Part shown: positions 1 through 62,504 of the stretch, piece by piece | Layout: every line of letters begins with the position of its first letter | How positions within the stretch are numbered: the stretch's first letter is position 1 | Assembly: GCA_002772995.1 (NCBI GenBank) | Contig: PFCO01000003.1 | Location: forward strand, 74,253 to 136,756 | Direction of reading: 5' to 3' | Length of the DNA stretch: 62,504 nt | DNA from: Candidatus Niyogibacteria bacterium CG10_big_fil_rev_8_21_14_0_10_46_36 | Lineage (GTDB): Bacteria > Patescibacteriota > Minisyncoccia > 1-14-0-10-42-19 | The notes under the pieces: model-generated | The model's database searches: none | Told to the model about the DNA's origin: nothing | Seen by the model: only the letters and a program-made list of their open reading frames with translations | Program-made: the position numbers and the translations under genes

Positions 1-2
1 GT

Positions 3-2084
3 TCGGCAACAGACAGTGTATTAGTAAATGTAGAGTCACAGATATTGCCGACGGTTGTTATTTCCGCCGCGCCATCCTCTATCATGGAGGGGAATAGCTC
101 GGTGCTTACCTGGTCATCCAATAATGCAACTTCATGTTCAGCAACAAACGGATGGAGCGGTTCTAAATCACTCTCCGGAAGCCAAACGGTGTTTCCTACA
201 AACACAACGACGTACACTATCACCTGTTCAAACAACGCAGGACAGGCATCTGACAGCGTAACGGTATTCGTAACCGAACCACAATCATTGCCGACGGTAT
301 CTATTTCAGCAAATCCAAACCAGGTAGCTGAAGGAAACCCAAGCGTACTTACCTGGACATCGTCTAATGCAACGACTTGTAACGCATCAGGCGCGTCAGG
401 CTGGAACGGCTCACGAAACACTTTCGGAAGCCAAGTTGTCTCACTTTTTCACACAACGACGTACACTATCACCTGTTCAAACAACGCAGGACAGGCATCT
501 GACAGCGTAACGGTAACGGTCACTTCAGTGGGTCCGACCGCCGACATTAAGGCAAATGGCAACGATTCATCAATTACTATTTCCGAGAATAGCTCAGCAA
601 CGATCAATTGGACATCTTCAAACGCTGCAAGCTGCTCTGTATCTCCAAACGGGTGGTTTGGCACTTCAGGCTCACAATCAACAGGCAACCTTTCAAACCA
701 GCAAACATACACGCTCACTTGTACGGGAGTAACTGGCGGCGTAGCAACAGACAGTGTAACAGTAAATGTGCAGAGAAATCTTCCTACGGTTTCTATTTCA
801 GCAAACCCGGGGGTTATCAACCAAGGAAACAGCTCGGTGCTTACCTGGTCATCCAATAATGCAACCTCATGTTCAGCAACAAACGGATGGAGCGGTTCTA
901 AATCACTCTCCGGAAGCCAAACGGTGTTTCCTACAAACACAACGACGTACACTATCACCTGTTACAATAATTCCGGTCAAGTATCCGATAGCGTGATTGT
1001 ATCAGTGCAGACTATAACGCCCACCGTAGACATTACTGCAGCCCCTATAACTATCAATCGTGGAGAAAGCACAGTTCTTGTATGGAGTTCGGCAAATGCA
1101 GATTACTGCAGTGCATCAAACGGATGGTCAGGGAGCAAATCAAAATCCGGCTCAGAGCTTGTATCGCCATCGTTTGAAACAACGTACACCGTTACTTGCA
1201 CAAAAGACGGGAAGTCAGCGACTGATTCAGTAACCGTATTCGTGGATAATACACAGCCCCCGATTACCGGCACCTTCAATGTAGCGTGTTCCGTAAGCAG
1301 CCCAACAATAACCATAGGGAACACTGTAACATTTGTTGCAGGGTACGCGGGAGGCGTTGCGCCGGTAACATTCCAATGGACCGGTGATGTAACCGGATTC
1401 ACCCAAAGCAGAAGCGTAACATTTGGAACGACCGGAACAAAATTTGCAACAGTTACCGCAACTGACGGACAAGGACGCAGCAATACTGCAAATTGTTCCG
1501 TGCAGGTAGTCCCGGTAACCGTTGTAAGCACTCCACCGACACAGCCTCCGACTGTTATTACTACGACAACCAATACACAGCCAACATCATGTTGCTGCTG
1601 CGGAGGTGTACCTACACAGATCCAATATGACTCGAGCGGCAACCCGATAAACATCGCGACAGCCGGACAAAACCGCACCCTCCTTGCATCACTATTCACT
1701 ACCCAAACCGGAGAGCCATCCACATTCCTCTATCTGCTTCTCTTCCTTTTGCTCGTTCTCGTAATTATCGCGATTATCCGCTATCTCCTTACCGACATAA
1801 GAACTAAGGAGCGTTATGGATACGGCTACGCGGAACAGCCGATGTATTATCCATATCCGCAGCCGCAGGAAAGAGGGCGCAGCTATCAAGGAGCAAAGCG
1901 CCAAGAACAGCGGCACAGCACCTATGAAGAGCAATTTGAGCCAAGCAATACGACTACAGCATACAACCCAGATGAACGGTTTGAACCAAAGCGTAGCCGC
2001 TCTCAGTACGACGAAAACGAACGATTTGAACCGAAACGAAGCAATTACAGCAACGCCCGAAATTCGTACGACTCTCGTTCATAA
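3..2084 (+). CDS. Large membrane-anchored surface protein with tandem Ser/Thr-rich Ig/PKD-like repeats (5'-truncated by window edge)
   Basis: Frame is open from base 3 (SATDSVLVNV matches the repeat consensus). About 80-aa repeats LTWSSxNAxSCxA...YTITC...DSVTVxV; C-terminal hydrophobic helix LYLLLFLLLVLVIIAIIRYLL; charged cytoplasmic tail. Confidence 0.8.
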   Translation, partial: SATDSVLVNVESQILPTVVISAAPSSIMEGNSSVLTWSSNNATSCSATNGWSGSKSLSGSQTVFPTNTTTYTITCSNNAGQASDSVTVFVTEPQSLPTVSISANPNQVAEGNPSVLTWTSSNATTCNASGASGWNGSRNTFGSQVVSLFHTTTYTITCSNNAGQASDSVTVTVTSVGPTADIKANGNDSSITISENSSATINWTSSNAASCSVSPNGWFGTSGSQSTGNLSNQQTYTLTCTGVTGGVATDSVTVNVQRNLPTVSISANPGVINQGNSSVLTWSSNNATSCSATNGWSGSKSLSGSQTVFPTNTTTYTITCYNNSGQVSDSVIVSVQTITPTVDITAAPITINRGESTVLVWSSANADYCSASNGWSGSKSKSGSELVSPSFETTYTVTCTKDGKSATDSVTVFVDNTQPPITGTFNVACSVSSPTITIGNTVTFVAGYAGGVAPVTFQWTGDVTGFTQSRSVTFGTTGTKFATVTATDGQGRSNTANCSVQVVPVTVVSTPPTQPPTVITTTTNTQPTSCCCCGGVPTQIQYDSSGNPINIATAGQNRTLLASLFTTQTGEPSTFLYLLLFLLLVLVIIAIIRYLLTDIRTKERYGYGYAEQPMYYPYPQPQERGRSYQGAKRQEQRHSTYEEQFEPSNTTTAYNPDERFEPKRSRSQYDENERFEPKRSNYSNARNSYDSRS
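96..963 (+). repeat. Near-identical intragenic direct repeats: 96-228 vs 831-963 (133 bp, 1 mismatch) and 202-266 vs 451-515 (65 bp, identical)
   Basis: Direct comparison of the sequence. Confidence 0.9.
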
Positions 2085-2089
2085 GCAAC

Positions 2090-2125
2090 AAAAAACAACC
2101 CCGTCCGACGCGGGGTTGTTTTTTT
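2090..2125. terminator. Bidirectional intrinsic terminator
   Basis: AAAAACAACCCCG-TCCGACG-CGGGGTTGTTTTT between convergent genes. Confidence 0.85.
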
Positions 2126-2134
2126 ACTTATACG

Positions 2135-2380
2135 TTAGCGCATTCTTCTGTCCAGCACTTCCCTGAATTTCTTTATATCGTCTTCGGACAAATTCAGTTT
2201 GTGTCTGTTTTTTTCTATGTGTTTTAGTGTCTGTTCCGCCTCGCGCTGAGTTATCTTCCCCTCATCTTTATCCCCCAAAAAAGCGGACTCCAGGATATTC
2301 CGTTTCTGTTGATCCAGTCCCTTGCTATATAAATCCTTGCCGACATGTTCTTCAAATTCTTTGCTGCTTATTCTTTTCAT
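2135..2380 (-). CDS. Hypothetical protein, 81 aa, charged and helical
   Basis: Clean ORF between two terminators; protein-like composition. Confidence 0.65.
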   Translation of the reverse strand: MKRISSKEFEEHVGKDLYSKGLDQQKRNILESAFLGDKDEGKITQREAEQTLKHIEKNRHKLNLSEDDIKKFREVLDRRMR

Positions 2381-2471
2381 ACATGTTTCGGACGATTAAT
2401 GATAATACTCCCATCATTATACCAATATGAAAAACCAATAGTAAAACCTCCCGAATAGGGAGGTTTTGTGT

Positions 2472-3839
2472 TTACATCAATTTTGAGGCAAGCTCTGCAA
2501 GACGCGACCGCTCGCCTTTTTGTAGGGCGACATGGCCAAAAATATCCTGCCCCTGCCATCGTGCAACGGTATACGCAAGGCCGTTTGAAATAGGATCAAG
2601 ATGCGGGTCGTCTATCTGGCTCACATCTCCGGCAAGAACAACTTTTGTGCCCTCTCCCATTCTGGTAATAACCGTTTTTACTTCTTGCGGCGTGAGGTTC
2701 TGCACATCGTCAATAATAACGAATTTACGATTAAAGCTCCGTCCGCGCAAGAATGTGATGGGAGAAATTTCTATCCGCTCGCTTTTCAAAAGCATACTCA
2801 ACCCCGCATTGGAGATGTCCTTGTCCTTGCTTCCGTTTTTCTTGAATACTGCCGACAGCTCTTTATCAGAACGCAATATCAAAGAAAGATTATCAAAGAT
2901 AGGCTGTTTCCATGGTTCAAATTTTTCATCAACTGTCCCCGGTAACGCCCCGAGCGATCTCCCAATTTCAATGTTTGGACGAAAAACCAATATCTGATCG
3001 TACAGGTCTCCTTTTACCTGTATAGCGCCCGCGAGTAAACTGATTAGGGTTTTGCCCGTGCCGGCATCGCCCGCTAATGTCACCAGATGCACTTCCGGCG
3101 CTGTAAGGAGGTGGTAGGCAAAAGCCTGTTCCTCATTGATGGGATGGATTGATGCAAATTCTCTGCGCTTATCTTTCGGAGGAATTTGGGGCTTATCTAC
3201 TCTATGAAACTTGCCATTCAAAAACCGCGCAAGCGCAAACCGCTCCGTATCGCGCAGCATAAAGCGACAGCATTCATTTGGGTAATATTCGCTTCCATAC
3301 AACTCCTTCCATTCGTCAACAACTATATTAAAATCCCTTAATAGCTTATCGAGAAACGCCCCATCTTCTATCTGAACTTCTTTCGGATGCTTATACAGAT
3401 CGGCAATAGAAGAAATAATCTTGTCACTTTTATAGTCTTCGGCGGCAATACCGCATGCCCTTGCCTTAATGCGCAAATTTGTATCTTTGCTCACCAATAT
3501 GACCGTATCGCCGGCATGCTCCTCCTGGACATACTTTGCGCACAAAATAATACGCAAATCATTGTTGCTCTCCATGCTTTTTGCGGCTTCTGCCTCTTTG
3601 GATGTACGGAACTCAATCCGCAATCTCCGGTCATGTTCCATCTTTTCTAGAAGCTTAGACGCTTTTCGCGAGTTAACTCCTCGGTATCCTTGCTCGTGCT
3701 TGAACCGGTCCAATTCGTCAACCACCCATGTAGGAATAACAATATCATGCCCATGCTCACTAAAATGTTCCAAGGCCTTGTGATCGTGAATCAACACGCT
3801 CGTGTCCAGCACAAATCTCTTATTCTGCTTCTGCTCCAC
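2472..3839 (-). CDS. PIN domain + PhoH-family ATPase (PhoH2/YlaK-like)
   Basis: PIN motifs VLDTSVL, NNDLRI, DTNL; Walker A GDAGTGKT; FLRGRSF; AGDVSQID; GTG start with AAGGAGG. Confidence 0.9.
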   Translation of the reverse strand: MEQKQNKRFVLDTSVLIHDHKALEHFSEHGHDIVIPTWVVDELDRFKHEQGYRGVNSRKASKLLEKMEHDRRLRIEFRTSKEAEAAKSMESNNDLRIILCAKYVQEEHAGDTVILVSKDTNLRIKARACGIAAEDYKSDKIISSIADLYKHPKEVQIEDGAFLDKLLRDFNIVVDEWKELYGSEYYPNECCRFMLRDTERFALARFLNGKFHRVDKPQIPPKDKRREFASIHPINEEQAFAYHLLTAPEVHLVTLAGDAGTGKTLISLLAGAIQVKGDLYDQILVFRPNIEIGRSLGALPGTVDEKFEPWKQPIFDNLSLILRSDKELSAVFKKNGSKDKDISNAGLSMLLKSERIEISPITFLRGRSFNRKFVIIDDVQNLTPQEVKTVITRMGEGTKVVLAGDVSQIDDPHLDPISNGLAYTVARWQGQDIFGHVALQKGERSRLAELASKLM

Positions 3840-3951
3840 GGCTAAGAGCCTCCTTTTAATGAACGAAATATACCCTTATTGTGCATGATTCTTTCAAAAA
3901 AACAAGCAATAAAAAAACCGCACCACGTACGCGGAACGGTTTCTTGTTTTT

Positions 3952-5118
3952 TTATTGGTGTTTCAGTTCTCGTGCAATGACTTTCTTTTGCATTTCCGAA
4001 CTGCCCTCATAAATAGTCGTGCTGAATGTCTCAAATACGCGTAAAAATATCCGTATATCCTTTGTCACCGCCATGCCGCCAAGATATCTGGCTGCACGCG
4101 TCGCAACAGCATACGCAGACTCCGTTGCCTGCAATTTTGCCGCAGATGCGATTGGCGTGATCGCTATATTTCCCTCATCGCGTATTGTAGACGCACTAAG
4201 AACAGTAAACCATGCCGAAAGGAGTGACGCGTGCCATTCAGCAAAATGAAATTGAACGGATTGGTTATCCCATATAGACTTGCCGAACTGACGCCTATCT
4301 TTGGTGTATACGAGCGCTTCATCAAATATTCTTCCCGCAATGCCTAGCGCCTGAGCTCCGATATTTATCCGTCCGCCATCAAGCGTGGCCATTGCTATCT
4401 TAAATCCCTTATTCTCCTCACCCAAAAGAGCGCTTTCGGGCAGAACAACATTATCGCACACTATCTCGCAAAAATCAGAACATGCAAGAATGTGTTTCTC
4501 TATTTTGTTGACCGTAACGCCCACTATATCAGCAAAGCCAGGCGTATGGCTCTCAATAATGAATGCTGAGATATCATGCCTCCCAGAGCCGGTGCGCGCA
4601 AATAAAACACCCACGGAAGCATTGTACGCATTCGTAATGAAAATCTTAGAACCGTTCAGCACCCATCCGCGTTTTTGTTTGGTTGCACGCATCCTGAGCG
4701 ATGCCGCATCCGAGCCTGCCTCAGCTTCCGTCAAACCAAAACATCCGAGCTTTTCTCCGCTTGCAAGAAGAGGCAAAATATTCTTTTTTTGAATCTCATT
4801 CCCCGCATACATAATAGGAAACGCAGCAAGAGAACTGTTTGCGGTCCAGATCAGATGGAGCCCTCCGGATACATAGGCAATCTTGCGCGCGATAAGCGAC
4901 GCTATCTTGCTGTTGAAGCCGCTCCCACCGTATGCTTCAGGTATCGTGACGCCAAAAAGCCCGATCTTCGCCATGATAGATACAAGCGCATGAGGAAACT
5001 CTGCGCGCTCTTCAAAGCCAGCGATAACAGGCATGGCCTCATCCCGTAAAAAAGCATCTACAGTATCAGAAATATTTTTTGCTTCGGAGTCAAACATGAC
5101 GTGGTCATACCATTCCAT
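3952..5118 (-). CDS. Acyl-CoA dehydrogenase (short/branched-chain type)
   Basis: CFGLTEAEAGSDA, LNGSKIFITNA, TLDGGRINIGAQALG, IYEGSSEMQ; start moved to MEWY, which follows GGAGG. Confidence 0.92.
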   Translation of the reverse strand: MEWYDHVMFDSEAKNISDTVDAFLRDEAMPVIAGFEERAEFPHALVSIMAKIGLFGVTIPEAYGGSGFNSKIASLIARKIAYVSGGLHLIWTANSSLAAFPIMYAGNEIQKKNILPLLASGEKLGCFGLTEAEAGSDAASLRMRATKQKRGWVLNGSKIFITNAYNASVGVLFARTGSGRHDISAFIIESHTPGFADIVGVTVNKIEKHILACSDFCEIVCDNVVLPESALLGEENKGFKIAMATLDGGRINIGAQALGIAGRIFDEALVYTKDRRQFGKSIWDNQSVQFHFAEWHASLLSAWFTVLSASTIRDEGNIAITPIASAAKLQATESAYAVATRAARYLGGMAVTKDIRIFLRVFETFSTTIYEGSSEMQKKVIARELKHQ

Positions 5119-5232
5119 CAACACATACCTCCATATGTAAATTGTCAAAATCAACTCACAGTACCACAAATATACAAAAAAGAAAAGCGCTCCACTTTAC
5201 GGGAGCGCCTTAGATAACACACAAAGGAAACA

Positions 5233-5355
5233 TTAATATTTAAAAATCTGACTTACTGAAAACAAGATAAGCGCTACTATCATACCTGCTATCGCGCAGC
5301 GAATAACCGTTCCGTCTTCCATCTTATATATCGGCCGTATTATTTTTTTAAGCAC
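5233..5355 (-). CDS. Small 40-aa membrane protein (not in ORF track)
   Basis: AAGGAGG-6nt-GTG; MLKKIIRPIYKMEDGTVIRCAIAGMIVALILFSVSQIFKY with one hydrophobic helix; terminator-like hairpin at about 5185-5210. Confidence 0.6.
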   Translation of the reverse strand: MLKKIIRPIYKMEDGTVIRCAIAGMIVALILFSVSQIFKY

Positions 5356-5396
5356 AATGTTCCTCCTTTTTTTCTTAACATTGTAGGGCAATTTTT

Positions 5397-6176
5397 CTAT
5401 TGACGCAAACCGTATCCTTTTCGGAAAAGATAATATACAAGCACCGTAAGACCCGCCATAAGTCCAATAATAATAACAGCTCCAATAATAGCGTGGGACT
5501 CCCGAACGCCTATCATGGAATAACGGATGCCATCGATAAAATAGAAGAACGGATTAAACCGCACGACATGCTGCATAAGTGGTGGCAGCATAGAAATGGA
5601 GTTAAATACACCCCCTAAAAAACTCAGGGGCATAATGACAAATATATTCAGAATGTTGAGGTGTTCAAAATTATCGGCCCACAATGCAACTATAAGTCCC
5701 ACCAAAGAAAATACGACAGAAACAGCTAATACATAAAAAATAAAAAGCCCTGCATGAGATATGTTTGCCGCATGAAAGAATATAGCAATAATAAATATGC
5801 CAAGCCCCACGATAACCCCCCGGAATATACCGCTTACTACATACCCGATAATCATTTCGGCATGCGAAAAAGGAGCTGCAAGTATCTCTTCAATGCTTCG
5901 GGTAAAACGCTGGATATAGAGCGTAAATGCAGTCTGTGAAAATGCGGAAGAGATAACATTCATCATTAAAATACCCGGCAACACAAACTCAATATAGGAT
6001 ATGCCCCCTATTACACTGATGCGCTGCCCGACAATAAAGCCGAAAATAAAAATATACAAAAGCGCGGATATCCACGGTGTCAAAAAAGCCTGCATCGCAA
6101 CGCGAAAAAACCGGTCAGTCTCGCGCCGTATCAGCATATACACACCCATCCAATTTACCTTCATACTACTTTGCAT
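5397..6176 (-). CDS. ABC-2 type transporter permease (YadH-like)
   Basis: Multiple TM helices, YIEFVLPGILMM, FLGGVF, NPFFYFIDGIRY. Confidence 0.9.
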   Translation of the reverse strand: MQSSMKVNWMGVYMLIRRETDRFFRVAMQAFLTPWISALLYIFIFGFIVGQRISVIGGISYIEFVLPGILMMNVISSAFSQTAFTLYIQRFTRSIEEILAAPFSHAEMIIGYVVSGIFRGVIVGLGIFIIAIFFHAANISHAGLFIFYVLAVSVVFSLVGLIVALWADNFEHLNILNIFVIMPLSFLGGVFNSISMLPPLMQHVVRFNPFFYFIDGIRYSMIGVRESHAIIGAVIIIGLMAGLTVLVYYLFRKGYGLRQ

Positions 6177-6897
6177 GATTGCCTGTTATTTCAAAATATT
6201 TTTCTTCTAATGTCTTGCCTCCGTCAAGAAAATCCTCCTTGTCTCCCAGCGCAACCATTTTCCCGCCGTAAATAATGCCTATGCGGCTGCATAGCTTTTC
6301 CACCTCCTCCAGATAATGCGATGTCAGTAAAATAGTTTTTCCGGCCCGATTAAGATCGCGCAGATATCGCCAAATATCGTGCCGCAATTCTACATCCACT
6401 CCTGCGGTGGGCTCATCTAAAATAATCAACTTTGGGTCGTGCACCAGTGCGCGACCCATCATCACTCGGCGCTTCAGCCCCCCTGAAAGCATCCGAAATT
6501 GTTTTTCTGCGTGTTCCTGAAGCTCAAATGTGTGGATGATGTGCGTAACCCGTTTTTTACGCTCATCTCCCCTCATTCCGTAATAGCCCGCCATGTAATC
6601 AAAAACATCTTTTACCTTCATAAAAAGGTCTATGGTAAATTCTTGCGGAGAAAGGCCTATCTGCAAACGCGCATCACGATATTGTTTTTTTACATCAAAT
6701 CCGAATACTGCGATATCGCCCTCAGAAAAATTACTCACCCCGGTAATACACTGGATAGTCGTTGTTTTGCCTGCGCCATTCGGACCTAAAAAACCGAAAA
6801 ACTCGCCTTCTTTTATAGAAAACGAAACGTCGTCCACCGCAAGCGTTTTGCCATACCCCTTGCGTAAATGATTTATAGATAATGCATCTTGTGTCAT
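6166..6897 (-). CDS. ABC transporter ATP-binding protein (YadG-like)
   Basis: GPNGAGKTT, LSGG, ILDEPTAGVD, TSH; start MTQD overlaps the upstream stop (ATGA). Confidence 0.92.
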   Translation of the reverse strand: MTQDALSINHLRKGYGKTLAVDDVSFSIKEGEFFGFLGPNGAGKTTTIQCITGVSNFSEGDIAVFGFDVKKQYRDARLQIGLSPQEFTIDLFMKVKDVFDYMAGYYGMRGDERKKRVTHIIHTFELQEHAEKQFRMLSGGLKRRVMMGRALVHDPKLIILDEPTAGVDVELRHDIWRYLRDLNRAGKTILLTSHYLEEVEKLCSRIGIIYGGKMVALGDKEDFLDGGKTLEEKYFEITGNHAK

Positions 6898-7169
6898 GGG
6901 TTTTTCTTTTCGTATATCCGCTTCCACCAATAGTGCCCCTGCCACCAGCCGAATACGATGCCGGCTACAAATAGAACGCCAGCGCCGATATGGTGTATCA
7001 AGAACCAAATCTCCCAGGAAAATCCCAGGCTAAAGCGCGGGAAGTCCCGAAGAAGAAGCGAGATGTACCACATCTCAACTCCCGCGTGTATCAGCAACTG
7101 AAGGAGACATCCGAGAACAACAAAAGATACAACATACAAGACCCGTTTTATTTGCATTCCTTGTATCAT
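6894..7169 (-). CDS. Small membrane protein
   Basis: Two to three hydrophobic segments; coupled to the ABC ATPase gene. Confidence 0.65.
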   Translation of the reverse strand: MIQGMQIKRVLYVVSFVVLGCLLQLLIHAGVEMWYISLLLRDFPRFSLGFSWEIWFLIHHIGAGVLFVAGIVFGWWQGHYWWKRIYEKKNP

Positions 7170-7217
7170 AGATAATTAAAAACGGCTCGCATAGAGCCGC
7201 TTTTAAACAAGAATCAA

Positions 7218-7445
7218 CTACGCCTGCGCTTGCGGGGCATTTCCCTTCCCCATGCAATGCCTGCAATCTTTCTTGTGGGTGACAAGAAGATATACCGCTG
7301 CAAGACCGACTAATATGTAAATAATTTTTGAAATAATTACATCAGACCCCCCGAAGATAGTCCCTATCTCCCAATCGAAAATTGCAAACACGAGCCAGTT
7401 AAGTCCCCCCACAACAAGAAGGATGAATGAGATTTTATGCAACAT
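7218..7445 (-). CDS. DUF378-family small membrane protein
   Basis: LLVVGGLNW...IIYILVGLAAVY pattern. Confidence 0.85.
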   Translation of the reverse strand: MLHKISFILLVVGGLNWLVFAIFDWEIGTIFGGSDVIISKIIYILVGLAAVYLLVTHKKDCRHCMGKGNAPQAQA

Positions 7446-7495
7446 GCTATTCGAAATATTGTCCCCGACCTTTTCTTATACTGCTGAATAAAAAA

Positions 7496-7990
7496 TTAAT
7501 TAATGGCGAGCATTTCTACCGTAAAAATAAGCGTGGAGTTAGGCGGTATCGCACCCGGGATGCCCCGCTCGCCGTATGCCAGCTCCGGCGGTATAACAAG
7601 TTTCCGCACCTCACCCACTTTCATACCTTCAACGCCCGCATCCCAGCCGGGGATAACTTCTCTCGCACCTAAAATAAACTTGAACGGCGTCCCTCTGTCT
7701 ACGCTTGAATCAAACTTTGTGTCGTTTTCAAGCCAGCCGGTGTAGTGTACCGTTACCACATCGCCTTTCTCCGCACCAATTCCGGTGCCCTCTTTAATAA
7801 TTGCAAATTGCATAGAAACTTCACGAGCTCCGTCTTCAGCAGATGTGTCGGGAGTCGTTTGTTGATTATTACTGGTATCTGTTACCCCGTTGGACGAATC
7901 GGGATTGTCTGCCTGCTGTGGCCCGCGCAACATGTACCATCCAAATGCAACGACGCACGCCGCAACAAGCACCGCAATAAAAATTTTCAT
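7496..7990 (-). CDS. FKBP-type peptidyl-prolyl isomerase with N-terminal anchor
   Basis: VHYTGWL, FDSSVDRG, VIPGWDAG, PPELAYG, IPPNSTLIF. Confidence 0.95.
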   Translation of the reverse strand: MKIFIAVLVAACVVAFGWYMLRGPQQADNPDSSNGVTDTSNNQQTTPDTSAEDGAREVSMQFAIIKEGTGIGAEKGDVVTVHYTGWLENDTKFDSSVDRGTPFKFILGAREVIPGWDAGVEGMKVGEVRKLVIPPELAYGERGIPGAIPPNSTLIFTVEMLAIN

Positions 7991-7996
7991 AGTGTA

Positions 7997-8236
7997 TTAT
8001 ATTCGTCGAATGATAAGATACAAGCCGAGCACAATGAACAATCCCGGCCAAAAAGAGACGCTAAACGATATCCATCCCATCTCCCGGGCAAGAAAAAAGA
8101 GCCCGAGCAAGAGAAAGAATATCCCCCACGAAAGACTGCCGCCCCGGCAACACCAACCGCTGCAGACTTCTCCGTCGTTATGTCGGTGATGAAATATCAT
8201 AGTCATATGATAATGCGAGAGCGCACTTTCTGGCAA
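7997..8236 (-). CDS. Small two-helix membrane protein (LiaF-TM/DUF5668-like); exact start uncertain
   Basis: WGIFFLLLGLFFLA...FWPGLFIVLGLYLI. Confidence 0.6.
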   Translation of the reverse strand: MPESALSHYHMTMIFHHRHNDGEVCSGWCCRGGSLSWGIFFLLLGLFFLAREMGWISFSVSFWPGLFIVLGLYLIIRRI

Positions 8237-8357
8237 GGATAGACATTAAACAACTGGCCATGTGATATTACATACAACATCACACAAAAACTCTGTTCAA
8301 GAGTGATTTTTTATTGTATACTAAAAACCATATCTGTTCTTTGCAAAGGAGATTCTA

Positions 8358-9443
8358 ATGAGAATCGGAGACAATATAACATTCGAAAAAAAAGCGGAAT
8401 TTAGCCGGGAGCTCACGCAAAACGTAGAAGACTATTTCAAAAGAACGGGAGAGAAAAAGAGGGATCATCCGCTCATGTTCCTGAAAGCGGCATTCATGCT
8501 TGCATGGTTCGGAGGCGCGTATTATTTACTCGTTTTTACGACACATACATGGATAGAAGCAATTCTATATACCCTTCTTCTTTCGTTTGCGGCCATAGGA
8601 ATAGGATTCAATGTCCAGCATGACGCAAACCACGGAGCGCTCTCAAGCCGAAAATGGGTTAATTATATCTTTGGCTATACACTTGATATTATCGGCGGCA
8701 GCTCATTCTTTTGGAGAAAGAGCCACAATATAGCCCATCATACATATACCAACATTCAGGGAGAAGATGACGATATTGATTTTGGCATACTTGCCCGCAT
8801 GGCTCCGGATCAGCCACGACGTCGGATGCATGCGTACCAGCATATCTATCTCTGGTTTTTATATGGATTGATATTTTTTAGATGGCATTTTGACTTTAAG
8901 GCATTTAAAAGAAGTTTGTTGCCGTCTTCAAACGGAACGCACATCAATCTTATGGACCGAGTTATGTTTTGGGCAGGCAAGATAATATTTTGGAATCTTG
9001 CGTTCATTATTCCAATGCTGTATCACTCATGGTGGACTGTGCTCGCCTGCTATGCGTTCGGCATATTCAGTATAGGATTTGTAGCGGCAATTATTTTTTC
9101 GCTCGCACACTCTATGAATGAAACGGAGCACCCGCTTCCTAACCCCGAAACACTGCGCATACCAAGCGAATGGATGGTCCACCAGCTCAAAACAACAGTT
9201 AATTTCTCGCCCAACAATCCGTTTTTAACATTTTATCTCGGAGGATTAAACTACCAGGTAGAGCATCATCTGTTCCATCGGATAAGCCACATTCATTACC
9301 CGCGTATCGCGCCCATCGTAGAAAAGACATGCAAAAAATTCGGTATTCGCTACCGCGTGAATAAAACATTCTGGAGCGCAATACACTCTCATTACCTATT
9401 CTTAAAACGAATGGGACAATCTCGGCATATGACATCGCATTAA
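8358..9443 (+). CDS. Membrane-bound acyl-CoA fatty acid desaturase (delta5/delta6-like family)
   Basis: Three His boxes HDANHG, HNIAHHTYTN, QVEHHLF; GGLNYQ; TM helices; AGGAG before ATG. Confidence 0.92.
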   Translation: MRIGDNITFEKKAEFSRELTQNVEDYFKRTGEKKRDHPLMFLKAAFMLAWFGGAYYLLVFTTHTWIEAILYTLLLSFAAIGIGFNVQHDANHGALSSRKWVNYIFGYTLDIIGGSSFFWRKSHNIAHHTYTNIQGEDDDIDFGILARMAPDQPRRRMHAYQHIYLWFLYGLIFFRWHFDFKAFKRSLLPSSNGTHINLMDRVMFWAGKIIFWNLAFIIPMLYHSWWTVLACYAFGIFSIGFVAAIIFSLAHSMNETEHPLPNPETLRIPSEWMVHQLKTTVNFSPNNPFLTFYLGGLNYQVEHHLFHRISHIHYPRIAPIVEKTCKKFGIRYRVNKTFWSAIHSHYLFLKRMGQSRHMTSH

Positions 9444-9605
9444 TGAACACATACCCGCATATTTATGCGGGTTTTCTATTGTGTACAAAAGCCTGGGATG
9501 ATGTATAATGGGCTAATTGCTGGACTTAACGAGTATGCCGGCACATACGACCTACTCTACAAGTTTGCTTACAGGTCATAATTATTAATCAAATCATACA
9601 TTACA

Positions 9606-9785
9606 GTGGCTTACGAAGACGACAAGCGCCCTATGGAGCGCAAAATGTATCAAGGCAACTGGAAATGTTCAAACTGCGGAGGCGACATCAAGGAGCTCCC
9701 GTTTGAACCGGACCCTGCGCGCATGGACAAACTCCAGTGCAGAGACTGCTACCGGCAGAACCGTCCACCACGACGCCGATACTAA
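9606..9785 (+). CDS. CxxC-x~20-CxxC zinc-ribbon small protein (not in ORF track; start GTG 9606 or ATG 9633)
   Basis: MERKMYQGNWKCSNCGGDIKELPFEPDPARMDKLQCRDCYRQNRPPRRRY; TG-TATAAT at 9502-9509; terminator at 9792-9820. Confidence 0.8.
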   Translation: MAYEDDKRPMERKMYQGNWKCSNCGGDIKELPFEPDPARMDKLQCRDCYRQNRPPRRRY

Positions 9786-9791
9786 ACAGAC

Positions 9792-9820
9792 AAAAAAACC
9801 CGCGTAACGCGGGTTTTTTT
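9792..9820. terminator. Intrinsic terminator
   Basis: AAAAAAACCCGCG-TAA-CGCGGGTTTTTTT. Confidence 0.85.
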
Positions 9821-9872
9821 GTTTCTTCCAAAATACTTGCAAGGCATAAAGTCATATTGCATAATATGAACC

Positions 9873-10343
9873 ATGCCAAAAAAACAAGCGGTACGAAAAT
9901 CAAAATACTCCCTTTCTGTAAAACGAAGCAAGACGGGTCTCGGTCTTTTTACTAATGATTACATCAAGCGAGGGTCTTTTATTATTGAATACTTCGGTCC
10001 CATTATTACCAATGAGGAAGCGGATAAAAATAACGGCAGATATCTTTTTGAGTTAAATTCGCGCTGGACAGTGGATGGCATATCGCGTAAAAATATCGCA
10101 CGATACATCAATCACTCCTGCCGGCCGAATTGCGAAGCGGATGTTGTGCGGAGACATATTTTTATCTACGCAAAGCGGAACATTAAGCCTGGAGAGGAGC
10201 TTTCGTATGACTATGGAAGAAGTTATTTTAATGATTATATAAAACCCTATGGGTGTAAGTGCCCCAAATGCCTAGAAAAAAAGGCGCCGTATTCCCGTCA
10301 CCACCATATCAAGACCCACCGCTCCTATAAAAAATCCGCTTAA
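9873..10343 (+). CDS. SET-domain protein-lysine methyltransferase
   Basis: GLGLF, ARYINHSCRPN, GEELSYDYG, post-SET CKCPKC. Confidence 0.92.
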   Translation: MPKKQAVRKSKYSLSVKRSKTGLGLFTNDYIKRGSFIIEYFGPIITNEEADKNNGRYLFELNSRWTVDGISRKNIARYINHSCRPNCEADVVRRHIFIYAKRNIKPGEELSYDYGRSYFNDYIKPYGCKCPKCLEKKAPYSRHHHIKTHRSYKKSA

Positions 10344-10880
10344 CCGAAGCAATATCCCCATAACCTTATCAAACGCAACTTTTAATTTCTTGGAAAACAG
10401 CTCCCTCAGCATCATGAGAACGAAAATACAGATGTAATTAATGAACAATATCAAAAAAAGCACGGAGAAGCCCTCCATTGCGTTAAATTCAGACCCTATC
10501 AGTATGCTTACGGAAATCGTGCCTGCTCCCACAAAAAATGGGAGCGCTATTTCTGAGGCAAGGTCATCAAGGCTCTCTTTCATGCCTAATAGCGCCAACC
10601 GCCCCTGCACCACAAACAAAAACGCTTGCGCAAAGATAATAATTCCTCCAAATATTCTGAAGGATTCAAAATGTATCCTAAAAATATCCTCAAATAAGAA
10701 TGTGCCGGTAAGTGAAAATATATAAAATATCAAAAATGAGATAAGCGACGCTTTCGCGAGCACAATTAAGAAATCTTTCCGCGAGAGCGCGGACATGACC
10801 GGCTGTAAATACAAAAAAAGCGCGAACGGATTGAGAAGCGCAAGAAAAGCAAGAATATAGGCACTGGAAGACGAAAACAT
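10272..10880 (-). CDS. MarC-family membrane protein
   Basis: ALLNPF, SFRIFGGII, PFFVGAGTIS, RLSGFFIGAVG. Confidence 0.8.
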   Translation of the reverse strand: MFSSSSAYILAFLALLNPFALFLYLQPVMSALSRKDFLIVLAKASLISFLIFYIFSLTGTFLFEDIFRIHFESFRIFGGIIIFAQAFLFVVQGRLALLGMKESLDDLASEIALPFFVGAGTISVSILIGSEFNAMEGFSVLFLILFINYICIFVLMMLRELFSKKLKVAFDKVMGILLRLSGFFIGAVGLDMVVTGIRRLFF

Positions 10881-10888
10881 GGAAGGTA

Positions 10889-12193
10889 TTATAAATCTCG
10901 GAGATACCCCCAATTGTGGAGCTTATCGCTATCCTCAAACCACCTATCCGCAATGTCTTTACGGTAATACATATTCGGCATCATGATATTTTTTATCCGG
11001 TTATACGCCTGCACCTTTGCCTGCTTCATGGTTTGACCAATACCAACCACTATCAGAACAACCCCCGATGTTCCGGTGATAACCCATTCCCCATTCACCT
11101 CTTTTACATCTTCTATATGAATGCCATCGCGCTGCGGTTTTTTAAAAAAGATAACCGCGTCTTTTGAATTTATTTCGAATGTTTTGATATCCCGATAGAA
11201 TGGAAACGGCGGAACAACCAGACGAACGCCTACCTGAAAGCCGCTCCGGGTACGGAGTTTTACTTGTTCGCCCGCGGCAAGCTGATATAAAAATTCTCCA
11301 ATCGGATTGAGGATGCCTTCTTGCTGGATGCTTATCGTGGGATACCCGAAGCGTGCCGTAAACTCCAGCGGGTAAATGCCATTCGCATTCACGATACAAT
11401 TAAGGTCCATGTAGCCGACATATCCCTCTTCGGCAAGCCTGCTTTCCATTTTTTTAAGCGTACTGTTGAATATCTTGTTTGGAGCGCTCCAAAACATGCT
11501 TGTTCCCATCTCTCCTGTTGAGGGCCCTATATCTCCAGGAAAAAGTTTTTTGTGCTCAAAATTGACATTAATGGGATATATAAATTCTTTACCGTTAAAA
11601 AAGGCGCCCACCCCAACCTCAACGCCAACCACCCGCTTTTGCAGCAAAAACAGTTTTATTTTTTTGGACAACGATTTTTTATACGCCTCAAGAAGCTGGA
11701 CGACATCCCGCCCGTCATCTTCTTCACCGACAAACAGAAGCTGTTTGATATTTTGTGCATCCAAACTTGATTTGATGACATAGCGTCCTGGGTTTGTTTT
11801 TACATAATTGACTGCTTCGTCAAAGGAAGAAAAGCTTTGGTAGGGCAAAATAGGAACGCCTGCTTTTTTGAGTTCTTCCTGTCCGAATGAACGATCATCT
11901 TCAAGCATGTCGGTATAGGCCGTACCCCCAACCACCAGCTTGCCGTCTTTCCGGAGCTTTTGAGCCTTTTTACCCATCCCCAGCACATCATCAAAGACAA
12001 CAACATCTGCCCATTCTACATCCTTCTGCCAGTCGTCCGTTTTTGGAATAAATCCATCACCAATATCCTGGTCGGGAGTAGACTCAATATAATAGCGGGC
12101 ATCATGCCCCTCCCTGATTACCTGCCAGGCAATATCAGTGATAAGGCCATCTATGGATACGAAAAGGAATTTTTTCTTGACAATACCATTCAT
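10889..12193 (-). CDS. PurD-like (phosphoribosylamine-glycine ligase family) ATP-grasp enzyme
   Basis: EHKKLFPGDIGPSTGEMG, LEFTARFGYP; start moved to MNGIV. Confidence 0.8.
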   Translation of the reverse strand: MNGIVKKKFLFVSIDGLITDIAWQVIREGHDARYYIESTPDQDIGDGFIPKTDDWQKDVEWADVVVFDDVLGMGKKAQKLRKDGKLVVGGTAYTDMLEDDRSFGQEELKKAGVPILPYQSFSSFDEAVNYVKTNPGRYVIKSSLDAQNIKQLLFVGEEDDGRDVVQLLEAYKKSLSKKIKLFLLQKRVVGVEVGVGAFFNGKEFIYPINVNFEHKKLFPGDIGPSTGEMGTSMFWSAPNKIFNSTLKKMESRLAEEGYVGYMDLNCIVNANGIYPLEFTARFGYPTISIQQEGILNPIGEFLYQLAAGEQVKLRTRSGFQVGVRLVVPPFPFYRDIKTFEINSKDAVIFFKKPQRDGIHIEDVKEVNGEWVITGTSGVVLIVVGIGQTMKQAKVQAYNRIKNIMMPNMYYRKDIADRWFEDSDKLHNWGYLRDL

Positions 12194-12285
12194 ATATGTA
12201 TCGTACACCGTCTGGGAAAAATAAAATATGTGAATAACCGGATAAACACAAAAAAACCGCCGGTTCGTGGCCGGCGGTATCATTA

Positions 12286-12633
12286 TTAATGCAATTGTGC
12301 GCTTGGTGAGTGTCTATTCCCCTCAATAACATCATAGATACTCATCCCGGCATCAAGCATTTCTTCGTATAGGTCAAAGAATTTCTTAAGCAACCAGAGC
12401 GCAATGCCGATGGGAACCGTGACAGCATATTCCCCCTTCTTTCTTTTTTCTTTGCATTTCTCTATAAGCTCGGGGATGCCCTCTTTGTCGCTCCCCACCA
12501 TGCCCACCAAAAAATCAACGACGTTAACTAGCATGCTGTATGATTCCACTCCCTCGTCTGCGTCCATGGCAGCAGTTTGGTACATCGCATCTAACATCAT
12601 CACATCTATCAGAACTTCTGAGCGGCTGCTCAT
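12286..12633 (-). CDS. Hypothetical protein, 115 aa
   Basis: GAGGAGG SD, own consensus promoter and downstream hairpin. Confidence 0.7.
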   Translation of the reverse strand: MSSRSEVLIDVMMLDAMYQTAAMDADEGVESYSMLVNVVDFLVGMVGSDKEGIPELIEKCKEKRKKGEYAVTVPIGIALWLLKKFFDLYEEMLDAGMSIYDVIEGNRHSPSAQLH

Positions 12634-12669
12634 AGGTGCCTCCTCTATATTAATATGCTCATGTGGAAT

Positions 12670-12698
12670 ATGGTAGCATTTTTTTACTCTTTTGTCAA
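12670..12698 (-). promoter_or_regulatory. Sigma70-type promoter for 12286-12633
   Basis: TTGACA-17 nt-TACCAT with TG extension. Confidence 0.7.
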
Positions 12699-12733
12699 TA
12701 AATAAAACGGCGCATAAAAGCGCCGTCTTTGTA

Positions 12734-13984
12734 TTAGAGTATAAATTCTCCTTTTCTTATGACCTGCACAGCTCTGTCGGAATGGGTAATTGCAAAAACA
12801 TCTGTGTGTTCGTCGGATATCATAATGTCCTGATGTATAAGGCTCGCATTTAATCCCGCCGCTTTCAGTTCTTCTGGAGCCATGCTATCGTATCCCGTAA
12901 AACAAAAAGCAAATCCGTTTCCTAGGGCTATGTGGCACGCCGCCTGCTCATCAAAAAGCGTTTCTTTGAATACAATTCCGCTTTGAAAAACCGGGGAATC
13001 AATCCCCACAATGGCGAGTTCGTTGATTCTTCGCGCGCCCTTGTCCGTATCAATAAGCGACTGGAAAATGGAATCCCCCTTTGTGGCAGAAAAAGATACA
13101 AGGACGCCGTTTTTGAATACCATCTCAAGCCCCTCTACCAGCTGATTATTCACCATAACGGGTTTGGTTGCCCGCACATATCCGTTTGCCTTCTTGCGGT
13201 CCGGCGATGTGAATATTTCTTCACTCGGAATATTTGGCTGAAATGTAGCGTTTCGTTTGCTGATTTGAGCGCCTCCGGTGAATATTGATAAAGGCGAAAG
13301 TCCTATTTCCAGATCGGTTCCCGGTCCCTGATAATGAAACCGGTCTATCTTCATTTCGTTCAGTATATTCACGCGGCGCTTCAGTTCCGCATCCAGCTTC
13401 CACAGACGATTAACGCCGTCAGAGTGTGAAGCGCGGGTAATGGAAAAAATATCATCCCAAAGCCGCATTTCTGCTTCTTCTGAAGACATATGAGGATATA
13501 TCTGTTTTGCCCATTGCGGCGTTGCTGCGGCAACAATGCACCAATGCATCGCCGCTTCTCCGATACCTTTCTCATGCAAGCTATGCCTTGATTGTTTTAC
13601 TTGCCTTTGCATCATGCTAATATGGCCCGCGTCAGCTCCATAAAACAATTCTGGAAATTCGCTCCCCCTGATAGAAAGCATTGCCCCCCGTCTCTGCACG
13701 AGCTCATCATAGCGGGCTTTTATGTATGGCGGTAGAAACGCTATATCATTTTCGGAAGAATGCCGCAAGCGCACATCCGTAATGACGGGATCCGACTCCA
13801 TATACGCCGAAAAAGAAACATCAACATACCGCGCTCCTTTCTTATACGCTTTTTTTGCCACAAGTGCGGCAAAATTTCTATGTATCGGCTCCGTCATAAT
13901 GAAAAGCAACTGCCCCTTTTGAATATTCAACCCATATGAAACAGTGATGTCCGCATAGTTTTCTAGCTTTTCTTGAAATGTCAA
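12734..13984 (-). CDS. Aminopeptidase, M29 family (AmpS/PepS-like)
   Basis: PNIPSEEIFTSP, NELAIV, TLFDEQAACHIALG, SLIHQDIMI. Confidence 0.9.
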   Translation of the reverse strand: MTFQEKLENYADITVSYGLNIQKGQLLFIMTEPIHRNFAALVAKKAYKKGARYVDVSFSAYMESDPVITDVRLRHSSENDIAFLPPYIKARYDELVQRRGAMLSIRGSEFPELFYGADAGHISMMQRQVKQSRHSLHEKGIGEAAMHWCIVAAATPQWAKQIYPHMSSEEAEMRLWDDIFSITRASHSDGVNRLWKLDAELKRRVNILNEMKIDRFHYQGPGTDLEIGLSPLSIFTGGAQISKRNATFQPNIPSEEIFTSPDRKKANGYVRATKPVMVNNQLVEGLEMVFKNGVLVSFSATKGDSIFQSLIDTDKGARRINELAIVGIDSPVFQSGIVFKETLFDEQAACHIALGNGFAFCFTGYDSMAPEELKAAGLNASLIHQDIMISDEHTDVFAITHSDRAVQVIRKGEFIL

Positions 13985-14214
13985 CGTGGCCTCCTGGGTA
14001 TATTTTTTTTAAAAAGTACTTTGGGAATATAACATATTTTTAGGCGCGTGTCCACCTCTTATTATGAGCGATATTCTTATTACTCCTTACACATAAAAAC
14101 AACATAACATAAAACGCTAGCCATAAGGCTAGCGTTTTATTGAGACATGTTCTCGCATCAGCTTTTTATCATTCGCAACACAAAAAGCACCCGGATGGGT
14201 GCTTTTTGTGTTTA

Positions 14215-14415
14215 TTATACTCGGTTTACTTTTGTAGCGCTCGGGCCTTTTGGGCCGTCGGTCACTTCAAACGTAACTTTATCGCCTTCTTTGAGTTCGT
14301 TGAACTGCACGTTTTGCAGCTCGCTTGAGTGGAAGAAAAGATCCTTTTCTTCGCCCTCGCGCGCGATGAACCCAAATCCTCGATCAGTTAAACGAGTGAT
14401 TGTTCCTTCGTTCAT
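14215..14415 (-). CDS. Cold-shock protein
   Basis: GFGFI (RNP1), LFFHSS (RNP2), GPKGPSATKV. Confidence 0.95.
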   Translation of the reverse strand: MNEGTITRLTDRGFGFIAREGEEKDLFFHSSELQNVQFNELKEGDKVTFEVTDGPKGPSATKVNRV

Positions 14416-14509
14416 TATCGTAAGAATAACTCTTGTAAAATATTAAATCTAGGACACTTAAAACAAACTTCGACATAATTCTCTTTCAGCTCCGGATTTA
14501 ATTACTGCC

Positions 14510-14538
14510 ATTCTAGCATGGTTCTAATTTCGTGTCAA
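14510..14538 (-). promoter_or_regulatory. Sigma70 promoter of the cold-shock gene, giving a 5' UTR of about 88 nt
   Basis: TTGACA-17 nt-TAGAAT with TG extension. Confidence 0.8.
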
Positions 14539-14606
14539 TAAGGCACGTAAGCAAGTGAGCGTATAGGGGCACCATGGCCCCTACCCATGATATAATCCTT
14601 GTATAT

Positions 14607-15485
14607 ATGTCCCGTAGCTCAAATATAATCATTCCAGTTCTCATAAGCATCATTGCGGCAGGTGCGATTGGGTATGGCGGATACCGGTATCACTCGCTTG
14701 CCGAAGAACGCGACATGCTAACCTCCACCCTCGCCGACACACATACTGACCTTGCCTCAACTACCAACGCCCTGCATCAACTAGAACAAGAGCGCGCCAG
14801 CCTGCAAGAACAGCTAGACGCTGAACAGGCACGCGTAGGCGCGCTGGCTTCTCAAGTAGAGACGGTAACAAATACAGTGGGCGTTTTGGAAAAATTAAAC
14901 ACCATTGATCCGGAACTCTTAAAAAAGTATTCGCGCGTGTATTTTTTAAACGAAAACTATATGCCACGCGAGCTTGCAGCAATAACCGAATCGTACCTAT
15001 ACGAACCCCATGTAACAAAATATATTCTTTCGGATATTGAATCATTTCTCATAGCGCTTATGAATGCCGCAAACAATGCCGGCTTGAATCTTAAAATAAT
15101 ATCGGCATACCGTTCATTTGGAGAACAGGCGGAGCTGAAGTATTCATACGCCGTGACATATGGCACGGGCGCCAACCAATTCTCGGCAGACCAGGGATAT
15201 TCCGAGCACCAAATAGGTACGGCAATAGATTTTACGACCGGAACCACTGGCGCAAACTTTAACGCGTTTGAAGACACGCAGGCATATGCCTGGCTCAAAG
15301 ATAACGCGCACACATACGGCTTTGTTCTCTCCTACCCCGAAGAGAATGCCTATTATCATTTTGAGCCGTGGCACTGGCGGTTTGTGGGACGCGAACTTGC
15401 AGAAAAACTGCACAACGAAAACAAATATTTCTACGATCTTGACCAGCGCCTGATAGATACTTATCTTATTTCATTTTTTAATTGA
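14607..15485 (+). CDS. M15B (VanY-like) D,D-carboxypeptidase with N-terminal TM helix and coiled coil
   Basis: SAYRS, GYSEHQIGTAID, EPWHWRF. Confidence 0.88.
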   Translation: MSRSSNIIIPVLISIIAAGAIGYGGYRYHSLAEERDMLTSTLADTHTDLASTTNALHQLEQERASLQEQLDAEQARVGALASQVETVTNTVGVLEKLNTIDPELLKKYSRVYFLNENYMPRELAAITESYLYEPHVTKYILSDIESFLIALMNAANNAGLNLKIISAYRSFGEQAELKYSYAVTYGTGANQFSADQGYSEHQIGTAIDFTTGTTGANFNAFEDTQAYAWLKDNAHTYGFVLSYPEENAYYHFEPWHWRFVGRELAEKLHNENKYFYDLDQRLIDTYLISFFN

Positions 15486-15505
15486 ACCTGGTATAATACA
15501 ACCCT

Positions 15506-15841
15506 ATGAAAAAATTCATATTATTATACAAAGGTCCTGCTACCGACATGAAAGACATGTCGGAAGAAAGCTCAAAAGCTGTCATGGCAAAATGGGGTGA
15601 TTGGATGGGCAAGGTTGGGAGCGCAATGGTTGATGTGGGTCAACCGATGGTAAAACAAGGCGTATCTGTTGTAGACGACGGGTCCACAGGAACTCCCGCG
15701 GAGCTTAATGGCTACACCATTATCCAAGCCGAAGACATGAATGACGCACAAGCGCTTGTTGACGGCCACCCGTTCTTAAGCGACAAGACGGGCAAGTTCA
15801 GTGTCGATATATACGAGCTGATGCCGGTTCCCGAAATGTAA
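15506..15841 (+). CDS. YCII-related domain protein
   Basis: KWGDWMGKVG, NGYTIIQA, GHPFL pattern. Confidence 0.7.
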   Translation: MKKFILLYKGPATDMKDMSEESSKAVMAKWGDWMGKVGSAMVDVGQPMVKQGVSVVDDGSTGTPAELNGYTIIQAEDMNDAQALVDGHPFLSDKTGKFSVDIYELMPVPEM

Positions 15842-15856
15842 GGCCTTTTTTCTCAC

Positions 15857-15890
15857 AAACAAAAAACACCCACACGGGTGTTTTTTGTTT
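15857..15890. terminator. Bidirectional terminator
   Basis: AAACAAAAAACACCC-ACAC-GGGTGTTTTTTGTTT. Confidence 0.85.
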
Positions 15891-15891
15891 G

Positions 15892-16062
15892 CTATGCCCC
15901 TAAAAATGTCAGAAGTTTATAAACAAGGAACGCGGGCCATGCCAGTGCCTTAAGCACCCCGACTATCCCCGCCCCGAAACTAACAGCTTGCTGTATGTAA
16001 TATACAGCAGCACCAATCAGGCCGAGACAATATATAAAGCCTGCTGAATCTGAGCGTTTCAT
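15892..16062 (-). CDS. 56-aa two-helix membrane protein (not in ORF track)
   Basis: MKRSDSAGFIYCLGLIGAAVYYIQQAVSFGAGIVGVLKALAWPAFLVYKLLTFLGA. Confidence 0.75.
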   Translation of the reverse strand: MKRSDSAGFIYCLGLIGAAVYYIQQAVSFGAGIVGVLKALAWPAFLVYKLLTFLGA

Positions 16063-16093
16063 AGAGTTATTGTATTATAAATTCAAACTTGAG

Positions 16094-16267
16094 TTAATGA
16101 GAATCAGGCACTTTCTTCTTACTCTTCACCGCGCCCGCGACACCAACAATAAACACTAAAAATCCAAGCACCTGCCCTCCGGGGCTATCATCAATCCCGC
16201 CGTATACGATTAAAAATGCACCGAACACTAATGCGAGTATAGAGAATAGCAAGCTGCGTTTCTTCAT
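16094..16267 (-). CDS. Small membrane hairpin protein
   Basis: Two TM helices joined by GGIDDSPGGQ. Confidence 0.7.
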   Translation of the reverse strand: MKKRSLLFSILALVFGAFLIVYGGIDDSPGGQVLGFLVFIVGVAGAVKSKKKVPDSH

Positions 16268-16282
16268 AATAAAAATCAAATG

Positions 16283-16354
16283 CTCCGCAGGCAGGATTCG
16301 AACCTGCGACCAACGCGTTAACAGCGCGCTGCTCTACCACTGAGCTACTGCGGA
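16283..16354 (-). tRNA. tRNA-Asn(GTT), CCA not fully encoded
   Basis: TCCGCAG/CTGCGGA acceptor, CTGTTAA loop, GGTTCGAATCC, G73. Confidence 0.97.
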
Positions 16355-16425
16355 ATATTCATTTAATCTAGCATCTTTCTGTCCCTCCTTCAATAGAAAA
16401 TCCCCGGTAATACGGGGATGTTTGT

Positions 16426-17388
16426 TTATTCTGGTTTTTCTGAAAAATCGGGCATAAGACCGCATATCTTCATGGCGCGTATAAGCCGGTTAAGGCCGAT
16501 GCCGCCGCCGCATCGCATAAAAAAGTTGAACGAAAGGAATTCTTCCAGTTCCTGGCGGGTTGCCTGTTTCCCAAAACGCCGCTCAAGTTCAGACGCGTAC
16601 AAGCCGTCTTTAATGCTGTTAAAACGCCTCCGCATATCATCACTATCCGTAGAGCGCTCCGCGGATCCTATTGCTTCCATGCCGCACAAGATAACATCTA
16701 TTTTTCTTGCAGTGTTGGTACTCCATTTCCGCTTCATATTCCAAAACGGACTTGTAAATTCGGGGAAATCCGTAAGAAAACAGACCTCGCCGAATAAATC
16801 CCGGAGCTTTTCTTCATGACGGCTTTCTATTTCGTGCCCTTCGTGCAAACGAAGGATAGTCGCAGCGTCGCTATACTCTATCGCGGGGTATTCTTCCTTA
16901 TGCCTATATGCATCATGTTTAGGAAATCCTAAAAACTCGAGCAGGTCTTTGAGCATGCTATGCAATACTTCCATATCGCCATGCGTCTCAAATTCAAACA
17001 TCTGGAACACAAGATCGTGCCTCCCCGCTTCTCTCCGTTGGGGCGGCTCATCCCGATAACTTGTCGTTATACAGCAGCACCCCGTCATAGTCGGGTCTGC
17101 AAGAAGTTCGTACTCAAGCCACATCTGCCCGGTTTGGGGTAACGGTAAGATGCGCGCGCCGAAATCATATTTCATGACATTGAACACATCTTCGCATGCG
17201 GCAAGTATAGATTGCCTTTGCTGCGTCGGCACAAGCACAAACCCTAATTCATCACAGAAAAACCCGAGAAGCTTCTTAATGACATAATCGTATTCGTACT
17301 TGTTCATGAAGCTTACTTCTGACTTTTCACGAATACGCTTTGCGACAGCTTTATTATGCGCCAGCTCTTCCTGGGTCATACAGCTCAT
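16426..17388 (-). CDS. Class IIb aminoacyl-tRNA-synthetase-like protein, catalytic domain only (AsnRS2/asparagine synthetase A-like)
   Basis: Motif 2-like SYRDEP...RHDLVFQMFEFE; EAIGSAER; motif 3 GGGIGLNRL; no N-terminal OB-fold anticodon domain. Confidence 0.8.
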   Translation of the reverse strand: MSCMTQEELAHNKAVAKRIREKSEVSFMNKYEYDYVIKKLLGFFCDELGFVLVPTQQRQSILAACEDVFNVMKYDFGARILPLPQTGQMWLEYELLADPTMTGCCCITTSYRDEPPQRREAGRHDLVFQMFEFETHGDMEVLHSMLKDLLEFLGFPKHDAYRHKEEYPAIEYSDAATILRLHEGHEIESRHEEKLRDLFGEVCFLTDFPEFTSPFWNMKRKWSTNTARKIDVILCGMEAIGSAERSTDSDDMRRRFNSIKDGLYASELERRFGKQATRQELEEFLSFNFFMRCGGGIGLNRLIRAMKICGLMPDFSEKPE

Positions 17389-17432
17389 TACACCCCCCTT
17401 TTGTATTTTTTAAAAATCTATACCACGCCCTA

Positions 17433-17696
17433 CTATACTACAGCTCCCTCTTTTTTCAACAGTGCACGCTTTTTTTGTTCACCACGGTTGTACCCGCCGG
17501 TATCTCCGTCGGAGCGTATAACTCGATGACATGGAATGGCAGGGTCACCATTCTTGTGCAGGATATTTCCTACCGCGCGATACGCGCGGGGACTCCCCGC
17601 AAGACGCGCTACTTCCTTATATGTCCGCACCTCTCCTTTGGGAATGCGCGCAACTGCTTTGTACACTCGTTCTGAAAATGACTGCATATTTACCAT
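17433..17696 (-). CDS. MGMT-family O6-alkylguanine-DNA alkyltransferase, single domain
   Basis: RAVGNIL, IPCHRV with active-site Cys. Confidence 0.9.
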   Translation of the reverse strand: MVNMQSFSERVYKAVARIPKGEVRTYKEVARLAGSPRAYRAVGNILHKNGDPAIPCHRVIRSDGDTGGYNRGEQKKRALLKKEGAVV

Positions 17697-18187
17697 AAAA
17701 GAATAATGAGCGAAGCCGCAATAACAACTCCCTGGATACTAAAACCTATCATCTTTGAGGGTTCGTGCGGCGTGTGTACCCATTTATGAAACCGATGAAT
17801 AAGCGCAATGGGCCACTTCGGGAAAAACCAAAAGACAAGCTGTAAAAAGTCGGGCAACGCTGCGCCTATGACGGTAAGCACGAACGGAAGAATGCCCGAA
17901 ACGGTAAGCGGCGGCTGCATAATATAAAACAGCGCTCCTGCGCCCACCAGGCCATCTATAAGTAGTTTTGTTATATCCCACCAAACATGGTCATACCGAA
18001 CTCCAAGCACCCGCGCTTGCTTCCCTTCGCCGTTACGGATAACTGAATCAAGCCGGTAATCCCGATGCGGAATTGCGTCCAGTATAAAATGGCTTGCAAT
18101 TGCGACAACAAACAATACAAGCGGGTTGCTCCCCGCGAGCGGCCGCGTCATTGCGGCAGCTCCTAGTATATGGGTAGTTAAAATCAT
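17690..18187 (-). CDS. Membrane protein with putative metal-binding His/Asp motifs
   Basis: SHFILDAIPH, LPDFL, HRFHKWVH; TM segments. Confidence 0.6.
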   Translation of the reverse strand: MILTTHILGAAAMTRPLAGSNPLVLFVVAIASHFILDAIPHRDYRLDSVIRNGEGKQARVLGVRYDHVWWDITKLLIDGLVGAGALFYIMQPPLTVSGILPFVLTVIGAALPDFLQLVFWFFPKWPIALIHRFHKWVHTPHEPSKMIGFSIQGVVIAASLIILLW

Positions 18188-18270
18188 ATGCACTCCGTCT
18201 TTTTACTCTATAGTATTGTGTGGGGATTAGGCAAAAGAAAAAGACCGCGCTAGTGCGGTCTTTTTTATTG

Positions 18271-19893
18271 TTATCGGTACATGATGTCCGTATATTCTTT
18301 AAGCATCCGGTCTGCAGTCCAATGCTTTTCCATTTCTTGTTTTGCGGCAAGCGCCTTGTTATACCAGCGGAACTGATTGCCATAGAATAACGGCATGATC
18401 TTTTTATCAAAACACGTGTAGAGTTCGTGCGCATCAAACGCATCTTGGTCGGAATCTTGAACGCCGTTGGAGCCAAACAAAAACGCATTTTCGGGATCTG
18501 CTTCAAGCATCCAGCCGTCAGGCGTAGAACAATTAACAGCGCCGACCATTGCGGCAGACATGCCCGAAGTACCGCATGCCTCATAGGGAGCACGGGGGGT
18601 ATTCAACCATACATCCGCGCCCGCTTTAAGCGTTCTATTCATCTCCATATCAAACCCAGGAAGGATAACGAGATTTGCAAACGACTTGCTCATAGCATAA
18701 ATGCTGTTCCATTCATCAACCATCGCTTTGTCGTCGGGGTGCGGCTTGCCCGCATATACGAGCTGCATCCTTCCTAAAGCAATTGCTGAGCGCAGCCAAT
18801 CAATATTGTAAAAGATAAGCTTCGGCCGCTTGTATTCTGCAAACCGCCTTGCCCACACGACAATCATGTGTTCCCGGTGAAGCGTTTTCCCCGATATACC
18901 CTCTACCAGATCAATAAGCGTTTTTCTGTGCTGGCGTTTTGCCTGCATAAGCTCATGGGGGGTCCGTGCATTGTGAAAATCAGCATATTGCCAAAAATCC
19001 TGAGAAGCACCGTTTGTTATTGAGATAATCGGCTTTTGGGGAGGACTCTTCACAAATCGTCCCACAAGCATCCGCGCTTTTTTTAGATGTTTTTTGGATA
19101 CCGCATTCGTATGTCCCGCGAGATACACGCCCGCGCCAGTCATGGAGAATTCCTCTTCATCTCCGCCAACCTCTACCAGCATATCCCGGTCATACCCGCT
19201 CAGATACGCAACCCTGTCTATAGGATAACGGGGATTACCGGCATCAACCGGCGTATGCGTAGTAAAGCGAACCATATCTCGGACAGACGCAAGCGCTCCC
19301 CGCCTACCTTCCCGCAGAAATTTTTGGAAGTAGTCTACTGCCGCAAACGAGCAGTGCGATTCATTGATATGCAGCGTCTGCACTTCTAATTGTAAGTGCT
19401 CAATGAGCGCTACCGTTGCCTTGCCTATCAGGAGCGACTGGGATATTTTTCTGTCCAAGTTTGCGCCGCGCGAAAAACTTCCTCCGTATAAATGAAGTGT
19501 ATTTAAACGGGATAAGTCATCGTTTTCAGGAATATCAGCATCAAAGAAATATATCTCCGAAAAACCAAATTTTCCGCGACGAAGCCGATGCACTTGCACA
19601 AATACCGGAGAACCACAAATCTCTATCCGCAACCGAATACCGGTGTTCTCAAGCATGTGCGGATAATGCCGGGGTGTATACGAAACCGTCATACCAAGCT
19701 CCAGATCCAATCCCTGATCGTAATATCCTTCACGCGGAAGAATGGTGAACCCGACAAGCGGAATGCCTCTTTTGTACGCAGCATTCAAAACTGCCCCGCT
19801 AAATACCCCGAGACCCCCGGCAACCGTATGCAATTCTGGACACACGAACACCTCCGGCGTCACGAAAGCGATTATCTTGTTGTGTTTACTCAT
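18271..19893 (-). CDS. glgP: Short alpha-glucan phosphorylase-family (GT35) protein; PLP lysine replaced by Ser
   Basis: AGGLGV, HINESH, FTTHTP, ARRFAEYKRP, AGKPHP, EACGTSGMSAA. Confidence 0.85.
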   Translation of the reverse strand: MSKHNKIIAFVTPEVFVCPELHTVAGGLGVFSGAVLNAAYKRGIPLVGFTILPREGYYDQGLDLELGMTVSYTPRHYPHMLENTGIRLRIEICGSPVFVQVHRLRRGKFGFSEIYFFDADIPENDDLSRLNTLHLYGGSFSRGANLDRKISQSLLIGKATVALIEHLQLEVQTLHINESHCSFAAVDYFQKFLREGRRGALASVRDMVRFTTHTPVDAGNPRYPIDRVAYLSGYDRDMLVEVGGDEEEFSMTGAGVYLAGHTNAVSKKHLKKARMLVGRFVKSPPQKPIISITNGASQDFWQYADFHNARTPHELMQAKRQHRKTLIDLVEGISGKTLHREHMIVVWARRFAEYKRPKLIFYNIDWLRSAIALGRMQLVYAGKPHPDDKAMVDEWNSIYAMSKSFANLVILPGFDMEMNRTLKAGADVWLNTPRAPYEACGTSGMSAAMVGAVNCSTPDGWMLEADPENAFLFGSNGVQDSDQDAFDAHELYTCFDKKIMPLFYGNQFRWYNKALAAKQEMEKHWTADRMLKEYTDIMYR

Positions 19894-20057
19894 GCATATC
19901 TCCTAAACTCGTGTTGTTTTCAAATAACATAACACAACGATTATAGTACAAAATAAGCAAAGAGTGAACCGAGCCGTTTTCTGCCGGCACACTCCCCTTG
20001 CCAGAGCCCCACAAACATATACAATGGAGTGAAAGCAGCTTAACAAAGGAGGCTTAT

Positions 20058-20501
20058 ATGAAGATTGACCTGTTTCGTAAAATGGGATTTTTTGGGGGAT
20101 GTTGGTTTTCGTTTATGATATTTGTGGGCGCTATCTTCTTCGGCTCTCAATGGGCAATCACCGCGACAAACCCGGATTATGTATTTTCTTCATTCTGGCA
20201 GTGGGACATCATAGGGATAATGCTTCTTGTAACCTGCGCGGTGAGTATCTTTGTCACAAAAAAAACAACCGCCCTCAAAGAGACATTCAAAAGCATTTGG
20301 AATTTCGGCCCGGCATGGGTATTTCTGATGTTCATCTTTAACTTTATGCTGTTCACCTGGAAGCAAATAACCCTGCACATGAACCCCGACTATTCATTTA
20401 CAAAATTTTGGCAGTGGGACATCGTGGGAATTGCCGCGATAGCCACTTGTATCGTCAGCATATACCTTATTTGGTTTAAAGGCCGCCATGCAAAAAAGTG
20501 A
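20058..20501 (+). CDS. Membrane protein built from two tandem 71-aa modules
   Basis: NPDYxFxxFWQWDIxGI...TC occurs twice; AAGGAGG before ATG 20058. Confidence 0.75.
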   Translation: MKIDLFRKMGFFGGCWFSFMIFVGAIFFGSQWAITATNPDYVFSSFWQWDIIGIMLLVTCAVSIFVTKKTTALKETFKSIWNFGPAWVFLMFIFNFMLFTWKQITLHMNPDYSFTKFWQWDIVGIAAIATCIVSIYLIWFKGRHAKK

Positions 20502-21195
20502 CCTCGTCGTAGGATTCTCTACGGGATGTTTATTCAAAACACACAACATCCTTGAAGCTCTGCCGGTTATCAGAGAAACCGGATGCAATGCGGTAGAACT
20601 AAATCTCTTACGAACACATGATTTTTTTCACTTTATTGAGAAGATAACGCCAGAAGATATTGCGTCTTTCTCGTATGTCAGCATGCACGCACCAAAGTTT
20701 GATTGCGGAAAAACAGAAGAAACCGAACTGATATTCCGCGCCATAGAGTTATTCCATGCACAGCGCCCGCTTGACCTTATCGCGTTCCATCCAAATCATG
20801 TGACTGATTTCTCTGTATTTAACACTGCCGCATTCCCGCTTGCATTCGAAAATCTTGATTACCGGGAAGAAAGCGGCATATACCGAACCGTGGATGGCAT
20901 GCGGATATTGTTTGAAAAATTCCCTGCCACACCGATGGTATTCGATCTAAACCATGTCTACACCCTAGACGCCTCAATGAAGCTCGCGAAAACATTCTAC
21001 CTTACGCTTGGAAAACGCATACGGCAAATCCATCTGAGCGGGTGCCGTGATTATTATCACTATCCTCTCTTCAAGACGAAGCAAGATAGCATAATACGCG
21101 CTATCCAAGACAAAACAACGCCTATCATTATAGAAAGCGTACTTGAAGCAAAAGAGCTCGCAAAAGAGCTCTCGTATATACAAAAAAGATTATAA
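20488..21195 (+). CDS. AP endonuclease 2/xylose isomerase-like TIM barrel protein
   Basis: SMHAP, AFHP, ENLD, FDLNH, QIHLSG, HYP, IIES. Confidence 0.75.
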   Translation: MQKSDLVVGFSTGCLFKTHNILEALPVIRETGCNAVELNLLRTHDFFHFIEKITPEDIASFSYVSMHAPKFDCGKTEETELIFRAIELFHAQRPLDLIAFHPNHVTDFSVFNTAAFPLAFENLDYREESGIYRTVDGMRILFEKFPATPMVFDLNHVYTLDASMKLAKTFYLTLGKRIRQIHLSGCRDYYHYPLFKTKQDSIIRAIQDKTTPIIIESVLEAKELAKELSYIQKRL

Positions 21196-21241
21196 CGACA
21201 AAAGACCCGTACGGGGTCTTTTTTATTTCACGCAGGAATCT

Positions 21242-21442
21242 TTACAATCCTCCCGAAGTGGCATCATATACCGACAAGAAAGACGGTATTGCAAAAATGA
21301 GCCCGATAAGCGGGAGCGCAATAACTACGATAGAAACAATCACAGCTATCAAAAAATATTTTCTCGTTTTTTCTACCGAGACATAGATAGCATGTATCTT
21401 CTGCTCAAGCGCATCAAGACGCTTTTGGATGTCCTCTTCCAT
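21242..21442 (-). CDS. Small coiled-coil + single-TM protein
   Basis: Hydrophobic C-terminal half. Confidence 0.7.
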   Translation of the reverse strand: MEEDIQKRLDALEQKIHAIYVSVEKTRKYFLIAVIVSIVVIALPLIGLIFAIPSFLSVYDATSGGL

Positions 21443-21443
21443 G

Positions 21444-21662
21444 CTAGTTCCAAAGAATCCCCGCCCGATAAAGCATCACGCCTATCCACACCACAAGGAT
21501 GAAATAATATGTCGTCCATCCTTTCGAAAGCGGAAAAGACCGCGAGAACACCCGGAAGTGTTTTTGGTACCACTTCGTTCCTGTGCCAAACCATGAAGCA
21601 AGATTTGCCCCAATGCTGTCGATAAGAAGAATATAAAAAATGACAACTTCTACGGTATCCAT
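21444..21662 (-). CDS. 72-aa membrane protein (true start MDTVE; the longer track ORF reads through tRNA-His)
   Basis: FYILLIDSIGANL...FPLSKGWTTYYFILVVWIG. Confidence 0.7.
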   Translation of the reverse strand: MDTVEVVIFYILLIDSIGANLASWFGTGTKWYQKHFRVFSRSFPLSKGWTTYYFILVVWIGVMLYRAGILWN

Positions 21663-21718
21663 ATACCAATAGTGTATCACATTTATAAAATAATGATGTT
21701 TTCCCAATTCTCGATATA

Positions 21719-21750
21719 AAAACAACCCCGCTAGAAGCGGGGTTGTTTTT
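21719..21750. terminator. Terminator downstream of tRNA-His
   Basis: AAAACAACCCCGC-TAGAA-GCGGGGTTGTTTT. Confidence 0.85.
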
Positions 21751-21754
21751 ATAC

Positions 21755-21831
21755 TGGGGTGACCGATGGGGCTTGAACCCACAACCACCAGGTCCACAAC
21801 CTGGTGCTCTACCAATTGAGCTACGGTCACC
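21755..21831 (-). tRNA. tRNA-His(GTG) with encoded G-1 and CCA
   Basis: GGTGACCG...TTGTGGA...GGTTCAAGCCC...CGGTCACCCCA; G-1:C73. Confidence 0.97.
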
Positions 21832-21908
21832 ATCTAAATACAGTGTACTCAAATTTCCTAAATATTCAAGAAAAAGAATGCCCCGTGCACGAACACGGGG
21901 CCTAATCA

Positions 21909-23282
21909 TTATAATGGTTTAAAATCCGCATAAAAATGACGGAGTCCGGGTGCTTCTTCGGTGCTAAACCCGCGCATGCTATCTTTCTTACGTAGCAAAC
22001 GTTCAAATACACATGCAATATAATCAAACGCTATTCGTTTGTATTTACGGCGCGGTATCGCAAGGCGCACCCATTCATATTGCGCAGCGTCCCCAAACAT
22101 AACCGACCCTATCTCACAACTCCGTATACCGCCTTCAAAATAAAGCGCAACCTCCAAAGCTTTCCCTGGAAATTGCTCTTTCGAGATATGGGGCAACATT
22201 GCCGCCGCATCAACATAGACCGCATGTCCACCGGGAGGACAAAGCACCGGCACGCCTATCTTTTTCAGTTTCGCATGAAGATATGCGGTATCTGCTACGC
22301 GTTTTCTCAGATATGACGGCTTCACAACCTCTTTGAGACCTCGAGCAACTGTTTCCATCGTAGCGCCCGTCATACCGGCATAATGCCTAAACCCGTATGT
22401 CCGCAAAAGAAAGCCCATCGTAATATTGGACAACTCTTCAAAGAGATCATCGTGGTCCGTAACAATAAATCCGCCTCCGTTTGCAAGTCCATCCTTCTTT
22501 GCGCTCATATACGCGATATCTGCGTACCCGAACAGTAATCGCACCACATCTTTATAGGAAAAACCCGGCATCTCTTCCCGTTGTACGAAATAGGCATTTT
22601 CAACAATACGGCACGCATCAATAATAAGCAATTTATTGTACTGCTCCGCAAGAATTTTTGTTCTTAAAACATTTTGGAACGAAACAGGCTGCCCGCCACC
22701 GGTATTGTTGGTGAGCGTAAGCAGAATTGCCTTTGCCTGTTTGCCTTTTTCGGACCCGAGATACTCTTCCAGTTTCTGCAGATCGATATCTCCCTTGAAC
22801 GGTGTATTGCTTTCGATATCAAGTGATTTTGGCGTCGGGATATTGATGCATCGCGCGCCCGCATGTTCAAAGTTCGCGCGAGTCGTATCAAAAAATCCAT
22901 TTGAAAGTAAAATATCATTTTCCCGCACCCTTCCTGTTTCTTTGAGAAAATGCGCGATGAGGGATTCCGCCCCTCTCCCCTGATGAACAGGAAGCACATG
23001 CGAAAACCCACTAAACTCTTTTGCTGCCCGTTCAAGCTTTTCATAGCTTGCCGCGTACGCATACGCCTCATCGGCACGATTCTGTAGTTCCATCTGTTGA
23101 TGAGAGAGCTCCCCTGTCCCAGAATCAGTCAACAAATCAACTGTTACCATGCGCGAAGGAATATTGAATAGATTATAGCGCGCCTGTTTCAAAATACGAC
23201 CCCGTTTTTTCCTTGGCATGAATACGGTCTTTTTATGGGGATTTTTCTCAAATGACTTATTCCAATATTTCGTTATCTTCAT
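21909..23282 (-). CDS. tnaA: Tryptophanase (PLP beta-eliminating lyase)
   Basis: VDLLTDSGT, DEAY, HQGRGAE, MSAKKDG; EIG and LRHF rather than the tyrosine phenol-lyase ERG/LRFF. Confidence 0.85.
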   Translation of the reverse strand: MKITKYWNKSFEKNPHKKTVFMPRKKRGRILKQARYNLFNIPSRMVTVDLLTDSGTGELSHQQMELQNRADEAYAYAASYEKLERAAKEFSGFSHVLPVHQGRGAESLIAHFLKETGRVRENDILLSNGFFDTTRANFEHAGARCINIPTPKSLDIESNTPFKGDIDLQKLEEYLGSEKGKQAKAILLTLTNNTGGGQPVSFQNVLRTKILAEQYNKLLIIDACRIVENAYFVQREEMPGFSYKDVVRLLFGYADIAYMSAKKDGLANGGGFIVTDHDDLFEELSNITMGFLLRTYGFRHYAGMTGATMETVARGLKEVVKPSYLRKRVADTAYLHAKLKKIGVPVLCPPGGHAVYVDAAAMLPHISKEQFPGKALEVALYFEGGIRSCEIGSVMFGDAAQYEWVRLAIPRRKYKRIAFDYIACVFERLLRKKDSMRGFSTEEAPGLRHFYADFKPL

Positions 23283-23351
23283 TCCAAGCCTCGTTTTCAA
23301 AAAGCATGTTACTTGCCCAGCATAATACCAAAAAACAGCTGAGATGTCAAA

Positions 23352-23423
23352 ATAAACGGCTCACACCAGGGTGTGAGCCGTTTATGAAAACAAAAAGCCA
23401 CCTCCGGAGAGGTGGCTCGTTTT
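23352..23423. terminator. Two back-to-back GC hairpins between the gamma-lyase gene and tnaA
   Basis: TAAACGGCTCACACC-A-GGGTGTGAGCCGTTTA followed by AGCCACCTC-CGGA-GAGGTGGCT. Confidence 0.7.
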
Positions 23424-23425
23424 TC

Positions 23426-24613
23426 TTACAGATCGCTTAATGCATCTGCAAAATCGTCTTTTATATCTTCTATATCCTCAATTCCAATCGTAAGCCGGAT
23501 AAGCGTGGGCGAAAGACCAAATTCTTGCATTTCTTCCTCGGTGCACGCAACATGCACCATCCCCGCATCAAACTCACCGCGCGTATTGGTAAAGCCGAGC
23601 GAAACAGAAATGTCGAATGTTCTACTCTCTGCAGCAAGGGTGTCAAGGAATTTTTTTGCATCTTCCGGCGTATGCATATCTATAGATATCATCCCGCCAT
23701 ATCCCGTGTTGTTATCCATATGGGTACGCGCGAGGTCGCGATGGACGAACGTATCCAGGCCGGGATAGTGCACCCTCTTTATCTTTGGCTGGTCCACAAG
23801 CCATCTCGCAAGTATAAACGCATTCAGGCCTTGTTTTTTGAGCCGTATATCAAATGTTTTGCACGACCGAAAAACAAGCGAAGCAACGTCAGGGCTCATA
23901 CATGCGCCGTACCTGTGATACTGCTCAATAAAAAGGTTGATATGTTTTTCTTCTCCGATAATTGCTCCCGCAATGACGTCGCCGTGCCCGGAGATAAATT
24001 TTGTAACCGAATGTATGACGAGATGGGCGCCGTGCTCAAGCGGACGGAAATAATACGGTGAGCCGAAAGAATTATCTACCACAAAAAGAATGTTTGTGCC
24101 CGCGATAAGCTTTCCTATCCCGATAACATCTGCCATGGCAAGCGTCGGGTTGGCGAGAAACTCAACAAAGACAACCTTCGTCTTGCGCGTTATTGCTTTT
24201 TTGACTTCTGCGACAGAAGAAGCGTCGACGAATTTCACCTTCATGCCCCACAAAGGAATATCCTTTTCGAACACTTCAATCGTAGTCATGTAGAGCGGTT
24301 TTGAGACTAGTATCTCATCTCCCCTCTTTAAAAATCCGGAGGCAACCAAGCCTGCGAACATCTGCAAAATTGCCGCCATGCCGGATGCGAATGTCAGACA
24401 GTTCTTATATGAGTACGCTTCGGGTTCTTTTATGTATCTGAACTCCAGATGCGCAAGCTCTTCCTCAAGAGCCCGCACAGTGGGATTCCCATGCGCCCAA
24501 CGGCTGTAAACAAAATTGTCATTCTCTCCTGTCATTGATTTTCTGGCACTGTCCACACTATTGAAAGTAAACGCTGCGTCGCGCACTATAGGCGCCGACT
24601 TTTTGTTTTTCAT
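23426..24613 (-). CDS. Cys/Met metabolism PLP enzyme (methionine gamma-lyase/cystathionine gamma-lyase-like)
   Basis: [54 protein letters not shown]. Confidence 0.88.
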
Positions 24614-24735
24614 CTCTAGCACTCCTACACTGCTATGGTAGTTTTTCAAAGTATAAATCGTGGCTATTGTACCACTATAGTCGCAAAAAATCAAGCAAAC
24701 AAAAAAGACGGATCAATGTCCGTCTTTTCTAATTT

Positions 24736-26175
24736 TTATGGGAAAATGCCTTGGTCAAGATAGCACTGCCCTATCTTAGTGATCGCCAAAAAGTATGCCG
24801 CCGTACGCAAATCTATTGTGTCGGAGTATTCTTTCTGTATGACGCGCATCTGTTCAAATGCGGGGATCATCGTTCCTTCAAGGCCGGAAATAACGAGGTC
24901 TTCTTCCGTTGAAAGCCGAGTGACATGTTCTATTCTATTCGGGTCTATTTTTGTATGCGTCTGCTCTTCAACGACAGCCAAAATATTCTGAAGCCGCGCC
25001 TTATCAAAACGCCTGTCTATCTGTCCGAATCCGATATGATTACGGTTCTTAAGCCACTCAAAATATGACACGATAACGCCGCCGGCGTTCAGAAAAATAT
25101 CTGGAACAATCATTGCTCCTTTGCTGAATAATATATCATTTGCGTAAGAACTGGTCGGTCCGTTTGCCGCCTCCCCCACAATCTTTGCTCGTATCTTGTC
25201 CGCATTGAGATGCGTTATCTGGTTTTCAAGCGCTGCGGGAATTAGTATGTCGCAATCAAGCTCAAGGATATCCGAGATGCGCCGTACATTTTTCGTTCCA
25301 GGGAATCCCTTCAGTGTGCCGTGTTCTATGCGGAAGAGCATTGCATCATCAAGCGGAATACCTTTTGCCGAATGAATCGCGCCATCAATCTCGCCCAGCC
25401 CAATAATAATCGCGCCGTTTGCTTCTAAAAACTTTGCTGTATGATACCCGACATTCCCGAGCCCCTGAACAATCACTCGCTTGCCCTCAAGCCCGCAGGA
25501 AAGCCCGAGACGGCCCATAATATCCGGCTGGCTGCACACCTCGCGAAGACCGATAAACACGCCCCTGCCGGTCGCGGACACGCGCTCGCGAAGCCCTCCG
25601 ATAGATATCGGCTTCCCCGTAACGCACGCTGAAGGATTCGGGTCATCATCCGAAGCAAACTGCTTGTAGGTATCGAATATCCATGCCATTTCTTGCGAAC
25701 CGGTCCCATAGTCAGGCGCGGGGACGTCTTTTTCGGAATGAAACACTTTGTGGATATGCGTAAACGTATATGTATAGCGGCGTATGATTCGTTCTATTTC
25801 TGACGGAGAAAAATCTTTTTTGCTTCGTATGCGTATCGTCCCTTTTGCTCCGCCAAATGGCACATCGGCGAGTGCGCACTTGTATGTCATGAGCGCAGCA
25901 AGCGCGACTACTTCATTCTCATCCTGAGCGTCTTCTATCCACCGAAAATTAATACCCCCCTTGGTAGGAAGCTTGTGATAACTATGCCGCGCACGATACG
26001 CATCTATGTTCATAATGCTGCCGTCATCTCGTTTAACGGGCATACTCTCGTGGATAAAGCTGTTACATCGCTTAATCTGCCGCAAAAGACCCGGCTGATC
26101 TTTTTCAAATCTGGTCAGCTCAGCTGCCTTATCAAAGTAGCGGTTTACTTCTTCAAAAAACTTGTAATCGGACAT
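24736..26175 (-). CDS. gdhA: NAD(P)-dependent glutamate dehydrogenase, animal-like type with antenna-like insertion
   Basis: PTKGG, MTYKCA, PFGGAKG, DVPAPD, VTGKP, ATGRG, QGLGNVG, EAANGP, LNAGGVIVSYFEW. Confidence 0.92.
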   Translation of the reverse strand: MSDYKFFEEVNRYFDKAAELTRFEKDQPGLLRQIKRCNSFIHESMPVKRDDGSIMNIDAYRARHSYHKLPTKGGINFRWIEDAQDENEVVALAALMTYKCALADVPFGGAKGTIRIRSKKDFSPSEIERIIRRYTYTFTHIHKVFHSEKDVPAPDYGTGSQEMAWIFDTYKQFASDDDPNPSACVTGKPISIGGLRERVSATGRGVFIGLREVCSQPDIMGRLGLSCGLEGKRVIVQGLGNVGYHTAKFLEANGAIIIGLGEIDGAIHSAKGIPLDDAMLFRIEHGTLKGFPGTKNVRRISDILELDCDILIPAALENQITHLNADKIRAKIVGEAANGPTSSYANDILFSKGAMIVPDIFLNAGGVIVSYFEWLKNRNHIGFGQIDRRFDKARLQNILAVVEEQTHTKIDPNRIEHVTRLSTEEDLVISGLEGTMIPAFEQMRVIQKEYSDTIDLRTAAYFLAITKIGQCYLDQGIFP

Positions 26176-26251
26176 TTGGGGCGTCCTCCCTTTTTATTAA
26201 AGAAAAAAGCGGTCTAAAAACCGCTTTCAGTATACTGCCGGTCCGAAAAAT

Positions 26252-26581
26252 CTACAAGAGAGCGTCTATTTTTGCCGCCTCGATAAAATCATTCTCCGAG
26301 AGTCCACCTGTGGCGTGTGTTGAGAGCTCTATCCGTACCTTATTCCACCCATGCAGAAGAATATCCGGGTGGTGCCCTTCCAATTCGGCAATGTCGGCAA
26401 CCTCATTCACAAAAGCCATGGCCTCCTTAAAGTCCCTATGCTTAAATTCTCTGGCTATTTTCTTACCCCCAAGCACCTCCCAATCAGGGATTTCTTTGCG
26501 CAGAGCCGCGATACGGCTCTTTTCTAAGGGAGACATTCCCGCTTCGCATGGAATGCATTTTTTCTGAATCAAATCGCTCAT
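26252..26581 (-). CDS. Pterin-4-alpha-carbinolamine dehydratase
   Basis: EGHHPD, LSTH, GLSENDF. Confidence 0.9.
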   Translation of the reverse strand: MSDLIQKKCIPCEAGMSPLEKSRIAALRKEIPDWEVLGGKKIAREFKHRDFKEAMAFVNEVADIAELEGHHPDILLHGWNKVRIELSTHATGGLSENDFIEAAKIDALL

Positions 26582-26920
26582 ATATGTATGGTACACAACC
26601 ATACAAAGAAATAAAAATCTTGCCTTGTCAAATAAATGATATAATAGAAGTAGATAGGGAAACAAAATTTACAAACACCCGAAAACTGTTGGGAAATAAG
26701 GCTTATATCGCAAGCTATGCGCTTCTGCGATATTCCTGACAGCACACAGCACAAAACGAATTCCGAACTTTGACAACCCCTCTTTCGCTTGAAAGAGGGG
26801 TTTCTGTCAATAAACTGTGAATAAGTTATGGGTAATACGTTGAAAATGCATGGAAAAATCTGTTCGCTTCCGCATGCCTACCTTAAAAACCATTGAAAAA
26901 TAATAATTTTTCATTAGGTT

Positions 26921-27436
26921 ATGCCAGGGGCTTGTTTACAGGAAGCTCTTGGCATGGCTTGGTGGACACATATATTATTTGCACAAAGAGAGAAGGATTC
27001 CTCTTCAAGAAGAAAAGGGGGGTTCTTCAATACTGGCTACTCGAAATTCAAAAAATATATCAAAAAGAAGTCTATCGACATTCTCTATATCCTTTTTTCC
27101 ATATTCACATATCTCTACCTTGCGGTTTCAGTATTTACATTCTTTTTCCACACATTTGTCCCCGACTCTCTCCCATTTGCGATTGAGGCATTGTCCGATC
27201 CGTATCTCGGAGCGCTCGGTATCTATATCGTCATCCATGGCATTGAGAAAAAGCGCAGAAAAACAAAATCAAAGGGACAATTGTTTGTCCCCCTCTGGAC
27301 GCTCTTCTTCATTATTGCGTCTGTCTTTCTATATTTTGTTCCGGATCAGACACTTGATACCTTATACAAAACAGTAGTAACGAACGCATTTGCAGCAATT
27401 ATACTCCGCGTTGGCATGCTGCTTCGTTACCTATAG
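26921..27436 (+). CDS. Hypothetical multi-pass membrane protein (start uncertain, possibly 26954)
   Basis: About four hydrophobic segments; converges on rplR. Confidence 0.65.
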   Translation: MPGACLQEALGMAWWTHILFAQREKDSSSRRKGGFFNTGYSKFKKYIKKKSIDILYILFSIFTYLYLAVSVFTFFFHTFVPDSLPFAIEALSDPYLGALGIYIVIHGIEKKRRKTKSKGQLFVPLWTLFFIIASVFLYFVPDQTLDTLYKTVVTNAFAAIILRVGMLLRYL

Positions 27437-27439
27437 CAA

Positions 27440-27814
27440 CTAGAGTACTAGGCCTGCCTCGCGGGCGCCTTCTGCGATCGCCTTTGTGCGGCCCTGATAT
27501 TTATAGTGAGAACGGTCAAATACCGCGCGCCGTATGCCTTTTTTGACTGCCGCTTCTCCGAGCTTCTTACCGAGCTCATGAGCAGTTTGTGTTTTTGTCG
27601 TTTTTGCAGCTTTCTTTGCTCCTTTTTTTGCATCTCCTACTCCCATGATGGTCATTCCAGAGACGTCATCAATCAGCTGTGCGTAGGTGTGCTTGTTTGA
27701 ATGGAACACCGAAAGGCGCGGGCGCACGCGTGTACCATGAATACGCGCACGAACTCGCCTCTTTCTGCGTACAATGCCTTCTTTTTTCTTTTGTAATTCT
27801 TTTGCGGTCTTCAT
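27440..27814 (-). CDS. rplR: 50S ribosomal protein L18
   Basis: RPRLSVFHSNKHTYAQLIDD, FDRSHYKYQGR. Confidence 0.97.
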   Translation of the reverse strand: MKTAKELQKKKEGIVRRKRRVRARIHGTRVRPRLSVFHSNKHTYAQLIDDVSGMTIMGVGDAKKGAKKAAKTTKTQTAHELGKKLGEAAVKKGIRRAVFDRSHYKYQGRTKAIAEGAREAGLVL

Positions 27815-27823
27815 ATGAGTTTA

Positions 27824-28372
27824 TTACGCCCCTGTTGTTGCTGCCTTTTTGCCTGCTTTCCGTCTGATCACTTCGCCCTCATACCGAATCCCCTTGCCCT
27901 TGTACGGCTCGGGCTTTCTGAACGAACGTATCTCTGCGGCTACCTCTCCTACTTTTTCTTTATCAATACCGGTAACAATAATGGCATTTTTTTCTACCTG
28001 AAACTGAATTCCTTCTTTCGGCTTTACTTCCACGGGATGCGAGAATCCTAAGCTAAGAACAAGGTTTGTTCCCTGCAATTGCGCACGATACCCGACTCCT
28101 TCTATTTCGAGCTTCTTCGAAAAACCTTCGGTAACCCCGTGAATCATATTTTTGATATGTGAAGCGTATGTCCCCCACAATGCCGCTGATTCAAGGTTTT
28201 CTTTCCGGAGCTTTAATACCACTTCGGAGTCCTTTATTTCTACCTCAATGAGCCGCTCCTTTATAGGACGGGCAAGCTCTCCTTTCGGTCCCTTTACGCG
28301 AACAGTTCCGTGTTCAAGCGACACAGAAACGCCTGCAGGGATTGGAATTGGTTGTTTTCCTATACGGCTCAT
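27824..28372 (-). CDS. rplF: 50S ribosomal protein L6
   Basis: MSRIGKQPI, RKPEPYKGKGIRY. Confidence 0.98.
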   Translation of the reverse strand: MSRIGKQPIPIPAGVSVSLEHGTVRVKGPKGELARPIKERLIEVEIKDSEVVLKLRKENLESAALWGTYASHIKNMIHGVTEGFSKKLEIEGVGYRAQLQGTNLVLSLGFSHPVEVKPKEGIQFQVEKNAIIVTGIDKEKVGEVAAEIRSFRKPEPYKGKGIRYEGEVIRRKAGKKAATTGA

Positions 28373-28380
28373 AATATTTC

Positions 28381-28767
28381 TTACCAAATGCGTGCGATTA
28401 TCTCTCCGCCAACTTTTTCTTTTTCGGCATCCTTCGCCGAAAGCAACCCTTTTGATGTAGACACGATAACCATACCTCGTGAAGAACGGAACGATTTTAA
28501 TTCCTGCCATCCTCCATATATCCGCTGCGACTGTTTTGAAATCATTTTAATTCCGTGAATAACCGGCGCATCCTGCTCATACCGCAAACCAACCTCTATC
28601 GTTCGCTTGTTCTTCTTTCCCCGGCGAGCTGATTCCGTCAAATATTTTTTGTCCTGGAGCAATTTAATAATCTCCATCTTAAATTTAGAATACGGAACAG
28701 ACACACTCTCGTGGCGGGCGCGTGATGCATTGGCTATTCGTGTGAACATGTTTGCTATCGGATTCAT
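28381..28767 (-). CDS. rpsH: 30S ribosomal protein S8
   Basis: NPIANMFTRIAN, IVSTSKG, VGGE. Confidence 0.97.
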   Translation of the reverse strand: MNPIANMFTRIANASRARHESVSVPYSKFKMEIIKLLQDKKYLTESARRGKKNKRTIEVGLRYEQDAPVIHGIKMISKQSQRIYGGWQELKSFRSSRGMVIVSTSKGLLSAKDAEKEKVGGEIIARIW

Positions 28768-28768
28768 A

Positions 28769-28954
28769 TTACCAAGATGATTTTTTAACTCCGGGAAGCA
28801 TGCCTTCATTAGCAAGCTCACGGAAACAAATACGGCACAAATCAAAGTCTCTCATATAGCCATGCTTGCGTCCACACCGAAAACACCGCCGTACAACACG
28901 CGACTTGAACTTTGGCTTCTTTTTTGATCGTGCGATTACTGATTCTTTGGCCAT
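28769..28954 (-). CDS. rpsN: 30S ribosomal protein S14, zinc-binding type
   Basis: RCFRCGR...LCRICFRE. Confidence 0.97.
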
Positions 28955-28962
28955 ATGTCTGC

Positions 28963-29514
28963 TTACTTTGTTTCCTGCTCCTTGCGGAATGGAAATCCTA
29001 AGTGGGTGAATAATGCCTGTGCTTCTTCCTTTGACTGGGCGCTCGTTACAATAGTTATCTCAAATCCAAAAATGAGCTTTGTGTCCTCTCCTACCATCTC
29101 TGGGAATACAATATGTTCCGGAATGCCTATTGTCAAATTACCTGACTGGTCTATCGCGGAGTCTTTCAGTCCGCGGAAGTCACGCGTACGCGGAAGCGCA
29201 ATCGCAATAATCCGCTCTAGGAAGTCATACATGCGCCGTCCACGGAGAGTTGCTGCATACCCGATGGTCTGGCCTTGGCGGGTCTTGAACGTTGCAATAG
29301 ACTGTTTCGCCGCACGCGGAGACAATGCCTGACCCACAATCAATTGCAAATCGCGGACGATTTGTTTCTGTTCCTCTTCATTCCGCCGCCCAACGCCCAC
29401 ATTTACGACAACCTTAATAAGCTGCGGGATCGCCATAGGGTTTGTATATCCGAATTCCTTCTCAAAAAACGGTATGACCTCTTTTTTATATTGTTTTTGC
29501 AATACTGTTTCCAT
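28963..29514 (-). CDS. rplE: 50S ribosomal protein L5
   Basis: [19 protein letters not shown]. Confidence 0.97.
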
Positions 29515-29520
29515 GATGCA

Positions 29521-29844
29521 TTAAATAAGATTTTTGCATTTTTTACATGACCGAACCTTTTTCTTATCTTGGCCTACTTGATATCCTATCCGGGTTGGTT
29601 TGCCGCATGAGCCACACACCACAAGAACATTGGATGCGTGAATCGGCATCGCAAGACTTACCTTTTCTCCTTTCTGTCCTTGCCGGCGTGGCCGCCTGTG
29701 GCGTGTCTGCATATTTATATTCTCAACAATAATACGCTCGTCCTTCGGGAATGTGCCTGCCACCTTTCCAGTCTTTCCTTTATCTTTTCCGGAAAGCACC
29801 TTTACCGTGTCTCCTTTTTTAATTTTTAGCTTTGCGGTCGTCAT
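29521..29844 (-). CDS. rplX: 50S ribosomal protein L24
   Basis: KKGDTVKVLSGKDKGKTG, IHASNV. Confidence 0.97.
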   Translation of the reverse strand: MTTAKLKIKKGDTVKVLSGKDKGKTGKVAGTFPKDERIIVENINMQTRHRRPRRQGQKGEKVSLAMPIHASNVLVVCGSCGKPTRIGYQVGQDKKKVRSCKKCKNLI

Positions 29845-29849
29845 GATGA

Positions 29850-30215
29850 TTACATTACTTCTTGCGCAAGACCGATAATCTTTGTGTACTTTTCGCGCAA
29901 TTCCCGCGGAATCGGCCCAAAAATGCGTCCGCCACGCGGTTCGCCTTTAGCGTCAATAACCACAACCGCATTGTCATCAAATCGTATGTATGAACCGTCC
30001 TTGCGCCGAAATGCTTCGCGCTGACGCACAACAACGGCACGCACTATTTCCTTTTTCTTCAACATTTTACGGGGTTCTGCGAGTTTTACCGATCCTACAA
30101 TAACATCGCCTATCCGCGCGTAACGCTTGCGCGTTCCGCCCAACACCTTAAAGCACTGGATGAGTTTTGCTCCAGTATTATCAGCTACTTGTAACATTGT
30201 TCGGGGCTGAATCAT
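29850..30215 (-). CDS. rplN: 50S ribosomal protein L14
   Basis: [17 protein letters not shown]. Confidence 0.98.
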
Positions 30216-30224
30216 ATATAAAAA

Positions 30225-30473
30225 TTATATCTTACCCACCACAAGCCAGCGCTTCTCCTTTGATAACGGGCGTGATTCCTGAATAATAACGGCGTCGCCA
30301 ACCTGATATTGGTTTGTTTCATCATGCGCTTTGTAGCGCTTGCTTCGTTTGATGAACTTCTTAAACACTGGATGCTTTACATAATTATGCACCTCAACGA
30401 CAGCCGTTTTCTGGCCCTTGTGTGACACTATCTTCCCTTGTAATTTTTTCTTTGTAATTGTTGCGTTATCCAT
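30225..30473 (-). CDS. rpsQ: 30S ribosomal protein S17
   Basis: KTAVVEV, YKAHDE, ESRPLSKEKRW. Confidence 0.97.
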   Translation of the reverse strand: MDNATITKKKLQGKIVSHKGQKTAVVEVHNYVKHPVFKKFIKRSKRYKAHDETNQYQVGDAVIIQESRPLSKEKRWLVVGKI

Positions 30474-30657
30474 GATGTTTTGTATTCAAATGGGTAAGTA
30501 TGCGCGCAATCGTCCGCTTCATCTCGCGTCCCTGCTTGTTGTTCTTCGCCTTCCCCTGTCCTACCTGAAAACGAAAATCGCGCAAGCCGCCCCGGTTATC
30601 TTTGAGCATTTGCATTAATTCTTCCGTATTTCTGTTTTGTATATCTTTCATCTTCAT
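30466..30657 (-). CDS. rpmC: 50S ribosomal protein L29
   Basis: Position in operon; LRDFRFQ...KRTIARILT. Confidence 0.93.
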   Translation of the reverse strand: MKMKDIQNRNTEELMQMLKDNRGGLRDFRFQVGQGKAKNNKQGREMKRTIARILTHLNTKHHG

Positions 30658-30658
30658 A

Positions 30659-31072
30659 TTAATCGCGGAATACTACTTTTGTGCGCATCGGAAGCTTTGC
30701 TCCCGCGCGCCGCAATGCGGTACGCGCATCCTGCTCCGATATGCCGTCGACTTCAAACAAAATGCGGCCTCTTCCTACCTCTGCTACATATTTTGACGGA
30801 TCTCCCTTGCCTTTTCCCATGCCAACTTCCGGCGGTTTTTGGGTGATGGGCTTGTCTGGGAAAATACGGATCCACAACTTTCCTCCTTTCTGCACAAACC
30901 GAGTGATTGCTTTTCGCGCAGCTTCAATCTGGCGTGAATCAACTTCTGCGGCGTCCTCTGCCTGCAATCCGACGCTGCCAAAAGCAATCGTCGTTCCTCG
31001 CGACGCGACTCTGTTCTCATTCCCCCGGAGACGCTGCCATTTTCTATATTTTACTTTTTTCGGAAATAACAT
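30659..31072 (-). CDS. rplP: 50S ribosomal protein L16
   Basis: QIEAARKAI, WIRIFPDKP, MGKGKG. Confidence 0.98.
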   Translation of the reverse strand: MLFPKKVKYRKWQRLRGNENRVASRGTTIAFGSVGLQAEDAAEVDSRQIEAARKAITRFVQKGGKLWIRIFPDKPITQKPPEVGMGKGKGDPSKYVAEVGRGRILFEVDGISEQDARTALRRAGAKLPMRTKVVFRD

Positions 31073-31081
31073 ATGCGTTTA

Positions 31082-31753
31082 TTATTCTTTTTTGACGGCA
31101 TCTTTCGCAAACTTTTCTCCACGGTAAATCCATACCTTGATACCAATATCACCATACGGCAAATGCGCGCGCTCGCGTGCAAAATCAATGTCCGCACGAA
31201 GCGTCTGAAGCGGCACACGCCCTCTCATCAGCCATTCAACACGCGACATTTCAGCACCGCCGAGTCGTCCCGATAATTTTACCTTAATACCCTCAACATC
31301 CCTGTTCGTAATAACTTTATCAAGCGTTTTTTTCATAACGCGGCGGAATGGCAAACGCCGTTCCAGGTCTTCCGCTATCATCTGCGACACTATTGCGGAG
31401 TTACTCTCCGGTGAACGGAGCTCTTCAATAGAAATCTTTACCTCCTGCGGGATTGTAAGCTTGGTGCGCTGCATATGCCGGATGATGTCCTTGCGGAGCG
31501 TATCAATGCCCTCCCCCTTCTTTCCGATAAGCATACCGGGGCGGGATGTGCTGATGATAAAATGCAGTAATGTTGGAGAACGCTCAATGCCGATATCCGC
31601 AACATATGAGCCGCGGAGGCGCTTGGTAAGCCATTCACGCATCAATACATCGCCTTTCAAAAAACGATGATATTCTTTTTTATCAAACCAGCGCGACTTC
31701 CAATCGCGAATGATGCCTAACCGAAATGAATATGGATGAACGTTGTGACTCAT
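31082..31753 (-). CDS. rpsC: 30S ribosomal protein S3
   Basis: HPYSFRLG, GRLGGAEMSR, PLQTLRADID. Confidence 0.98.
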   Translation of the reverse strand: MSHNVHPYSFRLGIIRDWKSRWFDKKEYHRFLKGDVLMREWLTKRLRGSYVADIGIERSPTLLHFIISTSRPGMLIGKKGEGIDTLRKDIIRHMQRTKLTIPQEVKISIEELRSPESNSAIVSQMIAEDLERRLPFRRVMKKTLDKVITNRDVEGIKVKLSGRLGGAEMSRVEWLMRGRVPLQTLRADIDFARERAHLPYGDIGIKVWIYRGEKFAKDAVKKE

Positions 31754-31756
31754 ATA

Positions 31757-32254
31757 TTATGCTTTTGCTTTTTTCTTTTCTTCCTTCGCCTTTGTTTCTT
31801 TCTTTACTGCTGCCGGTTTTGCTATTTTTTTAGGCTCTTTCTTGGGAGCTGCCGCCTGTTTTCCTGCGCGTGCTGTCTTTTTTTCTGCCGGCGCCCCTGC
31901 TGTTTTCTGAGCATGCCCCTTCTTTTCGTCCAATACTACAGTGATATGGCTTGTCTTTTTACGGATGAGCGTTGCCCGGCCCATGGCTCGCGGGGAATAC
32001 CGCTTGAGCACCGGGCCTTCGTCTACCCATATCTTTGCTACGTATAAATCCGCGCTCTCCATCTGAAAATTATTCTTTGCGTTCGCTTCCGCCGACTGCA
32101 GCAATTTTTTCATCGGTAACGATGCCCGCTTTGGGAGAAAGGAAAGAATCCGTATTGCTTCTTTTACGTTCTTTGTTCGTATGGAATCTGCAACAAGCCG
32201 CACTTTGCGGGGCGCTATCCGAAGATGCTTCAATTGTGCTTTTACTGCGGACAT
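31757..32254 (-). CDS. rplV: 50S ribosomal protein L22 with Lys/Ala-rich C-terminal extension
   Basis: [26 protein letters not shown]. Confidence 0.97.
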
Positions 32255-32263
32255 AATCATTTA

Positions 32264-32581
32264 TTATGATGCTTTCTTTGCCTGTAATTCTGCTGTCTTA
32301 GCGCGCATTTCGGCTTCTTTCTGTATCTTTCCTCCGTGTCTTACGAACTTACGCGTAGGCGCGAATTCTCCAAGCCGATGTCCGACCATCTCTTCGGCAA
32401 CTTTTACCGGAATAAAATCTCTTCCATTGTGCACTCCGAATGTAAACCCAACCATCTCTGGCGCAATTTGGGAATCGCGCGACCATGTTTTAATAACCGC
32501 ATCGCCCCCCGGCTTCAATACGCTTATCTTTTTCAATAATTTTGGATCTACATACGGACCTTTTTTTGCTGAACGTGTCAT
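32264..32581 (-). CDS. rpsS: 30S ribosomal protein S19
   Basis: [18 protein letters not shown]. Confidence 0.98.
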
Positions 32582-32582
32582 A

Positions 32583-33416
32583 TTATCGTTTCCTTTTCTT
32601 GCGCCCTTGCACAATTAATGTGTTGGAATATTTCGTTTTTCTTCGTGTTTTTACGCCGCGCACTCCCTTGCCCCACTTGTTCTTCGGACGGCGGGTGCCG
32701 CGGAGCGCCCGTCCTTCTCCTCCACCGTACGGGTGATCAACCGGATTCATAGCGGAACCGCGCACAGTCGGACGTATACCCATCCACCGGCTGCGGCCTG
32801 CTTTCCCATACACGACAAAGCTATGCTCAATATTTGAAACCTGCCCCACACTCGCCCAGCACGCGCTTAATATCTTACGAACAGTCCCTGAGGGGAGTTT
32901 TATTAATGTATATCCCGAGTCATGCGCCATGACTTCTGCGGTGTTCCCCGCAGAGCGCACCAGCCGTGCGCCGCCCTTAGGATAAGTTTCGATATTATAC
33001 ACCGAAGTACCCACCGGTATCAAGTCGAGCGGTAACCGGGCGCCAAGTACCGGCTCCTGCTTTCTGCCGGTCAGCATAGCGTCTCCTTTCCGCATTCCTT
33101 CAGGCACTACATGATAACGATGCTCACCGTCCGCATATATGACATGTGCTATAAATCCCGTGCGGTTCGGATCATATTCTATGCTTAACACGCGAGCCGG
33201 TATATCTATTTTGTCGTACCTAAAATCAACTTCCCGCCATAAGCGCTTAGAACCGCCGCCCTTGTGGCGGGTTGTTATCTTTCCGTTTGCACGGCCCTTC
33301 GCACGCTTCCGCCCTGAAACAAGTTTTTTATACGGGCGAGACTCGGTTAATACCTCACGATACGAGATCGTGGTCATTTTCCGCCGCGATGGAGTTGTCG
33401 GTTTATATGATTTCAT
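32583..33416 (-). CDS. rplB: 50S ribosomal protein L2
   Basis: [29 protein letters not shown]. Confidence 0.98.
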
Positions 33417-33420
33417 ATGA

Positions 33421-33864
33421 TTACACAAATTCTATTTTTTCACCCGCTTTCAAGGCAACCATTGCTTTTCTGTATCCTGACTTTGTCCCAGTAACGCCGC
33501 GGAGCACTCGGCGTTTCGGCCGTACCCACGACACATTTACCGATGCAACATGAACCCGGTATAGTTCCTCCACTGCTTTGCGGACTTCATTTTTTGTAGC
33601 GTCATCTTTCACCCGAAATGTGTAAACGCCCTCCTCAGCTAAGCGTGCCGATTTTTCCGTTACTGAAGGATGTACCAAAACACGCGCAGCGCGATCTGAT
33701 GCGTATGTTGTTGTTTTTTCTTTCTCCGGCGCGCCATCCTTCTTTGTTTCGGACGTTGTTTCTGTCTGCTGCTGGATTTTTTCTTTTGTCCGCTCGCGAT
33801 AGCGCACCTCTCGCCCTTCTTCCTTCCGTCCTTTTTTCTTTTTGAAGATATCGAATAATGCCAT
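33421..33864 (-). CDS. rplW: 50S ribosomal protein L23 with charged N-terminal extension
   Basis: PSVTEKS, KNEVRKAVE, YRKAMVALKAG. Confidence 0.95.
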   Translation of the reverse strand: MALFDIFKKKKGRKEEGREVRYRERTKEKIQQQTETTSETKKDGAPEKEKTTTYASDRAARVLVHPSVTEKSARLAEEGVYTFRVKDDATKNEVRKAVEELYRVHVASVNVSWVRPKRRVLRGVTGTKSGYRKAMVALKAGEKIEFV

Positions 33865-33868
33865 GGTG

Positions 33869-34516
33869 TTACGAAACTTTCTTTTCTAATACGGAAATGC
33901 TTTCCTTCGGCAGCACGACAAACTGCGAACCCAAAAGCTCAGAGACATTTACATTGCGCGCCTCCATAACAGTAATACCCTCAATGTTCCGGAGCGCCCG
34001 GATAGTTCCGGTGTCGCTTACGGGAATAAGGATAAGCGCCTTACTTGCCCCCAATCTTTCAAATCCTTCAATACTTGAAAGCATCTTCAATACGGATGCC
34101 GCATCTTTTGTTTTTGCCGAAGCAAAAACAAACTCATCAAGCACTAAAACGGTATTTTCGCGGAGCTTTTGGGAAAGCGTCGAAAACACTGCTTTGTGCT
34201 TCATTTTTTTGTTTATTTTTTTGGTGTAATCCTTTTCTGTGCGGGGACCGTGCGTAACACCTCCTCCAACCCATATCGGAGAACGTGTTGAGCCGTGCCG
34301 CGCTCGTCCGGTACCTTTTTGACGCCATGGCTTTTTCCCTCCTCCGCGCACTTCACCGCGATCCTTTGTGTGCGCCGTTCCTCTGCGTTTATTTGCACGC
34401 TCAGACTCAGCAACCTGCCAGACAAGTGCAGGACTCCACGCAACATCAAAAAGCGCACTTGGCATTTCAAGCGTTCCCGCCTTCTCTCCTTTTTGGTTAT
34501 ATACGGTTGCTTTCAT
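33869..34516 (-). CDS. rplD: 50S ribosomal protein L4
   Basis: TKDRGEVRGGGKKPWRQKGTGRARHGS. Confidence 0.98.
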   Translation of the reverse strand: MKATVYNQKGEKAGTLEMPSALFDVAWSPALVWQVAESERANKRRGTAHTKDRGEVRGGGKKPWRQKGTGRARHGSTRSPIWVGGGVTHGPRTEKDYTKKINKKMKHKAVFSTLSQKLRENTVLVLDEFVFASAKTKDAASVLKMLSSIEGFERLGASKALILIPVSDTGTIRALRNIEGITVMEARNVNVSELLGSQFVVLPKESISVLEKKVS

Positions 34517-34522
34517 ATATTA

Positions 34523-35155
34523 TTACTTCTTTACCGAAGCCTCTTTCCCTTTTATCTCAAGAAGCGTCCCCCATGCCCCGGGCAATGCTCCCTTGAGCGC
34601 AATGATATTATTTTTTGCATCTACCTTGACCACCCGTACGCTTTTAAGCGTGACGCGGTCGCTGCCCATGCGTCCTGCCATGCGCAGACCCTTGATAACG
34701 CGCTGAACGCCTCCTGTTCCGATAGAGCCCGGCTCGCGTTCCGAATGCTTCTGTCCGTGTGACCGGGGTCCGCCATGGAATCCATGCCGTTTTACCACCC
34801 CTTGAAATCCTTTTCCCTTAGAAATACCACTTACTTCTACTTTTTCTCCTTCTGTAAACACTGAGACATCTATTGTGTCCCCCGGTTTCATTTCTTCTTC
34901 AGTATGAACTTCCCTCATCCAACGGAGATTCTCTTTGCCAGCATGCTTTTTGAGATGTCCCGCCTGAGGCTTCTTCATCTTATTCTTGCTCTTCTGCCCA
35001 AAACCAACCTGCAAGGCGCTGTAACCGTCCTTTTCATTGGTCTTTGTTTGGGTGACAACAATGGGTCCAGCTTGCACCAAAGTCACGGGAATTGCATTTC
35101 CCTCCTCATCAAATATCTGCGACATTTCTAATTTTTGGCCTAAAATAAACTTCAT
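34523..35155 (-). CDS. rplC: 50S ribosomal protein L3
   Basis: GQKLEMSQIF, SKGKGFQGVVKRHGF, MAGRMG. Confidence 0.98.
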   Translation of the reverse strand: MKFILGQKLEMSQIFDEEGNAIPVTLVQAGPIVVTQTKTNEKDGYSALQVGFGQKSKNKMKKPQAGHLKKHAGKENLRWMREVHTEEEMKPGDTIDVSVFTEGEKVEVSGISKGKGFQGVVKRHGFHGGPRSHGQKHSEREPGSIGTGGVQRVIKGLRMAGRMGSDRVTLKSVRVVKVDAKNNIIALKGALPGAWGTLLEIKGKEASVKK

Positions 35156-35235
35156 ATATGTTCTATACATTGAAAAAATCCCGGCATAACGGGATCTTTT
35201 CAAGCATCATACCCGAATAATGCACTTTGGCTATG

Positions 35236-35658
35236 TTACATCATTTTTACTTCTATATCAACGCCTGCTGGCAAGTTCAGGTTAGTCAGCGCATCAATGA
35301 TGCGAGGCGTCGGATTAAGGATGTCTATCAGCCGTTTATGGATTCTCATTTCAAATTGCTCGCGTGCATTCTTGTGCACGAATGTTGAGCGGTTTACGGT
35401 GTATTTACGTATCTCAACCGGAAGTGGTACGGGGCCCGTAAGCTCCGCGCCGTATCGGCGCGCGGTTTCTACAATCTGCTTTACTGACGTATCAAGAATT
35501 TTATGATCGTATGCGCGAACGCGAATGCGCAGCTTCTGAGGCAACGCTTCTTCAGCTGCTTTTTTTTTCTTCGGTGCTGCCGGTTTTGCTGCCACCTTCT
35601 TCGGTGCGCTCTTTTTGGAAGCGCTTTTCTTTTTTGCTTTTGATTGAGTCGCTGTCAT
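35236..35658 (-). CDS. rpsJ: 30S ribosomal protein S10 with Lys/Ala-rich N-terminal extension
   Basis: [29 protein letters not shown]. Confidence 0.97.
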
Positions 35659-35666
35659 GCGCTCGC

Positions 35667-36860
35667 TTATTTAATGATCTTTGTTACAACTCCCGCGCCT
35701 ACAGTCTTGCCTCCTTCACGGATAGCAAACCGCTGCTTTTCTTCCAATGCGACAGGTGCGATTAATTTTCCGGCGAATGTAACGGTGTCGCCCGGCATAA
35801 CCATTTCGGTTCCCGACGGCAAGGTTACCTCTCCCGTAACATCAGTGGTGCGGATGTAAAACTGAGGCTTGTACCCGGTAAAGAACGGGGTGTGCCGTCC
35901 GCCTTCTTCCTTGCTCAAGATATATACCTCAGCTTCAAATTCAGTGTGGGGTGTTACAGATCCTGGCTTTGACAACACCTGCCCTCGTTCGATATCTTCT
36001 TTTTTGGTGCCACGGAGCAAAATACCCGCGTTGTCCCCCGCCATACCTTCGTCCAATGACTTGTTGAACATCTCAATACCGGTAACAGTAGTCTTTGTGG
36101 TGTCTTTAATGCCGACAAGTTCTATTTCTTCTCCCACCTTTACCTTCCCCCGCTCAATACGGCCCGTTACCACGGTACCGCGCCCTTCAATGGAGAATAC
36201 GTCTTCGATAGGCATCAAAAACGGCTTTTCTACATCACGCTGCGGTTCCGGAATAAATTCATCAAGCTGCTTGGCAAGTTCCAAAACAGGCTTTGCCCAC
36301 TCGTCATCTTTTGAGGTAGCCTCAAGAGCCTTAAGTCCCGAGCCACGGATAATTGGGGTTGTATCTCCCGGATATTCATATTTCGTAAGAAGTTCGCGAA
36401 CCTCCGCTTCAACGAGGTCAATGAGTTCTTTATCATCAACCATATCAACTTTGTTTAAGAATACGATAATCGCAGGAACACCCACCTGACGCGCAAGAAG
36501 AATGTGCTCCCGAGTCTGGGGCATGGGGCCGTCTGCGGCTGATACCACAAGCACCGCGCCATCCATTTGGGCGGCTCCCGTAATCATGTTCTTGATATAG
36601 TCAGCGTGTCCCGGCGCATCAATGTGCGCATAGTGGCGCTTTTCTGTCTCGTATTCCGAGTGGTGAAGCGCAATGGTGATACCGCGCTGCCGTTCTTCCG
36701 GCGCTTTGTCGATATCTGCAACCTTTTCCATTTTCACCTTGTTTCCGGCAAGGCCCAAAACATGCAGGATTGCTGCAGTTAAGGTAGTCTTTCCATGGTC
36801 AACGTGACCAATGGTCCCGACATTCAAGTGCGGTTTTGATCGCTCAAATTTTTCTGCCAT
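35667..36860 (-). CDS. tuf: Elongation factor Tu
   Basis: [26 protein letters not shown]. Confidence 0.99.
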
Positions 36861-37013
36861 AATGTCTTATGTGAAAATATATAATAAAAAAATAAAAAAA
36901 CCTTTTTATAAGGATATAGAGACCATAGTAACGGAGACTTAAAAATAAGTCAAGCGCCGAGACTCCCTAAAAATTACCCTCCGACATTTCCCGCCGCCGC
37001 CCTTTTGTATAAG

Positions 37014-37040
37014 AAAAACCGCGCGTTTGCGCGGTTTTTT
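37014..37040. terminator. Terminator after the fusA-tuf inserted genes
   Basis: AAAAACCGCGC-GTTT-GCGCGGTTTTT. Confidence 0.85.
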
Positions 37041-37053
37041 GCTTTTTTGTGCT

Positions 37054-37314
37054 TCACTTTTCAGCTGCTTTCCCTTTTGCCTCATCTTCCGATATTTCTT
37101 CTATAGATACACCCTTTCTGTTAAACCTCTGGTTAAATCCATGCCTGGAAAAACACGACATCCCAAATACCGTAACCATAAGCGTTTCGGCTTCCATAAA
37201 TGAAAGCTCAAGATGTTTTTTACTGCCATTAAAACTGAATGTCACGCGGTACTGCGGCTTTTCCGTTCTCTTGCCCATAGAATACTCATACGAGCCTTGC
37301 TGTGTTGCTTTCAT
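37054..37314 (-). CDS. Hypothetical 86-aa protein inserted between fusA and tuf
   Basis: AAGGAG before MKATQQG; ATGA overlap with the upstream ORF. Confidence 0.65.
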   Translation of the reverse strand: MKATQQGSYEYSMGKRTEKPQYRVTFSFNGSKKHLELSFMEAETLMVTVFGMSCFSRHGFNQRFNRKGVSIEEISEDEAKGKAAEK

Positions 37315-37521
37315 AATGCCACTCCTTTGAAAAATTCGGTATACAGAAGAACGCCCATCCATCTGTCCAAGAGCATCGCTTCTCCATTTTCTACAGGCCG
37401 GTAATATTCGTCCTCGTTAATAACCCAGCCGTCTTTCCCGCGCTCAACGAGCATATCTTCCGTAAACCGTTTTGCATCTTCCAGTGTTTTTATTTCTAAG
37501 CATGCAATAGCTATCGTTCAT
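37311..37521 (-). pseudogene. Small gene apparently frameshifted after codon 2 (or a short ORF using a downstream start)
   Basis: The AAGGAGG-ATG frame stops after 25 codons; the +1 frame gives a 67-aa protein-like sequence ending in ATGA overlap with the next gene. Confidence 0.45.
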
Positions 37522-37545
37522 TGCCCTCCTTTTTTAATTTTTATC

Positions 37546-37570
37546 AAAAATAGCGCTTTTCGCGCTATTT
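37546..37570. terminator. Probable terminator after fusA
   Basis: Minus strand AATAGCGC-GAAAA-GCGCTATTTTT. Confidence 0.7.
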
Positions 37571-37693
37571 GTCAAAACTATATCGGGAGATTTTCCAAAT
37601 CCTTTTCTATTTCAAAATCTTCCTCAAGAAGCTCTTTTGAATAAAGCCCCTCCTCCGACATCCTCTCTTCTGTTTTTTCTTCTTCATTCATAT

Positions 37694-39835
37694 TTATTCC
37701 TCCTTGCCCATTCCCCGTGCCTCCTGAATTTGACGCGCAACATTTGCGGGCACCTGCTGGTAATGGCTGAATTCCATGGTATATGTTCCGCGTCCCTGGG
37801 TCATGGAGCGAAGGTTGGTTACATAGCCGAACATTTCTGACAACGGAACTTTTGCTTCTACCACCTTTAAGTTATAGCGGTCGGCCATGCTCTCAATGGT
37901 TCCGCGCTTTGATGACAAGTCCCCGGTAACATCGCCCAAAAATTCATCGGGTGCTATAACCTCAACTTTCATAATAGGTTCCAAAAGTACCGGCTTGGCG
38001 CGGCGCGCCGCTTCCTGAAACGCCATGGAGCCCGCAATCTTAAAAGCGACTTCGGATGAGTCCACATCGTGATACGAACCGTCATAGAGCGCCGCTTTAA
38101 TGTCTACCATAGGGTAGCCGGCAACAACTCCACGGGAAAGCGCTTCTTTGATTCCCTTTTCAACTGCGGGGATAAATTCATTCGGGATAATACCTCCCTT
38201 AATTTCGTTTACGAATTCAAACCCAGTTGCCGCTTCCATCGGTTCAAGACGGATACGGACATGGCCGTATTGCCCGCGGCCTCCCGACTGCTTAATGTAT
38301 TTTCCTTCCGCTTCCGATTTTGCGGTGATTGTTTCGCGGAATGCCACCTGAGGCTTTCCAATATTTGCTTCCACCTTAAACTCGCGGCGCATCCGGTCTA
38401 CAAGTACTTCTAAGTGAAGTTCGCCCATGCCGGAAATAATGACATCAAGGGTTTCTGCATCGGTTTGCACGCGGAATGTCGGATCCTCCTCACTCAAGCG
38501 CTTAAGCGCAAGGCCCATTTTTTCTTGGTCCGCTTTTGTCTTCGGCTCAATGCGGACAGACACCATTGGTTCGGGGAATTCTATCTTTTCAAGCACAATA
38601 AGATTGTCCGGATCGCAAAGCGTGTCCCCCGTTTTTGTGTTCTTAAGCCCTACAATAGCGCCGATATCTCCCGCATACATTTCTTTTACTTCTTCGCGGG
38701 AATTTGAATGTATCCGGAGCACGCGCCCGATGCGCTCTTTTGTATCTCCCGTGGTGTTGTGCACATACGAACCCGTTTCAAGTTTGCCGGAATAGATACG
38801 GAAAAATGTAAGCTGTCCTACATACGGATCAGTCTGGAGCTTAAATGCAAGTGCTGCAAACGGCTCTGCGTCGTCTGGCTTACGCGTTAATGTTTTCTCT
38901 TCGTCTCCGGGGTCAAATCCTTCTACCGGAGGCAAGTCAGTGGGAGAAGGCAAATAATCAACAACACCATCAAGCATGAGCTGAACGCCCTTGTTCTTGA
39001 GTGCCGAGCCGCAAAATACAGGGACGATGATATTTGCAAGTGTTGCTTTTCGGAGCGCCGGACGGAGTTCTGCTTCGGTGATTTCTTTTCCATCTAAATA
39101 TTTTTCAGTAAGCGCATCGTCGGTTTCTGCTATCTTTTCAACCATCTTTGTACGCCACGAATCTGCTTCTGCCTTCATATCCTCTGGAATGTCTTCTACC
39201 CGGATTTGTTCGCCATGATCTCCGTCAAAATGAATTGCCTTCATCCGCATAAGATCAATAACGCCCTTATGGTCTTGCTCAAGGCCGATAGGGATATTTA
39301 CCGGAACAGCATTTGGGGTTAATCGTTCAATGATTGAACCGAGGGACTTTTGAAATGACGCGCCGGTGCGGTCAAGTTTGTTGATGAAACACATGCGCGG
39401 TACCTCAAACTTGTCTGCCTGGCGCCATACGGTTTCTGACTGTGGCTCTACTCCCGCAACGCCGTCAAACACCACTACTGCACCATCCAGCACCCGGAGC
39501 GAGCGCTGCACCTCAACCGTAAAATCAATGTGACCCGGAGTATCAATAATGTTTATTTTATATTCGTTTTCTTTTCGCTTCTCGGCCTCGCCCGCGCCAA
39601 GTCCCAAGTATGTCGGAACCCAAAATGCCGTAGTCGCCGCAGATGTAATGGTAATGCCGCGTTCACGCTCCTGTTCCATCCAGTCCATGATCGCTTCTCC
39701 TTCGTGCACCTCCCCTATTTTGTGCGAGATGCCCGTATAAAAAAGCACCCGTTCGCTTACGGTTGTCTTTCCGGCATCAATGTGAGCAATGATACCGATA
39801 TCTCGAATCTTTTCTAACGGGTATTGTCTCGCCAT
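37694..39835 (-). CDS. fusA: Elongation factor G
   Basis: [35 protein letters not shown]. Confidence 0.99.
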
Positions 39836-39844
39836 ACCAATGTA

Positions 39845-40315
39845 TTACCACGCAAAGTGAGCAAACGCCTTGTTTGATTCTGCCATCTTGTGAGTATCTT
39901 CTTTTTTCTTGAATGCAGCGCCTTCTTTTTTAGAGGCCCCGATTATTTCTTCAGCTAAGATATACGCCATAGGCCGCCCCTTGGACGAGCGTGCCGCCTG
40001 CAAAAGCCACCGGATAGCAAGCGTCCGGCGCCGTTCCGGACGGACTTCGCGGGGCACCTGATAGTTTGCGCCTCCCACGCGCCGGGACCGCACCTCCATC
40101 ACAGGAGAAATATTCTCCATTGCTTCTTCAAACAATTTCAACGGATCCTCTACCTTCTTTTCCTTTTCCATGATCTCGAACATATCGTATACTACTTTGC
40201 GTGCGGTAGACTTTTTACCGTCCCACATGAGAGAATTAATAAATTTCTCTACGAGCGTTGAGTCGTATTTCGGATCTGTTTTTATTTCGTGTTTTTTTCG
40301 GAGCGGTCGTCGCAT
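39845..40315 (-). CDS. rpsG: 30S ribosomal protein S7
   Basis: GKKSTA, RRVGGANYQVP, AFAHFAW. Confidence 0.98.
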   Translation of the reverse strand: MRRPLRKKHEIKTDPKYDSTLVEKFINSLMWDGKKSTARKVVYDMFEIMEKEKKVEDPLKLFEEAMENISPVMEVRSRRVGGANYQVPREVRPERRRTLAIRWLLQAARSSKGRPMAYILAEEIIGASKKEGAAFKKKEDTHKMAESNKAFAHFAW

Positions 40316-40317
40316 AA

Positions 40318-40740
40318 TTATTCAGATTTGATTTTCGGACGCTTTGCGCCATACTTGGAACGGCTTTGTTTTCGTCCATCTACTCCCGACGCATCAAGTA
40401 CACCGCGGACGATGTGATACCGAACACCCGGCAAGTCCTTTACCCGGCCTCCGCGAATAAGCACGATTGAGTGCTCCTGCAGATTATGGCCCTCGCCCGG
40501 GATGTATGCGGTTACTTCCATGTTATTAGTGAGACGGACACGCGCAACTTTCCGGAGTGCTGAGTTCGGCTTTTTCGGAGTAACAGTCTTCACCTGGAGA
40601 CACACGCCTCGTTTGAAGGGTGACGAAAAATAGGTCGGCTTGTTCTTGAGTACATTAAATCCGTGCTGCAAAGCAACCGCCTTTGATTTTTTGCGGAGCT
40701 GTTTGCGTCCCTTTTTAACTAATTGGTTAATAGTCGGCAT
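40318..40740 (-). CDS. rpsL: 30S ribosomal protein S12
   Basis: [29 protein letters not shown]. Confidence 0.99.
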
Positions 40741-40803
40741 ATATTACAGATAAATAAAAAGATACCAGATTACTAAAATTTGGTCAAATAGGAGGAGGCG
40801 TTG

Positions 40804-41619
40804 CTATTTTCCGTTTTTTGCCACAGGCGCGCTGCCGGATGCGACAGGCAACCGAATGATTACCGTCGTCCCTTTTCCTTCCGTAGACTCATAGGCGACA
40901 TTTCCGCCGTGCATACGCACTATTTCGCGCGCGGTAAACACGCCAAGTCCCGTCCCTTGGGCTGCATGCTGTTTTGCATTTTTAGCGCGAAAAAATTTCG
41001 CACCAATATGCAAAAGCTCATTTTTTGAAATACCAATGCCGGTATCGCGCACCCTAATAACAACGCCACTCCCCTCTGTGCGAGCCTTCGCTTCTATAGA
41101 CCCTTGCGGCTTGTTATATACAACCGCGTTTTCAACGATGTTCTCAAGCACGCGGCTTACCGCCTCAGCATCAATGAGGCATTCGGGCATGCCGGACGCA
41201 ACCTCTTTTGAAAATTGCATTCCGCGCTTCGTTGCAAGCGGTTCCAAACGCCGAAAAAGTTCTTCAAGAAACGGACTCATGGATACCCGCTCCTTATGGA
41301 GCACTGTGCTCTTCTTTTCTATGCGTGTTACATCTAAAAGAGAACGGACAAAACGGACAAGCTGTTCGTTGCGCTCAATAAGATTTTCGAACATGTGCTT
41401 TTGTTCATCAGTGAACGAGCCGTAATTCCCTTCCAAAAATTCCGCAAGCGTCCACTTTACTAGTGTCAGCGGGGTACGGATGTGATGCGCCGCAATAGAC
41501 AAAAATTCCGTCTTTGCTTTCTCGCTTCTTTTCGTCCGCATATACGCAACCCCGAGAACAATCACAAGAATGGCTGCGCCGCCTCCTACAGTAATGAATA
41601 TTGAGAGAGGCACGAACAT
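40804..41619 (-). CDS. Orphan sensor histidine kinase (one TM, HisKA + HATPase)
   Basis: AHHIRTPLT, ENAVVYN, DTGIGI, GTGLG, GKGTT. Confidence 0.9.
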   Translation of the reverse strand: MFVPLSIFITVGGGAAILVIVLGVAYMRTKRSEKAKTEFLSIAAHHIRTPLTLVKWTLAEFLEGNYGSFTDEQKHMFENLIERNEQLVRFVRSLLDVTRIEKKSTVLHKERVSMSPFLEELFRRLEPLATKRGMQFSKEVASGMPECLIDAEAVSRVLENIVENAVVYNKPQGSIEAKARTEGSGVVIRVRDTGIGISKNELLHIGAKFFRAKNAKQHAAQGTGLGVFTAREIVRMHGGNVAYESTEGKGTTVIIRLPVASGSAPVAKNGK

Positions 41620-41621
41620 AC

Positions 41622-42248
41622 TTAAAAGAAACTACTTGCCGGAATGCCTGTTATTAATGAAAAAAGCGCAACAATGACGGGAGAAATAAGCTGCCAAAAG
41701 AACAGAATAAAAACAAGAACAAGAAAAAATCCGTACTGTTCCAAAAACCGCTGAATGTGCATCCATCGATACGGCAACGCTGAAAACAAGATCTTTGAAC
41801 CATCAAGCGGCGGGATAGGAACCAGGTTAAATACCGCGAGAATGATATTGATGAACACTATATAGAAGAGCACCTGCACAAACGCTGCAGGCAGCGCCAG
41901 TATCCCCGCCATGCGGATGACAACACCGAAAAATACGGCGATAATGATGTTTGATAGCGGGCCTGCCACCGCAACGATTGCCGGACCCCATTTTTGATTT
42001 GAAAGATTATAGGGATTGAACGGAACTGGTTTTGCCCACGCAATAATAAATCCGCCAAAAAACGCCAGCACAAAAGGAACCAGTATGGAACCAATCGGGT
42101 CAATGTGCGGAATAGGATTAAGCGTTAAACGACCTTGGTGCTTTGCTGTGGGATCACCTAACATGAGTGCTGCGTATCCATGGGAAAATTCATGGATAAT
42201 AGCCGACATAATGACAATTGCAATAATGAATATGATATCGATAGACAT
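41622..42248 (-). CDS. Site-2 protease family (M50) membrane metalloprotease
   Basis: HEFSHG, FNLVPIPPLDGSKI. Confidence 0.92.
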   Translation of the reverse strand: MSIDIIFIIAIVIMSAIIHEFSHGYAALMLGDPTAKHQGRLTLNPIPHIDPIGSILVPFVLAFFGGFIIAWAKPVPFNPYNLSNQKWGPAIVAVAGPLSNIIIAVFFGVVIRMAGILALPAAFVQVLFYIVFINIILAVFNLVPIPPLDGSKILFSALPYRWMHIQRFLEQYGFFLVLVFILFFWQLISPVIVALFSLITGIPASSFF

Positions 42249-42298
42249 ATGATTATGTTTATGGTAGCATAAAACATACCTAATTTCGACATACGCTT

Positions 42299-42496
42299 AT
42301 GAAAACATGTCCTATATGCGACAAGGGTTCAAAGATGGGCGGCAAGCGGAACCTTCTTCGCGGAAAATACAACCCAACAAAGCATGTGCGCAAATATCCG
42401 AATCTTCAATGGGCACGGTTTCCTAATGGACAGCGGGCAAAAATATGCACCACATGCATCAAGGGCAACCGCCACCTGAAACAAAAAACAAAGTAA
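42299..42496 (+). CDS. rpmB: 50S ribosomal protein L28
   Basis: CPICDKG...YPNLQW...ICTTCIK. Confidence 0.9.
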   Translation: MKTCPICDKGSKMGGKRNLLRGKYNPTKHVRKYPNLQWARFPNGQRAKICTTCIKGNRHLKQKTK

Positions 42497-42556
42497 TTCC
42501 TTACTTTGTTTTTTGTTCTGCGGAAAACGGCTAACACAGAAGTGTTAGCCGTTTAT

Positions 42557-43804
42557 TTATGCGAGCACAATAGTTGCAAGCCCTAAAAAAGCGAGAAAAC
42601 CAAGTACATCGGTTGCCGTAGTAATGAATATAGTTGCCGAAGACGCAGGGTCCTTGCCAAAATGTTTCATAACAAGCGGCACCAATGTTCCAAAAAAAGC
42701 GGCGACCAAGAGGTTAATAATCATGGCGGATGCAAGGATAAGCGCTATCTTAATATCTCTGTTTACAAACAACACAACGCCTGCCACAAGAACACCGTTG
42801 ATAAGCCCGTTTACAAATCCGCTCAGAAGCTCGTTCCGCAATGTCCGCCAGATATGCGCAAGGTCAATTTGCCGAAGCGATATACCGCGGACAAGAACGG
42901 CAAGGGTTTGAGTTGCCGCATTTCCCCCCATGCCGGCAACAATTGGCATATACACCGCAAGCAAGACATAACGCGAAACCGTATCTTCAAAAAATCCGAC
43001 GGTAAATGCCGCAAGAAACGCTGTCGCCAGGTTAACGATGAGCCATTTATACCGGTACCGTATCTTTCTCGGCGCAGAATCAAACACGCCCTCTTCGTCA
43101 GACACACCCGCAAAATCATACAACGATTTTGATTCCTGCTCATGCATCAGCCGCAGCACATCGTCAGAATAGATAATGCCCAGCACCGCATTTTTTTCTC
43201 CGAACACGACGAGCTTGTTGTGCGGATGGAGGCGGAATTTTTTGAGCACATCCTCATGGCTTGCAGAATAATGAATGGTTTCTATGTTGCGTACATGCTT
43301 ATACACTTTTTCACTCGGGCGGGAAAATCCGAGTTCATGCCCCGGCAAATATCCTGCCATGTTCCCCTCACGAGACACAATGATGGCAGGCAGGCGCCCA
43401 GTGCGCTTTTCGTGTACCTTAAAACGCTTTGCAACATGTGCGACAGTGTCATCTGCATCCACAATAATGTAATCCAAATTCATAAGACCGCCTGCGGTTT
43501 CCGGGTCAAATTGCAAAAGCACAGACAAACTATTTTTCATCTGTTCGGTCATCTCGCGAAGCAATGTTTCTTGTTTTCGCTTTGAAAACACCTGGAGTAT
43601 GTCGGTCGCCTCATCCGGGTCTAGTCGTTCCAGCAACGAAACAATTTCTTGCTTATCAAGCTGGTTTAAAATGTCATATTGCACATGCTTCCCAAGACGC
43701 AGAAGAACCTCGCTTTGTATTTCGGATTGTATATCACGGAACATGTCTACGCGCTTGTCATGTCCATACGCTATCTTTTGTGCGATCTGCTGAATCGTTG
43801 GCAT
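42557..43804 (-). CDS. mgtE: Magnesium transporter MgtE
   Basis: MgtE N-terminal domain, TAGGLM, GMGGNAATQ, DPA, TTATDVLG. Confidence 0.92.
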   Translation of the reverse strand: MPTIQQIAQKIAYGHDKRVDMFRDIQSEIQSEVLLRLGKHVQYDILNQLDKQEIVSLLERLDPDEATDILQVFSKRKQETLLREMTEQMKNSLSVLLQFDPETAGGLMNLDYIIVDADDTVAHVAKRFKVHEKRTGRLPAIIVSREGNMAGYLPGHELGFSRPSEKVYKHVRNIETIHYSASHEDVLKKFRLHPHNKLVVFGEKNAVLGIIYSDDVLRLMHEQESKSLYDFAGVSDEEGVFDSAPRKIRYRYKWLIVNLATAFLAAFTVGFFEDTVSRYVLLAVYMPIVAGMGGNAATQTLAVLVRGISLRQIDLAHIWRTLRNELLSGFVNGLINGVLVAGVVLFVNRDIKIALILASAMIINLLVAAFFGTLVPLVMKHFGKDPASSATIFITTATDVLGFLAFLGLATIVLA

Positions 43805-43874
43805 ACATTCATTCTACAAGCATTTCCTGAAACAAAAAACTTCCACCGTTATCGATGGAAGCAATACATATTCT

Positions 43875-44624
43875 TTATGCAAGAAGAAGCGACGCTTTGT
43901 AGATATAAAAACGCACTAACCGCGAATCAAGCTCATTCTCTTCGTTGCGCAGTCTTCCTTGCGCATCAATATTTATGTCGGGGAAATCCGTAAGAAGCGG
44001 CTCTAGAAGATCTAATGAATGAGGTCCAAGACCGCCGGCAACGCCAAGACCGATATCGTCCATCTTGTCTCTTATAGCAAGAAGGATGTGCCGGGCGCGC
44101 TCTGCGTCAAACGGCTTGCCGCGGCCTCCGCTCGAATCAAGCAGTATAGCGTCAACCACGCCCCGATACTCAGTAAGGATGCTGGATACCATAAACGGCG
44201 TGCCCGCTGATTCAACAGCGTGCCGTCCAATTTGAAGGACAATGTAGCATTCGCCGGATACTTTTTCTTTGTATGTCCTTAATTGATCGATGCTGGGCCA
44301 TGTCATATTAAGCTGGAATCCGTGAATATGCTCTCCTCCAAGCCTATGAATAGCAAGCATGTCATCTGCTATTGAGTGTTCTTGCCCTTCTTCTGTGCTG
44401 AAGTGAACCAAATTAAGCGCTCGAGCATCGTCTATAAAAATATTTTTGATGTCCTGCGGGTCTGGTGTTTGCTTTGCCCATATCGGCTTCATGGGTATGC
44501 CCCGCAATGATTTCCATGTGGCGAGTACGCCAACCATAAGCTTTCGGTTATTGCCCTTATATGCCTCAAGTGCGGCAGAAACTTCTTCTCGCTTTGAAAA
44601 GCCGGTAACGCCTATGTAACTCAT
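43875..44624 (-). CDS. Hypothetical TIM-barrel protein (TrpF-like fold suspected)
   Basis: LLDSSGGRG, GVAGGLGP, IDAQG; GGGGG before MSYIG. Confidence 0.6.
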   Translation of the reverse strand: MSYIGVTGFSKREEVSAALEAYKGNNRKLMVGVLATWKSLRGIPMKPIWAKQTPDPQDIKNIFIDDARALNLVHFSTEEGQEHSIADDMLAIHRLGGEHIHGFQLNMTWPSIDQLRTYKEKVSGECYIVLQIGRHAVESAGTPFMVSSILTEYRGVVDAILLDSSGGRGKPFDAERARHILLAIRDKMDDIGLGVAGGLGPHSLDLLEPLLTDFPDINIDAQGRLRNEENELDSRLVRFYIYKASLLLA

Positions 44625-44709
44625 TGTGAGTCCCCCATTTTTAAAGGTCTTGAGTGTATTGTATGAAAACAATCTTATCAATGCAGTATAAAAAAGCAAG
44701 CACTTTTTG

Positions 44710-44738
44710 TTGGGATGCCGGGAATCGAACCCGGTCTA
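44710..44738 (-). pseudogene. 3' fragment of a second tRNA-Pro (variable loop, T-arm, 3' acceptor strand)
   Basis: TAGA-CCGGG-TTCGATT-CCCGG-CATCCCA-A; 24/29 identical to the intact gene. Confidence 0.85.
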
Positions 44739-44741
44739 TAT

Positions 44742-44847
44742 CTCTTTGTATTCTTTCGTCGGGCCGCCGAGAATCGAACTCGGTCTACATGCACCCCATG
44801 CATGCGTACTGCCGGTATACTACGGCCCGACGAAAGAATACAAAGAG
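44742..44847. repeat. 18-bp perfect inverted repeat flanking tRNA-Pro (44742-44759 / 44830-44847)
   Basis: CTCTTTGTATTCTTTCGT vs ACGAAAGAATACAAAGAG. Confidence 0.95.
44759..44829 (-). tRNA. tRNA-Pro(GGG), CCA not encoded
   Basis: CGGGCCG/CGGCCCG acceptor, CATGC-ATGGGGT-GCATG anticodon arm, CCGAG-TTCGATT-CTCGG, A73. Confidence 0.95.
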
Positions 44848-44923
44848 CCAGGGATTATTTTTATTTATACCACAACAAGCAAAGGATATAATCCCGTAAA
44901 ATGTAAAAATCTTTACATTTTAC

Positions 44924-44959
44924 CCCCATGCATGCGTACTGCCGGTATACTACATCCCG
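44924..44959 (-). pseudogene. 5' fragment of a second tRNA-Pro (acceptor 5' strand through G37)
   Basis: CGGGATG-TAGTATACCGGCAGTACGCATGCATGGGG; 30 nt identical to the intact gene. Confidence 0.85.
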
Positions 44960-44982
44960 AAGTGTCTCTACTGTAGCATAAT

Positions 44983-45011
44983 AAAAACGGCTCTTCTAGA
45001 AGAGCCGTTTT
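44983..45011. terminator. Terminator at the end of the ALDH gene
   Basis: AAAAACGGCTCTTC-TA-GAAGAGCCGTTTT. Confidence 0.8.
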
Positions 45012-45015
45012 GTTT

Positions 45016-46578
45016 TTATTTTTTCTTTTCCGTAAAACGGATGCCTTGTGCAAGCTCCATAACACCCGAGTAGTTCGTAGCTCCGCCGCTTTCACGCACA
45101 TAATTACGCCACGCATCCCCTCCGGCCTCTCTCCCCCATCCGGTATCATAATTACCGCCAAACGGAGTAGTTGATTCAGCGCCGCTCGTTCCACAATTAA
45201 TGTTTAGTATCCCCGCACGAGAACCTTCCGGTCCCCGGAAATGATACATTGCGCTTATTTTTTCAGTAAAAAGCGCAGCCGCTAACTGTTGCGGCGCTTC
45301 ATTAGCAAGAGATATACCTTCTTCAAGGCTGTCTATCTCTGTTATATACAATATCGGACCGAATGTTTCCTCAAGAGCTATGGGGAGATTTTTTCCTTTT
45401 GGCATGCGCACAACAGTAGGCGCTACAAAACATCCCCGTTCGTGCATACGTTCGCCGCGAATAAGTATTTCTCCTCCCTGCTTTTCTGCGATTGCCGTTG
45501 CCTCCAGGAATTTCTTAACTGCCGATTTGTTTATAAGAGGGCCCGCAAGGGTTTTTTTGTTCAACGGATTTCCAAAATGAGCCCCTCCGCAAAGATCAAG
45601 AAACATGCCTATAAACAAGGAGTATCTGTCTTTGTGGACATAGATACGCCGTGTTGTCGTGCATCGCTGCGCGGTCGTTCCGATAAATCCGAAAAATGCA
45701 GCCTGTGCGGCAAGATCAATATCTGCATCATCAAGAACAATCATGGGATTATTCCCGCCAAGCTCAAGCAACGAACGCCCAAGCCGCGCCCCCACAATCT
45801 CCCCCACTCTCCTACCAACGCGCGTAGAGCCAGTAAAACTTATGAGGTCGATGTTTTTGTCGGCAATCATCCTTTCGCCAATAATAATATTGTCTCCGAT
45901 AACGAGCGCAAGCACACCCTCGTGTCCATATTTTTTAAGAACACGATTGCATATGCGCTGTATTGCTATCGCGCAAAGCGGCGTTTCGAGTGAAGGCTTC
46001 CACACAACAACATTGCCCGTTACGAGCGCTATAAGCGCATTCCACCCCCATACCGCTACCGGAAAATTAAATGCGGTGATGACTCCGATAACGCCGAGGG
46101 GATTATACCACTCTCCAAGCGCATGCCGCGCGCGCTCGCTATAAAATGAATGTCCATTCTTGCCGCGTGAAATACCTGACGCCACCTTTTCAAGATCTAT
46201 GATTTCTTGGACTTCACCCTCGCCTTCGCGCCGTATCTTTCCCATTTCAAGTGCAATAAGACTGCCGAGATCTTTTTTGTGCCGGATAATGCTGCGCACA
46301 ATTTCCCGCACAATAAGCCCGCGCTTTGGCGCAGGCACCATGCGCCATGTGAGAAATGCATCCTTTGCTTTTTCGATGACAGCGTTGTAGTCACTGCTCC
46401 CCGCCATTGTTACCTGCGCAATCATTTCGCCCGTTGAAGGGTTTATGGAATCAAGCAACGCGCCATCTGTGTGCTCCCGCGCGGAGCCCGCCCATGCGCC
46501 GGGATTTATATTCTTAATCCCGAGACGCTCAAGAAATGCATATGTTCCCTTCTGTATGTGTTTTTCTGTCTTGCCCAT
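45016..46578 (-). CDS. Aldehyde dehydrogenase family 7 (aminoadipate-semialdehyde/P6C dehydrogenase-like)
   Basis: ITAFNFPVAV, WKPS, FTGST, LLELGGNN, QRCTT, ETFGPIL, TSGAE, FGG. Confidence 0.9.
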   Translation of the reverse strand: MGKTEKHIQKGTYAFLERLGIKNINPGAWAGSAREHTDGALLDSINPSTGEMIAQVTMAGSSDYNAVIEKAKDAFLTWRMVPAPKRGLIVREIVRSIIRHKKDLGSLIALEMGKIRREGEGEVQEIIDLEKVASGISRGKNGHSFYSERARHALGEWYNPLGVIGVITAFNFPVAVWGWNALIALVTGNVVVWKPSLETPLCAIAIQRICNRVLKKYGHEGVLALVIGDNIIIGERMIADKNIDLISFTGSTRVGRRVGEIVGARLGRSLLELGGNNPMIVLDDADIDLAAQAAFFGFIGTTAQRCTTTRRIYVHKDRYSLFIGMFLDLCGGAHFGNPLNKKTLAGPLINKSAVKKFLEATAIAEKQGGEILIRGERMHERGCFVAPTVVRMPKGKNLPIALEETFGPILYITEIDSLEEGISLANEAPQQLAAALFTEKISAMYHFRGPEGSRAGILNINCGTSGAESTTPFGGNYDTGWGREAGGDAWRNYVRESGGATNYSGVMELAQGIRFTEKKK

Positions 46579-46685
46579 ACAGAGCCTCCTTGCTTATATA
46601 TATTTTCAAACCGCAACCAGTCTATCATATAATATGGGATAAATCTACAAAAAATCCGCCATATATAATATGGCGGATGTAATTT

Positions 46686-48083
46686 TTATTTCTTGTATAC
46701 GAGCTGATATGCCTCAATAAGCGACTGAGCAAGCGCGTTACCGCATGTCGCTATCTCCTCTTTTGTGACAATAAGCGGAGGCATAAAGCGTATTGTCGGA
46801 TTTATGTTCGGATTCCCGGCGGAAAGCGTAATAATACCGTTCTCACGCAGACGCGCAAGCGTTGCATCGCGTAATGCCACATCAGCAACATAGCCGTCCG
46901 CTTTTTTATTAAATACCTGGAACTCAATGCCGTAATGCAGTCCGATTCCCTTAAGTGCAATATTGTGTACGGGATATACAACGCCGGGCTCCGCAAACGC
47001 ATAGAAACGGTCCATCGCCCCCTCAAGCGCATTTTTCAAGTGTCCACCCATATCACGCGCCCGCTCAATAAGATGATATTTCTCAAATATCATCATCGTT
47101 ACGATAGCATTAAACACCGCGTGCGGATTCCACTGAAATGTACTTGAGTCCCATCCAACAGCCAATCGTTCATCCCACCCCCGTAACGCTGGATTTTTTG
47201 CATTAAAGAGCGCTGCGCCTATCGGATCACCGCCTCCCATTGCTTTTGAGACAGTGATGATATCCGGAACGATGTTGAAATTCTCATAGCTCAACCATGC
47301 GCCGGTACGCCCGAATCCTTCCTGCACATCATCACACACAAGAATGACGCCGTTATCCTGCAGATGCTTTAACAATTGTATTGTATATTCATTAACAGGA
47401 TTTACTCCGCCTTCTCCTTGTATGAGTTCGAAAATAATAAACGCATAATCCCTCAGGGGAATATAATTCAACTCCCGCATAACAAGCGCTAATGTGTATT
47501 CGTCCCGCACAAACGACAGATGTTCCATGGTATGACCGCCAATACTAAATCCTTGGCGCTGTATCGGCTTGGCATAGGTACATCCGAGCGCGCCCCCCTG
47601 CCGTCCCTGGAACGCCCCCTTGAAAGCGAACGCGAATTTTTTTTCGGGATACAGCTTGTCTATAAACTTTATCGCGGAATTATTCGTAGTCGCGCCTGAT
47701 ATCTGCTGGATAAAACGCGTATCATCCCCAAACGCTATTTCTTTCAATCGCTCTGCAAGCGCCGGCTGTGATATCTCTACCTTCTTCCCATCTATTGAAA
47801 CAACGTACTGGAAATGAAAATCGGTAGCTATGAGATACCATGGCACTGATTCCTTCTCTATAGTTTCTAGTAATGATTTGTAGGCAGCAAGCCAAAACGG
47901 GTGATTGTGTCCGATGTTAGAAACGCCCGCCTGCGAACAAAAATCAAGATACTCTTTCCCGCGTTCATCGCGGAGCAAGCATCCCGTGGCACCCGTAATA
48001 ATCAGATTGTCGTTATAATCAATTGTGGTCGGAGTAAAACAGCCCCAATAACGATCAGTAAATTTTTTTACCGCTGTCTTCAT
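46686..48083 (-). CDS. Class III PLP aminotransferase (omega-amino acid: Orn/Lys/GABA type)
   Basis: YLDF, AFQGR, ELIQGEGG, DDVQEGFGRTG, DIITVSKAMGGG, IRFMPPL. Confidence 0.9.
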   Translation of the reverse strand: MKTAVKKFTDRYWGCFTPTTIDYNDNLIITGATGCLLRDERGKEYLDFCSQAGVSNIGHNHPFWLAAYKSLLETIEKESVPWYLIATDFHFQYVVSIDGKKVEISQPALAERLKEIAFGDDTRFIQQISGATTNNSAIKFIDKLYPEKKFAFAFKGAFQGRQGGALGCTYAKPIQRQGFSIGGHTMEHLSFVRDEYTLALVMRELNYIPLRDYAFIIFELIQGEGGVNPVNEYTIQLLKHLQDNGVILVCDDVQEGFGRTGAWLSYENFNIVPDIITVSKAMGGGDPIGAALFNAKNPALRGWDERLAVGWDSSTFQWNPHAVFNAIVTMMIFEKYHLIERARDMGGHLKNALEGAMDRFYAFAEPGVVYPVHNIALKGIGLHYGIEFQVFNKKADGYVADVALRDATLARLRENGIITLSAGNPNINPTIRFMPPLIVTKEEIATCGNALAQSLIEAYQLVYKK

Positions 48084-48195
48084 TGCATTTCACCTCTCTT
48101 TTTAATGTTCTGAGTACACCCGAGTGTACCACAAAAACGAGCTCAAAAAAATCGCGTTTTTTACTACGCGATTTTTGAAAAAAGAAATCAACTTT

Positions 48196-49164
48196 TTATA
48201 TCATTTTTTTGAATTCTTCTACCATCGGCACCTGTTCCGGCTCAACTTCATACGCAAGCGCAGTATTGAGTGCTGCGAAATCCGCTACAAGCAGGGACGA
48301 GAAGGCTTTCTCCCAGTTGTTTTTTCCCTCTATTATTATTTCATCAACGCCAAATCCGCGCTTTTCATATAATTGTCTGCACACATCCATGCGTTTTTGT
48401 ATCCGCGGATCATCATTCAAATCTTTTAAAAAAATAAAATGGAACGGTTCATTGAGAGGTGCGGTTTTGCCCGTATTTTCAAAACCGGTCATTTCGTTGT
48501 GATTCAACTCCGGAAATGTGTTGCAAAATGCCGGTATCTTTCCCGTCTCATTAAACTTTATTTTCCAATTATATGCTATTGCCGCATGCGTACGGGATGA
48601 ATAAATAACAGGCACTTTTCCTCGAAGCGCACGAGCCAAGCGCCTTCCTTCTTTTTCTGCTTTTTTTGTATCAAGACGCTCGTGAAGCGCTTCGGTCTGG
48701 GTGAGTTCTTCGTCCATACCAAGAAGCTTCATGAGGGCGCGCACATGGAACCCGAGAGCCATTCGCGGCTGTATGTCGATGTGCGGCAACTGGACAAACG
48801 CTACCCCCTTCTCTTTTGCACGCAGAAGAAGCTTTCCTCCTGTCGTGATAACCGCCAGAAGCGCTCCCCGCTTTTCTGTAACATCAAACGCATCAAGCAC
48901 CTCCTCGGTGTTTCCCGAATATGAATTACAAATCACAATGCTTTCACGAAGGATGTCGTCGGATATAGCAGGCAGCCCGTAATCCGTGTGCACCATGATA
49001 TGTTTTTCGGGGCATATCGATGCCATAATGTCAGCGGCCAAATGAGACCCACCCATGCCGACCGCTATCGCATGCTTTACATAGCCTAATGAGGCTTCGT
49101 TTTCTACAACGGGAGCATACGAAAATTGCTCCGGAAATCCGTCTATTGCTTCTTTTATTCCCAT
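48196..49164 (-). CDS. Bifunctional phosphoglucose/phosphomannose isomerase (SIS domains)
   Basis: GMGGSHLA, SYSGNTEE, QPRMA, NETGK, PELNHNE. Confidence 0.9.
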   Translation of the reverse strand: MGIKEAIDGFPEQFSYAPVVENEASLGYVKHAIAVGMGGSHLAADIMASICPEKHIMVHTDYGLPAISDDILRESIVICNSYSGNTEEVLDAFDVTEKRGALLAVITTGGKLLLRAKEKGVAFVQLPHIDIQPRMALGFHVRALMKLLGMDEELTQTEALHERLDTKKAEKEGRRLARALRGKVPVIYSSRTHAAIAYNWKIKFNETGKIPAFCNTFPELNHNEMTGFENTGKTAPLNEPFHFIFLKDLNDDPRIQKRMDVCRQLYEKRGFGVDEIIIEGKNNWEKAFSSLLVADFAALNTALAYEVEPEQVPMVEEFKKMI

Positions 49165-49253
49165 ATCACTTCATTGTATCACTTTGAAAAAATGAAAAAA
49201 ATAGCGTATTATGGATGTGGCTTACATTCAAAAACAAAAGAGAGGTGGCTCTC

Positions 49254-50228
49254 ATGAAAAGATATGCCTACACCCCAAAACAAGTTATTCTGGTAGACCC
49301 GGTATACTTCCGGGTGCGTAAAGAAAACATACACGACAACCGCATGATACAGCCGGACGAAAAGAGACTCCGCACACAAGCAACAGCGATATACAACATG
49401 TACGCAAATCTGGGAACTCGGGTGTTGTTCGTCCCTCCTCATAAGTATCTTGAAAGCCTTATTTATCCGGCAAACAGCTTTTTTGGACATCCCGATCCAC
49501 AAAAAAAAGAAATCATTCTTTCAAATATGCTCCTAGATACGCGAACCCACGAACCGGAAGAAATAAAACAATGGTTTCCCATTGCGGGCTACAATATCTA
49601 CATCATACCGCGGATACTCCACAAATCACCGGACGAACAAGTAGAGATGACCTTTGAGGGATTTGGCGACCTGCTCCCTGGGAGAGATATGTGGTTTGCG
49701 GGCATTGGAGAACGCACCACACAAGAAGCAGTGGAATATGTTTCAAAACAATTTGGACTTGAGGAAAAAAAACCAATCGCCTATCTCCGCCTGGTGAATC
49801 CCTATTTCTATCACTTGGATACCTGCTTACTGTCGCTTCGATACACAAACCACTTGATATATTACCCAGGTGCATTTGATAAGCGCACGATAGGATTTTT
49901 ACGAACCCTTGAGTGCGAGCGCTATGAGGTAAGCGAACATCTCGCAAAAGATTATCTTATCTGTAACAGCGTTCCATTTGGCAAGATTGTTATCCTGAAT
50001 GCGCCTTTCGGAGGAATTTCAGAAAAATCTATGCTGAGAAGCGCTCAGGGCATCCTCCTCTCAAAAACGGACAGGCGTTTCAGGGAAATAAAAGAACGCT
50101 CACACGAATATGCGGATTTTATCGAATATCTATGGAGTGTGGGGTACGGAACAATACCTGCATACACCTCAGAGGTCCGCAAAGATGGTGCCGGCATTTT
50201 CTGTCTCTCAAATTTTGTACACCTCTAA
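49254..50228 (+). CDS. Amidinotransferase/pentein-fold hydrolase (DDAH/arginine dihydrolase-like)
   Basis: YPAN, FEGFGD, FYHLDTC, YYPGAF, C-terminal GAGIFC. Confidence 0.8.
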   Translation: MKRYAYTPKQVILVDPVYFRVRKENIHDNRMIQPDEKRLRTQATAIYNMYANLGTRVLFVPPHKYLESLIYPANSFFGHPDPQKKEIILSNMLLDTRTHEPEEIKQWFPIAGYNIYIIPRILHKSPDEQVEMTFEGFGDLLPGRDMWFAGIGERTTQEAVEYVSKQFGLEEKKPIAYLRLVNPYFYHLDTCLLSLRYTNHLIYYPGAFDKRTIGFLRTLECERYEVSEHLAKDYLICNSVPFGKIVILNAPFGGISEKSMLRSAQGILLSKTDRRFREIKERSHEYADFIEYLWSVGYGTIPAYTSEVRKDGAGIFCLSNFVHL

Positions 50229-50232
50229 AAAC

Positions 50233-50260
50233 AAAAATCCCCTTTCGTAAGGGGATTTTA
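50233..50260. terminator. Bidirectional terminator
   Basis: AAAATCCCCTT-TCGT-AAGGGGATTTT. Confidence 0.85.
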
Positions 50261-50265
50261 TTATG

Positions 50266-50339
50266 TCCGCTCAGTAGGAATCGAACCTACAACCGTCTCC
50301 TTAAGAGGGAGCTGCTCTGCCTGATTGAGCTATGAGCGG
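50266..50339 (-). tRNA. tRNA-Lys(CTT), CCA not encoded
   Basis: CCGCTCA/TGAGCGG acceptor, CTCTTAA loop, GTAGG-TTCGATT-CCTAC. Confidence 0.95.
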
Positions 50340-50344
50340 GAATA

Positions 50345-50830
50345 CTATGTGTGCCGGTCGGCAAGCACGAATGCTCCAAACGAGTATGGTTTCACCGCGG
50401 CCTCAAAGCCGTACCCCTTCACCATTCCGACAACCGTATCTATCAATTCTCGCGTAGGACCATTCTCTCCAACATCAAGATGGACTGTCAATTGATTGTT
50501 CCAAAAAAACTCTTCTCCCAATTTATCCTTTAACGCGCTCCGCAGCTCTTGGGTAAATGCGATAGAACGCATTGTTTCTTTAAATATTCTGTTCTGCAGA
50601 GTGCCGCATTTTTCGGGCAAGGAACGAGACCAGAAATATCGGCCGCCGTTTCCTATCCGCAAAATGCCGACCGCAGTAACAAAACAAACTTCTTTTTCTG
50701 CACGGGAATCACTGCCGACTACGATATGATAATGCGCATCAGGTTTATGGTAAATGTACGCAATCAGTTCATCTACCAACTGCTCAAAGTTGAAGTTGCC
50801 TGCGTGGTTATGGAACTGAAGATTCGTCAT
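50345..50830 (-). CDS. RNase H-like YkuK family protein (DUF458)
   Basis: VGSDS, VHLDVG, VKPYSFGAFVLADRH. Confidence 0.85.
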   Translation of the reverse strand: MTNLQFHNHAGNFNFEQLVDELIAYIYHKPDAHYHIVVGSDSRAEKEVCFVTAVGILRIGNGGRYFWSRSLPEKCGTLQNRIFKETMRSIAFTQELRSALKDKLGEEFFWNNQLTVHLDVGENGPTRELIDTVVGMVKGYGFEAAVKPYSFGAFVLADRHT

Positions 50831-50839
50831 ATACTTCTA

Positions 50840-51652
50840 TTATAAAAGAGTGCTCTGCACATCGGAATGAAGCTGATAATCGTTATTGGTGCGCTTCGCG
50901 CGGAGAATCCTGTCAATCTTAAATACGCGATTTCCTCTGCGGAGATGGCAATATCCCTCAACGGTTGCCGCGTCTAACGCGTAGATATCAACCAGGCGGG
51001 TATTTCGCGAATCGCCTCCATCCTGGGGATTTTTTGTAACATAATCTATCTCGACGCTCTTGCGCGACTCTAACGCGCTCTTCAATACCTGGAACACATC
51101 CCCCTGAAAATCCTCCCCCCATCGGACCGGAATGGATATCTCCCCCATAGCATCCCGCGAGACAAATTTAATATGACCGTGCTCTTTACCGTATTGGTAT
51201 AACTCTTTGGTTACTTTTACGTCTTGGACACAATAATCTTTTACTTCCTGGATGCGCCCCTCCCGGAACCATTGCAGCGCCTGCAATCCGTCGGCGCTCT
51301 TGGAAATATTCAGAGTTGTGCGCGCCAAATTATCAAGCGACACGCGAAAGCCGACCCCCTGTACGACATCATCCATCATATCAAGCATGGGAATCTCCTT
51401 GAGATTTATTGATGTATACGGCTGTAAAACCGGAATATCAAATCCTTTGATGTTAAACCCGACCAAAAGATCCGTGGCTTTTATCATCTCCTCAAATTTC
51501 GGCAACTCATGCTCCTCAAACACATGATACGAGCCGTCATGGGATGTGTATGCAGCAAGAACAGAAATGCCAAGCTTATGAACAAAATCGCGGCCACCCA
51601 CTTCCGCGAATTCCTTTTTTGTTTCTATATCAAAAACAACAGTATTTTCCAT
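50840..51652 (-). CDS. RNase H-like (DEDD/YprB-type) exonuclease domain fused to a C-terminal WYL domain
   Basis: VFDIET, GFNIKGFD, LDMM, YCVQDV; then IDY...R...GYCHLR...RVFKIDRI. Confidence 0.8.
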   Translation of the reverse strand: MENTVVFDIETKKEFAEVGGRDFVHKLGISVLAAYTSHDGSYHVFEEHELPKFEEMIKATDLLVGFNIKGFDIPVLQPYTSINLKEIPMLDMMDDVVQGVGFRVSLDNLARTTLNISKSADGLQALQWFREGRIQEVKDYCVQDVKVTKELYQYGKEHGHIKFVSRDAMGEISIPVRWGEDFQGDVFQVLKSALESRKSVEIDYVTKNPQDGGDSRNTRLVDIYALDAATVEGYCHLRRGNRVFKIDRILRAKRTNNDYQLHSDVQSTLL

Positions 51653-51730
51653 AATATAAAAATGATTATAGCACAAAAATAGAAATAAAAAAGGCCTTGT
51701 GGGCCTTCCTGTACTGCTCCCTCGAGCGGC

Positions 51731-52132
51731 TTAGAACGGAACATCAATCGCAAAGATGCCCGCACCCATGATGAAAAGTGCAAGTGAAATTACGAGAAGC
51801 GTAAGCTCAAACTCCCAGCCGTTTGCAAATCCCTTTTTGCGCGCGACCAACGCAATCGCAAAAAACATATTGATTGCCATCAAAAGCGCTATCAGCTGGA
51901 CAAACAGCCCCACAATAAGAAATATTCCTCCGAAAAACTCAAGCGCACCGATGAAAATCACCCAAGCTGCAGCGGGGCGAAGCCCCAAACTTTGGAAAAA
52001 ATCTTTTGTGCCTTGAAAGTTTTTGAATAATTTAGGATACCCGTGAACAATAAAGATAACACCCAAAAGAACCCGCAATAAGAACGGGACAACAAACCAA
52101 AAATCAAATAGTTGGGGAAATACGCTTGGCAT
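51731..52132 (-). CDS. DoxX-family membrane protein
   Basis: LRVLLGVIFIVHG, EFFGG, GWEF, GAG. Confidence 0.9.
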   Translation of the reverse strand: MPSVFPQLFDFWFVVPFLLRVLLGVIFIVHGYPKLFKNFQGTKDFFQSLGLRPAAAWVIFIGALEFFGGIFLIVGLFVQLIALLMAINMFFAIALVARKKGFANGWEFELTLLVISLALFIMGAGIFAIDVPF

Positions 52133-52143
52133 ATACCTCTATA

Positions 52144-52809
52144 TTATACATGTCTTTTGAGCCACGCAACAATACTCCCCTCAAGTTCGGGATACGCCCT
52201 GAACATATGAATGCCATGCTCTGTACCCGCAAATATATCTATCTTTTTTTCTTTACACGACACAGCTTCGTATAATTCTTGCGCCATAACAGACGCGGAA
52301 ATGCCGTTCCTACGGATATCCTCTTTTGCTGCGATAAAATATACGCTCTGGTGTTCTCGTATGTGCCGCGCCGCAGGAAGCGTCTCAACGCCACTATAAT
52401 TAAGGCCCGCCGACATAACGACTCCCCCGCGCACACCCCCAATCTCACCGAGTAGCTGAAGCGCAATATTACCTCCTATAGACGCGCCAATCACGAAAAG
52501 CGGATTACATCCTTCCTTCTGGAGAAATAAAAAACCTGCCCGCGCATCTTGAATGCTTTGCTTGGTTTCCTCTTCAGAAAATGACCGGTATCCGTCAGGC
52601 CCCTCGCTAGATTCTCCGTGTCCCCGAAAATCTATCGCAAGCACGCCGAATCCTTCCGCCTGGAGCTTCTTTGCAAACGCATCCCATGATTCTTTTGTTT
52701 CAGGAAGCATATGCAAAAGCAAAACGCCGGGACTTCCCGTTTCCCCCCAATACTGCGTGCCGGCAAGAGTAAAGCTGTCTTCTGTTTTTATCTGTATACT
52801 TTTTTGCAT
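52144..52809 (-). CDS. Alpha/beta hydrolase
   Basis: DFRGHGES, GASIGG nucleophile elbow, EHG. Confidence 0.88.
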   Translation of the reverse strand: MQKSIQIKTEDSFTLAGTQYWGETGSPGVLLLHMLPETKESWDAFAKKLQAEGFGVLAIDFRGHGESSEGPDGYRSFSEEETKQSIQDARAGFLFLQKEGCNPLFVIGASIGGNIALQLLGEIGGVRGGVVMSAGLNYSGVETLPAARHIREHQSVYFIAAKEDIRRNGISASVMAQELYEAVSCKEKKIDIFAGTEHGIHMFRAYPELEGSIVAWLKRHV

Positions 52810-52863
52810 GGATATAGAAATAATGATACCATCATCGTAGCGTTTTTTAAAAAGGAGAAACGA

Positions 52864-53127
52864 ATGGCAGAAGAAAAAGAGATGCCTATCGTAGCGTTTG
52901 ATATGCCAAACGGAAATACTTATATCGGAGCATACGACAAATCAACTGGAGTGCTCCATAATTACATTATTGTACGAACAGTAACCACTCAAGAAGCAGA
53001 ACATACGATTGAGGCAGAATACGCGCGCGAGTACAAACGATACACGGAAAAACAACCAAGGCTTGTTTCTAAGCAAAGAGACATACATACATCAATGGCA
53101 GTCAGCAAAACAGAACTATCATTATGA
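52864..53127 (+). CDS. Hypothetical 87-aa protein
   Basis: AAGGAG before MAEEKE; convergent terminator at about 53135-53160. Confidence 0.65.
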   Translation: MAEEKEMPIVAFDMPNGNTYIGAYDKSTGVLHNYIIVRTVTTQEAEHTIEAEYAREYKRYTEKQPRLVSKQRDIHTSMAVSKTELSL

Positions 53128-53157
53128 ATAGACACAAAAGCCTCACTATGGGGCTTT

Positions 53158-54420
53158 TTATTTTTTTGGGCGGTAATATTTTTTTCCTTTTAGTTCTTTT
53201 GGGAGGTGCTCCTGATCTACTTTTGCATCTTTAAAATCGTGGGCATACGCATATCCTTTGCCATGCCCTAATTCCTTCATGAGATTCGTTGTGGCATTAC
53301 GCAGATGCTTGGGCACCGGAAGTGCACCTTTCTCCTTTGTATCGCGCCAAGCCTCCATAAGCCCCGTGTACGATGCATTGTCCTTTTTTGCTAATGCCAA
53401 ATATGTCACGCCTTGCGCGAGATTAATCGCCGCTTCGGGCATACCTATAAACGCAACCGCATCGGCAACGGCGACCGCAACAGCAATCGCTGTCGGCTGA
53501 GCATTCCCTATATCTTCAGAGGCAAAAATGACCATGCGTCGCGCGATAAACCGCGGGTCTTCTCCTCCTTCAAGCATGCGTGTCATCCAGTACAACGCTG
53601 CGTGCGGATCAGAATCACGCATTGATTTAATAAACGCGGATATGAGATTGTAATGTTCTTCTCCCTTTTTGTCGTACCGGAGCGTTTTTTTCTGAAGCGC
53701 TTCTTCTACCAAAGCGCCCGAGAGCATGACGGCATTTTTCTTTCCGCGAGACATTGCGTGCTTTACCGTAAACTCAAGTGCATTGAGCGCAATCCGCGCA
53801 TCTCCGTCCGAAAAATGCACGAGCTTCTGCATGCCCTCCTTAGAAAGCGAAACTTTTTTCTGCCCAAGGCCTCGCTCTTTATCCGCAAGCGCGTTCCGGA
53901 TTATTTTTTCTACATCCTCAAGTGAAAGCGGGTCGAGAACTAATACAAGCGAACGGGACAAAAGCGGACGAACAAGCGCGAATGAAGGATTTTCGGTAGT
54001 TGCTCCTATCAAAACAACGGTCCCCCGCTCAACATGAGGCAGAAATGCATCTTGCTGCGTACGGTTAAAGCGATGTATCTCGTCTACAAATAATATGGTT
54101 CGGGTACCATGGTGCTTAAGACGGTCTTCAGCTTCGCGTATGATGTTTCGTAATTCCGGAATCCCCGACACTGCCGCAGAAAACGGATGGAAAAACGCCT
54201 TTGATTTTTCGGCAATAATATGCGCGAGCGTGGTCTTGCCGGACCCGGGAGGCCCCCACAAAATAAGCGATTGCAATTGGTCGCTTTCAACGGCTTCACG
54301 GAGCGGCATCCCCTTGCCCACCACTTTTTCGTGCCCCACAAATCCGGAAAAATCATCCGGCCGCATACGTTCGGCAAGCGGCATAGTACGCGCAAATGCG
54401 TCATCAAACAAATCTTTCAT
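53158..54420 (-). CDS. rarA: Replication-associated recombination protein A (MgsA/RarA)
   Basis: PLAERMRP, GPPGSGKTT, DEIHRF, ATTENP, SEDIG, VPKHLRN. Confidence 0.96.
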   Translation of the reverse strand: MKDLFDDAFARTMPLAERMRPDDFSGFVGHEKVVGKGMPLREAVESDQLQSLILWGPPGSGKTTLAHIIAEKSKAFFHPFSAAVSGIPELRNIIREAEDRLKHHGTRTILFVDEIHRFNRTQQDAFLPHVERGTVVLIGATTENPSFALVRPLLSRSLVLVLDPLSLEDVEKIIRNALADKERGLGQKKVSLSKEGMQKLVHFSDGDARIALNALEFTVKHAMSRGKKNAVMLSGALVEEALQKKTLRYDKKGEEHYNLISAFIKSMRDSDPHAALYWMTRMLEGGEDPRFIARRMVIFASEDIGNAQPTAIAVAVAVADAVAFIGMPEAAINLAQGVTYLALAKKDNASYTGLMEAWRDTKEKGALPVPKHLRNATTNLMKELGHGKGYAYAHDFKDAKVDQEHLPKELKGKKYYRPKK

Positions 54421-54477
54421 ACGAAAAACACCTCTACTATAGCAAAGAAAAAGAAAAACGGCATGTAGCGCCGCGTG

Positions 54478-55044
54478 CTATTTTTCCTTCAAGAGATACC
54501 GATGGAGTATATTGTATTCTGCTCCACCAAATCCAAGAATAGATTGCATAAGCACCACAGAGGAGAGTGTGCCAAAAAACTTCACACCTTCATCAAGCTG
54601 CTGGATAGGGAACGAGGAGAATTCTTCGGGATGGAAGCGCGCAAGCGTTACATGAAGCCGGAATGGTTCCCGGCTTGGATAGAAATCAACATTCGCATGC
54701 TTTAATATCCGTTCAATCTCTTCTTTTAACTCCTGCATAGCAGGCGGCGTAGGCCCTTCTGCCCAAATAAGCGTTGGCATACGGGTGGTCGGACCAAACC
54801 GTATACGGGTAAGCTCTATCTCAAATGAAATAACATTGCTGATAGTCGGCAAAAGAAGCCCCTTTAAAAAATCTACCTGGCTTTCTTCAATAGACCATGG
54901 CGGCACAAGGGTGACATGAAGATTGCGCGGCTCTATCCAGCGCACGGGGAGATTCACTTTTTTCTGCAAGTCTTTTTCCCACCGGATTATTTTATCTTCC
55001 AAGGCATCATCCAGGGGGAAAGCGAAAAATATTCGTTTACTCAT
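54478..55044 (-). CDS. thpR: RNA 2',3'-cyclic phosphodiesterase (2H phosphoesterase, ThpR/LigT)
   Basis: Two HVTL motifs; RIFFAFP; SILGFGGAEY. Confidence 0.9.
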   Translation of the reverse strand: MSKRIFFAFPLDDALEDKIIRWEKDLQKKVNLPVRWIEPRNLHVTLVPPWSIEESQVDFLKGLLLPTISNVISFEIELTRIRFGPTTRMPTLIWAEGPTPPAMQELKEEIERILKHANVDFYPSREPFRLHVTLARFHPEEFSSFPIQQLDEGVKFFGTLSSVVLMQSILGFGGAEYNILHRYLLKEK

Positions 55045-55161
55045 TCCTTTTAGAATATCATATCTTGCCCCCTCCCGCAGTGAGGATGTGCTGATACCGT
55101 TAGAAGCCCCGGATAGAAAAATGGAGTTGACAATTCATAAAAATTACATTATTATTTTTTC

Positions 55162-55606
55162 AGATGTGTTTTTCTGAATGATCGCTCTGCATACGCAGGG
55201 AGGAAAGTCCGAACACTCCCCCGATGTTCGTCGGGGAGCAAGGTAGCGGGTAACACCCGTCCGGGGCAATCCGAGTGGTGCGAACAGAAACGTCCCTGCC
55301 TGCCGACAAGCAGGTCGGCCGAAAGGCTCAGGGAGAGCCCAATCCCAAGCTAGATGGCTCAGCTTCACTATAGGGACAGAAATGTGAAGATGAAACGGCT
55401 AAATCCATACCCGAGTGCAAGGCCGTGTCCCACTTTTTATTAGACATTATGTTTAATGAATAGCGGGAAGTGCCGCTAGAATCCCGCAGTAATGCGGGAT
55501 CCAGATAAATGATCATTGCCAATGTTGTTCGCTGTAAGCGAATATAAAATCTCGTTTCACTCGAACGAAATTGGTACAAAATTCGGCTTATAGGAAGAAT
55601 ATATCT
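55162..55606 (+). ncRNA. rnpB: RNase P RNA (about 445 nt; ends approximate)
   Basis: GAGGAAAGTCC (5' P4), GGGTAACACCC, AACAGAAA, TGAAACGG, AGATAAATGATC, ACAAAATTCGGCTTA (3' P4); P1 formed by the termini. Confidence 0.93.
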
Positions 55607-55613
55607 ATAACGC

Positions 55614-55638
55614 AAAAACCCGCTTCATGCGGGTTTTT
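55614..55638. terminator. Bidirectional terminator between rnpB and nrdJ
   Basis: AAAAACCCGC-TTCAT-GCGGGTTTTT. Confidence 0.85.
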
Positions 55639-55656
55639 GCTTTTTAGCAGAAAATA

Positions 55657-57975
55657 TCAATTAGAATCTGATTCGGATGTTATTTTTTCAGGCATCGTCC
55701 TGCCTTCGTCAGGATCAATATCTATTTCACAGGTACCGCTGACGCACGCAAGCTCTTTTGCGCCGGTGGTGTTGTCCTCTTTTTCATACGCAACAATTTG
55801 TGAAAAATCAATCTTCGGCATTTTTCCCATAAGCTCGTGGTACTTTTCTGCGCTTATTGCTTCATACGGCGCCAATTGGTACGCGTGCTCTGACTTTGGC
55901 AAGAATGAAAGGCCGCCCAAGATATCCCAGCGCTTGTAAAGCCAATTTGCGGTTTCTATCCATTCGTCGTGTCCCACAGAAACAGTCACTGAAGGATTGT
56001 GTTCGGTGAAACTACTCTTTACCATCTCCCAATGCTTCAATTGATCAAGCGCACTCAGGTTTATGATTGCTTTTTCTGGAGCTTTTACCGGAAATTCGAG
56101 AACGAATGTCGTTGCGGAATTGTCATGTTGTCCCACTTCAGGATAATAGGGAAATTTCTGGTCCTTCAACATATGAAAGAGCGGGTCAGTCGCTGAAATG
56201 CGCACGCGCCGGATATAATATTTTGCGTGCCTCGTATGCATCCCCGAAGAAGCATCAACAAGCTGCGAAACGGTCCCTGACGGCTTGACGCATGTAACAC
56301 AGGTTGAGGGATTGATACCAAGCCGACGCGCATACATCTCATTCGTTCGTACAGCGATCTCCTTCATGCGTTCGAGCGTTTCGGGGTTGCGCACCGCAGG
56401 AGCATCCCATTGCCCAGTGATGGAAACACCGAGCAAGCGTTCTTCTGCACAATTCTCTTTCCATTCCTTTGAGAGAAACGGGAAATGAGTCAAAGATGAC
56501 TGGTATGTTCCGAGCATAGCGGCGAGACGCGCTTTACGGAAAAGCGAATCTTGCGTATCTTCTTCCCGCGCGACAACCTCCGACAAGTTACAAAACTGTT
56601 TTGAACGGAGCACAATCTCTCCGCACGGATTTGTCCCACATGTAGCGCTATGCGGCTTGAATACCTTCCATCGCCGTGCAGGCAATTGTCTTTTAAGACT
56701 TCCCCGGTTGAAAATACCGCGCTCCCCTGTTCCTGATTGTGCGAGCGCTAACCACTCCTGCATAAATTCGGTTGCGGTTGGACGCTCGTTGTATACTGCG
56801 GAGTTATTCGCCATAGAACGCTGGGGTTCTGTGAGATAAAATTGCCCAGTTTTTGCATGGCGCATCTCTTTGTCATCCAAATCAGAAAGCGAAATCAAAG
56901 CGCTCCGCCGGACACCTCCCATAACAACGACTTCTCCGGTCTTACAAATCACATCGTGAATATCAAGATTTGAAAGCCGCCGGCCCTGGCGTGCGAGTAT
57001 CTTTGAGCGGGAAAAATCCAAAAGGGCACGCAACGGCTCCGGCCCCGAACTTCGTCCTCCCATAGTGGAAAGACGCGCGCCCGCAGGACGAAGCTGTGAA
57101 TAATCAAAAGCGATATCTTTCCCTGCATACCATGTCTTGAGTCCAAGCGTTAATGCTTCGGCCCATCCCTCTTTGCTGTCCCCAACAACATGTGTAGGAA
57201 GCTTTTCTCCGTGTTGGCGCCTTACAATGGGGAGCTGCTGAACCGTTTGTGATTCAACGGAATACCCGACACCCGTTCCGCACATCAGAAGATACATAAT
57301 CTCTGCAAAATCTTCAATCTTTGACGGAGCAATAAACGAGCAGTTGTATGCTGTTGCATTCGTCTTCCGAGCAGCTTCGCCGGCGCTCCATAAAAGACGC
57401 ATGGACGGCATCACCTCTTGTTTTAATATTGCAGTTCGCAATTCCTGGTATTCTTGATCAGTAAACGCATCCTTAATGTTCTCACGCATAAAATTAATAT
57501 AACGATCAACCGTTTCTATCCATGTTTCGCGCCTTCCCTCATCTTCAATCCAGCGTGAGTATGTCCGATAATAAATAAATTCTGCAAGCGGATTTCTGAA
57601 ATACGTTTTACTATCTTGCGCAAGCTTTTGAATGTGCTCGGGAATCGTTTTCTTTTTTTCACGGATATGCGCGCGTTCACTTCGGTATAAAATATATGCC
57701 TTTGCAGTCTTTGGAAAATCCAAAAGGATGAGGCTTTCTTCTACTATGTCTTGTATCGCCTCAATTGAGGGAACACCGCCGCGAGGATACCGCGCCGCTA
57801 AGCGCTGAATAACGCGGTCGGTAATACGAAAAGAATCGCGCTGAGGGTTTCCCTCACCGCTTGCTTGCATCGCACGAGAAATCGCGCTACTAATTCTATT
57901 TTTGTCAAAAGGAACAACCCGACCATCGCGCTTTCGCACGGATTGGACCAAAAAAGAGGATGCGTGAGACACCAT
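55657..57975 (-). CDS. nrdJ: Class II (adenosylcobalamin-dependent) ribonucleotide reductase, monomeric RTPR type, with N-terminal ATP cone
   Basis: ATP cone VRKRDG..VPFD; RTYSRW; AYNCSF; GGVRRSA; TNPCGEI; CNLSEV; TCVKPSGTVS; C-terminal CVSGTC. Confidence 0.93.
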   Translation of the reverse strand: MVSHASSFLVQSVRKRDGRVVPFDKNRISSAISRAMQASGEGNPQRDSFRITDRVIQRLAARYPRGGVPSIEAIQDIVEESLILLDFPKTAKAYILYRSERAHIREKKKTIPEHIQKLAQDSKTYFRNPLAEFIYYRTYSRWIEDEGRRETWIETVDRYINFMRENIKDAFTDQEYQELRTAILKQEVMPSMRLLWSAGEAARKTNATAYNCSFIAPSKIEDFAEIMYLLMCGTGVGYSVESQTVQQLPIVRRQHGEKLPTHVVGDSKEGWAEALTLGLKTWYAGKDIAFDYSQLRPAGARLSTMGGRSSGPEPLRALLDFSRSKILARQGRRLSNLDIHDVICKTGEVVVMGGVRRSALISLSDLDDKEMRHAKTGQFYLTEPQRSMANNSAVYNERPTATEFMQEWLALAQSGTGERGIFNRGSLKRQLPARRWKVFKPHSATCGTNPCGEIVLRSKQFCNLSEVVAREEDTQDSLFRKARLAAMLGTYQSSLTHFPFLSKEWKENCAEERLLGVSITGQWDAPAVRNPETLERMKEIAVRTNEMYARRLGINPSTCVTCVKPSGTVSQLVDASSGMHTRHAKYYIRRVRISATDPLFHMLKDQKFPYYPEVGQHDNSATTFVLEFPVKAPEKAIINLSALDQLKHWEMVKSSFTEHNPSVTVSVGHDEWIETANWLYKRWDILGGLSFLPKSEHAYQLAPYEAISAEKYHELMGKMPKIDFSQIVAYEKEDNTTGAKELACVSGTCEIDIDPDEGRTMPEKITSESDSN

Positions 57976-58055
57976 ACAAATATAAGATGGAACTTAATGA
58001 TAAAGAATATGATTGAGGAAACGCAAAGAAGTGAGGTCGGGGCGTTCTGTTGAGA

Positions 58056-59192
58056 TTAGTCTTTTCGAGAGCGTCTGAGAAATGCGGGAATAGTATTCCA
58101 GTCTTCCTTCTCTTCTATTGTATCATTTTTTCCATCATCCTCTGCAAGCGAGTTTTCCACTGTTTGCTTTTGAGCCTTCTTTATAGGGAAGGTTTGGCCT
58201 GTTTTCCCCTCAGAAAAGAGGGTTTTTGAGACACCCCCCTCGGGGAATCCTGAGGCAATGACAGTTATTTTGATCTCGTTTTTCTTTAATCGCTCATCGT
58301 GCAACGCTCCGAAAATCACACGGGCATCCTTATCAATAGCATCCGTAATAATGCGCGCCGCTTCTTGAATTTCCCACATAGTCATATCAGGACCGCCGGC
58401 AATTGAGAAGAGCACCCCGCGCGCACCGTCAATAGACATATCCAAAAGAGGAGAATTGATTGCTTTATGAGCCGCTTCTTCAGCGCGCTTCTCTCCCGTA
58501 GCAGTGCCAATACCCATAAGCGCTGACCCCGCATTCTGCAAAATTGCGCGGACATCCGCAAAGTCAACATTGATAATGCCTGGGAGCATAATAAGGTCGG
58601 AGATTCCTTCTACCGCCTGGCGTAATACTTCGTCACACATCGCAAACGCATCAAGAAATGTGGTTTCTTTTTCAATAGCGGTGAGCAAGCGGTCGTTCGG
58701 AATAACCACCATTGCGTCTACTGATGAACGAAGACGATCAAGTCCCGAATCTGCTATCCTCCCGCGCTCCGCTCCTTCAAAGCCAAATGGCCTTGTAACC
58801 ACGCCAACAGTAAGCGCGCCTTGTGAGCGTGCCGCTTCCGCAACAACCGGACTTGCGCCTGTTCCCGTGCCTCCTCCCATGCCGCAGGTAACAAAAACCA
58901 TGTCAGCACCTTTGAGCGCTTCTTGGATTTCATCGCGCGTTTCTTCAGCAGCTTGCCGCCCCACTTCAGGATCCATCCCAGCACCCAGCCCTTTAGTGAG
59001 ATTTTTACCAATATGTATCTTTTTTGACGCTTCAGAATTGTGAAGATCTTGCGTGTCGGTGTTTACCGCAACAAAATCAACGCCTTTTACTTTTGACCGT
59101 ATCATGTGGTCAACGGCATTCAAACCGGAACCGCCGGTGCCGACTACTTTGATACGAGCAAATGCTTCAATTTCAGGTTTTATGTTTGCCAT
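58056..59192 (-). CDS. ftsZ: Cell division protein FtsZ
   Basis: TKGLGAG, GGGTGTG, NVDFAD, C-terminal IPAFLR. Confidence 0.98.
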   Translation of the reverse strand: MANIKPEIEAFARIKVVGTGGSGLNAVDHMIRSKVKGVDFVAVNTDTQDLHNSEASKKIHIGKNLTKGLGAGMDPEVGRQAAEETRDEIQEALKGADMVFVTCGMGGGTGTGASPVVAEAARSQGALTVGVVTRPFGFEGAERGRIADSGLDRLRSSVDAMVVIPNDRLLTAIEKETTFLDAFAMCDEVLRQAVEGISDLIMLPGIINVDFADVRAILQNAGSALMGIGTATGEKRAEEAAHKAINSPLLDMSIDGARGVLFSIAGGPDMTMWEIQEAARIITDAIDKDARVIFGALHDERLKKNEIKITVIASGFPEGGVSKTLFSEGKTGQTFPIKKAQKQTVENSLAEDDGKNDTIEEKEDWNTIPAFLRRSRKD

Positions 59193-59299
59193 AGAATAGA
59201 GAAAAAACAATCTAATGCACTCCCATAATAAATAAAAAAAATACCCGTTTCAAGGATATTATTACAAGAACATAGAGCAAGAAAAAAATCCAGCCCCTC

Positions 59300-60472
59300 C
59301 TACGGCAGAAACGCCTTAAACCAGCGCCACAAAAGTGAACCCCCTTTTTGTGAAAATCCTGAGAACATGCCGCCCCCACTTTCTATATCAGACTCATACG
59401 CCATAAGACAAAGCCCAGCAACCGTTGCAAAACGCGGATCAAATTCCTCTGCCAGCTCGGATTCCTCAAGGGCACGCGCAACTTCAACCGGAAGCTTAAG
59501 GGAATCCCGCCCCATTGCTTCAATGTTAAACAAATGCGATCCCCCTCCGGCAAGAATGACACCGCCCGGCAAAAGACCGTCCCGGTTTATCTTTTTAAGA
59601 TGCGCGTCAACCGATTCAAATATGTCGCCCGCACGCGCCGTGATTATTTCTTCTATATGTTTTTTTGTTGAACCGCGAAAATTCCGGTATTCCTGCTTTT
59701 GACGCTCTGCTTCTTCAAGTCCAATCCGGAGTCCGATAGCAATATCGTGAGTAATTGCCTGCGCCCCTATAGGAAATGTTTTCACCGATACTGGGACGCC
59801 CTCTTCAAAAATTGCGGCGCTCACCGTACCCGCGCCGATATCCAGCGTCATCACACCCACTTCTTTTTTGTGCTGAGAAAGCACTGCGCGTGATGCCGCA
59901 AGCGGAGAAGCGACCACATCATCAACCGCAATACCTACCCGCTCGGCGCATGCTGCAATATGTTCTATCTGCTGAGACAGCGCAGTAACAAAAAGCGTTT
60001 CCGCTTCAAGGCGGGAACCGGTAATGCCCACCGGGTTCCGGGTAATAAGATCTTTATCAACGCGGAACAATATAGGAAACCGATGAAGAATTTCTTTGTT
60101 GTGATGCGGCACAATACTTGCGTAACTCGCATCAAGCACCCGGCTGACATCACGTTCGGTAATATCTCCTCCATTTGCGTACGGGAGCACGAGAGAGCCG
60201 CGCGCAATAGAAGAATCAAGACTTGCGCCTCCATACGAAAAAAAGGCTGACGAAACCTTGGTGCCCGCCATTTTTGTCGCTTGAAAAAGAGATTTTTTCA
60301 GTTGTGTCGCCGCCGCATCAATATCTATGATGTCCCCTCGCCGTACGCCCTCCGAATGCACATCCCCCACTCCCCTGATCTGCATGCGCCCGCTTGCGTC
60401 ATCCCATTCCGTTATCATCGTCTGAATGCTGGAAACTCCGATATCAATGCCTGTAGCGATGTGACGCGCCAT
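59300..60472 (-). CDS. ftsA: Cell division protein FtsA
   Basis: GIDIG, LDIGAGT, ITHDIA, LAGGGS. Confidence 0.93.
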   Translation of the reverse strand: MARHIATGIDIGVSSIQTMITEWDDASGRMQIRGVGDVHSEGVRRGDIIDIDAAATQLKKSLFQATKMAGTKVSSAFFSYGGASLDSSIARGSLVLPYANGGDITERDVSRVLDASYASIVPHHNKEILHRFPILFRVDKDLITRNPVGITGSRLEAETLFVTALSQQIEHIAACAERVGIAVDDVVASPLAASRAVLSQHKKEVGVMTLDIGAGTVSAAIFEEGVPVSVKTFPIGAQAITHDIAIGLRIGLEEAERQKQEYRNFRGSTKKHIEEIITARAGDIFESVDAHLKKINRDGLLPGGVILAGGGSHLFNIEAMGRDSLKLPVEVARALEESELAEEFDPRFATVAGLCLMAYESDIESGGGMFSGFSQKGGSLLWRWFKAFLP

Positions 60473-60495
60473 ATACTTTAGTATAACGCAATTTT

Positions 60496-60909
60496 TCAGC
60501 GTTTGACAAAATATCCAAAAAACTTCTCCTCTTGCCCCGTCATACGAATCTCATCCTTTCTGTGCTTGTGGTCATATCCCTTTATATGAAGCAGTCCATG
60601 TATGTAGAGACACATAAGGCGTTCCCGGAATGAATCCCCGTAGCGCTCTGCTTCTTTCCGTATTTGATCTTTATTCAACAACACCTCGCCTATGCCATCT
60701 CCAAGTAGAAAAGAAAGAACATTTAATGCATGATTCGGCTCAAAATGAAACTTTTTTTGCGCCCGCAAAATGCGCCGCACACGGCGCATTTCAGTATCGG
60801 AAAGTATTGCAACGCTTATCTGAAAACGCTTCCCCAATATTTTTGTTTGTATGTCCTGCCACGGCACCGAACGAAACCGTTGTGCCGCAGAGTTCAACTC
60901 AACCGCCAT
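60496..60909 (-). CDS. ybeY: Endoribonuclease YbeY
   Basis: NVLSF, HGLLHIKGYDH. Confidence 0.9.
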   Translation of the reverse strand: MAVELNSAAQRFRSVPWQDIQTKILGKRFQISVAILSDTEMRRVRRILRAQKKFHFEPNHALNVLSFLLGDGIGEVLLNKDQIRKEAERYGDSFRERLMCLYIHGLLHIKGYDHKHRKDEIRMTGQEEKFFGYFVKR

Positions 60910-61372
60910 TTTTTTCTTGGGTCATGAGATGTTCGCGCACCATCTGTGAGATGCGATCTCCCGACGCTTTACCCTTAAGCACCGGCATAATGGCCTTCAT
61001 GACATTACTAAAGTCGGCCATGCTTTTCGCATTCGCTTCGCGCATACCCTCTTCAATACGCGACCGCAACTCCTCATCAGACATTTCGGGGGGGAGATAT
61101 GAAGAGAGCACATTGAGCTCTTTTGATTCTTTTTCTGCAAGCTCTTCGCGGCCTCCTTCCCGGAAACTCTCAATTGAATCTTTTCGTTTTTTTGCCTCAC
61201 TCCGAATCACTTCCACAACCTCCTCATCAGACAACCCGACATCCTTTTTGCGGAGCTCTATTTCTTTATTGGTGATTGCGGATGAAAGCATTCGCAACGT
61301 CGAAAGCCGCGCCTCATCTTTATCGCGCATCGCTTTCTTTACATCGTCGTAAATAGTTTGTTTGAGACTCAT
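60899..61372 (-). CDS. yqeY: GatB/YqeY domain protein
   Basis: AMRDKD..RLSTLR, KKRKDSIESF, YLPP, GKASG. Confidence 0.92.
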   Translation of the reverse strand: MSLKQTIYDDVKKAMRDKDEARLSTLRMLSSAITNKEIELRKKDVGLSDEEVVEVIRSEAKKRKDSIESFREGGREELAEKESKELNVLSSYLPPEMSDEELRSRIEEGMREANAKSMADFSNVMKAIMPVLKGKASGDRISQMVREHLMTQEKNGG

Positions 61373-61554
61373 GCCCCGTTAGAAGTCTGGCTAGGTTGTA
61401 ATATTTAAGCACACAACATCATATCTTGCCTTTTTATACCGCCATGCGTCTTGTAATAAAAAATTTCTTAAAATTTTTATCCAAGACGCCTAACGGGGCG
61501 TAGATATGTGGATGTATATCTAGTATACCAGAAATAAAACTCCGGCGTCATCCA

Positions 61555-61815
61555 TTATTTTCTCCGATTCGTCTTTCCCGTTTTAAGCTTGCCTATCTTC
61601 CGCAAATATTGGACTTCCTTCGCCCGGGACATACGCCGAAGCGCGGCGTCTTTTTTCTTTTTTTGAGACAATGGACGCGCGCGGAATTGGCCCGAGCGAA
61701 CCTTACGCACGACCCCTAATTGCTGCGCTTTTTTAGAAAAACGCCGAACAAGCGCTCCCGGAGTTTCGCTCTGGCGCCGTTTAACTTCTATAATTGTGGT
61801 ATTTTTTGCACTCAT
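61555..61815 (-). CDS. rpsU: 30S ribosomal protein S21 (divergent)
   Basis: ALVRRFSKK; located upstream of yqeY as in the conserved rpsU-yqeY order; highly basic. Confidence 0.75.
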   Translation of the reverse strand: MSAKNTTIIEVKRRQSETPGALVRRFSKKAQQLGVVRKVRSGQFRARPLSQKKKKDAALRRMSRAKEVQYLRKIGKLKTGKTNRRK

Positions 61816-61817
61816 AA

Positions 61818-62156
61818 TTATTTATGTGGCTCTGCCTTGTCCCATCCCCCCATAAGATGAAGATGTATGTGATCGATAAGTTGTCCTCCCTTTCGTCCTA
61901 CATTAAACAATAATTTATATCCGTCAATATGTTTCTCCCGCGCCACATCCCGCGCTTTCAAAAAAAGCTTTCCCACCAAAGGGGCGTCCCCATCTTCTAA
62001 TTCGCTTACAGAAACAATATGCTTCCTGGGGACAATAAGAAGGTGCACTGGCGCCGAAGGGCGGATATCAGTGAACACGACTATGTCGCTATCCTCCGAA
62101 ACAATGTCTGCTTCTTTCTCCTTGCGGACAATAGAGCAAAAAAGGCATGAATCCAT
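61818..62156 (-). CDS. HIT-family nucleotide hydrolase
   Basis: CLFC, DIRPSAPVHLLIVP, HIHLHLMGG. Confidence 0.93.
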   Translation of the reverse strand: MDSCLFCSIVRKEKEADIVSEDSDIVVFTDIRPSAPVHLLIVPRKHIVSVSELEDGDAPLVGKLFLKARDVAREKHIDGYKLLFNVGRKGGQLIDHIHLHLMGGWDKAEPHK

Positions 62157-62167
62157 ACTGAAGTGTG

Positions 62168-62504
62168 TTATTTATTCTTCTTTTTTTTCTTTAAATAGTC
62201 AAGAAGCTTTTCCTGCGGAACAATCTCCTGCATGCCGGTATCCATATCGCGCACAATTACTGTGTTGTCAATCGCTTCTTTCTGCCCCAAAATGATAGAA
62301 TGCGAAACGCCCAATTGAGCGGCGTGTTTTAGCTGATTCTTAATGCTGTCTTTAGAAAGAGACGACGCAACAGAAAGACGCGCTTTACGGAATTGCTCAA
62401 GCAGCAAAAAACTTTGTTGCTTTGCTTGCGGCCCTAGCTGGATAAAAAATAATCTCGGTGACTCTTGTTTAATTCCTTTGTTTTTCCGTGAAAGCATTTC
62501 TTCA
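62168..62504 (-). CDS. hisS: Histidyl-tRNA synthetase, C-terminal anticodon-binding domain (5'-truncated)
   Basis: IKNQLKHAAQLG, ILGQKE, VRDMDTGMQE; frame open to the window edge. Confidence 0.85.
   Translation of the reverse strand, partial: EEMLSRKNKGIKQESPRLFFIQLGPQAKQQSFLLLEQFRKARLSVASSLSKDSIKNQLKHAAQLGVSHSIILGQKEAIDNTVIVRDMDTGMQEIVPQEKLLDYLKKKKKNK

Follow-up and report, generated by a model that had tools for sequence, protein, structure and literature searches.

The gene lying upstream of tRNA-Asn(GUU) in the window (the whole stretch of 62,504 nucleotides analysed) is a real and intact member of a large, unnamed family of stand-alone class IIb aminoacyl-tRNA synthetase (aaRS) cores, hereafter family X. 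Clustered at 90% identity, the family falls into more than 7,700 groups, whose current annotation is just 'tRNA ligase' or 'aaRS-related'. It is linked to pyrimidine genes at a number of cellular and viral loci and to a special tRNA(GUU) in phages; tentatively, and with rather low confidence, we propose that X may be an asparagine-activating enzyme, which would work with tRNA-Asn and supply dihydroorotate to PyrD, PyrE and PyrF.

About 400 matches to X were found among 185,579 species genomes, with a patchy, accessory distribution. The hosts include Patescibacteria, DPANN archaea, intracellular bacteria, some Bacteroidota and Pasteurellaceae, giant viruses and marine phages, and the distribution is one of horizontal spread among these groups. 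In the literature searched, no account was found of the X family, of the phage long-arm tRNA-Asn, or of pyrimidine synthesis involving an aaRS-like enzyme; in Sullivan et al. 2010 (PMC3037559) there is only the entry 'tRNA ligase' (T4-GC 194), for 2 of the 16 cyanophage genomes compared.

The features of the window that bear on the gene and its surroundings are the following:
17432..17459, minus strand: promoter-like site TTGAAA-16 nt-TATAGT (10 of 12 consensus matches), overlapping the end of an MGMT-like gene
16426..17388, minus strand: CDS of the X-family protein, 320 aa (open reading frame, Pfam, alignment, structure model)
16392..16419, minus strand: intrinsic-terminator-like hairpin with tail TTTCTATT (terminator scan, centroid fold of the spacer)
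16365..16393, minus strand: putative weak promoter-like site TTGAAG-17 nt-TAGATT (picked by eye)
16282..16354, minus strand: ordinary tRNA-Asn(GUU), 73 nt, with U1:A72 and G73 (ARAGORN, gtt)

The CDS is annotated by NCBI as 'amino acid--tRNA ligase-related protein'. One database gene call uses an alternative start, M28 at 17307, giving 293 aa; a database look-up returned nothing on record for this call. The 320-aa start is favoured by AAGGGGGG, a Shine-Dalgarno-like run (GGGGGG) located 5 nt 5' of the ATG at 17388, and the upstream promoter-like site, which is a consensus match only, was also counted in its favour.

The tRNA gene follows on the same strand after a gap of 71 nt, as originally predicted, its end being at 16282 and not, by one nucleotide, at 16283. 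The spacer had been described as having no clear terminator; it contains a hairpin, ATCCCCG-TATTAC-CGGGGAT at 16419..16400, with 7 bp (5 of them G-C) and a 6-nt loop, which begins 6 nt past the X stop codon and is followed by the tail listed above. The putative promoter beyond it ends 10 nt short of the tRNA; its hexamers match at 4+4 of 12 positions, fewer than the 9 that the scanner requires. Together, the hairpin and the promoter-like site make the gene and the tRNA look like separate transcription units, and the X gene, with a promoter-like site and a terminator of its own, would form one by itself. The adjoining housekeeping tRNA-Asn probably reflects a gene order kept at the level of the lineage; a functional coupling is compatible with this arrangement and unproven by it.

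Amino-acid-degrading enzymes (a beta-eliminating lyase, a Cys/Met PLP enzyme and glutamate dehydrogenase), which had been suggested as a nearby source of ammonia, lie 4.5-9 kb from the X gene, and no functional tie to it was found. Neither asnS, gatCAB nor asnB was found among the about 30 open reading frames examined inside the window, and no pyr gene was found within it. A search of the window and of all collected loci for AsnRS, AspRS or LysRS paralogs, carried out with the X profile, which may be too specific for this use, found X alone.

Both class II signatures reported in the original prediction, motif 2 (SYRDE...GRHDLVFQMFEFE) and motif 3 (GGGIGLNRLIR), are intact in the alignment of the window protein. 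Its sole Pfam match at E<=1 is tRNA-synt_2 (PF00152, E=3.6e-17, residues 44-306). The AlphaFold model (pLDDT 88, pTM 0.86) predicts a class II catalytic core preceded by just one N-terminal helix and having no OB fold, in agreement with the expected lack of an anticodon-binding domain. When the model was searched by Foldseek, the top PDB matches were AsnRS and AspRS catalytic domains, the similarity to AsnRS cores reaching E values of 1e-16.

Profile comparisons gave a similar picture. With the X family profile, AsnRS structures are matched at E values from 1.6e-9 to 3.6e-6, and archaeal AspRS is matched at 3.9e-6. The curated asnS model TIGR00457 gives 27.4 bits, its cut-off being 342.6, and LysRS models and structures give marginal values (E 0.005-0.3). 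No match at E<=1 was obtained with the AsnA Pfam model, and none with the EpmA model; the archaeal asparagine synthetase A model NF005055 yields 15.1 bits where its cut-off is 389, and the AS-AR structure 3p8t aligns to the family profile at E=0.023 over about 100 residues only. The AsnA- or AS-AR-like identity that had been suggested for local Asn supply thus finds no support in homology, and X is probably not an ordinary asparagine synthetase. Identity with AsnA, archaeal AS-AR or EpmA was rejected on this weak or absent similarity, AsnRS and archaeal-type AspRS being nearer.

A pseudogene or a chance reading frame was likewise rejected, given the conservation and the confident structure model. 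The protein has the class II fold, its ATP- and metal-binding motifs are preserved, and the window gene probably encodes an active member of the family. X homologs are 276-320 aa long, and the window protein shares 45-55% identity with other members. Among 155 X proteins, about 80 positions reach a conservation of 95% or more; the conserved set is common to every X clade and includes no phage-specific residue switch, which points to one activity in all contexts. The invariant set is RLSILAACED, PLPQTGQMWLE, TSYRxE...GRH..F.MFEFE, FP..TSPFWNM, K.DV..G.E.IGSAER and R.GGGIG..R. The window protein keeps nearly all of it; the departures read, Q for L in RLSIL and A for T before IGSAER, fall at less conserved positions.

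The amino-acid pocket was read from an HMM alignment to Brugia AsnRS, set against the AspRS motifs of the literature. In LPQTGQMWLE, X has Leu-Glu at the site of AspRS Lys-Gln; this Lys, which binds the Asp carboxylate, corresponds to the Leu. The FEFE Glu is the one replacing the AspRS Asp, the GSAER Arg is the side-chain Arg, and the AACED Glu is the flipping-loop Glu, which binds a free alpha-amine. We infer that the pocket of X is AsnRS-like. Canonical AsnRS and X share the catalytic fold, the motif 2 and motif 3 arginines and the metal-binding Asp/Glu, as well as Leu-Glu after QxxQ, the motif 2 Glu-x-Glu and the GSxR Arg. Unlike AsnRS, X is patchy and accessory, has no N-terminal OB-fold anticodon-binding domain and shows invariants of its own (C65, C106, PFWNM, K229). 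The His before motif 3, conserved in AspRS and AsnRS, is replaced in X by an invariant Arg (R292); R58 and K229 are further family-specific basic residues. Judged from these invariant residues, the substrate could be more anionic than Asn, for example N-carbamoyl-aspartate.

In phages, X genes are followed on the same strand by a special tRNA(GUU), the gap being mostly no longer than about 10 nt and reaching about 370 nt at most; this tRNA was found 3' of X in 40 of the 42 distinct phage-clade genes. Reciprocally, when viral contigs were scanned for the tRNA pattern alone, 103 of the 108 testable hits had X immediately upstream. This tRNA has a tRNA-Tyr/Leu-like D-arm, a long variable arm in most cases and an encoded CCA, and its cloverleaf shows compensatory changes in 18 of 23 pairs. 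U1:A72, G73 and G34-U35-U36 are invariant and U33 is also conserved; position 37 is variable and most often a pyrimidine, an uncommon feature in tRNAs that decode. The conservation of U1:A72, G73 and the encoded CCA points to the acceptor end. Since GUU is invariant even though X lacks an anticodon-binding domain, some other factor (the ribosome, the host AsnRS or Tgt) must select the anticodon. From the linkage itself, we infer that the phage tRNA is a dedicated partner of X.

The window does not contain such a module: its tRNA-Asn scores 47 bits against the covariance model of the phage tRNA, as compared to 77-94 for true members, and this ordinary tRNA lies 71 nt off, past the terminator. 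In other cellular genomes the synteny with tRNA-Asn did not recur, none of 79 loci (0/79) carrying a tRNA-Asn within 6 kb of X; in one syntenic relative, the tRNA-Asn is found about 1 kb from the gene. A locus first taken as a bacterial X-tRNA linkage, L037, was rejected, the contig being viral. Near the giant-virus members of the family, neither type of tRNA is present. The originally suggested activity directed at tRNA-Asn therefore loses the support of cellular synteny and gains that of the phages, where the dedicated tRNA(GUU) almost always follows X.

The link of the family to PyrD, PyrE and PyrF had not been foreseen. At least one of these genes lies within 6 kb of X at 20 of the 79 cellular loci, in at least 6 clades, and X-PyrF'-miniPRT-PyrD' operons exist. 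PyrD-X fusions form 5 clusters, in giant viruses, and suggest consecutive steps; one X-PyrF fusion was also found. Phage locus L152 combines X, the tRNA, a mini-PRTase and a PyrD-like gene, whereas the search of cultured phages carrying X turned up no mini-PRTase and no PyrF'. Taking as a pyr link PyrD/E/F within 6 kb of X or fused to it, none is seen in the window; in its close relative L315, X is located beside PyrF-PyrD-PyrE. In another close relative, L313, the gene immediately upstream of X is ATCase-like; this locus is the sole syntenic relative seen, and the two lyase genes near the window gene recur there. The L313 ATCase-like protein does not have the canonical STRTR motif, and a genome scan for its relatives returned distant Clostridia matches alone. 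A search for the ATCase signature found none in the first 169 loci or in the window; an ATCase-like neighbour was seen in one organism only. No recognised dihydroorotase (PyrC) was found in any X neighbourhood examined; the sole amidohydrolase seen there resembles cytosine deaminase and belongs to a single CPR subclade.

The AsnRS-like pocket suggests that X would most likely form asparaginyl-adenylate from Asn and ATP. Because it has no anticodon-binding domain, the enzyme would recognise tRNA-Asn by its acceptor end (U1:A72, G73). The activated Asn, as adenylate or tRNA ester, would be the entry to L-dihydroorotate, to be processed by PyrD, PyrE and PyrF with no need for carbamoyl-phosphate synthetase, ATCase or dihydroorotase. 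A plausible chemistry would have CO2 added onto the free alpha-amine, an N-carboxyanhydride closed, and C2 attacked by the side-chain amide; we know of no precedent for the conversion of Asn to dihydroorotate. Counted against this proposal were the window having no pyr gene and a terminator before its tRNA, cellular X genes not standing beside tRNA-Asn, giant-virus X genes having neither tRNA, the invariant basic residues, the ATCase-like neighbour in L313, and the invariance of GUU in the phage tRNA, given an enzyme that has no domain to bind it. In its fullest form, in which X and tRNA-Asn would make up a novel ATP-dependent, tRNA-assisted route from Asn (and CO2) to dihydroorotate, with the phage tRNA(GUU) as a poorly decoding cofactor or carrier, the proposal is doubtful. 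If true, it would give viruses and genome-reduced symbionts, with PyrD, PyrE and PyrF, a four-enzyme UMP pathway.

Alternatively, X may be an ATP-dependent dihydroorotate synthetase that replaces PyrC and gives the tRNA no catalytic role: the beta-carboxylate of N-carbamoyl-L-aspartate would be adenylated in the manner of AsnA, and the ureido nitrogen would close the ring. X holds the genomic position expected of a supplier of dihydroorotate to PyrD, in neighbourhoods with PyrD/E/F, once an ATCase-like gene and never a recognised PyrC, and the apparently consecutive steps of the PyrD-X fusions agree with this. The extra invariant Arg/Lys would fit a dicarboxylate substrate, and the L313 neighbour suits carbamoyl-aspartate better than it suits the Asn proposal. 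The activation of a beta-carboxyl on this fold has precedents in AsnA and AS-AR (PMC9437257). The similarity of X to these two enzymes is, however, weak or absent, the ATCase-like neighbour is confined to a single organism, and the reciprocal coupling of X and tRNA(GUU) in phages, of about 95%, is left unexplained. We consider this reading somewhat doubtful. PyrC and X have unrelated folds, and X would differ from it in being ATP-dependent and irreversible, with Asn or carbamoyl-aspartate as candidate substrates.

The phage coupling is accounted for if X is a minimal translational AsnRS that charges tRNA-Asn through the acceptor stem, the phages bringing their own cognate tRNA; phages, giant viruses and AsnRS-less symbionts would so obtain a direct route to Asn-tRNA. 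The nearest homology of X is to AsnRS, the pocket appears AsnRS-like, and X adjoins tRNA-Asn in the window. The identity elements of tRNA-Asn in E. coli are GUU and G73, and a U1:A72 pair is typical of bacterial tRNA-Asn; the phage tRNA keeps all three. Against a translational role stand the missing anticodon-binding domain, the pyrimidine at position 37, the patchy and accessory distribution and the PyrD-X and X-PyrF fusions and pyr operons, which it does not explain. It is rather unlikely.

That X is an asparagine synthetase like AsnA or AS-AR (Asp, NH4+ and ATP to Asn), boosting the charging of tRNA-Asn, is quite improbable. AsnA and AS-AR (AsnRS2, derived from AspRS) are likewise stand-alone class II cores of about 290-330 aa with no tRNA-binding domain, and presumably resemble X in the ATP-dependent activation of an Asp/Asn-type substrate. 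Coupling to tRNA-Asn in phages and in the window would fit such a supply, and many of the hosts and viruses with X are of kinds generally characterised by AT-rich DNA and by proteins rich in Asn. Beyond the fold, however, no significant sequence relationship was detected by the profiles and structure given above, the Lys holding the Asp carboxylate in AspRS is Leu in X, and the pyrimidine link is not explained; we know of no tRNA or PyrD/E/F link for AsnA or AS-AR, whereas X has both.

It is hardly credible that X modifies tRNA, placing an amino acid on the wobble base (queuosine) of tRNA-Asn and not on its 3' end, as in GluQRS (YadB): the absent anticodon-binding domain and the conserved U33-G34-U35-U36 with a variable position 37 would agree, but U1:A72, G73 and the encoded CCA are conserved too and point to the acceptor end, the neighbourhoods showed no queuosine genes, and the pyr linkage is left aside. 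EpmA (PoxA/GenX), which is derived from LysRS and modifies EF-P, and GluQRS, a class I enzyme, are like X in being aaRS cores that do not read an anticodon and have a dedicated macromolecular partner. EpmA differs from X, whose similarity to LysRS is marginal, and no EF-P context was seen around X.

Uses of tRNA outside translation are found in haem synthesis (Glu-tRNA) and in the cell wall of staphylococci (tRNA-Gly), where, as with the phage tRNA, an atypical, specialised tRNA is co-inherited with one enzyme. We know of no dedicated tRNA-dependent system that involves tRNA-Asn or the synthesis of nucleotides. Should X feed PyrD/E/F, pyrimidine synthesis would have a new entry, which would explain how UMP is made in those Patescibacteria, intracellular bacteria, giant viruses and phages where the late pyr genes alone are kept. 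Should X be a minimal AsnRS, a catalytic core of about 280 residues and the acceptor stem would suffice for specific charging, and the phage pairs would be naturally orthogonal synthetase/tRNA pairs. Either way, a single protein family is paired almost without exception with a single unusual tRNA in marine phage contigs numbering in the hundreds, and the literature searched appears to hold no description of this. The pairing is directly testable with the cultured Prochlorococcus phages P-SSM2 and P-SSM7. The P-SSM2 record has a tRNA-Asn about 2 kb downstream of its X gene, PSSM2_198; this placement was rejected, as the coordinates look shifted, and the real tRNA is found 9 nt after the gene.

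The predicted pair, an ORF followed by a gene for tRNA-Asn(gtt), was found where it had been placed, with a spacer of 71 nt between the two. The relevant features of the window are:

16426..17388 (-): CDS of the window protein, a member of family X, 320 aa
16282..16354 (-): tRNA-Asn(gtt), 73 nt, ordinary type
17459..17432 (-): promoter-like site, consensus score 10/12, favouring the long (320-aa) start
16419..16400 (gene's strand): terminator-like hairpin ATCCCCG/CGGGGAT with TTTCTATT, from terminator scan and spacer fold

The long start is also favoured by AAGGGGGG, located 5 nt upstream of the ATG at 17388; one database gene call has M28 as an alternative start. The original prediction saw no clear terminator between gene and tRNA; this must be corrected, as the hairpin is the centroid fold of the spacer and is followed by its tail. 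Since weak promoter-like hexamers, detected by eye, lie 3' of this terminator-like element, the two genes look like separate transcription units.

The sole Pfam match of the window protein is tRNA-synt_2, the class II D/K/N core (E=3.6e-17, residues 44-306). The AlphaFold model, built with 22 homologs, is confident (pLDDT 88, pTM 0.86) and predicts one helix followed by the class II catalytic core; the OB fold is missing, in agreement with the original prediction. Among PDB entries the model is closest to the catalytic domains of AsnRS and of archaeal/eukaryotic AspRS (E ~1e-16, TM ~0.67). NCBIfam scores fall far below the cut-offs for non-discriminating AspRS (30 bits, cut-off 353), asnS (27, 343), LysRS (16, 468) and archaeal asparagine synthetase A (15, 389). 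The family profile matched AsnRS structures at 1.6e-9 to 3.6e-6 and archaeal AspRS structures at 3.9e-6, LysRS structures at 0.05 or weaker, and AS-AR (3p8t) only at 0.023. Because NCBIfam scores are below threshold and profile matches strongest to AsnRS and archaeal AspRS, X is, as judged from sequence, a separate family with AsnRS and archaeal-type AspRS as nearest relatives. AS-AR and EpmA were rejected as identities of the window protein on the asparagine synthetase A/3p8t and LysRS values, respectively, and AsnA because no AsnA match was found in Pfam. The window gene belongs to an uncharacterised variant within the known class of stand-alone aaRS-like proteins.

Among 8,000 candidates scored in a word-indexed search, 7,733 clusters matched at E<=1e-3, nearly all of 276-335 aa and nearly all either unlabelled or labelled 'aspartyl/asparaginyl-tRNA synthetase' or 'amino acid--tRNA ligase-related protein'; the highest identity of the window protein to any other member was 55%. 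When 50%-identity representatives were searched exhaustively, 525 matched, 334 of them at 1e-10 or better. At least 402 X-encoding stretches were found by searching one genome per species. Hosts include Patescibacteria (many Saccharibacteria), Dependentiae, Chlamydiota, Rickettsiales, other Alpha- and Gammaproteobacteria, Pasteurellaceae and Bacteroidota, and, in archaea, Nanoarchaeota and Woesearchaeota. IMG/VR contains at least 568 viral stretches with X, belonging to phages or to giant-virus MAGs. Among cultured viruses, X is carried by Prochlorococcus phages P-SSM2, P-SSM5 and P-SSM7, under the annotation 'tRNA ligase', and by three huge phages. In structure comparison a Pithovirus homolog is the best viral match. 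In a neighbour-joining tree the window protein forms a long branch within a Patescibacteria clade. About 80 positions are at least 95% conserved in 155 distinct sequences from all cellular and viral sources, and none separates the phage clade from the others; the simplest reading would be one biochemical activity throughout the family. In one 614-aa protein (cluster P0304) X is fused to a GIY-YIG + NUMOD3 homing-endonuclease module, a hint at possible mobility of the phage X(-tRNA) cassette by homing.

The active site was read by sequence comparison and textbook knowledge of class IIb enzymes, using an HMM alignment to Brugia AsnRS. X and this enzyme share LxQxxQxxLE; the final two residues are Lys-Gln in AspRS, whose Lys binds the Asp carboxylate. 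Also shared are the motif 2 Arg; the motif 2 ExE, with the Glu typical of AsnRS in place of the Asp of AspRS; the D...GxE metal ligands; the side-chain-holding Arg of GSxR; and the Glu of the flipping loop (AACED aligned with VEGGS), which binds a free alpha-amine. This retention of AsnRS-type pocket residues argues for formation of asparaginyl-adenylate by X. C65, C106, PFWNM and K229 are X-specific and invariant in the 155 sequences, and an invariant R292 replaces the conserved His before motif 3; the X-specific residues could reflect a different or larger substrate.

In many phage contigs, including P-SSM7 and P-SSM2, ARAGORN reported an odd 'tRNA-Asn' of 77-102 nt directly 3' of X. An alignment of 26 distinct copies folds into a cloverleaf in which 18 of 23 pairs show compensatory changes. 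None of these copies departs from U1:A72, G73 or G34-U35-U36, and most encode CCA. The D-arm resembles that of tRNA-Tyr/Leu, the variable arm spans 5-30 nt, and position 37 may be U, C, G or A. A covariance model added the tRNA (77-94 bits) 3' of X in 11 phage loci missed by ARAGORN and found none in giant-virus and cellular X loci; the window tRNA-Asn scores 47 bits. Altogether the tRNA accompanies 40 of 42 distinct X genes of the phage clade and one phage X outside that clade (L092). Reciprocally, all viral contigs were searched with a DNA pattern derived only from the tRNA, giving at least 118 matches. Of the 118 listed, 103 follow directly after an X gene of the same strand (gap from the ORF end mostly 7-13 nt), 10 lie at contig edges and 5 lack X despite sufficient space. 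Cellular genomes, 596 Gb in all, contained the pattern only 21 times, twice with X, one of these two being a viral contig.

A tRNA(GUU) with the same D-arm/anticodon pattern, X not being directly upstream, was found in a few MAG and viral contigs (L288, L289, L298, L299, L306; L202, L244, L249, L281, L283); those parsed keep U1:A72 and G73. tmRNA genes occur near X and the special tRNA in phage contigs L133/L136 (1018-1382), L155 (4897-5242) and L156 (2109-2490). The P-SSM2 tRNA lies at 6810-6897 of L084 (AY939844.2, ~162082-162169), 9 nt past PSSM2_198. GenBank places tRNA-Asn PSSM2_199 at 164094-164179, a stretch within CDS PSSM2_205 that does not resemble a tRNA; the annotated position looks shifted by ~2 kb, as the ARAGORN position agrees with the locus-tag order.

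Synteny with tRNA-Asn did not extend to cellular homologs: none of 79 loci has one within 6 kb of X. An apparent bacterial linkage (L037) was rejected, being viral contig L140. In L313/L314, which are syntenic with the window, tRNA-Asn lies ~1 kb downstream, past a VanY gene of opposite orientation. The adjacency in the window is therefore a lineage-level gene order. One adjacent case in ~80 genomes is non-significant alone, since a small genome has ~1 tRNA-Asn and the case was selected for its adjacency; it is suggestive only given the phage data.

The neighbours of 80 genomic X loci were clustered and then checked by HMM. PyrD, PyrE and/or PyrF, late enzymes of pyrimidine synthesis, lie within 6 kb of X in 20 of 79 cellular loci, against an estimated chance expectation of ~2-3%, and the association recurs across the X tree, in six clades or more. 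The arrangements are:

X-PyrF'-miniPRTase-PyrD' operons: Alphaproteobacteria, Rickettsiales, Pasteurellaceae
X-PyrE-PyrF: Gammaproteobacteria
PyrE-PyrF fusion + PyrD + X: Bacteroidota
Dus-PyrE-PyrD-x-(cytosine-deaminase-like amidohydrolase)-ArgH-X: one CPR subclade

In L024 and L055 PyrF' starts 2-3 nt past X, with a canonical pyrD divergent upstream. PyrD-X fusions form five 90%-identity clusters (P0125, P0289, P0296, P0298, P0300), P0296 coming from giant-virus-like contigs with an adjacent thymidine kinase; a single X-PyrF fusion is adjoined by PyrE and PyrD. The closest relatives of the window protein, at 53% identity, follow the pattern: L315 has the order AlaX-like, PyrF, PyrD, PyrE-like, X, and in L313/L314 an ATCase-like gene stands immediately upstream of X, in divergent orientation. 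No pyr gene was found in the window, and no recognised dihydroorotase in the X neighbourhoods examined. In four phage loci (L088, L107, L145, L152) X and the tRNA occur together with a mini-PRTase or PyrD-like gene.

The ATCase-like protein (343 aa; L313 2726-3757, L314 484-1515), missing from the window, scores 180 bits on TIGR00670 (cut-off 237), with SLRTT replacing STRTR and HPLPH replacing HPLPR. In one Patescibacteria subclade (L002/L081, L003, L021, L025, L077) two genes precede X, one for an ArgH equivalog (324 bits) and one for a cytosine-deaminase-like amidohydrolase of the PRK06886 family; some of these loci have PyrE and PyrD upstream. A phosphoribosyltransferase-like protein of only 125-159 aa, weakly similar to OPRT, is found near X in bacteria and phages (L061 7514-7918, L064, L024, L055, L058; L088, L089, L107, L116, L145, L152, L160), and may be a minimal orotate phosphoribosyltransferase.

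Any explanation must cover the AsnRS-type ATP-dependent core, a single conserved activity, and the coupling both to PyrD/E/F and to a tRNA with tRNA-Asn identity elements. The main model is a tentative one: X would activate asparagine, use the acceptor end of tRNA-Asn and supply PyrD with dihydroorotate. In formal terms, asparagine and CO2 give dihydroorotate on loss of water, and aminoacyl adenylates or esters react with CO2 to N-carboxyanhydrides; by chemical reasoning, the Asn side-chain amide could attack C2 of such an anhydride. If X instead replaced dihydroorotase and acted on carbamoyl-aspartate at the expense of ATP, the pyr context would be accommodated, with AsnA as a precedent, but the tRNA would be left out of account. 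The converse applies to a minimal translational AsnRS, which agrees with the tRNA coupling but leaves the pyr fusions aside. An AsnA-like asparagine synthetase and a GluQRS-like modifier of the anticodon are the remaining rivals. In the literature searched no publication was found on family X, the phage tRNA or an aaRS-like enzyme in pyrimidine synthesis; the family-level associations with the tRNA and PyrD/E/F are apparently undescribed there, and are testable.

Four further enzymes encoded in the window represent a fairly rich metabolism, considering that its X gene groups with Patescibacteria:

3952-5169 (-): acyl-CoA dehydrogenase
8358-9443 (+): fatty-acid desaturase
18271-19893 (-): glycogen-phosphorylase-like protein
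55657-57975 (-): B12-type ribonucleotide reductase

An amino-acid-degrading run (beta-eliminating lyase, Cys/Met PLP enzyme, glutamate dehydrogenase) occupies 21909-26175 (-), beside a tRNA-His at 21755-21830; the two lyase genes and tRNA-His are found in the same order in L313.

Follow-up and report, generated by a model that had tools for sequence, protein, structure and literature searches.

A lineage-specific parcubacterial neighbourhood of glutamate dehydrogenase, a divergent Cys/Met-family PLP enzyme and tryptophanase, with a possible role in amino-acid deamination

Genes and transcription signals of the locus

The 62,504-nucleotide stretch of DNA analysed here (the window) carries, on the minus strand between positions 21909 and 26175, three large intact ORFs that encode a glutamate dehydrogenase (GDH), a Cys/Met-family PLP enzyme and a tryptophanase (TnaA). 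Each is led by an SD sequence, AAGGGAGGA for GDH, GTAGGAG for the Cys/Met gene and ACGAGG for tnaA, as expected from the original prediction of three adjacent SD-led genes on one strand. Their common strand is uninformative because about 79% of the window ORFs are on the minus strand. The three genes are flanked upstream by a pterin-4a-carbinolamine dehydratase (PCD) gene and downstream by a tRNA-His gene.

The PCD/PhhB-like protein (109 aa; 26252..26581, minus strand) matches Pfam Pterin_4a with 104.6 bits and its best NCBIfam model with 119 bits, and the catalytic motif E-x3-HHP-x6-W-x9-H-x8-D was found by eye. With the PCDs of four related contigs (L003, L004, L005 and L007) it shares 60-70% identity, and a PCD gene is conserved at this upstream position in each of the five contigs, the window included. 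The window contains no gene for an aromatic amino-acid hydroxylase. Between L18 and PCD, a conserved ORF for a predicted membrane protein of 171 aa (26921..27436, plus strand) forms the syntenic left boundary. It shares 76%, 75% and 55% identity with its counterparts in L003, L007 and L005 (a Niyogibacteria contig), respectively, and a Pfam search with it gave no match. On the other side, tRNA-His(GTG) (21755..21830, minus strand) was identified by ARAGORN and Rfam, and it also lies downstream of tnaA in L003 and L004.

The locus is present in two independent assemblies, on 90-kb and 459-kb contigs, and the junctions 26118-26761, 24484-24837 and 23138-23612 are each spanned by low-coverage contigs from other groundwater runs. 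These contigs, together with the synteny common to relatives, show that the contig is not chimeric at this locus, a possibility that the original prediction had kept in view. Among the RNA runs searched, none was found to carry the locus.

Hairpins were evaluated by comparing their folding energy with that of 200 shuffles and by looking for a U-run after each. Those of the locus have dG values of -12 to -21 kcal/mol and z scores of -4.3 to -6.5, and none of the 200 shuffles folded equally well. All signals described below are on the minus strand. An intrinsic-terminator-like hairpin with a U-run follows PCD (26205..26228; dG -12.4 kcal/mol, z -4.3, 0/200 shuffles) and has the same sequence in L003 and L007. 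Directly upstream of it, overlapping the PCD stop codon, is a putative GDH promoter, TTGTAG-17-TATACT (26229..26257). Its counterpart in L007, TTGAAG-17-TATAAT, has 10/12 matches and abuts the hairpin, and the element is conserved in the alignment; because the window copy scores under the scanner threshold, we infer its promoter function. The terminator-like hairpin with a U-run after GDH (24700..24731; dG -15.4 kcal/mol, z -5.2) is homologous to the one behind the non-orthologous GDH of L003. For the Cys/Met gene, the scan detected a promoter-like TTGATT-17-TACAAT with a TG (24666..24694), and its hexamers recur at 3821-3849 of L003, 4380-4408 of L007 (TATAGT) and 852-880 of L004. This gene is followed by two hairpins, a terminator-like one with a U-run (23395..23418; dG -20.9 kcal/mol, z -6.5) and a second one at 23362-23391 (dG -21.3 kcal/mol, z -6.5). 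The promoter-like sequence of tnaA, TTGACA-17-TATTAT (23322..23350), has 11/12 matches and an extended -10, and TGGACA-17-TATTAT at 5164-5192 of L003 is homologous to it. A terminator-like hairpin with a U-run also follows tnaA (21880..21901; dG -19.2 kcal/mol, z -5.2). Since GDH, the Cys/Met gene and tnaA each have their own stable U-run hairpin and their own sigma70-like promoter, they are separate transcription units, and together with PCD they most likely make up a set of four monocistronic genes. The proposal that the genes are clustered yet separately transcribed is strengthened by the conservation of these elements in relatives.

As judged from its homologues, the host is a CPR bacterium, a parcubacterium from groundwater near Niyogibacteria. 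Two of the locus genes have their best named homologues in Parcubacteria, and among named relatives a Niyogibacteria MAG, one contig of which is syntenic with the locus, comes nearest; the CPR origin suspected from the letters alone was confirmed in this way. Several other window genes fit a catabolic theme. They include an M29 aminopeptidase at 12734-13984, whose earlier identification agrees with a PF02073 match, a DDAH/arginine-dihydrolase-like gene, an acyl-CoA dehydrogenase, and a piperideine-6-carboxylate dehydrogenase-like aldehyde dehydrogenase adjoining a class-III aminotransferase.

Identities of the three enzymes

The longest tnaA ORF spans 21909-23300, and its start is probably the ATG at 23282 because the closest relative shares the N-terminal SFEKNP..K.T.F. 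The resulting tryptophanase (tryptophan indole-lyase, 457 aa; 21909..23282, minus strand) matches Pfam Beta_elim_lyase and scores 471 bits with the NCBIfam tryptophanase subfamily model (cutoff 285). It shares the fold and the SAKKD motif, which contains the PLP-Lys, with TnaA (EC 4.1.99.1) of Proteus vulgaris (1AX4) and E. coli (2OQX). At the specificity positions where TPL has Thr124, Arg381 and Phe448, the window enzyme has Asp, Ile and His, and D/I/H or D-V/A-H was found in 120/120 nearest homologues. These residues justify the name tnaA. Compared with known tryptophanase structures, the window TnaA reaches about 300 bits and stays under strict equivalog cutoffs. Unlike known tna systems, the window has neither a tnaC leader peptide nor a tnaB permease, and its tnaA is predicted to be monocistronic with a 5'UTR of about 35 nt from its own promoter. 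TnaA is widespread in Parcubacteria; the parcubacterial TnaAs form one group and tnaA is annotated in many MAGs. A published survey lists 61 homologues in 12 CPR phyla (PMC7567580), so tnaA is not new to CPR.

For the Cys/Met-family enzyme (395 aa; 23426..24613, minus strand), the longest ORF is 23426-24694 and the real start is the ATG at 24613, where the N-termini of homologues match. It matches PF01053 (Cys_Met_Meta_PP) with 310 bits but scores under every NCBIfam equivalog cutoff. Only four relatives were found, with 64-65% identity, and the next matches are at most 39% identical; one match was obtained among 185,579 species genomes. The enzyme thus belongs to an isolated five-member clade. 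Its AF2 model (pLDDT 91) has a TM of 0.88 to structures of methionine gamma-lyase (MGL, EC 4.4.1.11; Pseudomonas putida 1GC0, Citrobacter freundii 2RFV), which are its top matches both in sequence (217 bits) and in structure. Equivalents of PLP-Lys211, Tyr59/Arg61, Tyr114, Asp186 and Arg375 are kept. In contrast to MGL, the window enzyme lacks Cys116, with YMTT replacing YGCT as the mark of a divergent, rare subfamily, has Y/H at K240/D241, contains five clade-specific insertions, and has a stretch beginning GFT[NQE] where MGL has the loop GDAESL..HPA.MTH. The YGC and KD motifs are required in methionine gamma-lyases (PMC11568061), and the enzyme fails this published criterion. The earlier label of Cys/Met gamma-lyase therefore holds for the family only.

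A Rid-family gene lies directly upstream of the orthologous Cys/Met gene in L004 and L005 (the L005 copy scores 146 bits, cutoff 106), and in L004 the Cys/Met-type promoter precedes RidA and then the Cys/Met gene, so that the Rid gene shares the promoter. These pairs resemble the RidA/PLP-lyase gene pairs of Niehaus et al. (2015), in which RidA clusters with PLP lyases that produce enamines, tryptophanase and cystathionine beta-lyase among them (PMC4433059). In the window the position is occupied by GDH, and a search of the window for RidA found none. The Rid-family neighbour points to enamine/imine release, i.e. elimination. The Cys/Met enzyme is probably an eliminating lyase with sulfur-containing amino acids as the candidate substrate class; because the MGL motif test failed, its exact reaction is a guess.

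The GDH (479 aa; 24736..26175, minus strand; Pfam ELFV_dehydrog_N and ELFV_dehydrog) falls in an animal GLUD1-like subgroup. Its best PDB sequence match is animal GDH1 over the full length (391 bits, vs. 268 bits for prokaryotic GDHs), and the Foldseek TM of its AF2 model (pLDDT 85, with helices at 388-406 and 412-419) is 0.88-0.91 with animal GDH and 0.73-0.80 with prokaryotic GDH. It retains the residues for Glu binding and catalysis, K(KGG), K(GGAKG) and S(VSYFEW); together with the sequence matches they uphold the name gdh. It aligns with animal GLUD1 and its FCB-group relatives through the antenna and pivot-helix region, and the key residues are conserved. It differs from GLUD1 in its host, a CPR bacterium, and in an antenna-like element about 10 residues shorter, whose base is modelled with low confidence (pLDDT <50 at 381-390).

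Inheritance of the neighbourhood

Most parts of the neighbourhood are ordinary. GC3 and codon usage of the three genes are within about 1 SD of the other window genes, GC shows no step along the locus, and no integrase, transposase or other mobility gene was seen in the window. Both flanks are conserved, one with L6/L18 and the membrane ORF, the other with tRNA-His, a phosphorylase and an ORF of 235 aa, and they are syntenic together with the regulatory elements in four related contigs. Identities to relatives are 60-70% for PCD, 64-65% for the Cys/Met enzyme and 52-61% for TnaA, beside 75-80% for L6/L18 (L003, L007). Precisely this arrangement of the three genes is rare: it was seen complete in the window and L003, and L007 agrees with it up to the end of its contig, just past the Cys/Met gene. 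From native codon usage, synteny, these identities and the grouping of TnaA, the neighbourhood was most likely inherited vertically within a narrow lineage. The original prediction had opposed acquisition to a common, vertically inherited cluster; the vertical part of that alternative agrees with our data, but the exact arrangement is not common.

GDH alone among the three genes looks xenologous. Its closest homologues are from FCB-group bacteria (Calditrichota, Gemmatimonadota and Balneolaceae) with 55-57% identity, whereas it shares only 32-35% identity with the GDHs that relatives have in the corresponding slot. Beside the Cys/Met gene, relatives have non-orthologous GDHs or a Rid-family gene (RidA), and the occupants across contigs include three mutually non-orthologous GDHs. 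Given these identities and the homologous flanking hairpins, the occupant of this slot, and of no other, would have been replaced with a non-orthologous GDH or RidA while the regulatory hairpins around it stayed conserved. The top GDH matches outside CPR and a tRNA gene at one end of the locus could also suggest that an amino-acid fermentation island was acquired recently, or else that the contig is chimeric. Only the foreign look of GDH survives from the former idea, which conflicts with the native GC3 and codon usage, the absence of integrase and transposase, and the flanks, tRNA-His and regulatory elements conserved in relatives, and the supported junctions speak against the latter. Both are largely refuted and extremely improbable.

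Proposed role in amino-acid deamination

TnaA would convert tryptophan to indole, pyruvate and ammonia. The Cys/Met enzyme may catalyze a PLP-dependent alpha,beta- or alpha,gamma-elimination, probably of a sulfur-containing amino acid, that releases ammonia and a leaving group along with a 2-oxoacid. GDH would interconvert glutamate with 2-oxoglutarate and ammonia and so close transdeamination, with flux presumably in the catabolic direction.

GDH and TnaA are reversible, and the same genes might instead serve salvage in an auxotroph. TnaA working in reverse or by beta-replacement would make Trp from indole and pyruvate/NH3 or Ser/Cys, a gamma- or beta-replacing Cys/Met synthase or sulfhydrylase would turn scavenged precursors into Met, Hcy or Cys, and GDH would assimilate ammonia. 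The Cys/Met enzyme, devoid of the lyase-specific YGC and KD motifs, scores nearly equally with sulfhydrylase/synthase and MGL models, and its fold also matches gamma-synthases. However, Trp synthesis by TnaA requires high substrate concentrations, the window shows no source of 2-oxoglutarate or activated homoserine, and the Rid-family gene of two relatives favours elimination. Even though most amino-acid biosynthesis is missing in CPR (PMC5220378), we consider salvage unlikely. It is quite improbable that the main selected output is indole, possibly with volatile thiols, acting as a signal or antagonist on hosts and neighbours. TnaA is widespread in CPR, where indole signalling has been proposed (PMC7567580), the products of methioninase have been suggested to play a part in syntrophy in Patescibacteria (PMC11568061), and the TnaA specificity residues are intact; but no sensor or regulator is nearby, and GDH and the repeated GDH/RidA refilling of the slot would be left unexplained. 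Such signalling is compatible with the catabolic reading and neither is exclusive.

The adjacency may also be a synteny relic of unrelated, independently transcribed housekeeping genes. Every gene comes with a promoter and a terminator of its own, nothing evident ties PCD to the others, the shared strand is expected from the strand bias of the window, and tnaA is on a separate contig in the Niyogibacteria MAG and solitary in other Parcubacteria. On the other hand, tnaA directly neighbours the Cys/Met gene in three genomes, and five contigs have PCD close to the Cys/Met gene. The slot beside the latter contains a GDH or a Rid-family gene in every case, which suggests that a partner related to deamination is under selection at this position and makes a mere relic very doubtful.

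We therefore favour, with modest confidence, the catabolic reading, in which GDH, the Cys/Met enzyme and TnaA of this lineage-specific neighbourhood would deaminate amino acids that the cell scavenges, yielding 2-oxoacids and ammonia that it may put to physiological use.

Arrangement and transcription of the genes

As the original prediction held, three adjacent genes, each led by a Shine-Dalgarno (SD) sequence, lie on one strand: intact large minus-strand ORFs were found at 21909-26175 of the window. Profile searches identified them as a glutamate dehydrogenase (GDH) of the ELFV family (24736-26175), a Cys/Met PLP enzyme (23426-24694 as the longest ORF) and a beta-eliminating lyase, tnaA (21909-23300 as the longest ORF). 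By reading of the sequence and comparison of N-termini with orthologues, the starts of the latter two were refined to 24613 (395 aa) and 23282 (457 aa), respectively. The SD sequences are AAGGGAGGA for GDH, GTAGGAG for the Cys/Met gene and ACGAGG for tnaA. A pterin-4a-carbinolamine dehydratase gene (PCD; 26252-26581, minus strand) is directly upstream of GDH, and tRNA-His (21755-21830) is directly downstream of tnaA. A canonical PCD with the PhhB-type motif stands beside the block in all five contigs, that is, the window and four related contigs (L003, L004, L005 and L007); the window contains neither an aromatic amino-acid hydroxylase gene nor one for pterin metabolism. With about 79% of the window's ORFs on the minus strand, the co-orientation of the three genes is uninformative.

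A single transcription unit was not supported, as a terminator-like hairpin follows and a promoter-like site precedes each gene. The stable hairpins 3' of every gene are followed by a U-run and have folding energies of -12.4 to -21.3 kcal/mol (z-scores of -4.3 to -6.5); none of 200 shuffled sequences matched their stability. Sigma70-like promoters, both with a TG, precede the Cys/Met gene (TTGATT-17-TACAAT) and tnaA (TTGACA-17-TATTAT, 11 of 12 matches). These promoters and hairpins have homologous counterparts in the related contigs, and in L004 the TTGATT...TACAAT promoter precedes a Rid-family gene which is followed by the Cys/Met gene. Another conserved promoter-like element, TTGTAG-17-TATACT in the window and TTGAAG-17-TATAAT in L007 (10 of 12 matches), overlaps the stop codon of PCD and lies directly next to its hairpin. 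From this element, the GDH transcript would start inside the 5' arm of the PCD hairpin; therefore, that hairpin would terminate PCD transcripts only. The sequence features, and their conservation in the relatives, thus support the earlier view that the genes are clustered but form separate transcription units. A search for RNA runs that contain the locus gave no match. No riboswitch or leader RNA was detected at the locus with Rfam, whose matches in the window are confined to tRNAs and RNase P. The latter is a bacterial class A RNA (55166-55606, plus strand, 109 bits), and the ORFs at 55144-55368 and 55328-55615 are considered spurious because they overlap it.

Identity of the three enzymes

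The assignment of tnaA was supported. Its product matches PF01212 with 168 bits and the tryptophanase subfamily model PRK13238 of NCBIfam with 471.5 bits (cutoff 285), and falls below the strict equivalog cutoffs of TIGR02617 (326 vs. 826 bits) and NF053783 (361 vs. 750 bits). We take Asp137, Ile396, and His463 (E. coli numbering) to be the indole-pocket residues which separate TnaA from tyrosine phenol-lyase (TPL). The window protein contains the motifs FFDTT, SCEIGS, and LRHF as well as SAKKD with the PLP-lysine; the first three correspond to HFDTT, AVEIGS, and LRHF in Proteus TnaA and to YFTTT, SMERGI, and LRFF in TPL (9J3U). The D-I-H-K combination is present in 112 of the 120 nearest TnaA homologues and is D-V/A-H-K in the remainder. 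A TPL was rejected, as Asp, Ile, and His stand where TPL has the phenol-binding residues Thr124, Arg381, and Phe448. Identification of the tnaA product as a tryptophan indole-lyase is therefore well supported by its predicted active site.

The Cys/Met enzyme had been called a Cys/Met gamma-lyase. It matches PF01053 with 310 bits, its predicted model superimposes on MGL structures with a TM score of 0.88, and alignment with 1GC0 shows that the equivalents of the PLP-Lys, Y59/R61, Y114, D186, and R375 are retained. Two other motifs are altered in the window protein and in its four relatives, with which it forms a clade: YGC (Cys116) is changed to YMT and KD (Lys240-Asp241) to YH(R). LYGCT is found in 64 of the 115 nearest homologues from outside this clade. 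Moreover, the family-wide loop GDAESL..HPA.MTH is replaced by a sequence beginning GFT[NQE] in the clade, which also carries five insertions of its own. YGC and KD have been described as required methioninase features (PMC11568061). By that criterion the enzyme is not a methioninase, and it also misses the curated MGL cutoffs (TIGR01328, 271 vs. 550 bits; NF005695, 273 vs. 666 bits). It meets none of the trans-sulfuration equivalog cutoffs of NCBIfam, and CGL, CBL, CGS, and sulfhydrylase were likewise rejected. The gamma-lyase label thus holds at family level only.

The clade is isolated. Its members are 64-65% identical, and the next matches in a search of 5.8 billion proteins are 39% identical. 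With HMMER against 1.84 billion representatives, the self cluster scores 894 bits and the best single-domain match after it 255 bits. When JGI metagenome contigs were scanned with the clade alignment, nothing closer than 31% identity came up. In two relatives a Rid-family gene is immediately 5' of the Cys/Met gene. Because RidA and PLP-lyase genes are known to be associated (PMC4433059), this arrangement favors an elimination reaction that would release an enamine. No RidA was found anywhere in the window, and no RidA remnants were found in the long GDH-Cys/Met spacers of L003 and L007. It is possible, but on balance unlikely, that the enzyme constitutes a specificity class of its own within the PLP gamma family, marked by YMTT, a second sequence motif, and the five insertions and confined to a few Niyogibacteria-like CPR; its substrate might then be something else than methionine, cystathionine, or homocysteine and the enzyme, with TnaA and a repeatedly replaced GDH/RidA partner, would make up a dedicated deamination module.

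The GDH assignment held as well. The protein matches both PF02812 and PF00208; its KGG, GGAKG, and VSYFEW motifs align with bovine and human GDH; it retains the Lys and Ser that bind glutamate, the catalytic Lys, and every invariant column of a 32-sequence alignment. Its best PDB matches are animal mitochondrial GDHs (391 bits vs. 268 for prokaryotic GDHs), and the predicted model has TM scores of 0.88-0.91 to animal GDH vs. 0.73-0.80 to prokaryotic GDH. The alignment with animal GDH continues across the antenna region, where it has gaps of some 10 residues. In the model, helices at residues 388-406 and 412-419 precede the pivot helix (424-449), with pLDDT below 50 at 381-390; the predicted helix-loop-helix at 388-419 may be a shortened antenna-like element. 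Homologues of about 470 aa, whose named sources are mostly of the FCB group, also align with GLUD1 through the antenna region. Microbial GDHs were said in a 2025 paper to be without an antenna helix (PMC12364357). A bacterial GDH clade with an antenna-like insert may merit separate study.

Taxonomic placement and descent of the locus

A chimeric contig at this locus was ruled out by independent junction contigs and by synteny in the relatives. The locus occurs in groundwater metagenomes; two contigs carry it, one of 90 kb from ENA and one of 459 kb, and small independent contigs from other runs cross the PCD-GDH, GDH-Cys/Met, and Cys/Met-tnaA junctions. The latter are fragments from four groundwater runs with 2-5x depth, which suffices for the junctions and not for coverage analysis. 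The CPR nature of the genome, assumed at the outset, is well supported by the Parcubacterial identity of the named homologues and synteny partners and by the groundwater source, with a predicted position near Niyogibacteria, whose NCBI lineage is Patescibacteria group > Parcubacteria group. The closest named TnaA homologues (about 50% identity) are from Taylorbacteria, Yanofskybacteria, Niyogibacteria, and the 'Parcubacteria group'. The closest named Cys/Met homologue is from a groundwater Niyogibacteria MAG, the sole match among 185,579 species-representative genomes; the window's own genome was not among the matches. The MAG contig (L005) shares the membrane ORF, PCD, and the Cys/Met gene with the window. 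No rRNA was found in the window with Rfam.

Gene order was compared among the relatives. The Logan contig L003 has the order L6 - L18 - membrane ORF on the opposite strand - PCD - GDH - Cys/Met - TnaA - tRNA-His, and L007, also from Logan, matches this order until the contig runs out after the Cys/Met gene. The third Logan contig, L004, reads PCD - Rid - Cys/Met - TnaA - tRNA-His, followed by 235-aa and 147-aa ORFs, a phosphorylase, and AsnRS-like genes, all of which are also in the window. In L005 the order is membrane ORF - PCD - PMT (minus strand) - GDH (minus strand) - RidA - Cys/Met. Only the window and L003 show GDH - Cys/Met - TnaA in full, so the cluster is not common; L007 agrees with it as far as the contig extends. 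An 83-aa ORF follows tnaA in L004 (4178-4429) and directly follows the Cys/Met gene in L005 (6392-6643), which hints at loss of tnaA from this site, or its insertion there, in one lineage.

The window showed other features. The ribosomal-protein operon of the window (27440-40740, minus strand) ends after L18 (rplR); S5, L15, and SecY are absent after L18 and from the entire window, and beyond L18 come the membrane ORF, on the opposite strand, and next the PCD/GDH block. Since L003 (33-968) and L007 (186-1494) are interrupted at the same point, the break characterizes the lineage and does not stem from assembly. At 16426-17388 (minus strand) a 320-aa truncated class-II aaRS-like protein is encoded, with the tRNA-synt_2 core only and no anticodon-binding domain; it may be AsnA-type or another paralogue, and its gene is syntenic at 11696-12610 of L004. 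A 679-aa protein (45-2084, plus strand) is built from Ser/Thr/Asn-rich repeats, each about 90 aa long; with a transmembrane segment at its C-terminus and a charged tail, it resembles a cell-surface protein.

The block had been proposed to be an acquired island; recent acquisition is contradicted by its composition and synteny. Compared with the other genes of the window, GDH, the Cys/Met gene, and tnaA have GC3 z-scores of -1.3 to +1.0 and codon-usage z-scores of +0.1 to +0.8. There is no GC step at the locus, no integrase or transposase was found in the window, and L003, L004, L005, and L007 share the locus together with its flanks; the adjacent tRNA-His is itself syntenic, in L003 and L004. 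The identities between the window and its relatives (L6/L18, 75-80%; membrane ORF, 55-76%; Cys/Met, 64-65%; PCD, 60-70%; TnaA, 52-61%) are graded as expected from vertical descent. Native composition, the lack of mobility genes, and shared synteny therefore indicate that the block is ancestral within a small lineage rather than a recent island.

The GDH gene has a different history. The window GDH is only 32-35% identical to the GDHs at the same position in L003, L005, and L007, which are of two types 37-40% identical to one another; in L004 this position is occupied by the Rid-family gene. The window GDH is closer to the enzymes of Calditrichota, Gemmatimonadota, Balneolaceae, KSB1, and Latescibacteria, at 55-57% identity. 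Gene trees had been suggested as a way to find donor lineages: in distance trees the window GDH is sister to an FCB-group clade, and TnaA falls with the Parcubacterial sequences, separate from those of WOR-3, Acidobacteriota, and one eukaryote. The hairpins flanking GDH in the window (26205-26257 and 24700-24731) and in L003 (2226-2248 and 3598-3626) are homologous, and the enclosed proteins are 32% identical. Homologous hairpins around such dissimilar GDHs point to the swapping of one GDH ORF for another between conserved regulatory elements.

Possible function of the locus

We lean slightly towards reading the neighborhood as a set of independently transcribed amino-acid-deaminating enzymes. 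Scavenged tryptophan, glutamate, and a third amino acid, probably sulfur-containing, would be converted to pyruvate, 2-oxobutyrate, and 2-oxoglutarate plus ammonia, with indole and perhaps a thiol as by-products. The catabolic theme fits an M29 aminopeptidase, another amino-acid-handling gene of the window, and also the aldehyde dehydrogenase/class-III aminotransferase pair, the DDAH/arginine-dihydrolase-like protein, and the acyl-CoA dehydrogenase. Salvage or anabolic use of the same enzymes is a rival to be set against this fit. A signalling role is another; an earlier study of TnaA in CPR counted 61 homologues across 12 CPR phyla and put forward signalling by indole (PMC7567580). The genes may also share synteny only, with no functional link among them: tnaA is on a different contig from the Cys/Met gene in the Niyogibacteria MAG and is solitary in Yanofskybacteria, Taylorbacteria, and Gr01-1014_44. 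The deamination reading remains our slight preference.

The aldehyde dehydrogenase and class-III aminotransferase genes are adjacent and co-oriented (45016-48083, minus strand), a pairing typical of lysine or omega-amino-acid catabolism. The best NCBIfam match of the former is L-piperideine-6-carboxylate dehydrogenase, with 561 bits (under the cutoff of 730). The DDAH/arginine-dihydrolase-like gene (49215-50228) is a weak match. The acyl-CoA dehydrogenase (3952-5169), which best matches the acryloyl-CoA reductase AcrC (266 bits, under the cutoff), and a membrane fatty-acid desaturase (8358-9443) are unusual in a CPR genome, thought to be without lipid or respiratory metabolism.

Reports of TnaA in CPR, of GDH in a Parcubacterium, and of MGL in Gracilibacteria have been published before. 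Modestly new are the rare, isolated Cys/Met-type PLP subfamily with an altered active-site signature, the cassette-like non-orthologous displacement of GDH between conserved regulatory hairpins, and the presence in a CPR genome of an animal-type GDH with a putative antenna-like element. Should the catabolic reading hold, some groundwater Parcubacteria would gain pyruvate, 2-oxobutyrate, 2-oxoglutarate, and ammonia from tryptophan, glutamate, and a third amino acid, and would supply indole, and possibly thiols, to their consortia; the view of CPR as pure sugar fermenters would then be refined. A deamination module, if real, would give these ultra-small bacteria a source of carbon, nitrogen, or energy independent of sugar fermentation.

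Follow-up and report, generated by a model that had tools for sequence, protein, structure and literature searches.

Bacterial tRNA genes were described as 'surprisingly uniform' in a 2014 review, with self-splicing introns (group I and group II) as their sole known disruption and only significant structural deviation then known (PMC4033280). The locus described here, in which one tRNA-Pro gene lies within the split remains of another, matches none of the kinds of tRNA gene or mobile element described so far, and literature searches found no account of nested tRNA genes in bacteria. It is located in a stretch of 62,504 nt from an ultra-small bacterium of the CPR/Patescibacteria (hereafter the window, meaning the whole stretch of DNA that was analysed). 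Group I introns occur in the anticodon loops of the bacterial tRNA-Leu(UAA), tRNA-fMet, tRNA-Ile and tRNA-Arg genes. Like these introns, the nest has a structured insert, its ends drawn close to each other, beside the anticodon (37/38) in a bacterial tRNA gene, and a passenger in a peripheral hairpin loop (a tRNA in the nest, a homing-endonuclease ORF in the intron). Unlike them, it has no detected group I core and function comes from a second complete gene inside the insert; as the exons of the nest are incomplete, splicing could not restore the tRNA. No intron family was matched in Rfam at E-values up to 10 in 44300-45400, nor at the gathering score in the 12 nested loci.

The disrupted tRNA genes of archaea (BHB introns, the split and tri-split genes of Nanoarchaeum and Caldivirga, and permuted genes) share with the nest a break at the canonical 37/38 site and complementary sequences beside the halves that could keep these joined, and archaeal tRNA introns have been proposed to act as mobile elements (reviewed in PMC4033280 and PMC4390854). 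The nest differs in its bacterial host, in lacking positions 38-40 (types A and B, see below) or 33-36 (type C), and in having halves that look like decaying relics rather than parts of an assembled tRNA. No BHB motif was found by eye in the predicted folds (the folds contain no two 3-nt bulges separated by 4 bp), in which hairpin 1 starts at one junction and hairpin 3 ends at the other. Integrative elements that target tRNA genes (tyrosine-integrase phages, ICEs, genomic islands and archaeal pNOB8/SSV-type elements) resemble the nest in using the anticodon loop, keeping a working tRNA through carried tRNA sequence, leaving tRNA fragments behind and being capable of serial accretion. In Caldiarchaeum, for example, a tRNA-Thr gene is preceded by a 5' tRNA fragment, the two being separated by a recombinase-bearing element (PMC3293823). 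In contrast to such elements, the nest has no recombinase and no repeated att core, its cassette carries a whole tRNA gene instead of a 3' segment, both resident halves stay as flanks, and the repeats lie within each other rather than in tandem. While integrase-type insertion leaves a chimeric complete tRNA at one end, the complete gene is central here and its acceptor strands match.

MITEs, REP/BIME sequences, IS200/IS605-derived PATEs and Rickettsia palindromic elements are, like the cassette, short, protein-less, hairpin-rich, intragenic and able to nest. Unlike MITE/PATE-type elements, the cassette has one specific target (the tRNA-Pro(GGG) anticodon loop), replaces the gene that its insertion destroys, is present only once in the 62-kb window and, at this locus, lacks terminal inverted repeats and a target-site duplication. 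Intron-less homing of free-standing cassettes is known from systems such as SegB in the tRNA gene cluster of phage T4. Both systems involve a tRNA gene region and preferential inheritance through recombination in flanking homology, but the nest has no associated endonuclease gene and its target site is regenerated, not destroyed; regeneration of the target by the insert predicts the serial nesting that is observed (see below). The locus also scored far below the tmRNA models of Rfam (14 bits against 47, and 13.7 against 47 for permuted tmRNA, matching the T arm only), and ARAGORN called no tmRNA.

Read on the minus strand, 44959-44710 consists of tRNA-Pro positions 1-37, two hairpins, an inverted repeat enclosing a complete tRNA-Pro(GGG) gene, and tRNA positions 41-73. 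The features are as follows:

44978..44983, minus strand: possible -10 box TATTAT of the resident (outer) gene, read from the sequence
44924..44959, minus strand: outer 5' half, tRNA-Pro positions 1-37, from sequence and repeat analysis
44896..44923, minus strand: cassette hairpin 1, GTAAAATGTAAA gatt TTTACATTTTAC, 12 bp, 100% complementary
44851..44895, minus strand: cassette hairpin 2, stem GGGATTAT/ATAATCCC with a 29-nt loop, from inverted-repeat analysis
44864-44872, minus strand: extended -10-like motif TGGTATAAA in the loop of hairpin 2
44848..44850, minus strand: linker TGG, which with the preceding CC makes a CCNGG motif
44830..44847, minus strand: left arm of the inverted repeat, CTCTTTGTATTCTTTCGT, pairing with 44742-44759 and stacking on the inner acceptor stem
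44759..44829, minus strand: inner complete tRNA-Pro(GGG), from ARAGORN and Rfam RF00005
44742..44758, minus strand: right arm of the inverted repeat, CGAAAGAATACAAAGAG; discriminator A73 (44759) pairs with T 44830
44710..44741, minus strand: outer 3' part, tRNA-Pro positions 41-73, from sequence and repeat analysis

The TATTAT box lies 18 nt upstream of outer position 1, just past the hairpin terminator (44984-45011) of an aldehyde-dehydrogenase gene; un-nested relatives have TATGAT/TATAAT-like boxes at comparable spacing. The outer 5' half contains the acceptor 5' strand CGGGATG, the D arm, the 5' strand of the anticodon stem and the loop through G37, and is identical at 34/36 positions to the inner gene and at 36/36 to the un-nested tRNA-Pro(GGG) of locus L047. 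Hairpin 1 begins at the base immediately after G37. The 18-bp inverted repeat (44847-44830/44759-44742) is continuous with the inner acceptor stem (CGGGCCG/CGGCCCG), making 25 bp of 100% complementarity, and the inner gene has A73 and no encoded CCA. The outer 3' part comprises ATA (ATG in relatives), the variable loop, a T arm (CCGGG/CCCGG), the acceptor 3' strand CATCCCA and A73. With a slash marking the point of insertion, the junctions are GGGG/GTAAAA and AAAGAG/ATATAG, with three nucleotides lost. The 27-mer GTATACCGGCAGTACGCATGCATGGGG, common to both tRNA copies, occurs twice in the window (0.00 occurrences expected), and the 185-bp cassette contains no ORF and no protein gene. All five parts named in the original prediction are present at their places, except that the outer 3' part starts at position 41 instead of 44 and only T38-G39-C40, rather than 38-43, are missing. 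The outer C1:A72, the GGGATG/CATCCC complementarity and the T-stem difference (G:C versus A:T) had been described correctly.

The nested architecture at 44959-44710 is confirmed. An identical 440-bp intergenic region is found in ENA ERZ27293414 and JGI 3300025850, both possibly not independent of the window's source. The locus contains a 30-nt exact repeat, and a Logan contig (k=31) ends within it, as might be expected if two strain alleles of tRNA-Pro had been collapsed or joined as a chimera. Such an artefact has a negligible chance of explaining the locus, given the identical sequence in two further assemblies, the recurrence of the architecture, with other sequences, in 11 further genomes or contigs obtained by unrelated studies and assemblers, and the compensatory changes in the cassette helices. 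Mis-assembly is excluded within the limits of the sequence data.

The inner gene was recognized as a tRNA by Rfam (RF00005, 51.1 bits, gathering score 29) and called as tRNA-Pro(GGG) by ARAGORN, in line with the original prediction, and neither program called the outer gene. A C1:G72/A73 acceptor end is present in all 57 complete CPR tRNA-Pro(GGG) genes collected. The outer gene departs from a functional tRNA-Pro in that T38-G39-C40 are absent, position 43 is mutated and C1:A72 replaces C1:G72; compared with L047 and the inner gene, its 3' part shows the changes G43A and G72A from the native allele. The outer halves cannot make a tRNA: they lack 38-40 in the DNA, and in the window positions 72 and 43 have been altered as well. 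Simple splicing cannot restore one, as had been argued originally. The same three nucleotides are absent in 10/10 type A/B nests, and 33-36 are absent in type C. Lesions affect the outer parts of at least 8 of the 12 nests: besides G72A and G43A in the window, T-stems are chimeric or broken in L007, L101 and L097 (A:C or C:C mismatches in the first two, a broken stem with G2A in the third), hairpins have been inserted into the T-loop of L048, L103 and L114 (20- to 130-nt insertions), and L111 has an acceptor mismatch. Inner-derived patches are found in the outer halves of several genomes. Together with the absence of 38-40, these lesions and patches argue that the outer gene is a dead shell, its halves being, as far as can be judged from sequence, relics of the resident gene, while the inner tRNA-Pro(GGG) is presumed to be the working gene.

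Pattern scans identified 11 further nested tRNA-Pro(GGG) loci in CPR genomes and metagenomes (L034, L007, L048, L049, L097, L101, L103/L105, L108, L111, L112 and L114, from 5'-junction scans and a 3'-junction scan), giving at least 12 with the window, in a census that is biased because its patterns were derived from the window locus and that covers tRNA-Pro(GGG), with no bearing on other tRNAs. Conserved nesting in relatives, one of the checks proposed originally, was thus found, with the same architecture at each of the 11 loci. The cassette site is the tRNA-Pro(GGG) anticodon loop in every nest. Although cassette sequences differ, the hairpin plan and junctions are kept: the elements consist of only 100-190 bp of hairpins, every cassette folds with both ends abutting, and the tRNA occupies the apical loop of hairpin 3, 2 or 1, or of one long hairpin (type C). 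A hairpin with a GT start and AC end stands at the place of hairpin 1 in 10/10 type A/B nests, all of which share the junctions GGGG/GT ... /ATGTAG, and most of which have CCNGG after hairpin 2 (CCCTGG, CCCCGG, CCCAGG, TCCAGG or TCCCGG). Such uniform junctions would also be expected from one ancient event followed by vertical descent. An extension of the acceptor stem by an inverted repeat of at least 14 bp was found in 8/12 nested inner genes and in 1/45 un-nested genes, and can be regarded, on this comparison, as a mark of cassette-borne genes. L112 is a clean triple nest, and L111, L049 and L108 have additional relic layers. The three levels of L112 carry three different alleles, with acceptor strands complementary within each level, and the outermost resembles the un-nested L110 gene; the event must therefore have happened there at least twice.

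The cassette promoter suggested originally fared less well. A -10-like motif is indeed present in hairpin 2, but the case for a promoter is weak: such sequences (TATAAA/TATTAT/TATAAT) are shared with the closest cassettes only (L034, L049 and L043) and are lacking in the others. As the hairpin 2 TATAAA is not kept elsewhere, a conserved internal promoter was rejected. A cassette-specific search pattern (GGGATTAY..RTAATCCCYGGCT) was also discarded; nearly everything it matched was a chance hit in coding DNA of unrelated phyla, the real matches being L034 and L049 alone.

A common M50-L28-tRNA-Pro synteny was found at nested (window, L034, L048 and L101) and un-nested loci. It was used for comparison because no close uninterrupted allele could be obtained for the lineage of the window: relatives of the flanking 249-aa gene reach at most 63% identity and are not syntenic. 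The relatives of L049 reached through its downstream gene lack synteny too. An M50 tree places the window with un-nested L004, L020 and L047, and the four nearest relatives of L034 (74-77% M50 identity) are all un-nested (4/4). Based on these comparisons, the nests are derived and sporadic, relatives keeping an intact gene at the L28-tRNA-Pro position. The window outer allele is the allele of un-nested L047, and the window inner allele differs. The proposal that both halves come from one resident allele, interrupted by the insertion of a cassette of about 185 nt with a replacement tRNA, is borne out by the 36/36 match of the 5' half to L047. L119 and L120 share 86% M50 identity but only 58/71 tRNA positions, a contrast that points to allele turnover at the tRNA-Pro locus. 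Between the window, L034 and L049, the non-tRNA parts of the cassettes are 59-82% identical, the host M50 proteins 57-59%, and the flanks unalignable.

These three cassettes, which can be aligned, were also compared for covariation. In their alignment, 99.1% of cells are paired, 18 pairs have changed on both sides (0/500 shuffles reach this value) and one single-sided change was found among 75 pairs, the helices being almost purely Watson-Crick. Both sides have changed in 5/12 pairs of hairpin 1 and one compensatory pair is seen in the otherwise conserved hairpin 2 stem, while the inverted-repeat arms and acceptor stem show covariation in 9/25 pairs. Folding z-scores range from -5.8 to -10.6 for the cassettes (10 loci), and that of the whole window unit is -8.2, compared with -9.0 for the opposite DNA strand. 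The sense strand folds better in 6/8 cassettes. An RNA-specific signature was rejected, since there are few G:U pairs and neither strand folds much better than the other; constraint on RNA and on DNA thus cannot be separated.

Genes and sources that might account for movement of the cassette were sought. By Pfam, no recombinase, transposase or homing nuclease is encoded by 20 window ORFs (37.7-59.2 kb), and no mobile-element gene by 10 ORFs beside other nests or loci (L031, L043 and L049). Rfam detected only tRNAs across the nested loci. A LigT-like 2H phosphoesterase (54478-55044) is the only RNA-end enzyme seen in the 62 kb. Scanning of viral contigs gave no match to the tRNA-Pro 3' segment, and the sole viral 5'-junction match, a chance hit in coding DNA, was rejected as a sign of a phage or plasmid source. 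No att core is repeated at the two window junctions, and neither a target-site duplication, an empty/occupied polymorphism within one species nor a mobility enzyme was found among the loci compared, which weighs against the insertion model given below. Other origins were considered and set aside: tandem triplication plus deletion and template switching, neither of which would leave both matching outer acceptor strands and inverted repeats beside them, and conservative site-specific recombination or IS200/IS605-type insertion, since there is no common core or target motif and bases have been lost.

We propose, with a probability of about 0.6, that the locus was produced by a tRNA cassette that inserts recurrently and complements itself. 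This agrees with the 'minimal self-complementing insertion element' of the original prediction, a reading favoured by the family of loci, the serial nesting and the sporadic, derived distribution. A resident tRNA-Pro(GGG) would have been interrupted right after position 37 by a 185-bp protein-less hairpin cassette with a complete tRNA-Pro(GGG) at the tip of its last hairpin. As the insert supplies a fresh intact tRNA-Pro anticodon loop, the same insertion can recur inside the cassette, and recurrence would give the double and triple 'Russian-doll' nests of L112, L111, L049 and L108. The cassette would probably spread through recombination or gene conversion in which the near-universal tRNA halves serve as homology arms, perhaps following DNA uptake or a break in the anticodon-loop DNA, and the self-folding insert may keep both arms together. 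The arms would be only about 36 and 32 nt long, which counts against a recombination route. The nest would be transcribed from the resident promoter and, in the cassette type of the window, perhaps also from the TATAAA of hairpin 2. Release of the inner tRNA would involve opening of the long helix by an RNase III-like double-strand RNase, followed by RNase P, 3' trimming and CCA addition. That such cassettes form a previously unrecognised class of protein-less selfish elements, homing into CPR tRNA-Pro(GGG) anticodon loops via tRNA-half homology arms, replacing the resident and regenerating the target, is put forward tentatively, at somewhat under even odds; in a variant, the nested transcript may also be processed into a functional two-piece tRNA-like RNA.

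A static origin, with one or a few ancient insertion or duplication events in a CPR ancestor inherited vertically and not mobile, would account for the identical junction types of type A/B nests and for the synteny shared by the window, L034, L048 and L101. It would attribute the similarity of outer and inner copies to gene conversion, which does operate, as the chimeric outer T-stems of L007 and L101 show. The lineage-specific variants shared by the two copies in L048 and L049 (C9, and T at D-loop position 15) fit gene conversion after insertion, and also a local origin of the inner copy. Under the static view, however, the scatter of nested loci among un-nested relatives demands many losses by direct-repeat recombination, and where acceptor alleles differ, loss of a nest with restoration of a matched stem takes two recombinations; yet L047 has a clean outer allele. 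The three-allele nest of L112 requires at least two events, and the 59-82% identity of the window, L034 and L049 cassettes contrasts with 57-59% M50 identity and unalignable flanks. We consider this explanation rather unlikely. Scars of this kind might also be left where an integrase had inserted and excised a phage, plasmid or genomic island at the anticodon loop and T-loop and the element body was since deleted. The anticodon loop and T-loop are reportedly the classical sublocations of integrase targets in tRNA genes, and 3' fragments lie downstream of a complete tRNA in L043, L109 and L033. The Caldiarchaeum arrangement, with its recombinase-bearing element between fragment and tRNA-Thr, is a further parallel (PMC3293823). 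Against such scars, nucleotides have been lost, not duplicated, with no repeated att core; the acceptor strands of the complete gene match each other and are not chimeric. The earlier claim that one att crossover cannot account for the arrangement is upheld. The few dozen flanking bases that remain are exact inverted repeats of one another, unlike the result of random deletion, and no integrase is found near the window, L049 or L043 (the three scanned), nor any viral contig with the tRNA-Pro 3' segment. An integrase origin is very improbable.

The outer halves might instead belong to a functional composite RNA, in which, joined by the acceptor stem and the cassette helices, they form a tRNA-like shell, perhaps in two pieces after RNase P/Z cleavage, serving as a processing scaffold, a decoy or a tmRNA/Y-RNA-like mimic. 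In the minimum-free-energy fold, the outer acceptor stem and the outer T arm are both formed and enclose the cassette, and insertion ends are juxtaposed in all cassette types. Among the nine type A/B nests with a parsed outer acceptor 3' strand, the stem is paired at 7/7 positions in six (L034, L049, L007, L048, L114 and L108) and at 6/7 in three (window, L101 and L097), with three differing complementary allele types, but the split of an intact gene alone predicts complementary outer strands. Between genomes, the outer halves are 88-97% identical and the inner tRNA 87-90%, a conservation that could reflect selection on the shell instead of recency or homogenisation. The lesions, however, fall on the features that define a tRNA-like fold (C1:A72 and A43 in the window, the T-stems of L007, L101 and L097, and the T-loops of L048, L103 and L114), and their presence in at least 8/12 nests speaks against the 'functional tRNA-like shell' offered by the original prediction. 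With no sign of RNA-specific selection (strand z-scores of -8.2 and -9.0, near-pure Watson-Crick helices) and the Rfam tmRNA match confined to the T arm, a functional shell appears improbable.

Nesting of one tRNA gene in another's anticodon loop, in as many as three levels, would constitute a gene architecture of a new kind. It also has practical consequences, as tRNA finders report only the innermost gene and assemblers using short k-mers break at nests. If the cassette is mobile, it would be a new form of selfish DNA with no enzyme of its own, borrowing its targeting and homology from the cell's most conserved genes, and it would be addictive in that it supplies a substitute for the gene that it breaks. 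The nests illustrate, in living bacteria, how scattered tRNA halves and tRNA genes that are split or intron-like can come about, and bear on the long debate over the origin of tRNA introns at 37/38. Among CPR lineages, tRNA-Pro alleles appear to be exchanged horizontally.

The nest is a resident (outer) tRNA-Pro gene split by a cassette of approximately 185 bp that holds a complete inner tRNA-Pro(GGG) gene.

Features of the nest in the window, in 5' to 3' order
44959-44924, minus strand: outer 5' half, CGGGATG...CATGGGG (tRNA-Pro positions 1-37; from sequence)
44923-44896, minus strand: hairpin 1, a perfect 12 bp, opening at the base directly after the outer 5' half
44895-44851, minus strand: hairpin 2, stem GGGATTAT/ATAATCCC with a 29-nt loop
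44850-44848, minus strand: TGG after hairpin 2
44847-44830, minus strand: left 18-mer of the inverted repeat, CTCTTTGTATTCTTTCGT
44829-44759, minus strand: inner complete tRNA-Pro(GGG) (ARAGORN, Rfam)
44758-44742, minus strand: right arm, the exact complement of the 18-mer
44741-44710, minus strand: outer 3' part, ATATAGACCGGGTTCGATTCCCGGCATCCCAA (tRNA positions 41-73)

Because the inner A73 pairs with the T preceding position 1, the repeat and the acceptor stem form a single 25-bp helix. The layout is that of the original prediction in all respects but one: the missing outer positions are T38-G39-C40 only, rather than 38-43. ARAGORN and Rfam call the inner gene only (Rfam 51.1 bits against a threshold of 29), and a 27-mer that the inner gene shares with the outer half has two occurrences in the window versus 0 expected by chance. 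The 253-nt nest unit has a folding z of -8.2. Its predicted fold has a closed outer acceptor stem, two hairpins, the outer T arm and a long helix that bears the inner cloverleaf at its tip. An assembly artefact is very unlikely given two other stored assemblies (ENA ERZ27293414 and JGI 3300025850), in which the 440 bp from the aldehyde-dehydrogenase gene to the 249-aa gene downstream of the nest are identical. A Logan contig (k=31) stops within the nest's repeat, as expected.

Related nests were identified in other CPR loci, designated here by L-numbers. A first scan using the tRNA's 27-mer and one genome per species returned 47 CPR loci, two of which (L034 and L007) have the same break after GGGG as the window. 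Scans with the 5' junction GTACRCATGCATGGGGGT identified further nests in genomes (L048 of Yanofskybacteria, and L049) and in metagenomes (L097, L101 and L103/L105), while a 3'-side pattern (tRNA-Pro end, 12-42 nt, ATRTAGRCC) identified L108, L114 (Moraniibacteriota), L111 (Uhrbacteria) and L112, as well as two partial forms, L043 and L109. All of these patterns were derived from the window locus itself, and the census covers tRNA-Pro(GGG) nests only and implies no frequency or host range. In every nest, the innermost gene is the only tRNA called by ARAGORN and Rfam.

Ten nests belong to types A and B, in which G37 is the last resident base before the insert. The first bases of the insert, GT, open hairpin 1 and AC closes it; hairpin 2 (GGG...CCC) follows directly, then NGG (usually forming CCNGG) and hairpin 3, which stops immediately 5' of ATGTAG (positions 41 onward). 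The apical loop that carries the complete tRNA is that of hairpin 3 in the window, L034, L049, L007, L101 and L114, of hairpin 2 in L048, L103 and L108, and of hairpin 1 in L097. The type C insert (L111, L112 and the partial L043) is a single long hairpin around the tRNA, with junctions at ...GCAC|[T/G]TGCCC and GGGTGAAG|GTGCATGTAG, so that positions 33-36 are replaced.

Cassette subtypes differ almost wholly in sequence and retain the fold. With the tRNA swapped for a tetraloop, folding z-scores range from -5.8 to -10.6 in ten loci. In the three alignable cassettes (window, L034 and L049), 99.1% of cells are paired and both sides have changed in 18 of 75 pairs (5 of the 12 hairpin 1 pairs and 9 of the 25 pairs of the repeat-plus-acceptor helix), a level reached by none of 500 shuffles. 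Nearly all helix pairs are Watson-Crick, and the fold is equally good on either strand; therefore, arm-to-arm correction at the DNA level could yield this "covariation" without selection on RNA. An acceptor-stem extension of at least 14 bp is present in 8 of 12 nested inner genes, compared to 1 of 45 un-nested tRNA-Pro(GGG) genes. The lone exception, L031 (reverse strand, about 6480-6620), is a CGGGATG allele with a 14-bp inverted repeat lengthening the acceptor stem, a TATAAT box and TGTATAAT upstream; the outer halves are absent and the neighbouring genes encode ParB and BacA. L031 could represent the cassette in a "free" or shell-less state.

Judged by sequence, the outer copy is a relic, with the inner gene presumably the working one. 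In no nest could an anticodon arm be rebuilt from the outer halves, since the required nucleotides are not encoded, and the outer parts bear lesions never seen in functional tRNAs of the set. These include G72A (C1:A72) and G43A in the window, T-stem A:C and C:C mismatches in L007 and L101 (one strand inner-like, the other host-type), G2A and a broken T-stem in L097, and hairpins of 20 to about 130 nt within the outer T-loop in L048, L103 and L114. The mixed-strand T-stems of L007 and L101 bear the signature of patchy gene conversion rather than of selection for pairing. Complementary outer acceptor strands (GGGATG/CATCCC in the window, GGGGTG/CACCCC in L049 and three matched pairs in L112) are expected from the splitting of an intact gene and are no independent evidence of function. 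A pure-relic view is opposed by the identities among the window, L034 and L049, which are 88-97% for outer halves versus 87-90% for inner genes. We attribute the high outer-half identity to recency, co-transfer of the arms or homogenisation by the inner copy, the last of which fits the private variants common to both tRNA copies in L048 and in L049; selection on the outer shell is a less likely reading.

A perfect 20-bp palindrome that is nearly invariant (CCTGCCTGCC|GGCAGGCAGG and small variants of it) lies in the T-loop of outer 3' tRNA-Pro relics from several unrelated CPR genomes. It was found in L048 (+ strand, 4561-4580), L043 (4385-4404), L109 (2417-2436) and L111 (about 4046), with further sites at L010:393, L016:4367 and 5660, and L019:1472. 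Copies are found at other places in CPR loci too, in one case about 50 nt downstream of an intact tRNA-Pro, and the palindrome looks like a second, widespread palindromic mini-element or a protein-binding site. In L103 (3730-3790 and 4105-4145), two copies of hairpin element GCACATAATTTTYTGGTGAAAATTTGYGC lie within 400 bp, one of them inside the nested tRNA-Pro's outer T-loop, and the T-stem/acceptor 3' end CCCGGCGGCCCGA is found in two copies further downstream; these repeats suggest serial insertions at the T-loop as well. On the reverse strand of L045 (about 7500-7730), a complete tRNA-Val(CAC) has scrambled fragments of its own sequence within the next 200 nt or so: part of the 5' acceptor, a piece like a T arm, and a duplicate of the 3' end. 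The locus also has a stem, CCTTGCG/CGCAAGG around TATAAACAAAAAAAT, resembling hairpin 2 of the window's cassette. Related debris may therefore exist at other CPR tRNA genes.

Three other loci in the window were noted. The 249-aa gene directly downstream of the nest (43875-44624, minus strand) has no Pfam match; its CPR homologues number more than 200, and the source annotation of a few is phosphoribosylanthranilate isomerase. It represents a conserved CPR family without assigned function. A LigT-like 2H phosphoesterase/2'-5' RNA ligase family protein (54478-55044, minus strand), about 10 kb from the nest, is the sole RNA-end-processing enzyme seen in the window and has a homologue near the 249-aa gene in L056. 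At 50345-51676 (minus strand), an RNaseH-like (PF04308) protein adjoins a 3'-5' exonuclease with a C-terminal WYL domain, the pair being immediately upstream of tRNA-Lys(CTT) (50265-50339).

The nest resembles several known systems. Like tRNA-targeting integrative elements, it repairs what the insertion interrupts, but it lacks both defining features, a recombinase and a repeated att core. Its insert occupies the same site as bacterial group I introns and archaeal BHB introns, but Rfam models detect no ribozyme core, inspection of the predicted folds shows no BHB motif, and the exons are incomplete. The cassette is similar in size to MITE- or REP-like palindromes; however, it has one specific target, lacks TIR/TSD and is single copy in the window. 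According to a 2014 review (PMC4033280), bacterial tRNA genes deviate significantly in structure only through introns. The closest published case comes from an archaeon, where a 1.8-kb recombinase element lies between a 5' tRNA-Thr fragment and a full gene (PMC3293823). Full-text literature searches found no report of nested tRNA genes.

The hairpin cassette, with its passenger tRNA, sits in the anticodon loop of a resident tRNA-Pro(GGG), destroying that gene and supplying a replacement. As the replacement presents the same target anew, nests stack within one another. Movement would proceed by recombination or gene conversion via the two tRNA halves (approximately 36 and 32 nt), near-identical throughout CPR. 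Self-folding of the insert would hold both arms adjacent, with the donor strand pairing with the resident gene as an approximately 70-nt block with a bulged hairpin; this would account for the ends kept together in every subtype and for a junction identical by descent. A Pfam scan of ORFs around the window's nest and beside L043 and L049 found no movement enzyme encoded in or near them; a trans-acting nuclease or recombinase is possible. Transcription would start from the resident promoter (TATTAT, 18 nt upstream) and, in the window subtype, perhaps also from TGGTATAAA in hairpin 2. The 25-bp helix would then be opened by RNase III or a similar enzyme, followed by RNase P, 3' trimming and CCA addition.

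The gene order M50 peptidase, L28, tRNA-Pro(GGG) is kept in many CPR loci, nested and un-nested, and in the window it adjoins the S12-S7-EF-G operon. An M50 tree, which rests on one short protein and is indicative only, groups the window with the un-nested L004, L020 and L047, pairs L034 with L101 as sisters and places L048 at a distance. Among the relatives of L034 that could be retrieved from metagenomes, the four nearest (74-77% M50 identity) each carry an uninterrupted gene directly after L28. The window's outer allele is carried by L047 (5' half 36/36, 3' part with three differences) and differs from the window's inner allele (CGGGCCG, T-stem CCGAG/CTCGG). L119 and L120, with tRNA-Pro after L28, are 86% identical in M50 and share only 58/71 tRNA positions, and their anticodon stems differ (CAAGG/TCTTG versus CATGC/GCATG); L117 and L118 are further loci in this observation. 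The L120 tRNA is identical to the L034 inner gene at 68/71 positions. These data suggest frequent horizontal allele replacement at the post-L28 position.

The nest in L112 is a clean triple one in which three alleles are represented, and its outermost shell has an odd D-loop and T-loop in common with the un-nested gene of L110, from the same study. This L110 tRNA-Pro(GGG)-like gene (reverse strand, about 3140-3215), which follows tRNA-Pro(CGG) and tRNA-Pro(TGG), has no ARAGORN call, and its T-loop is aberrant (AGCATTA in place of TTCRATT); this lineage may have a dispensable or degenerate GGG isoacceptor. Additional outer 3' relics, each preceded by the same cassette-end motif, are present in L111, L049 and L108. 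In L111 (reverse strand, about 2605-2730), the outermost 5' acceptor strand is visible for only 8-9 nt (GGGGTGTA). Next comes an inverted repeat of 13 bp, CCCCGTTAGAGAT/ATCTCTAACGGGG, that encloses about 80 nt and overlaps the 5' end of the next tRNA; this break is a different kind of interruption, near position 9/10. Based on the neighbourhood, the M50 tree, the un-nested relatives, the alleles and the multi-layer nests, the results indicate that the nested state is derived and sporadic, that there have been repeated insertions, and that lineages exchange tRNA-Pro(GGG) sequences.
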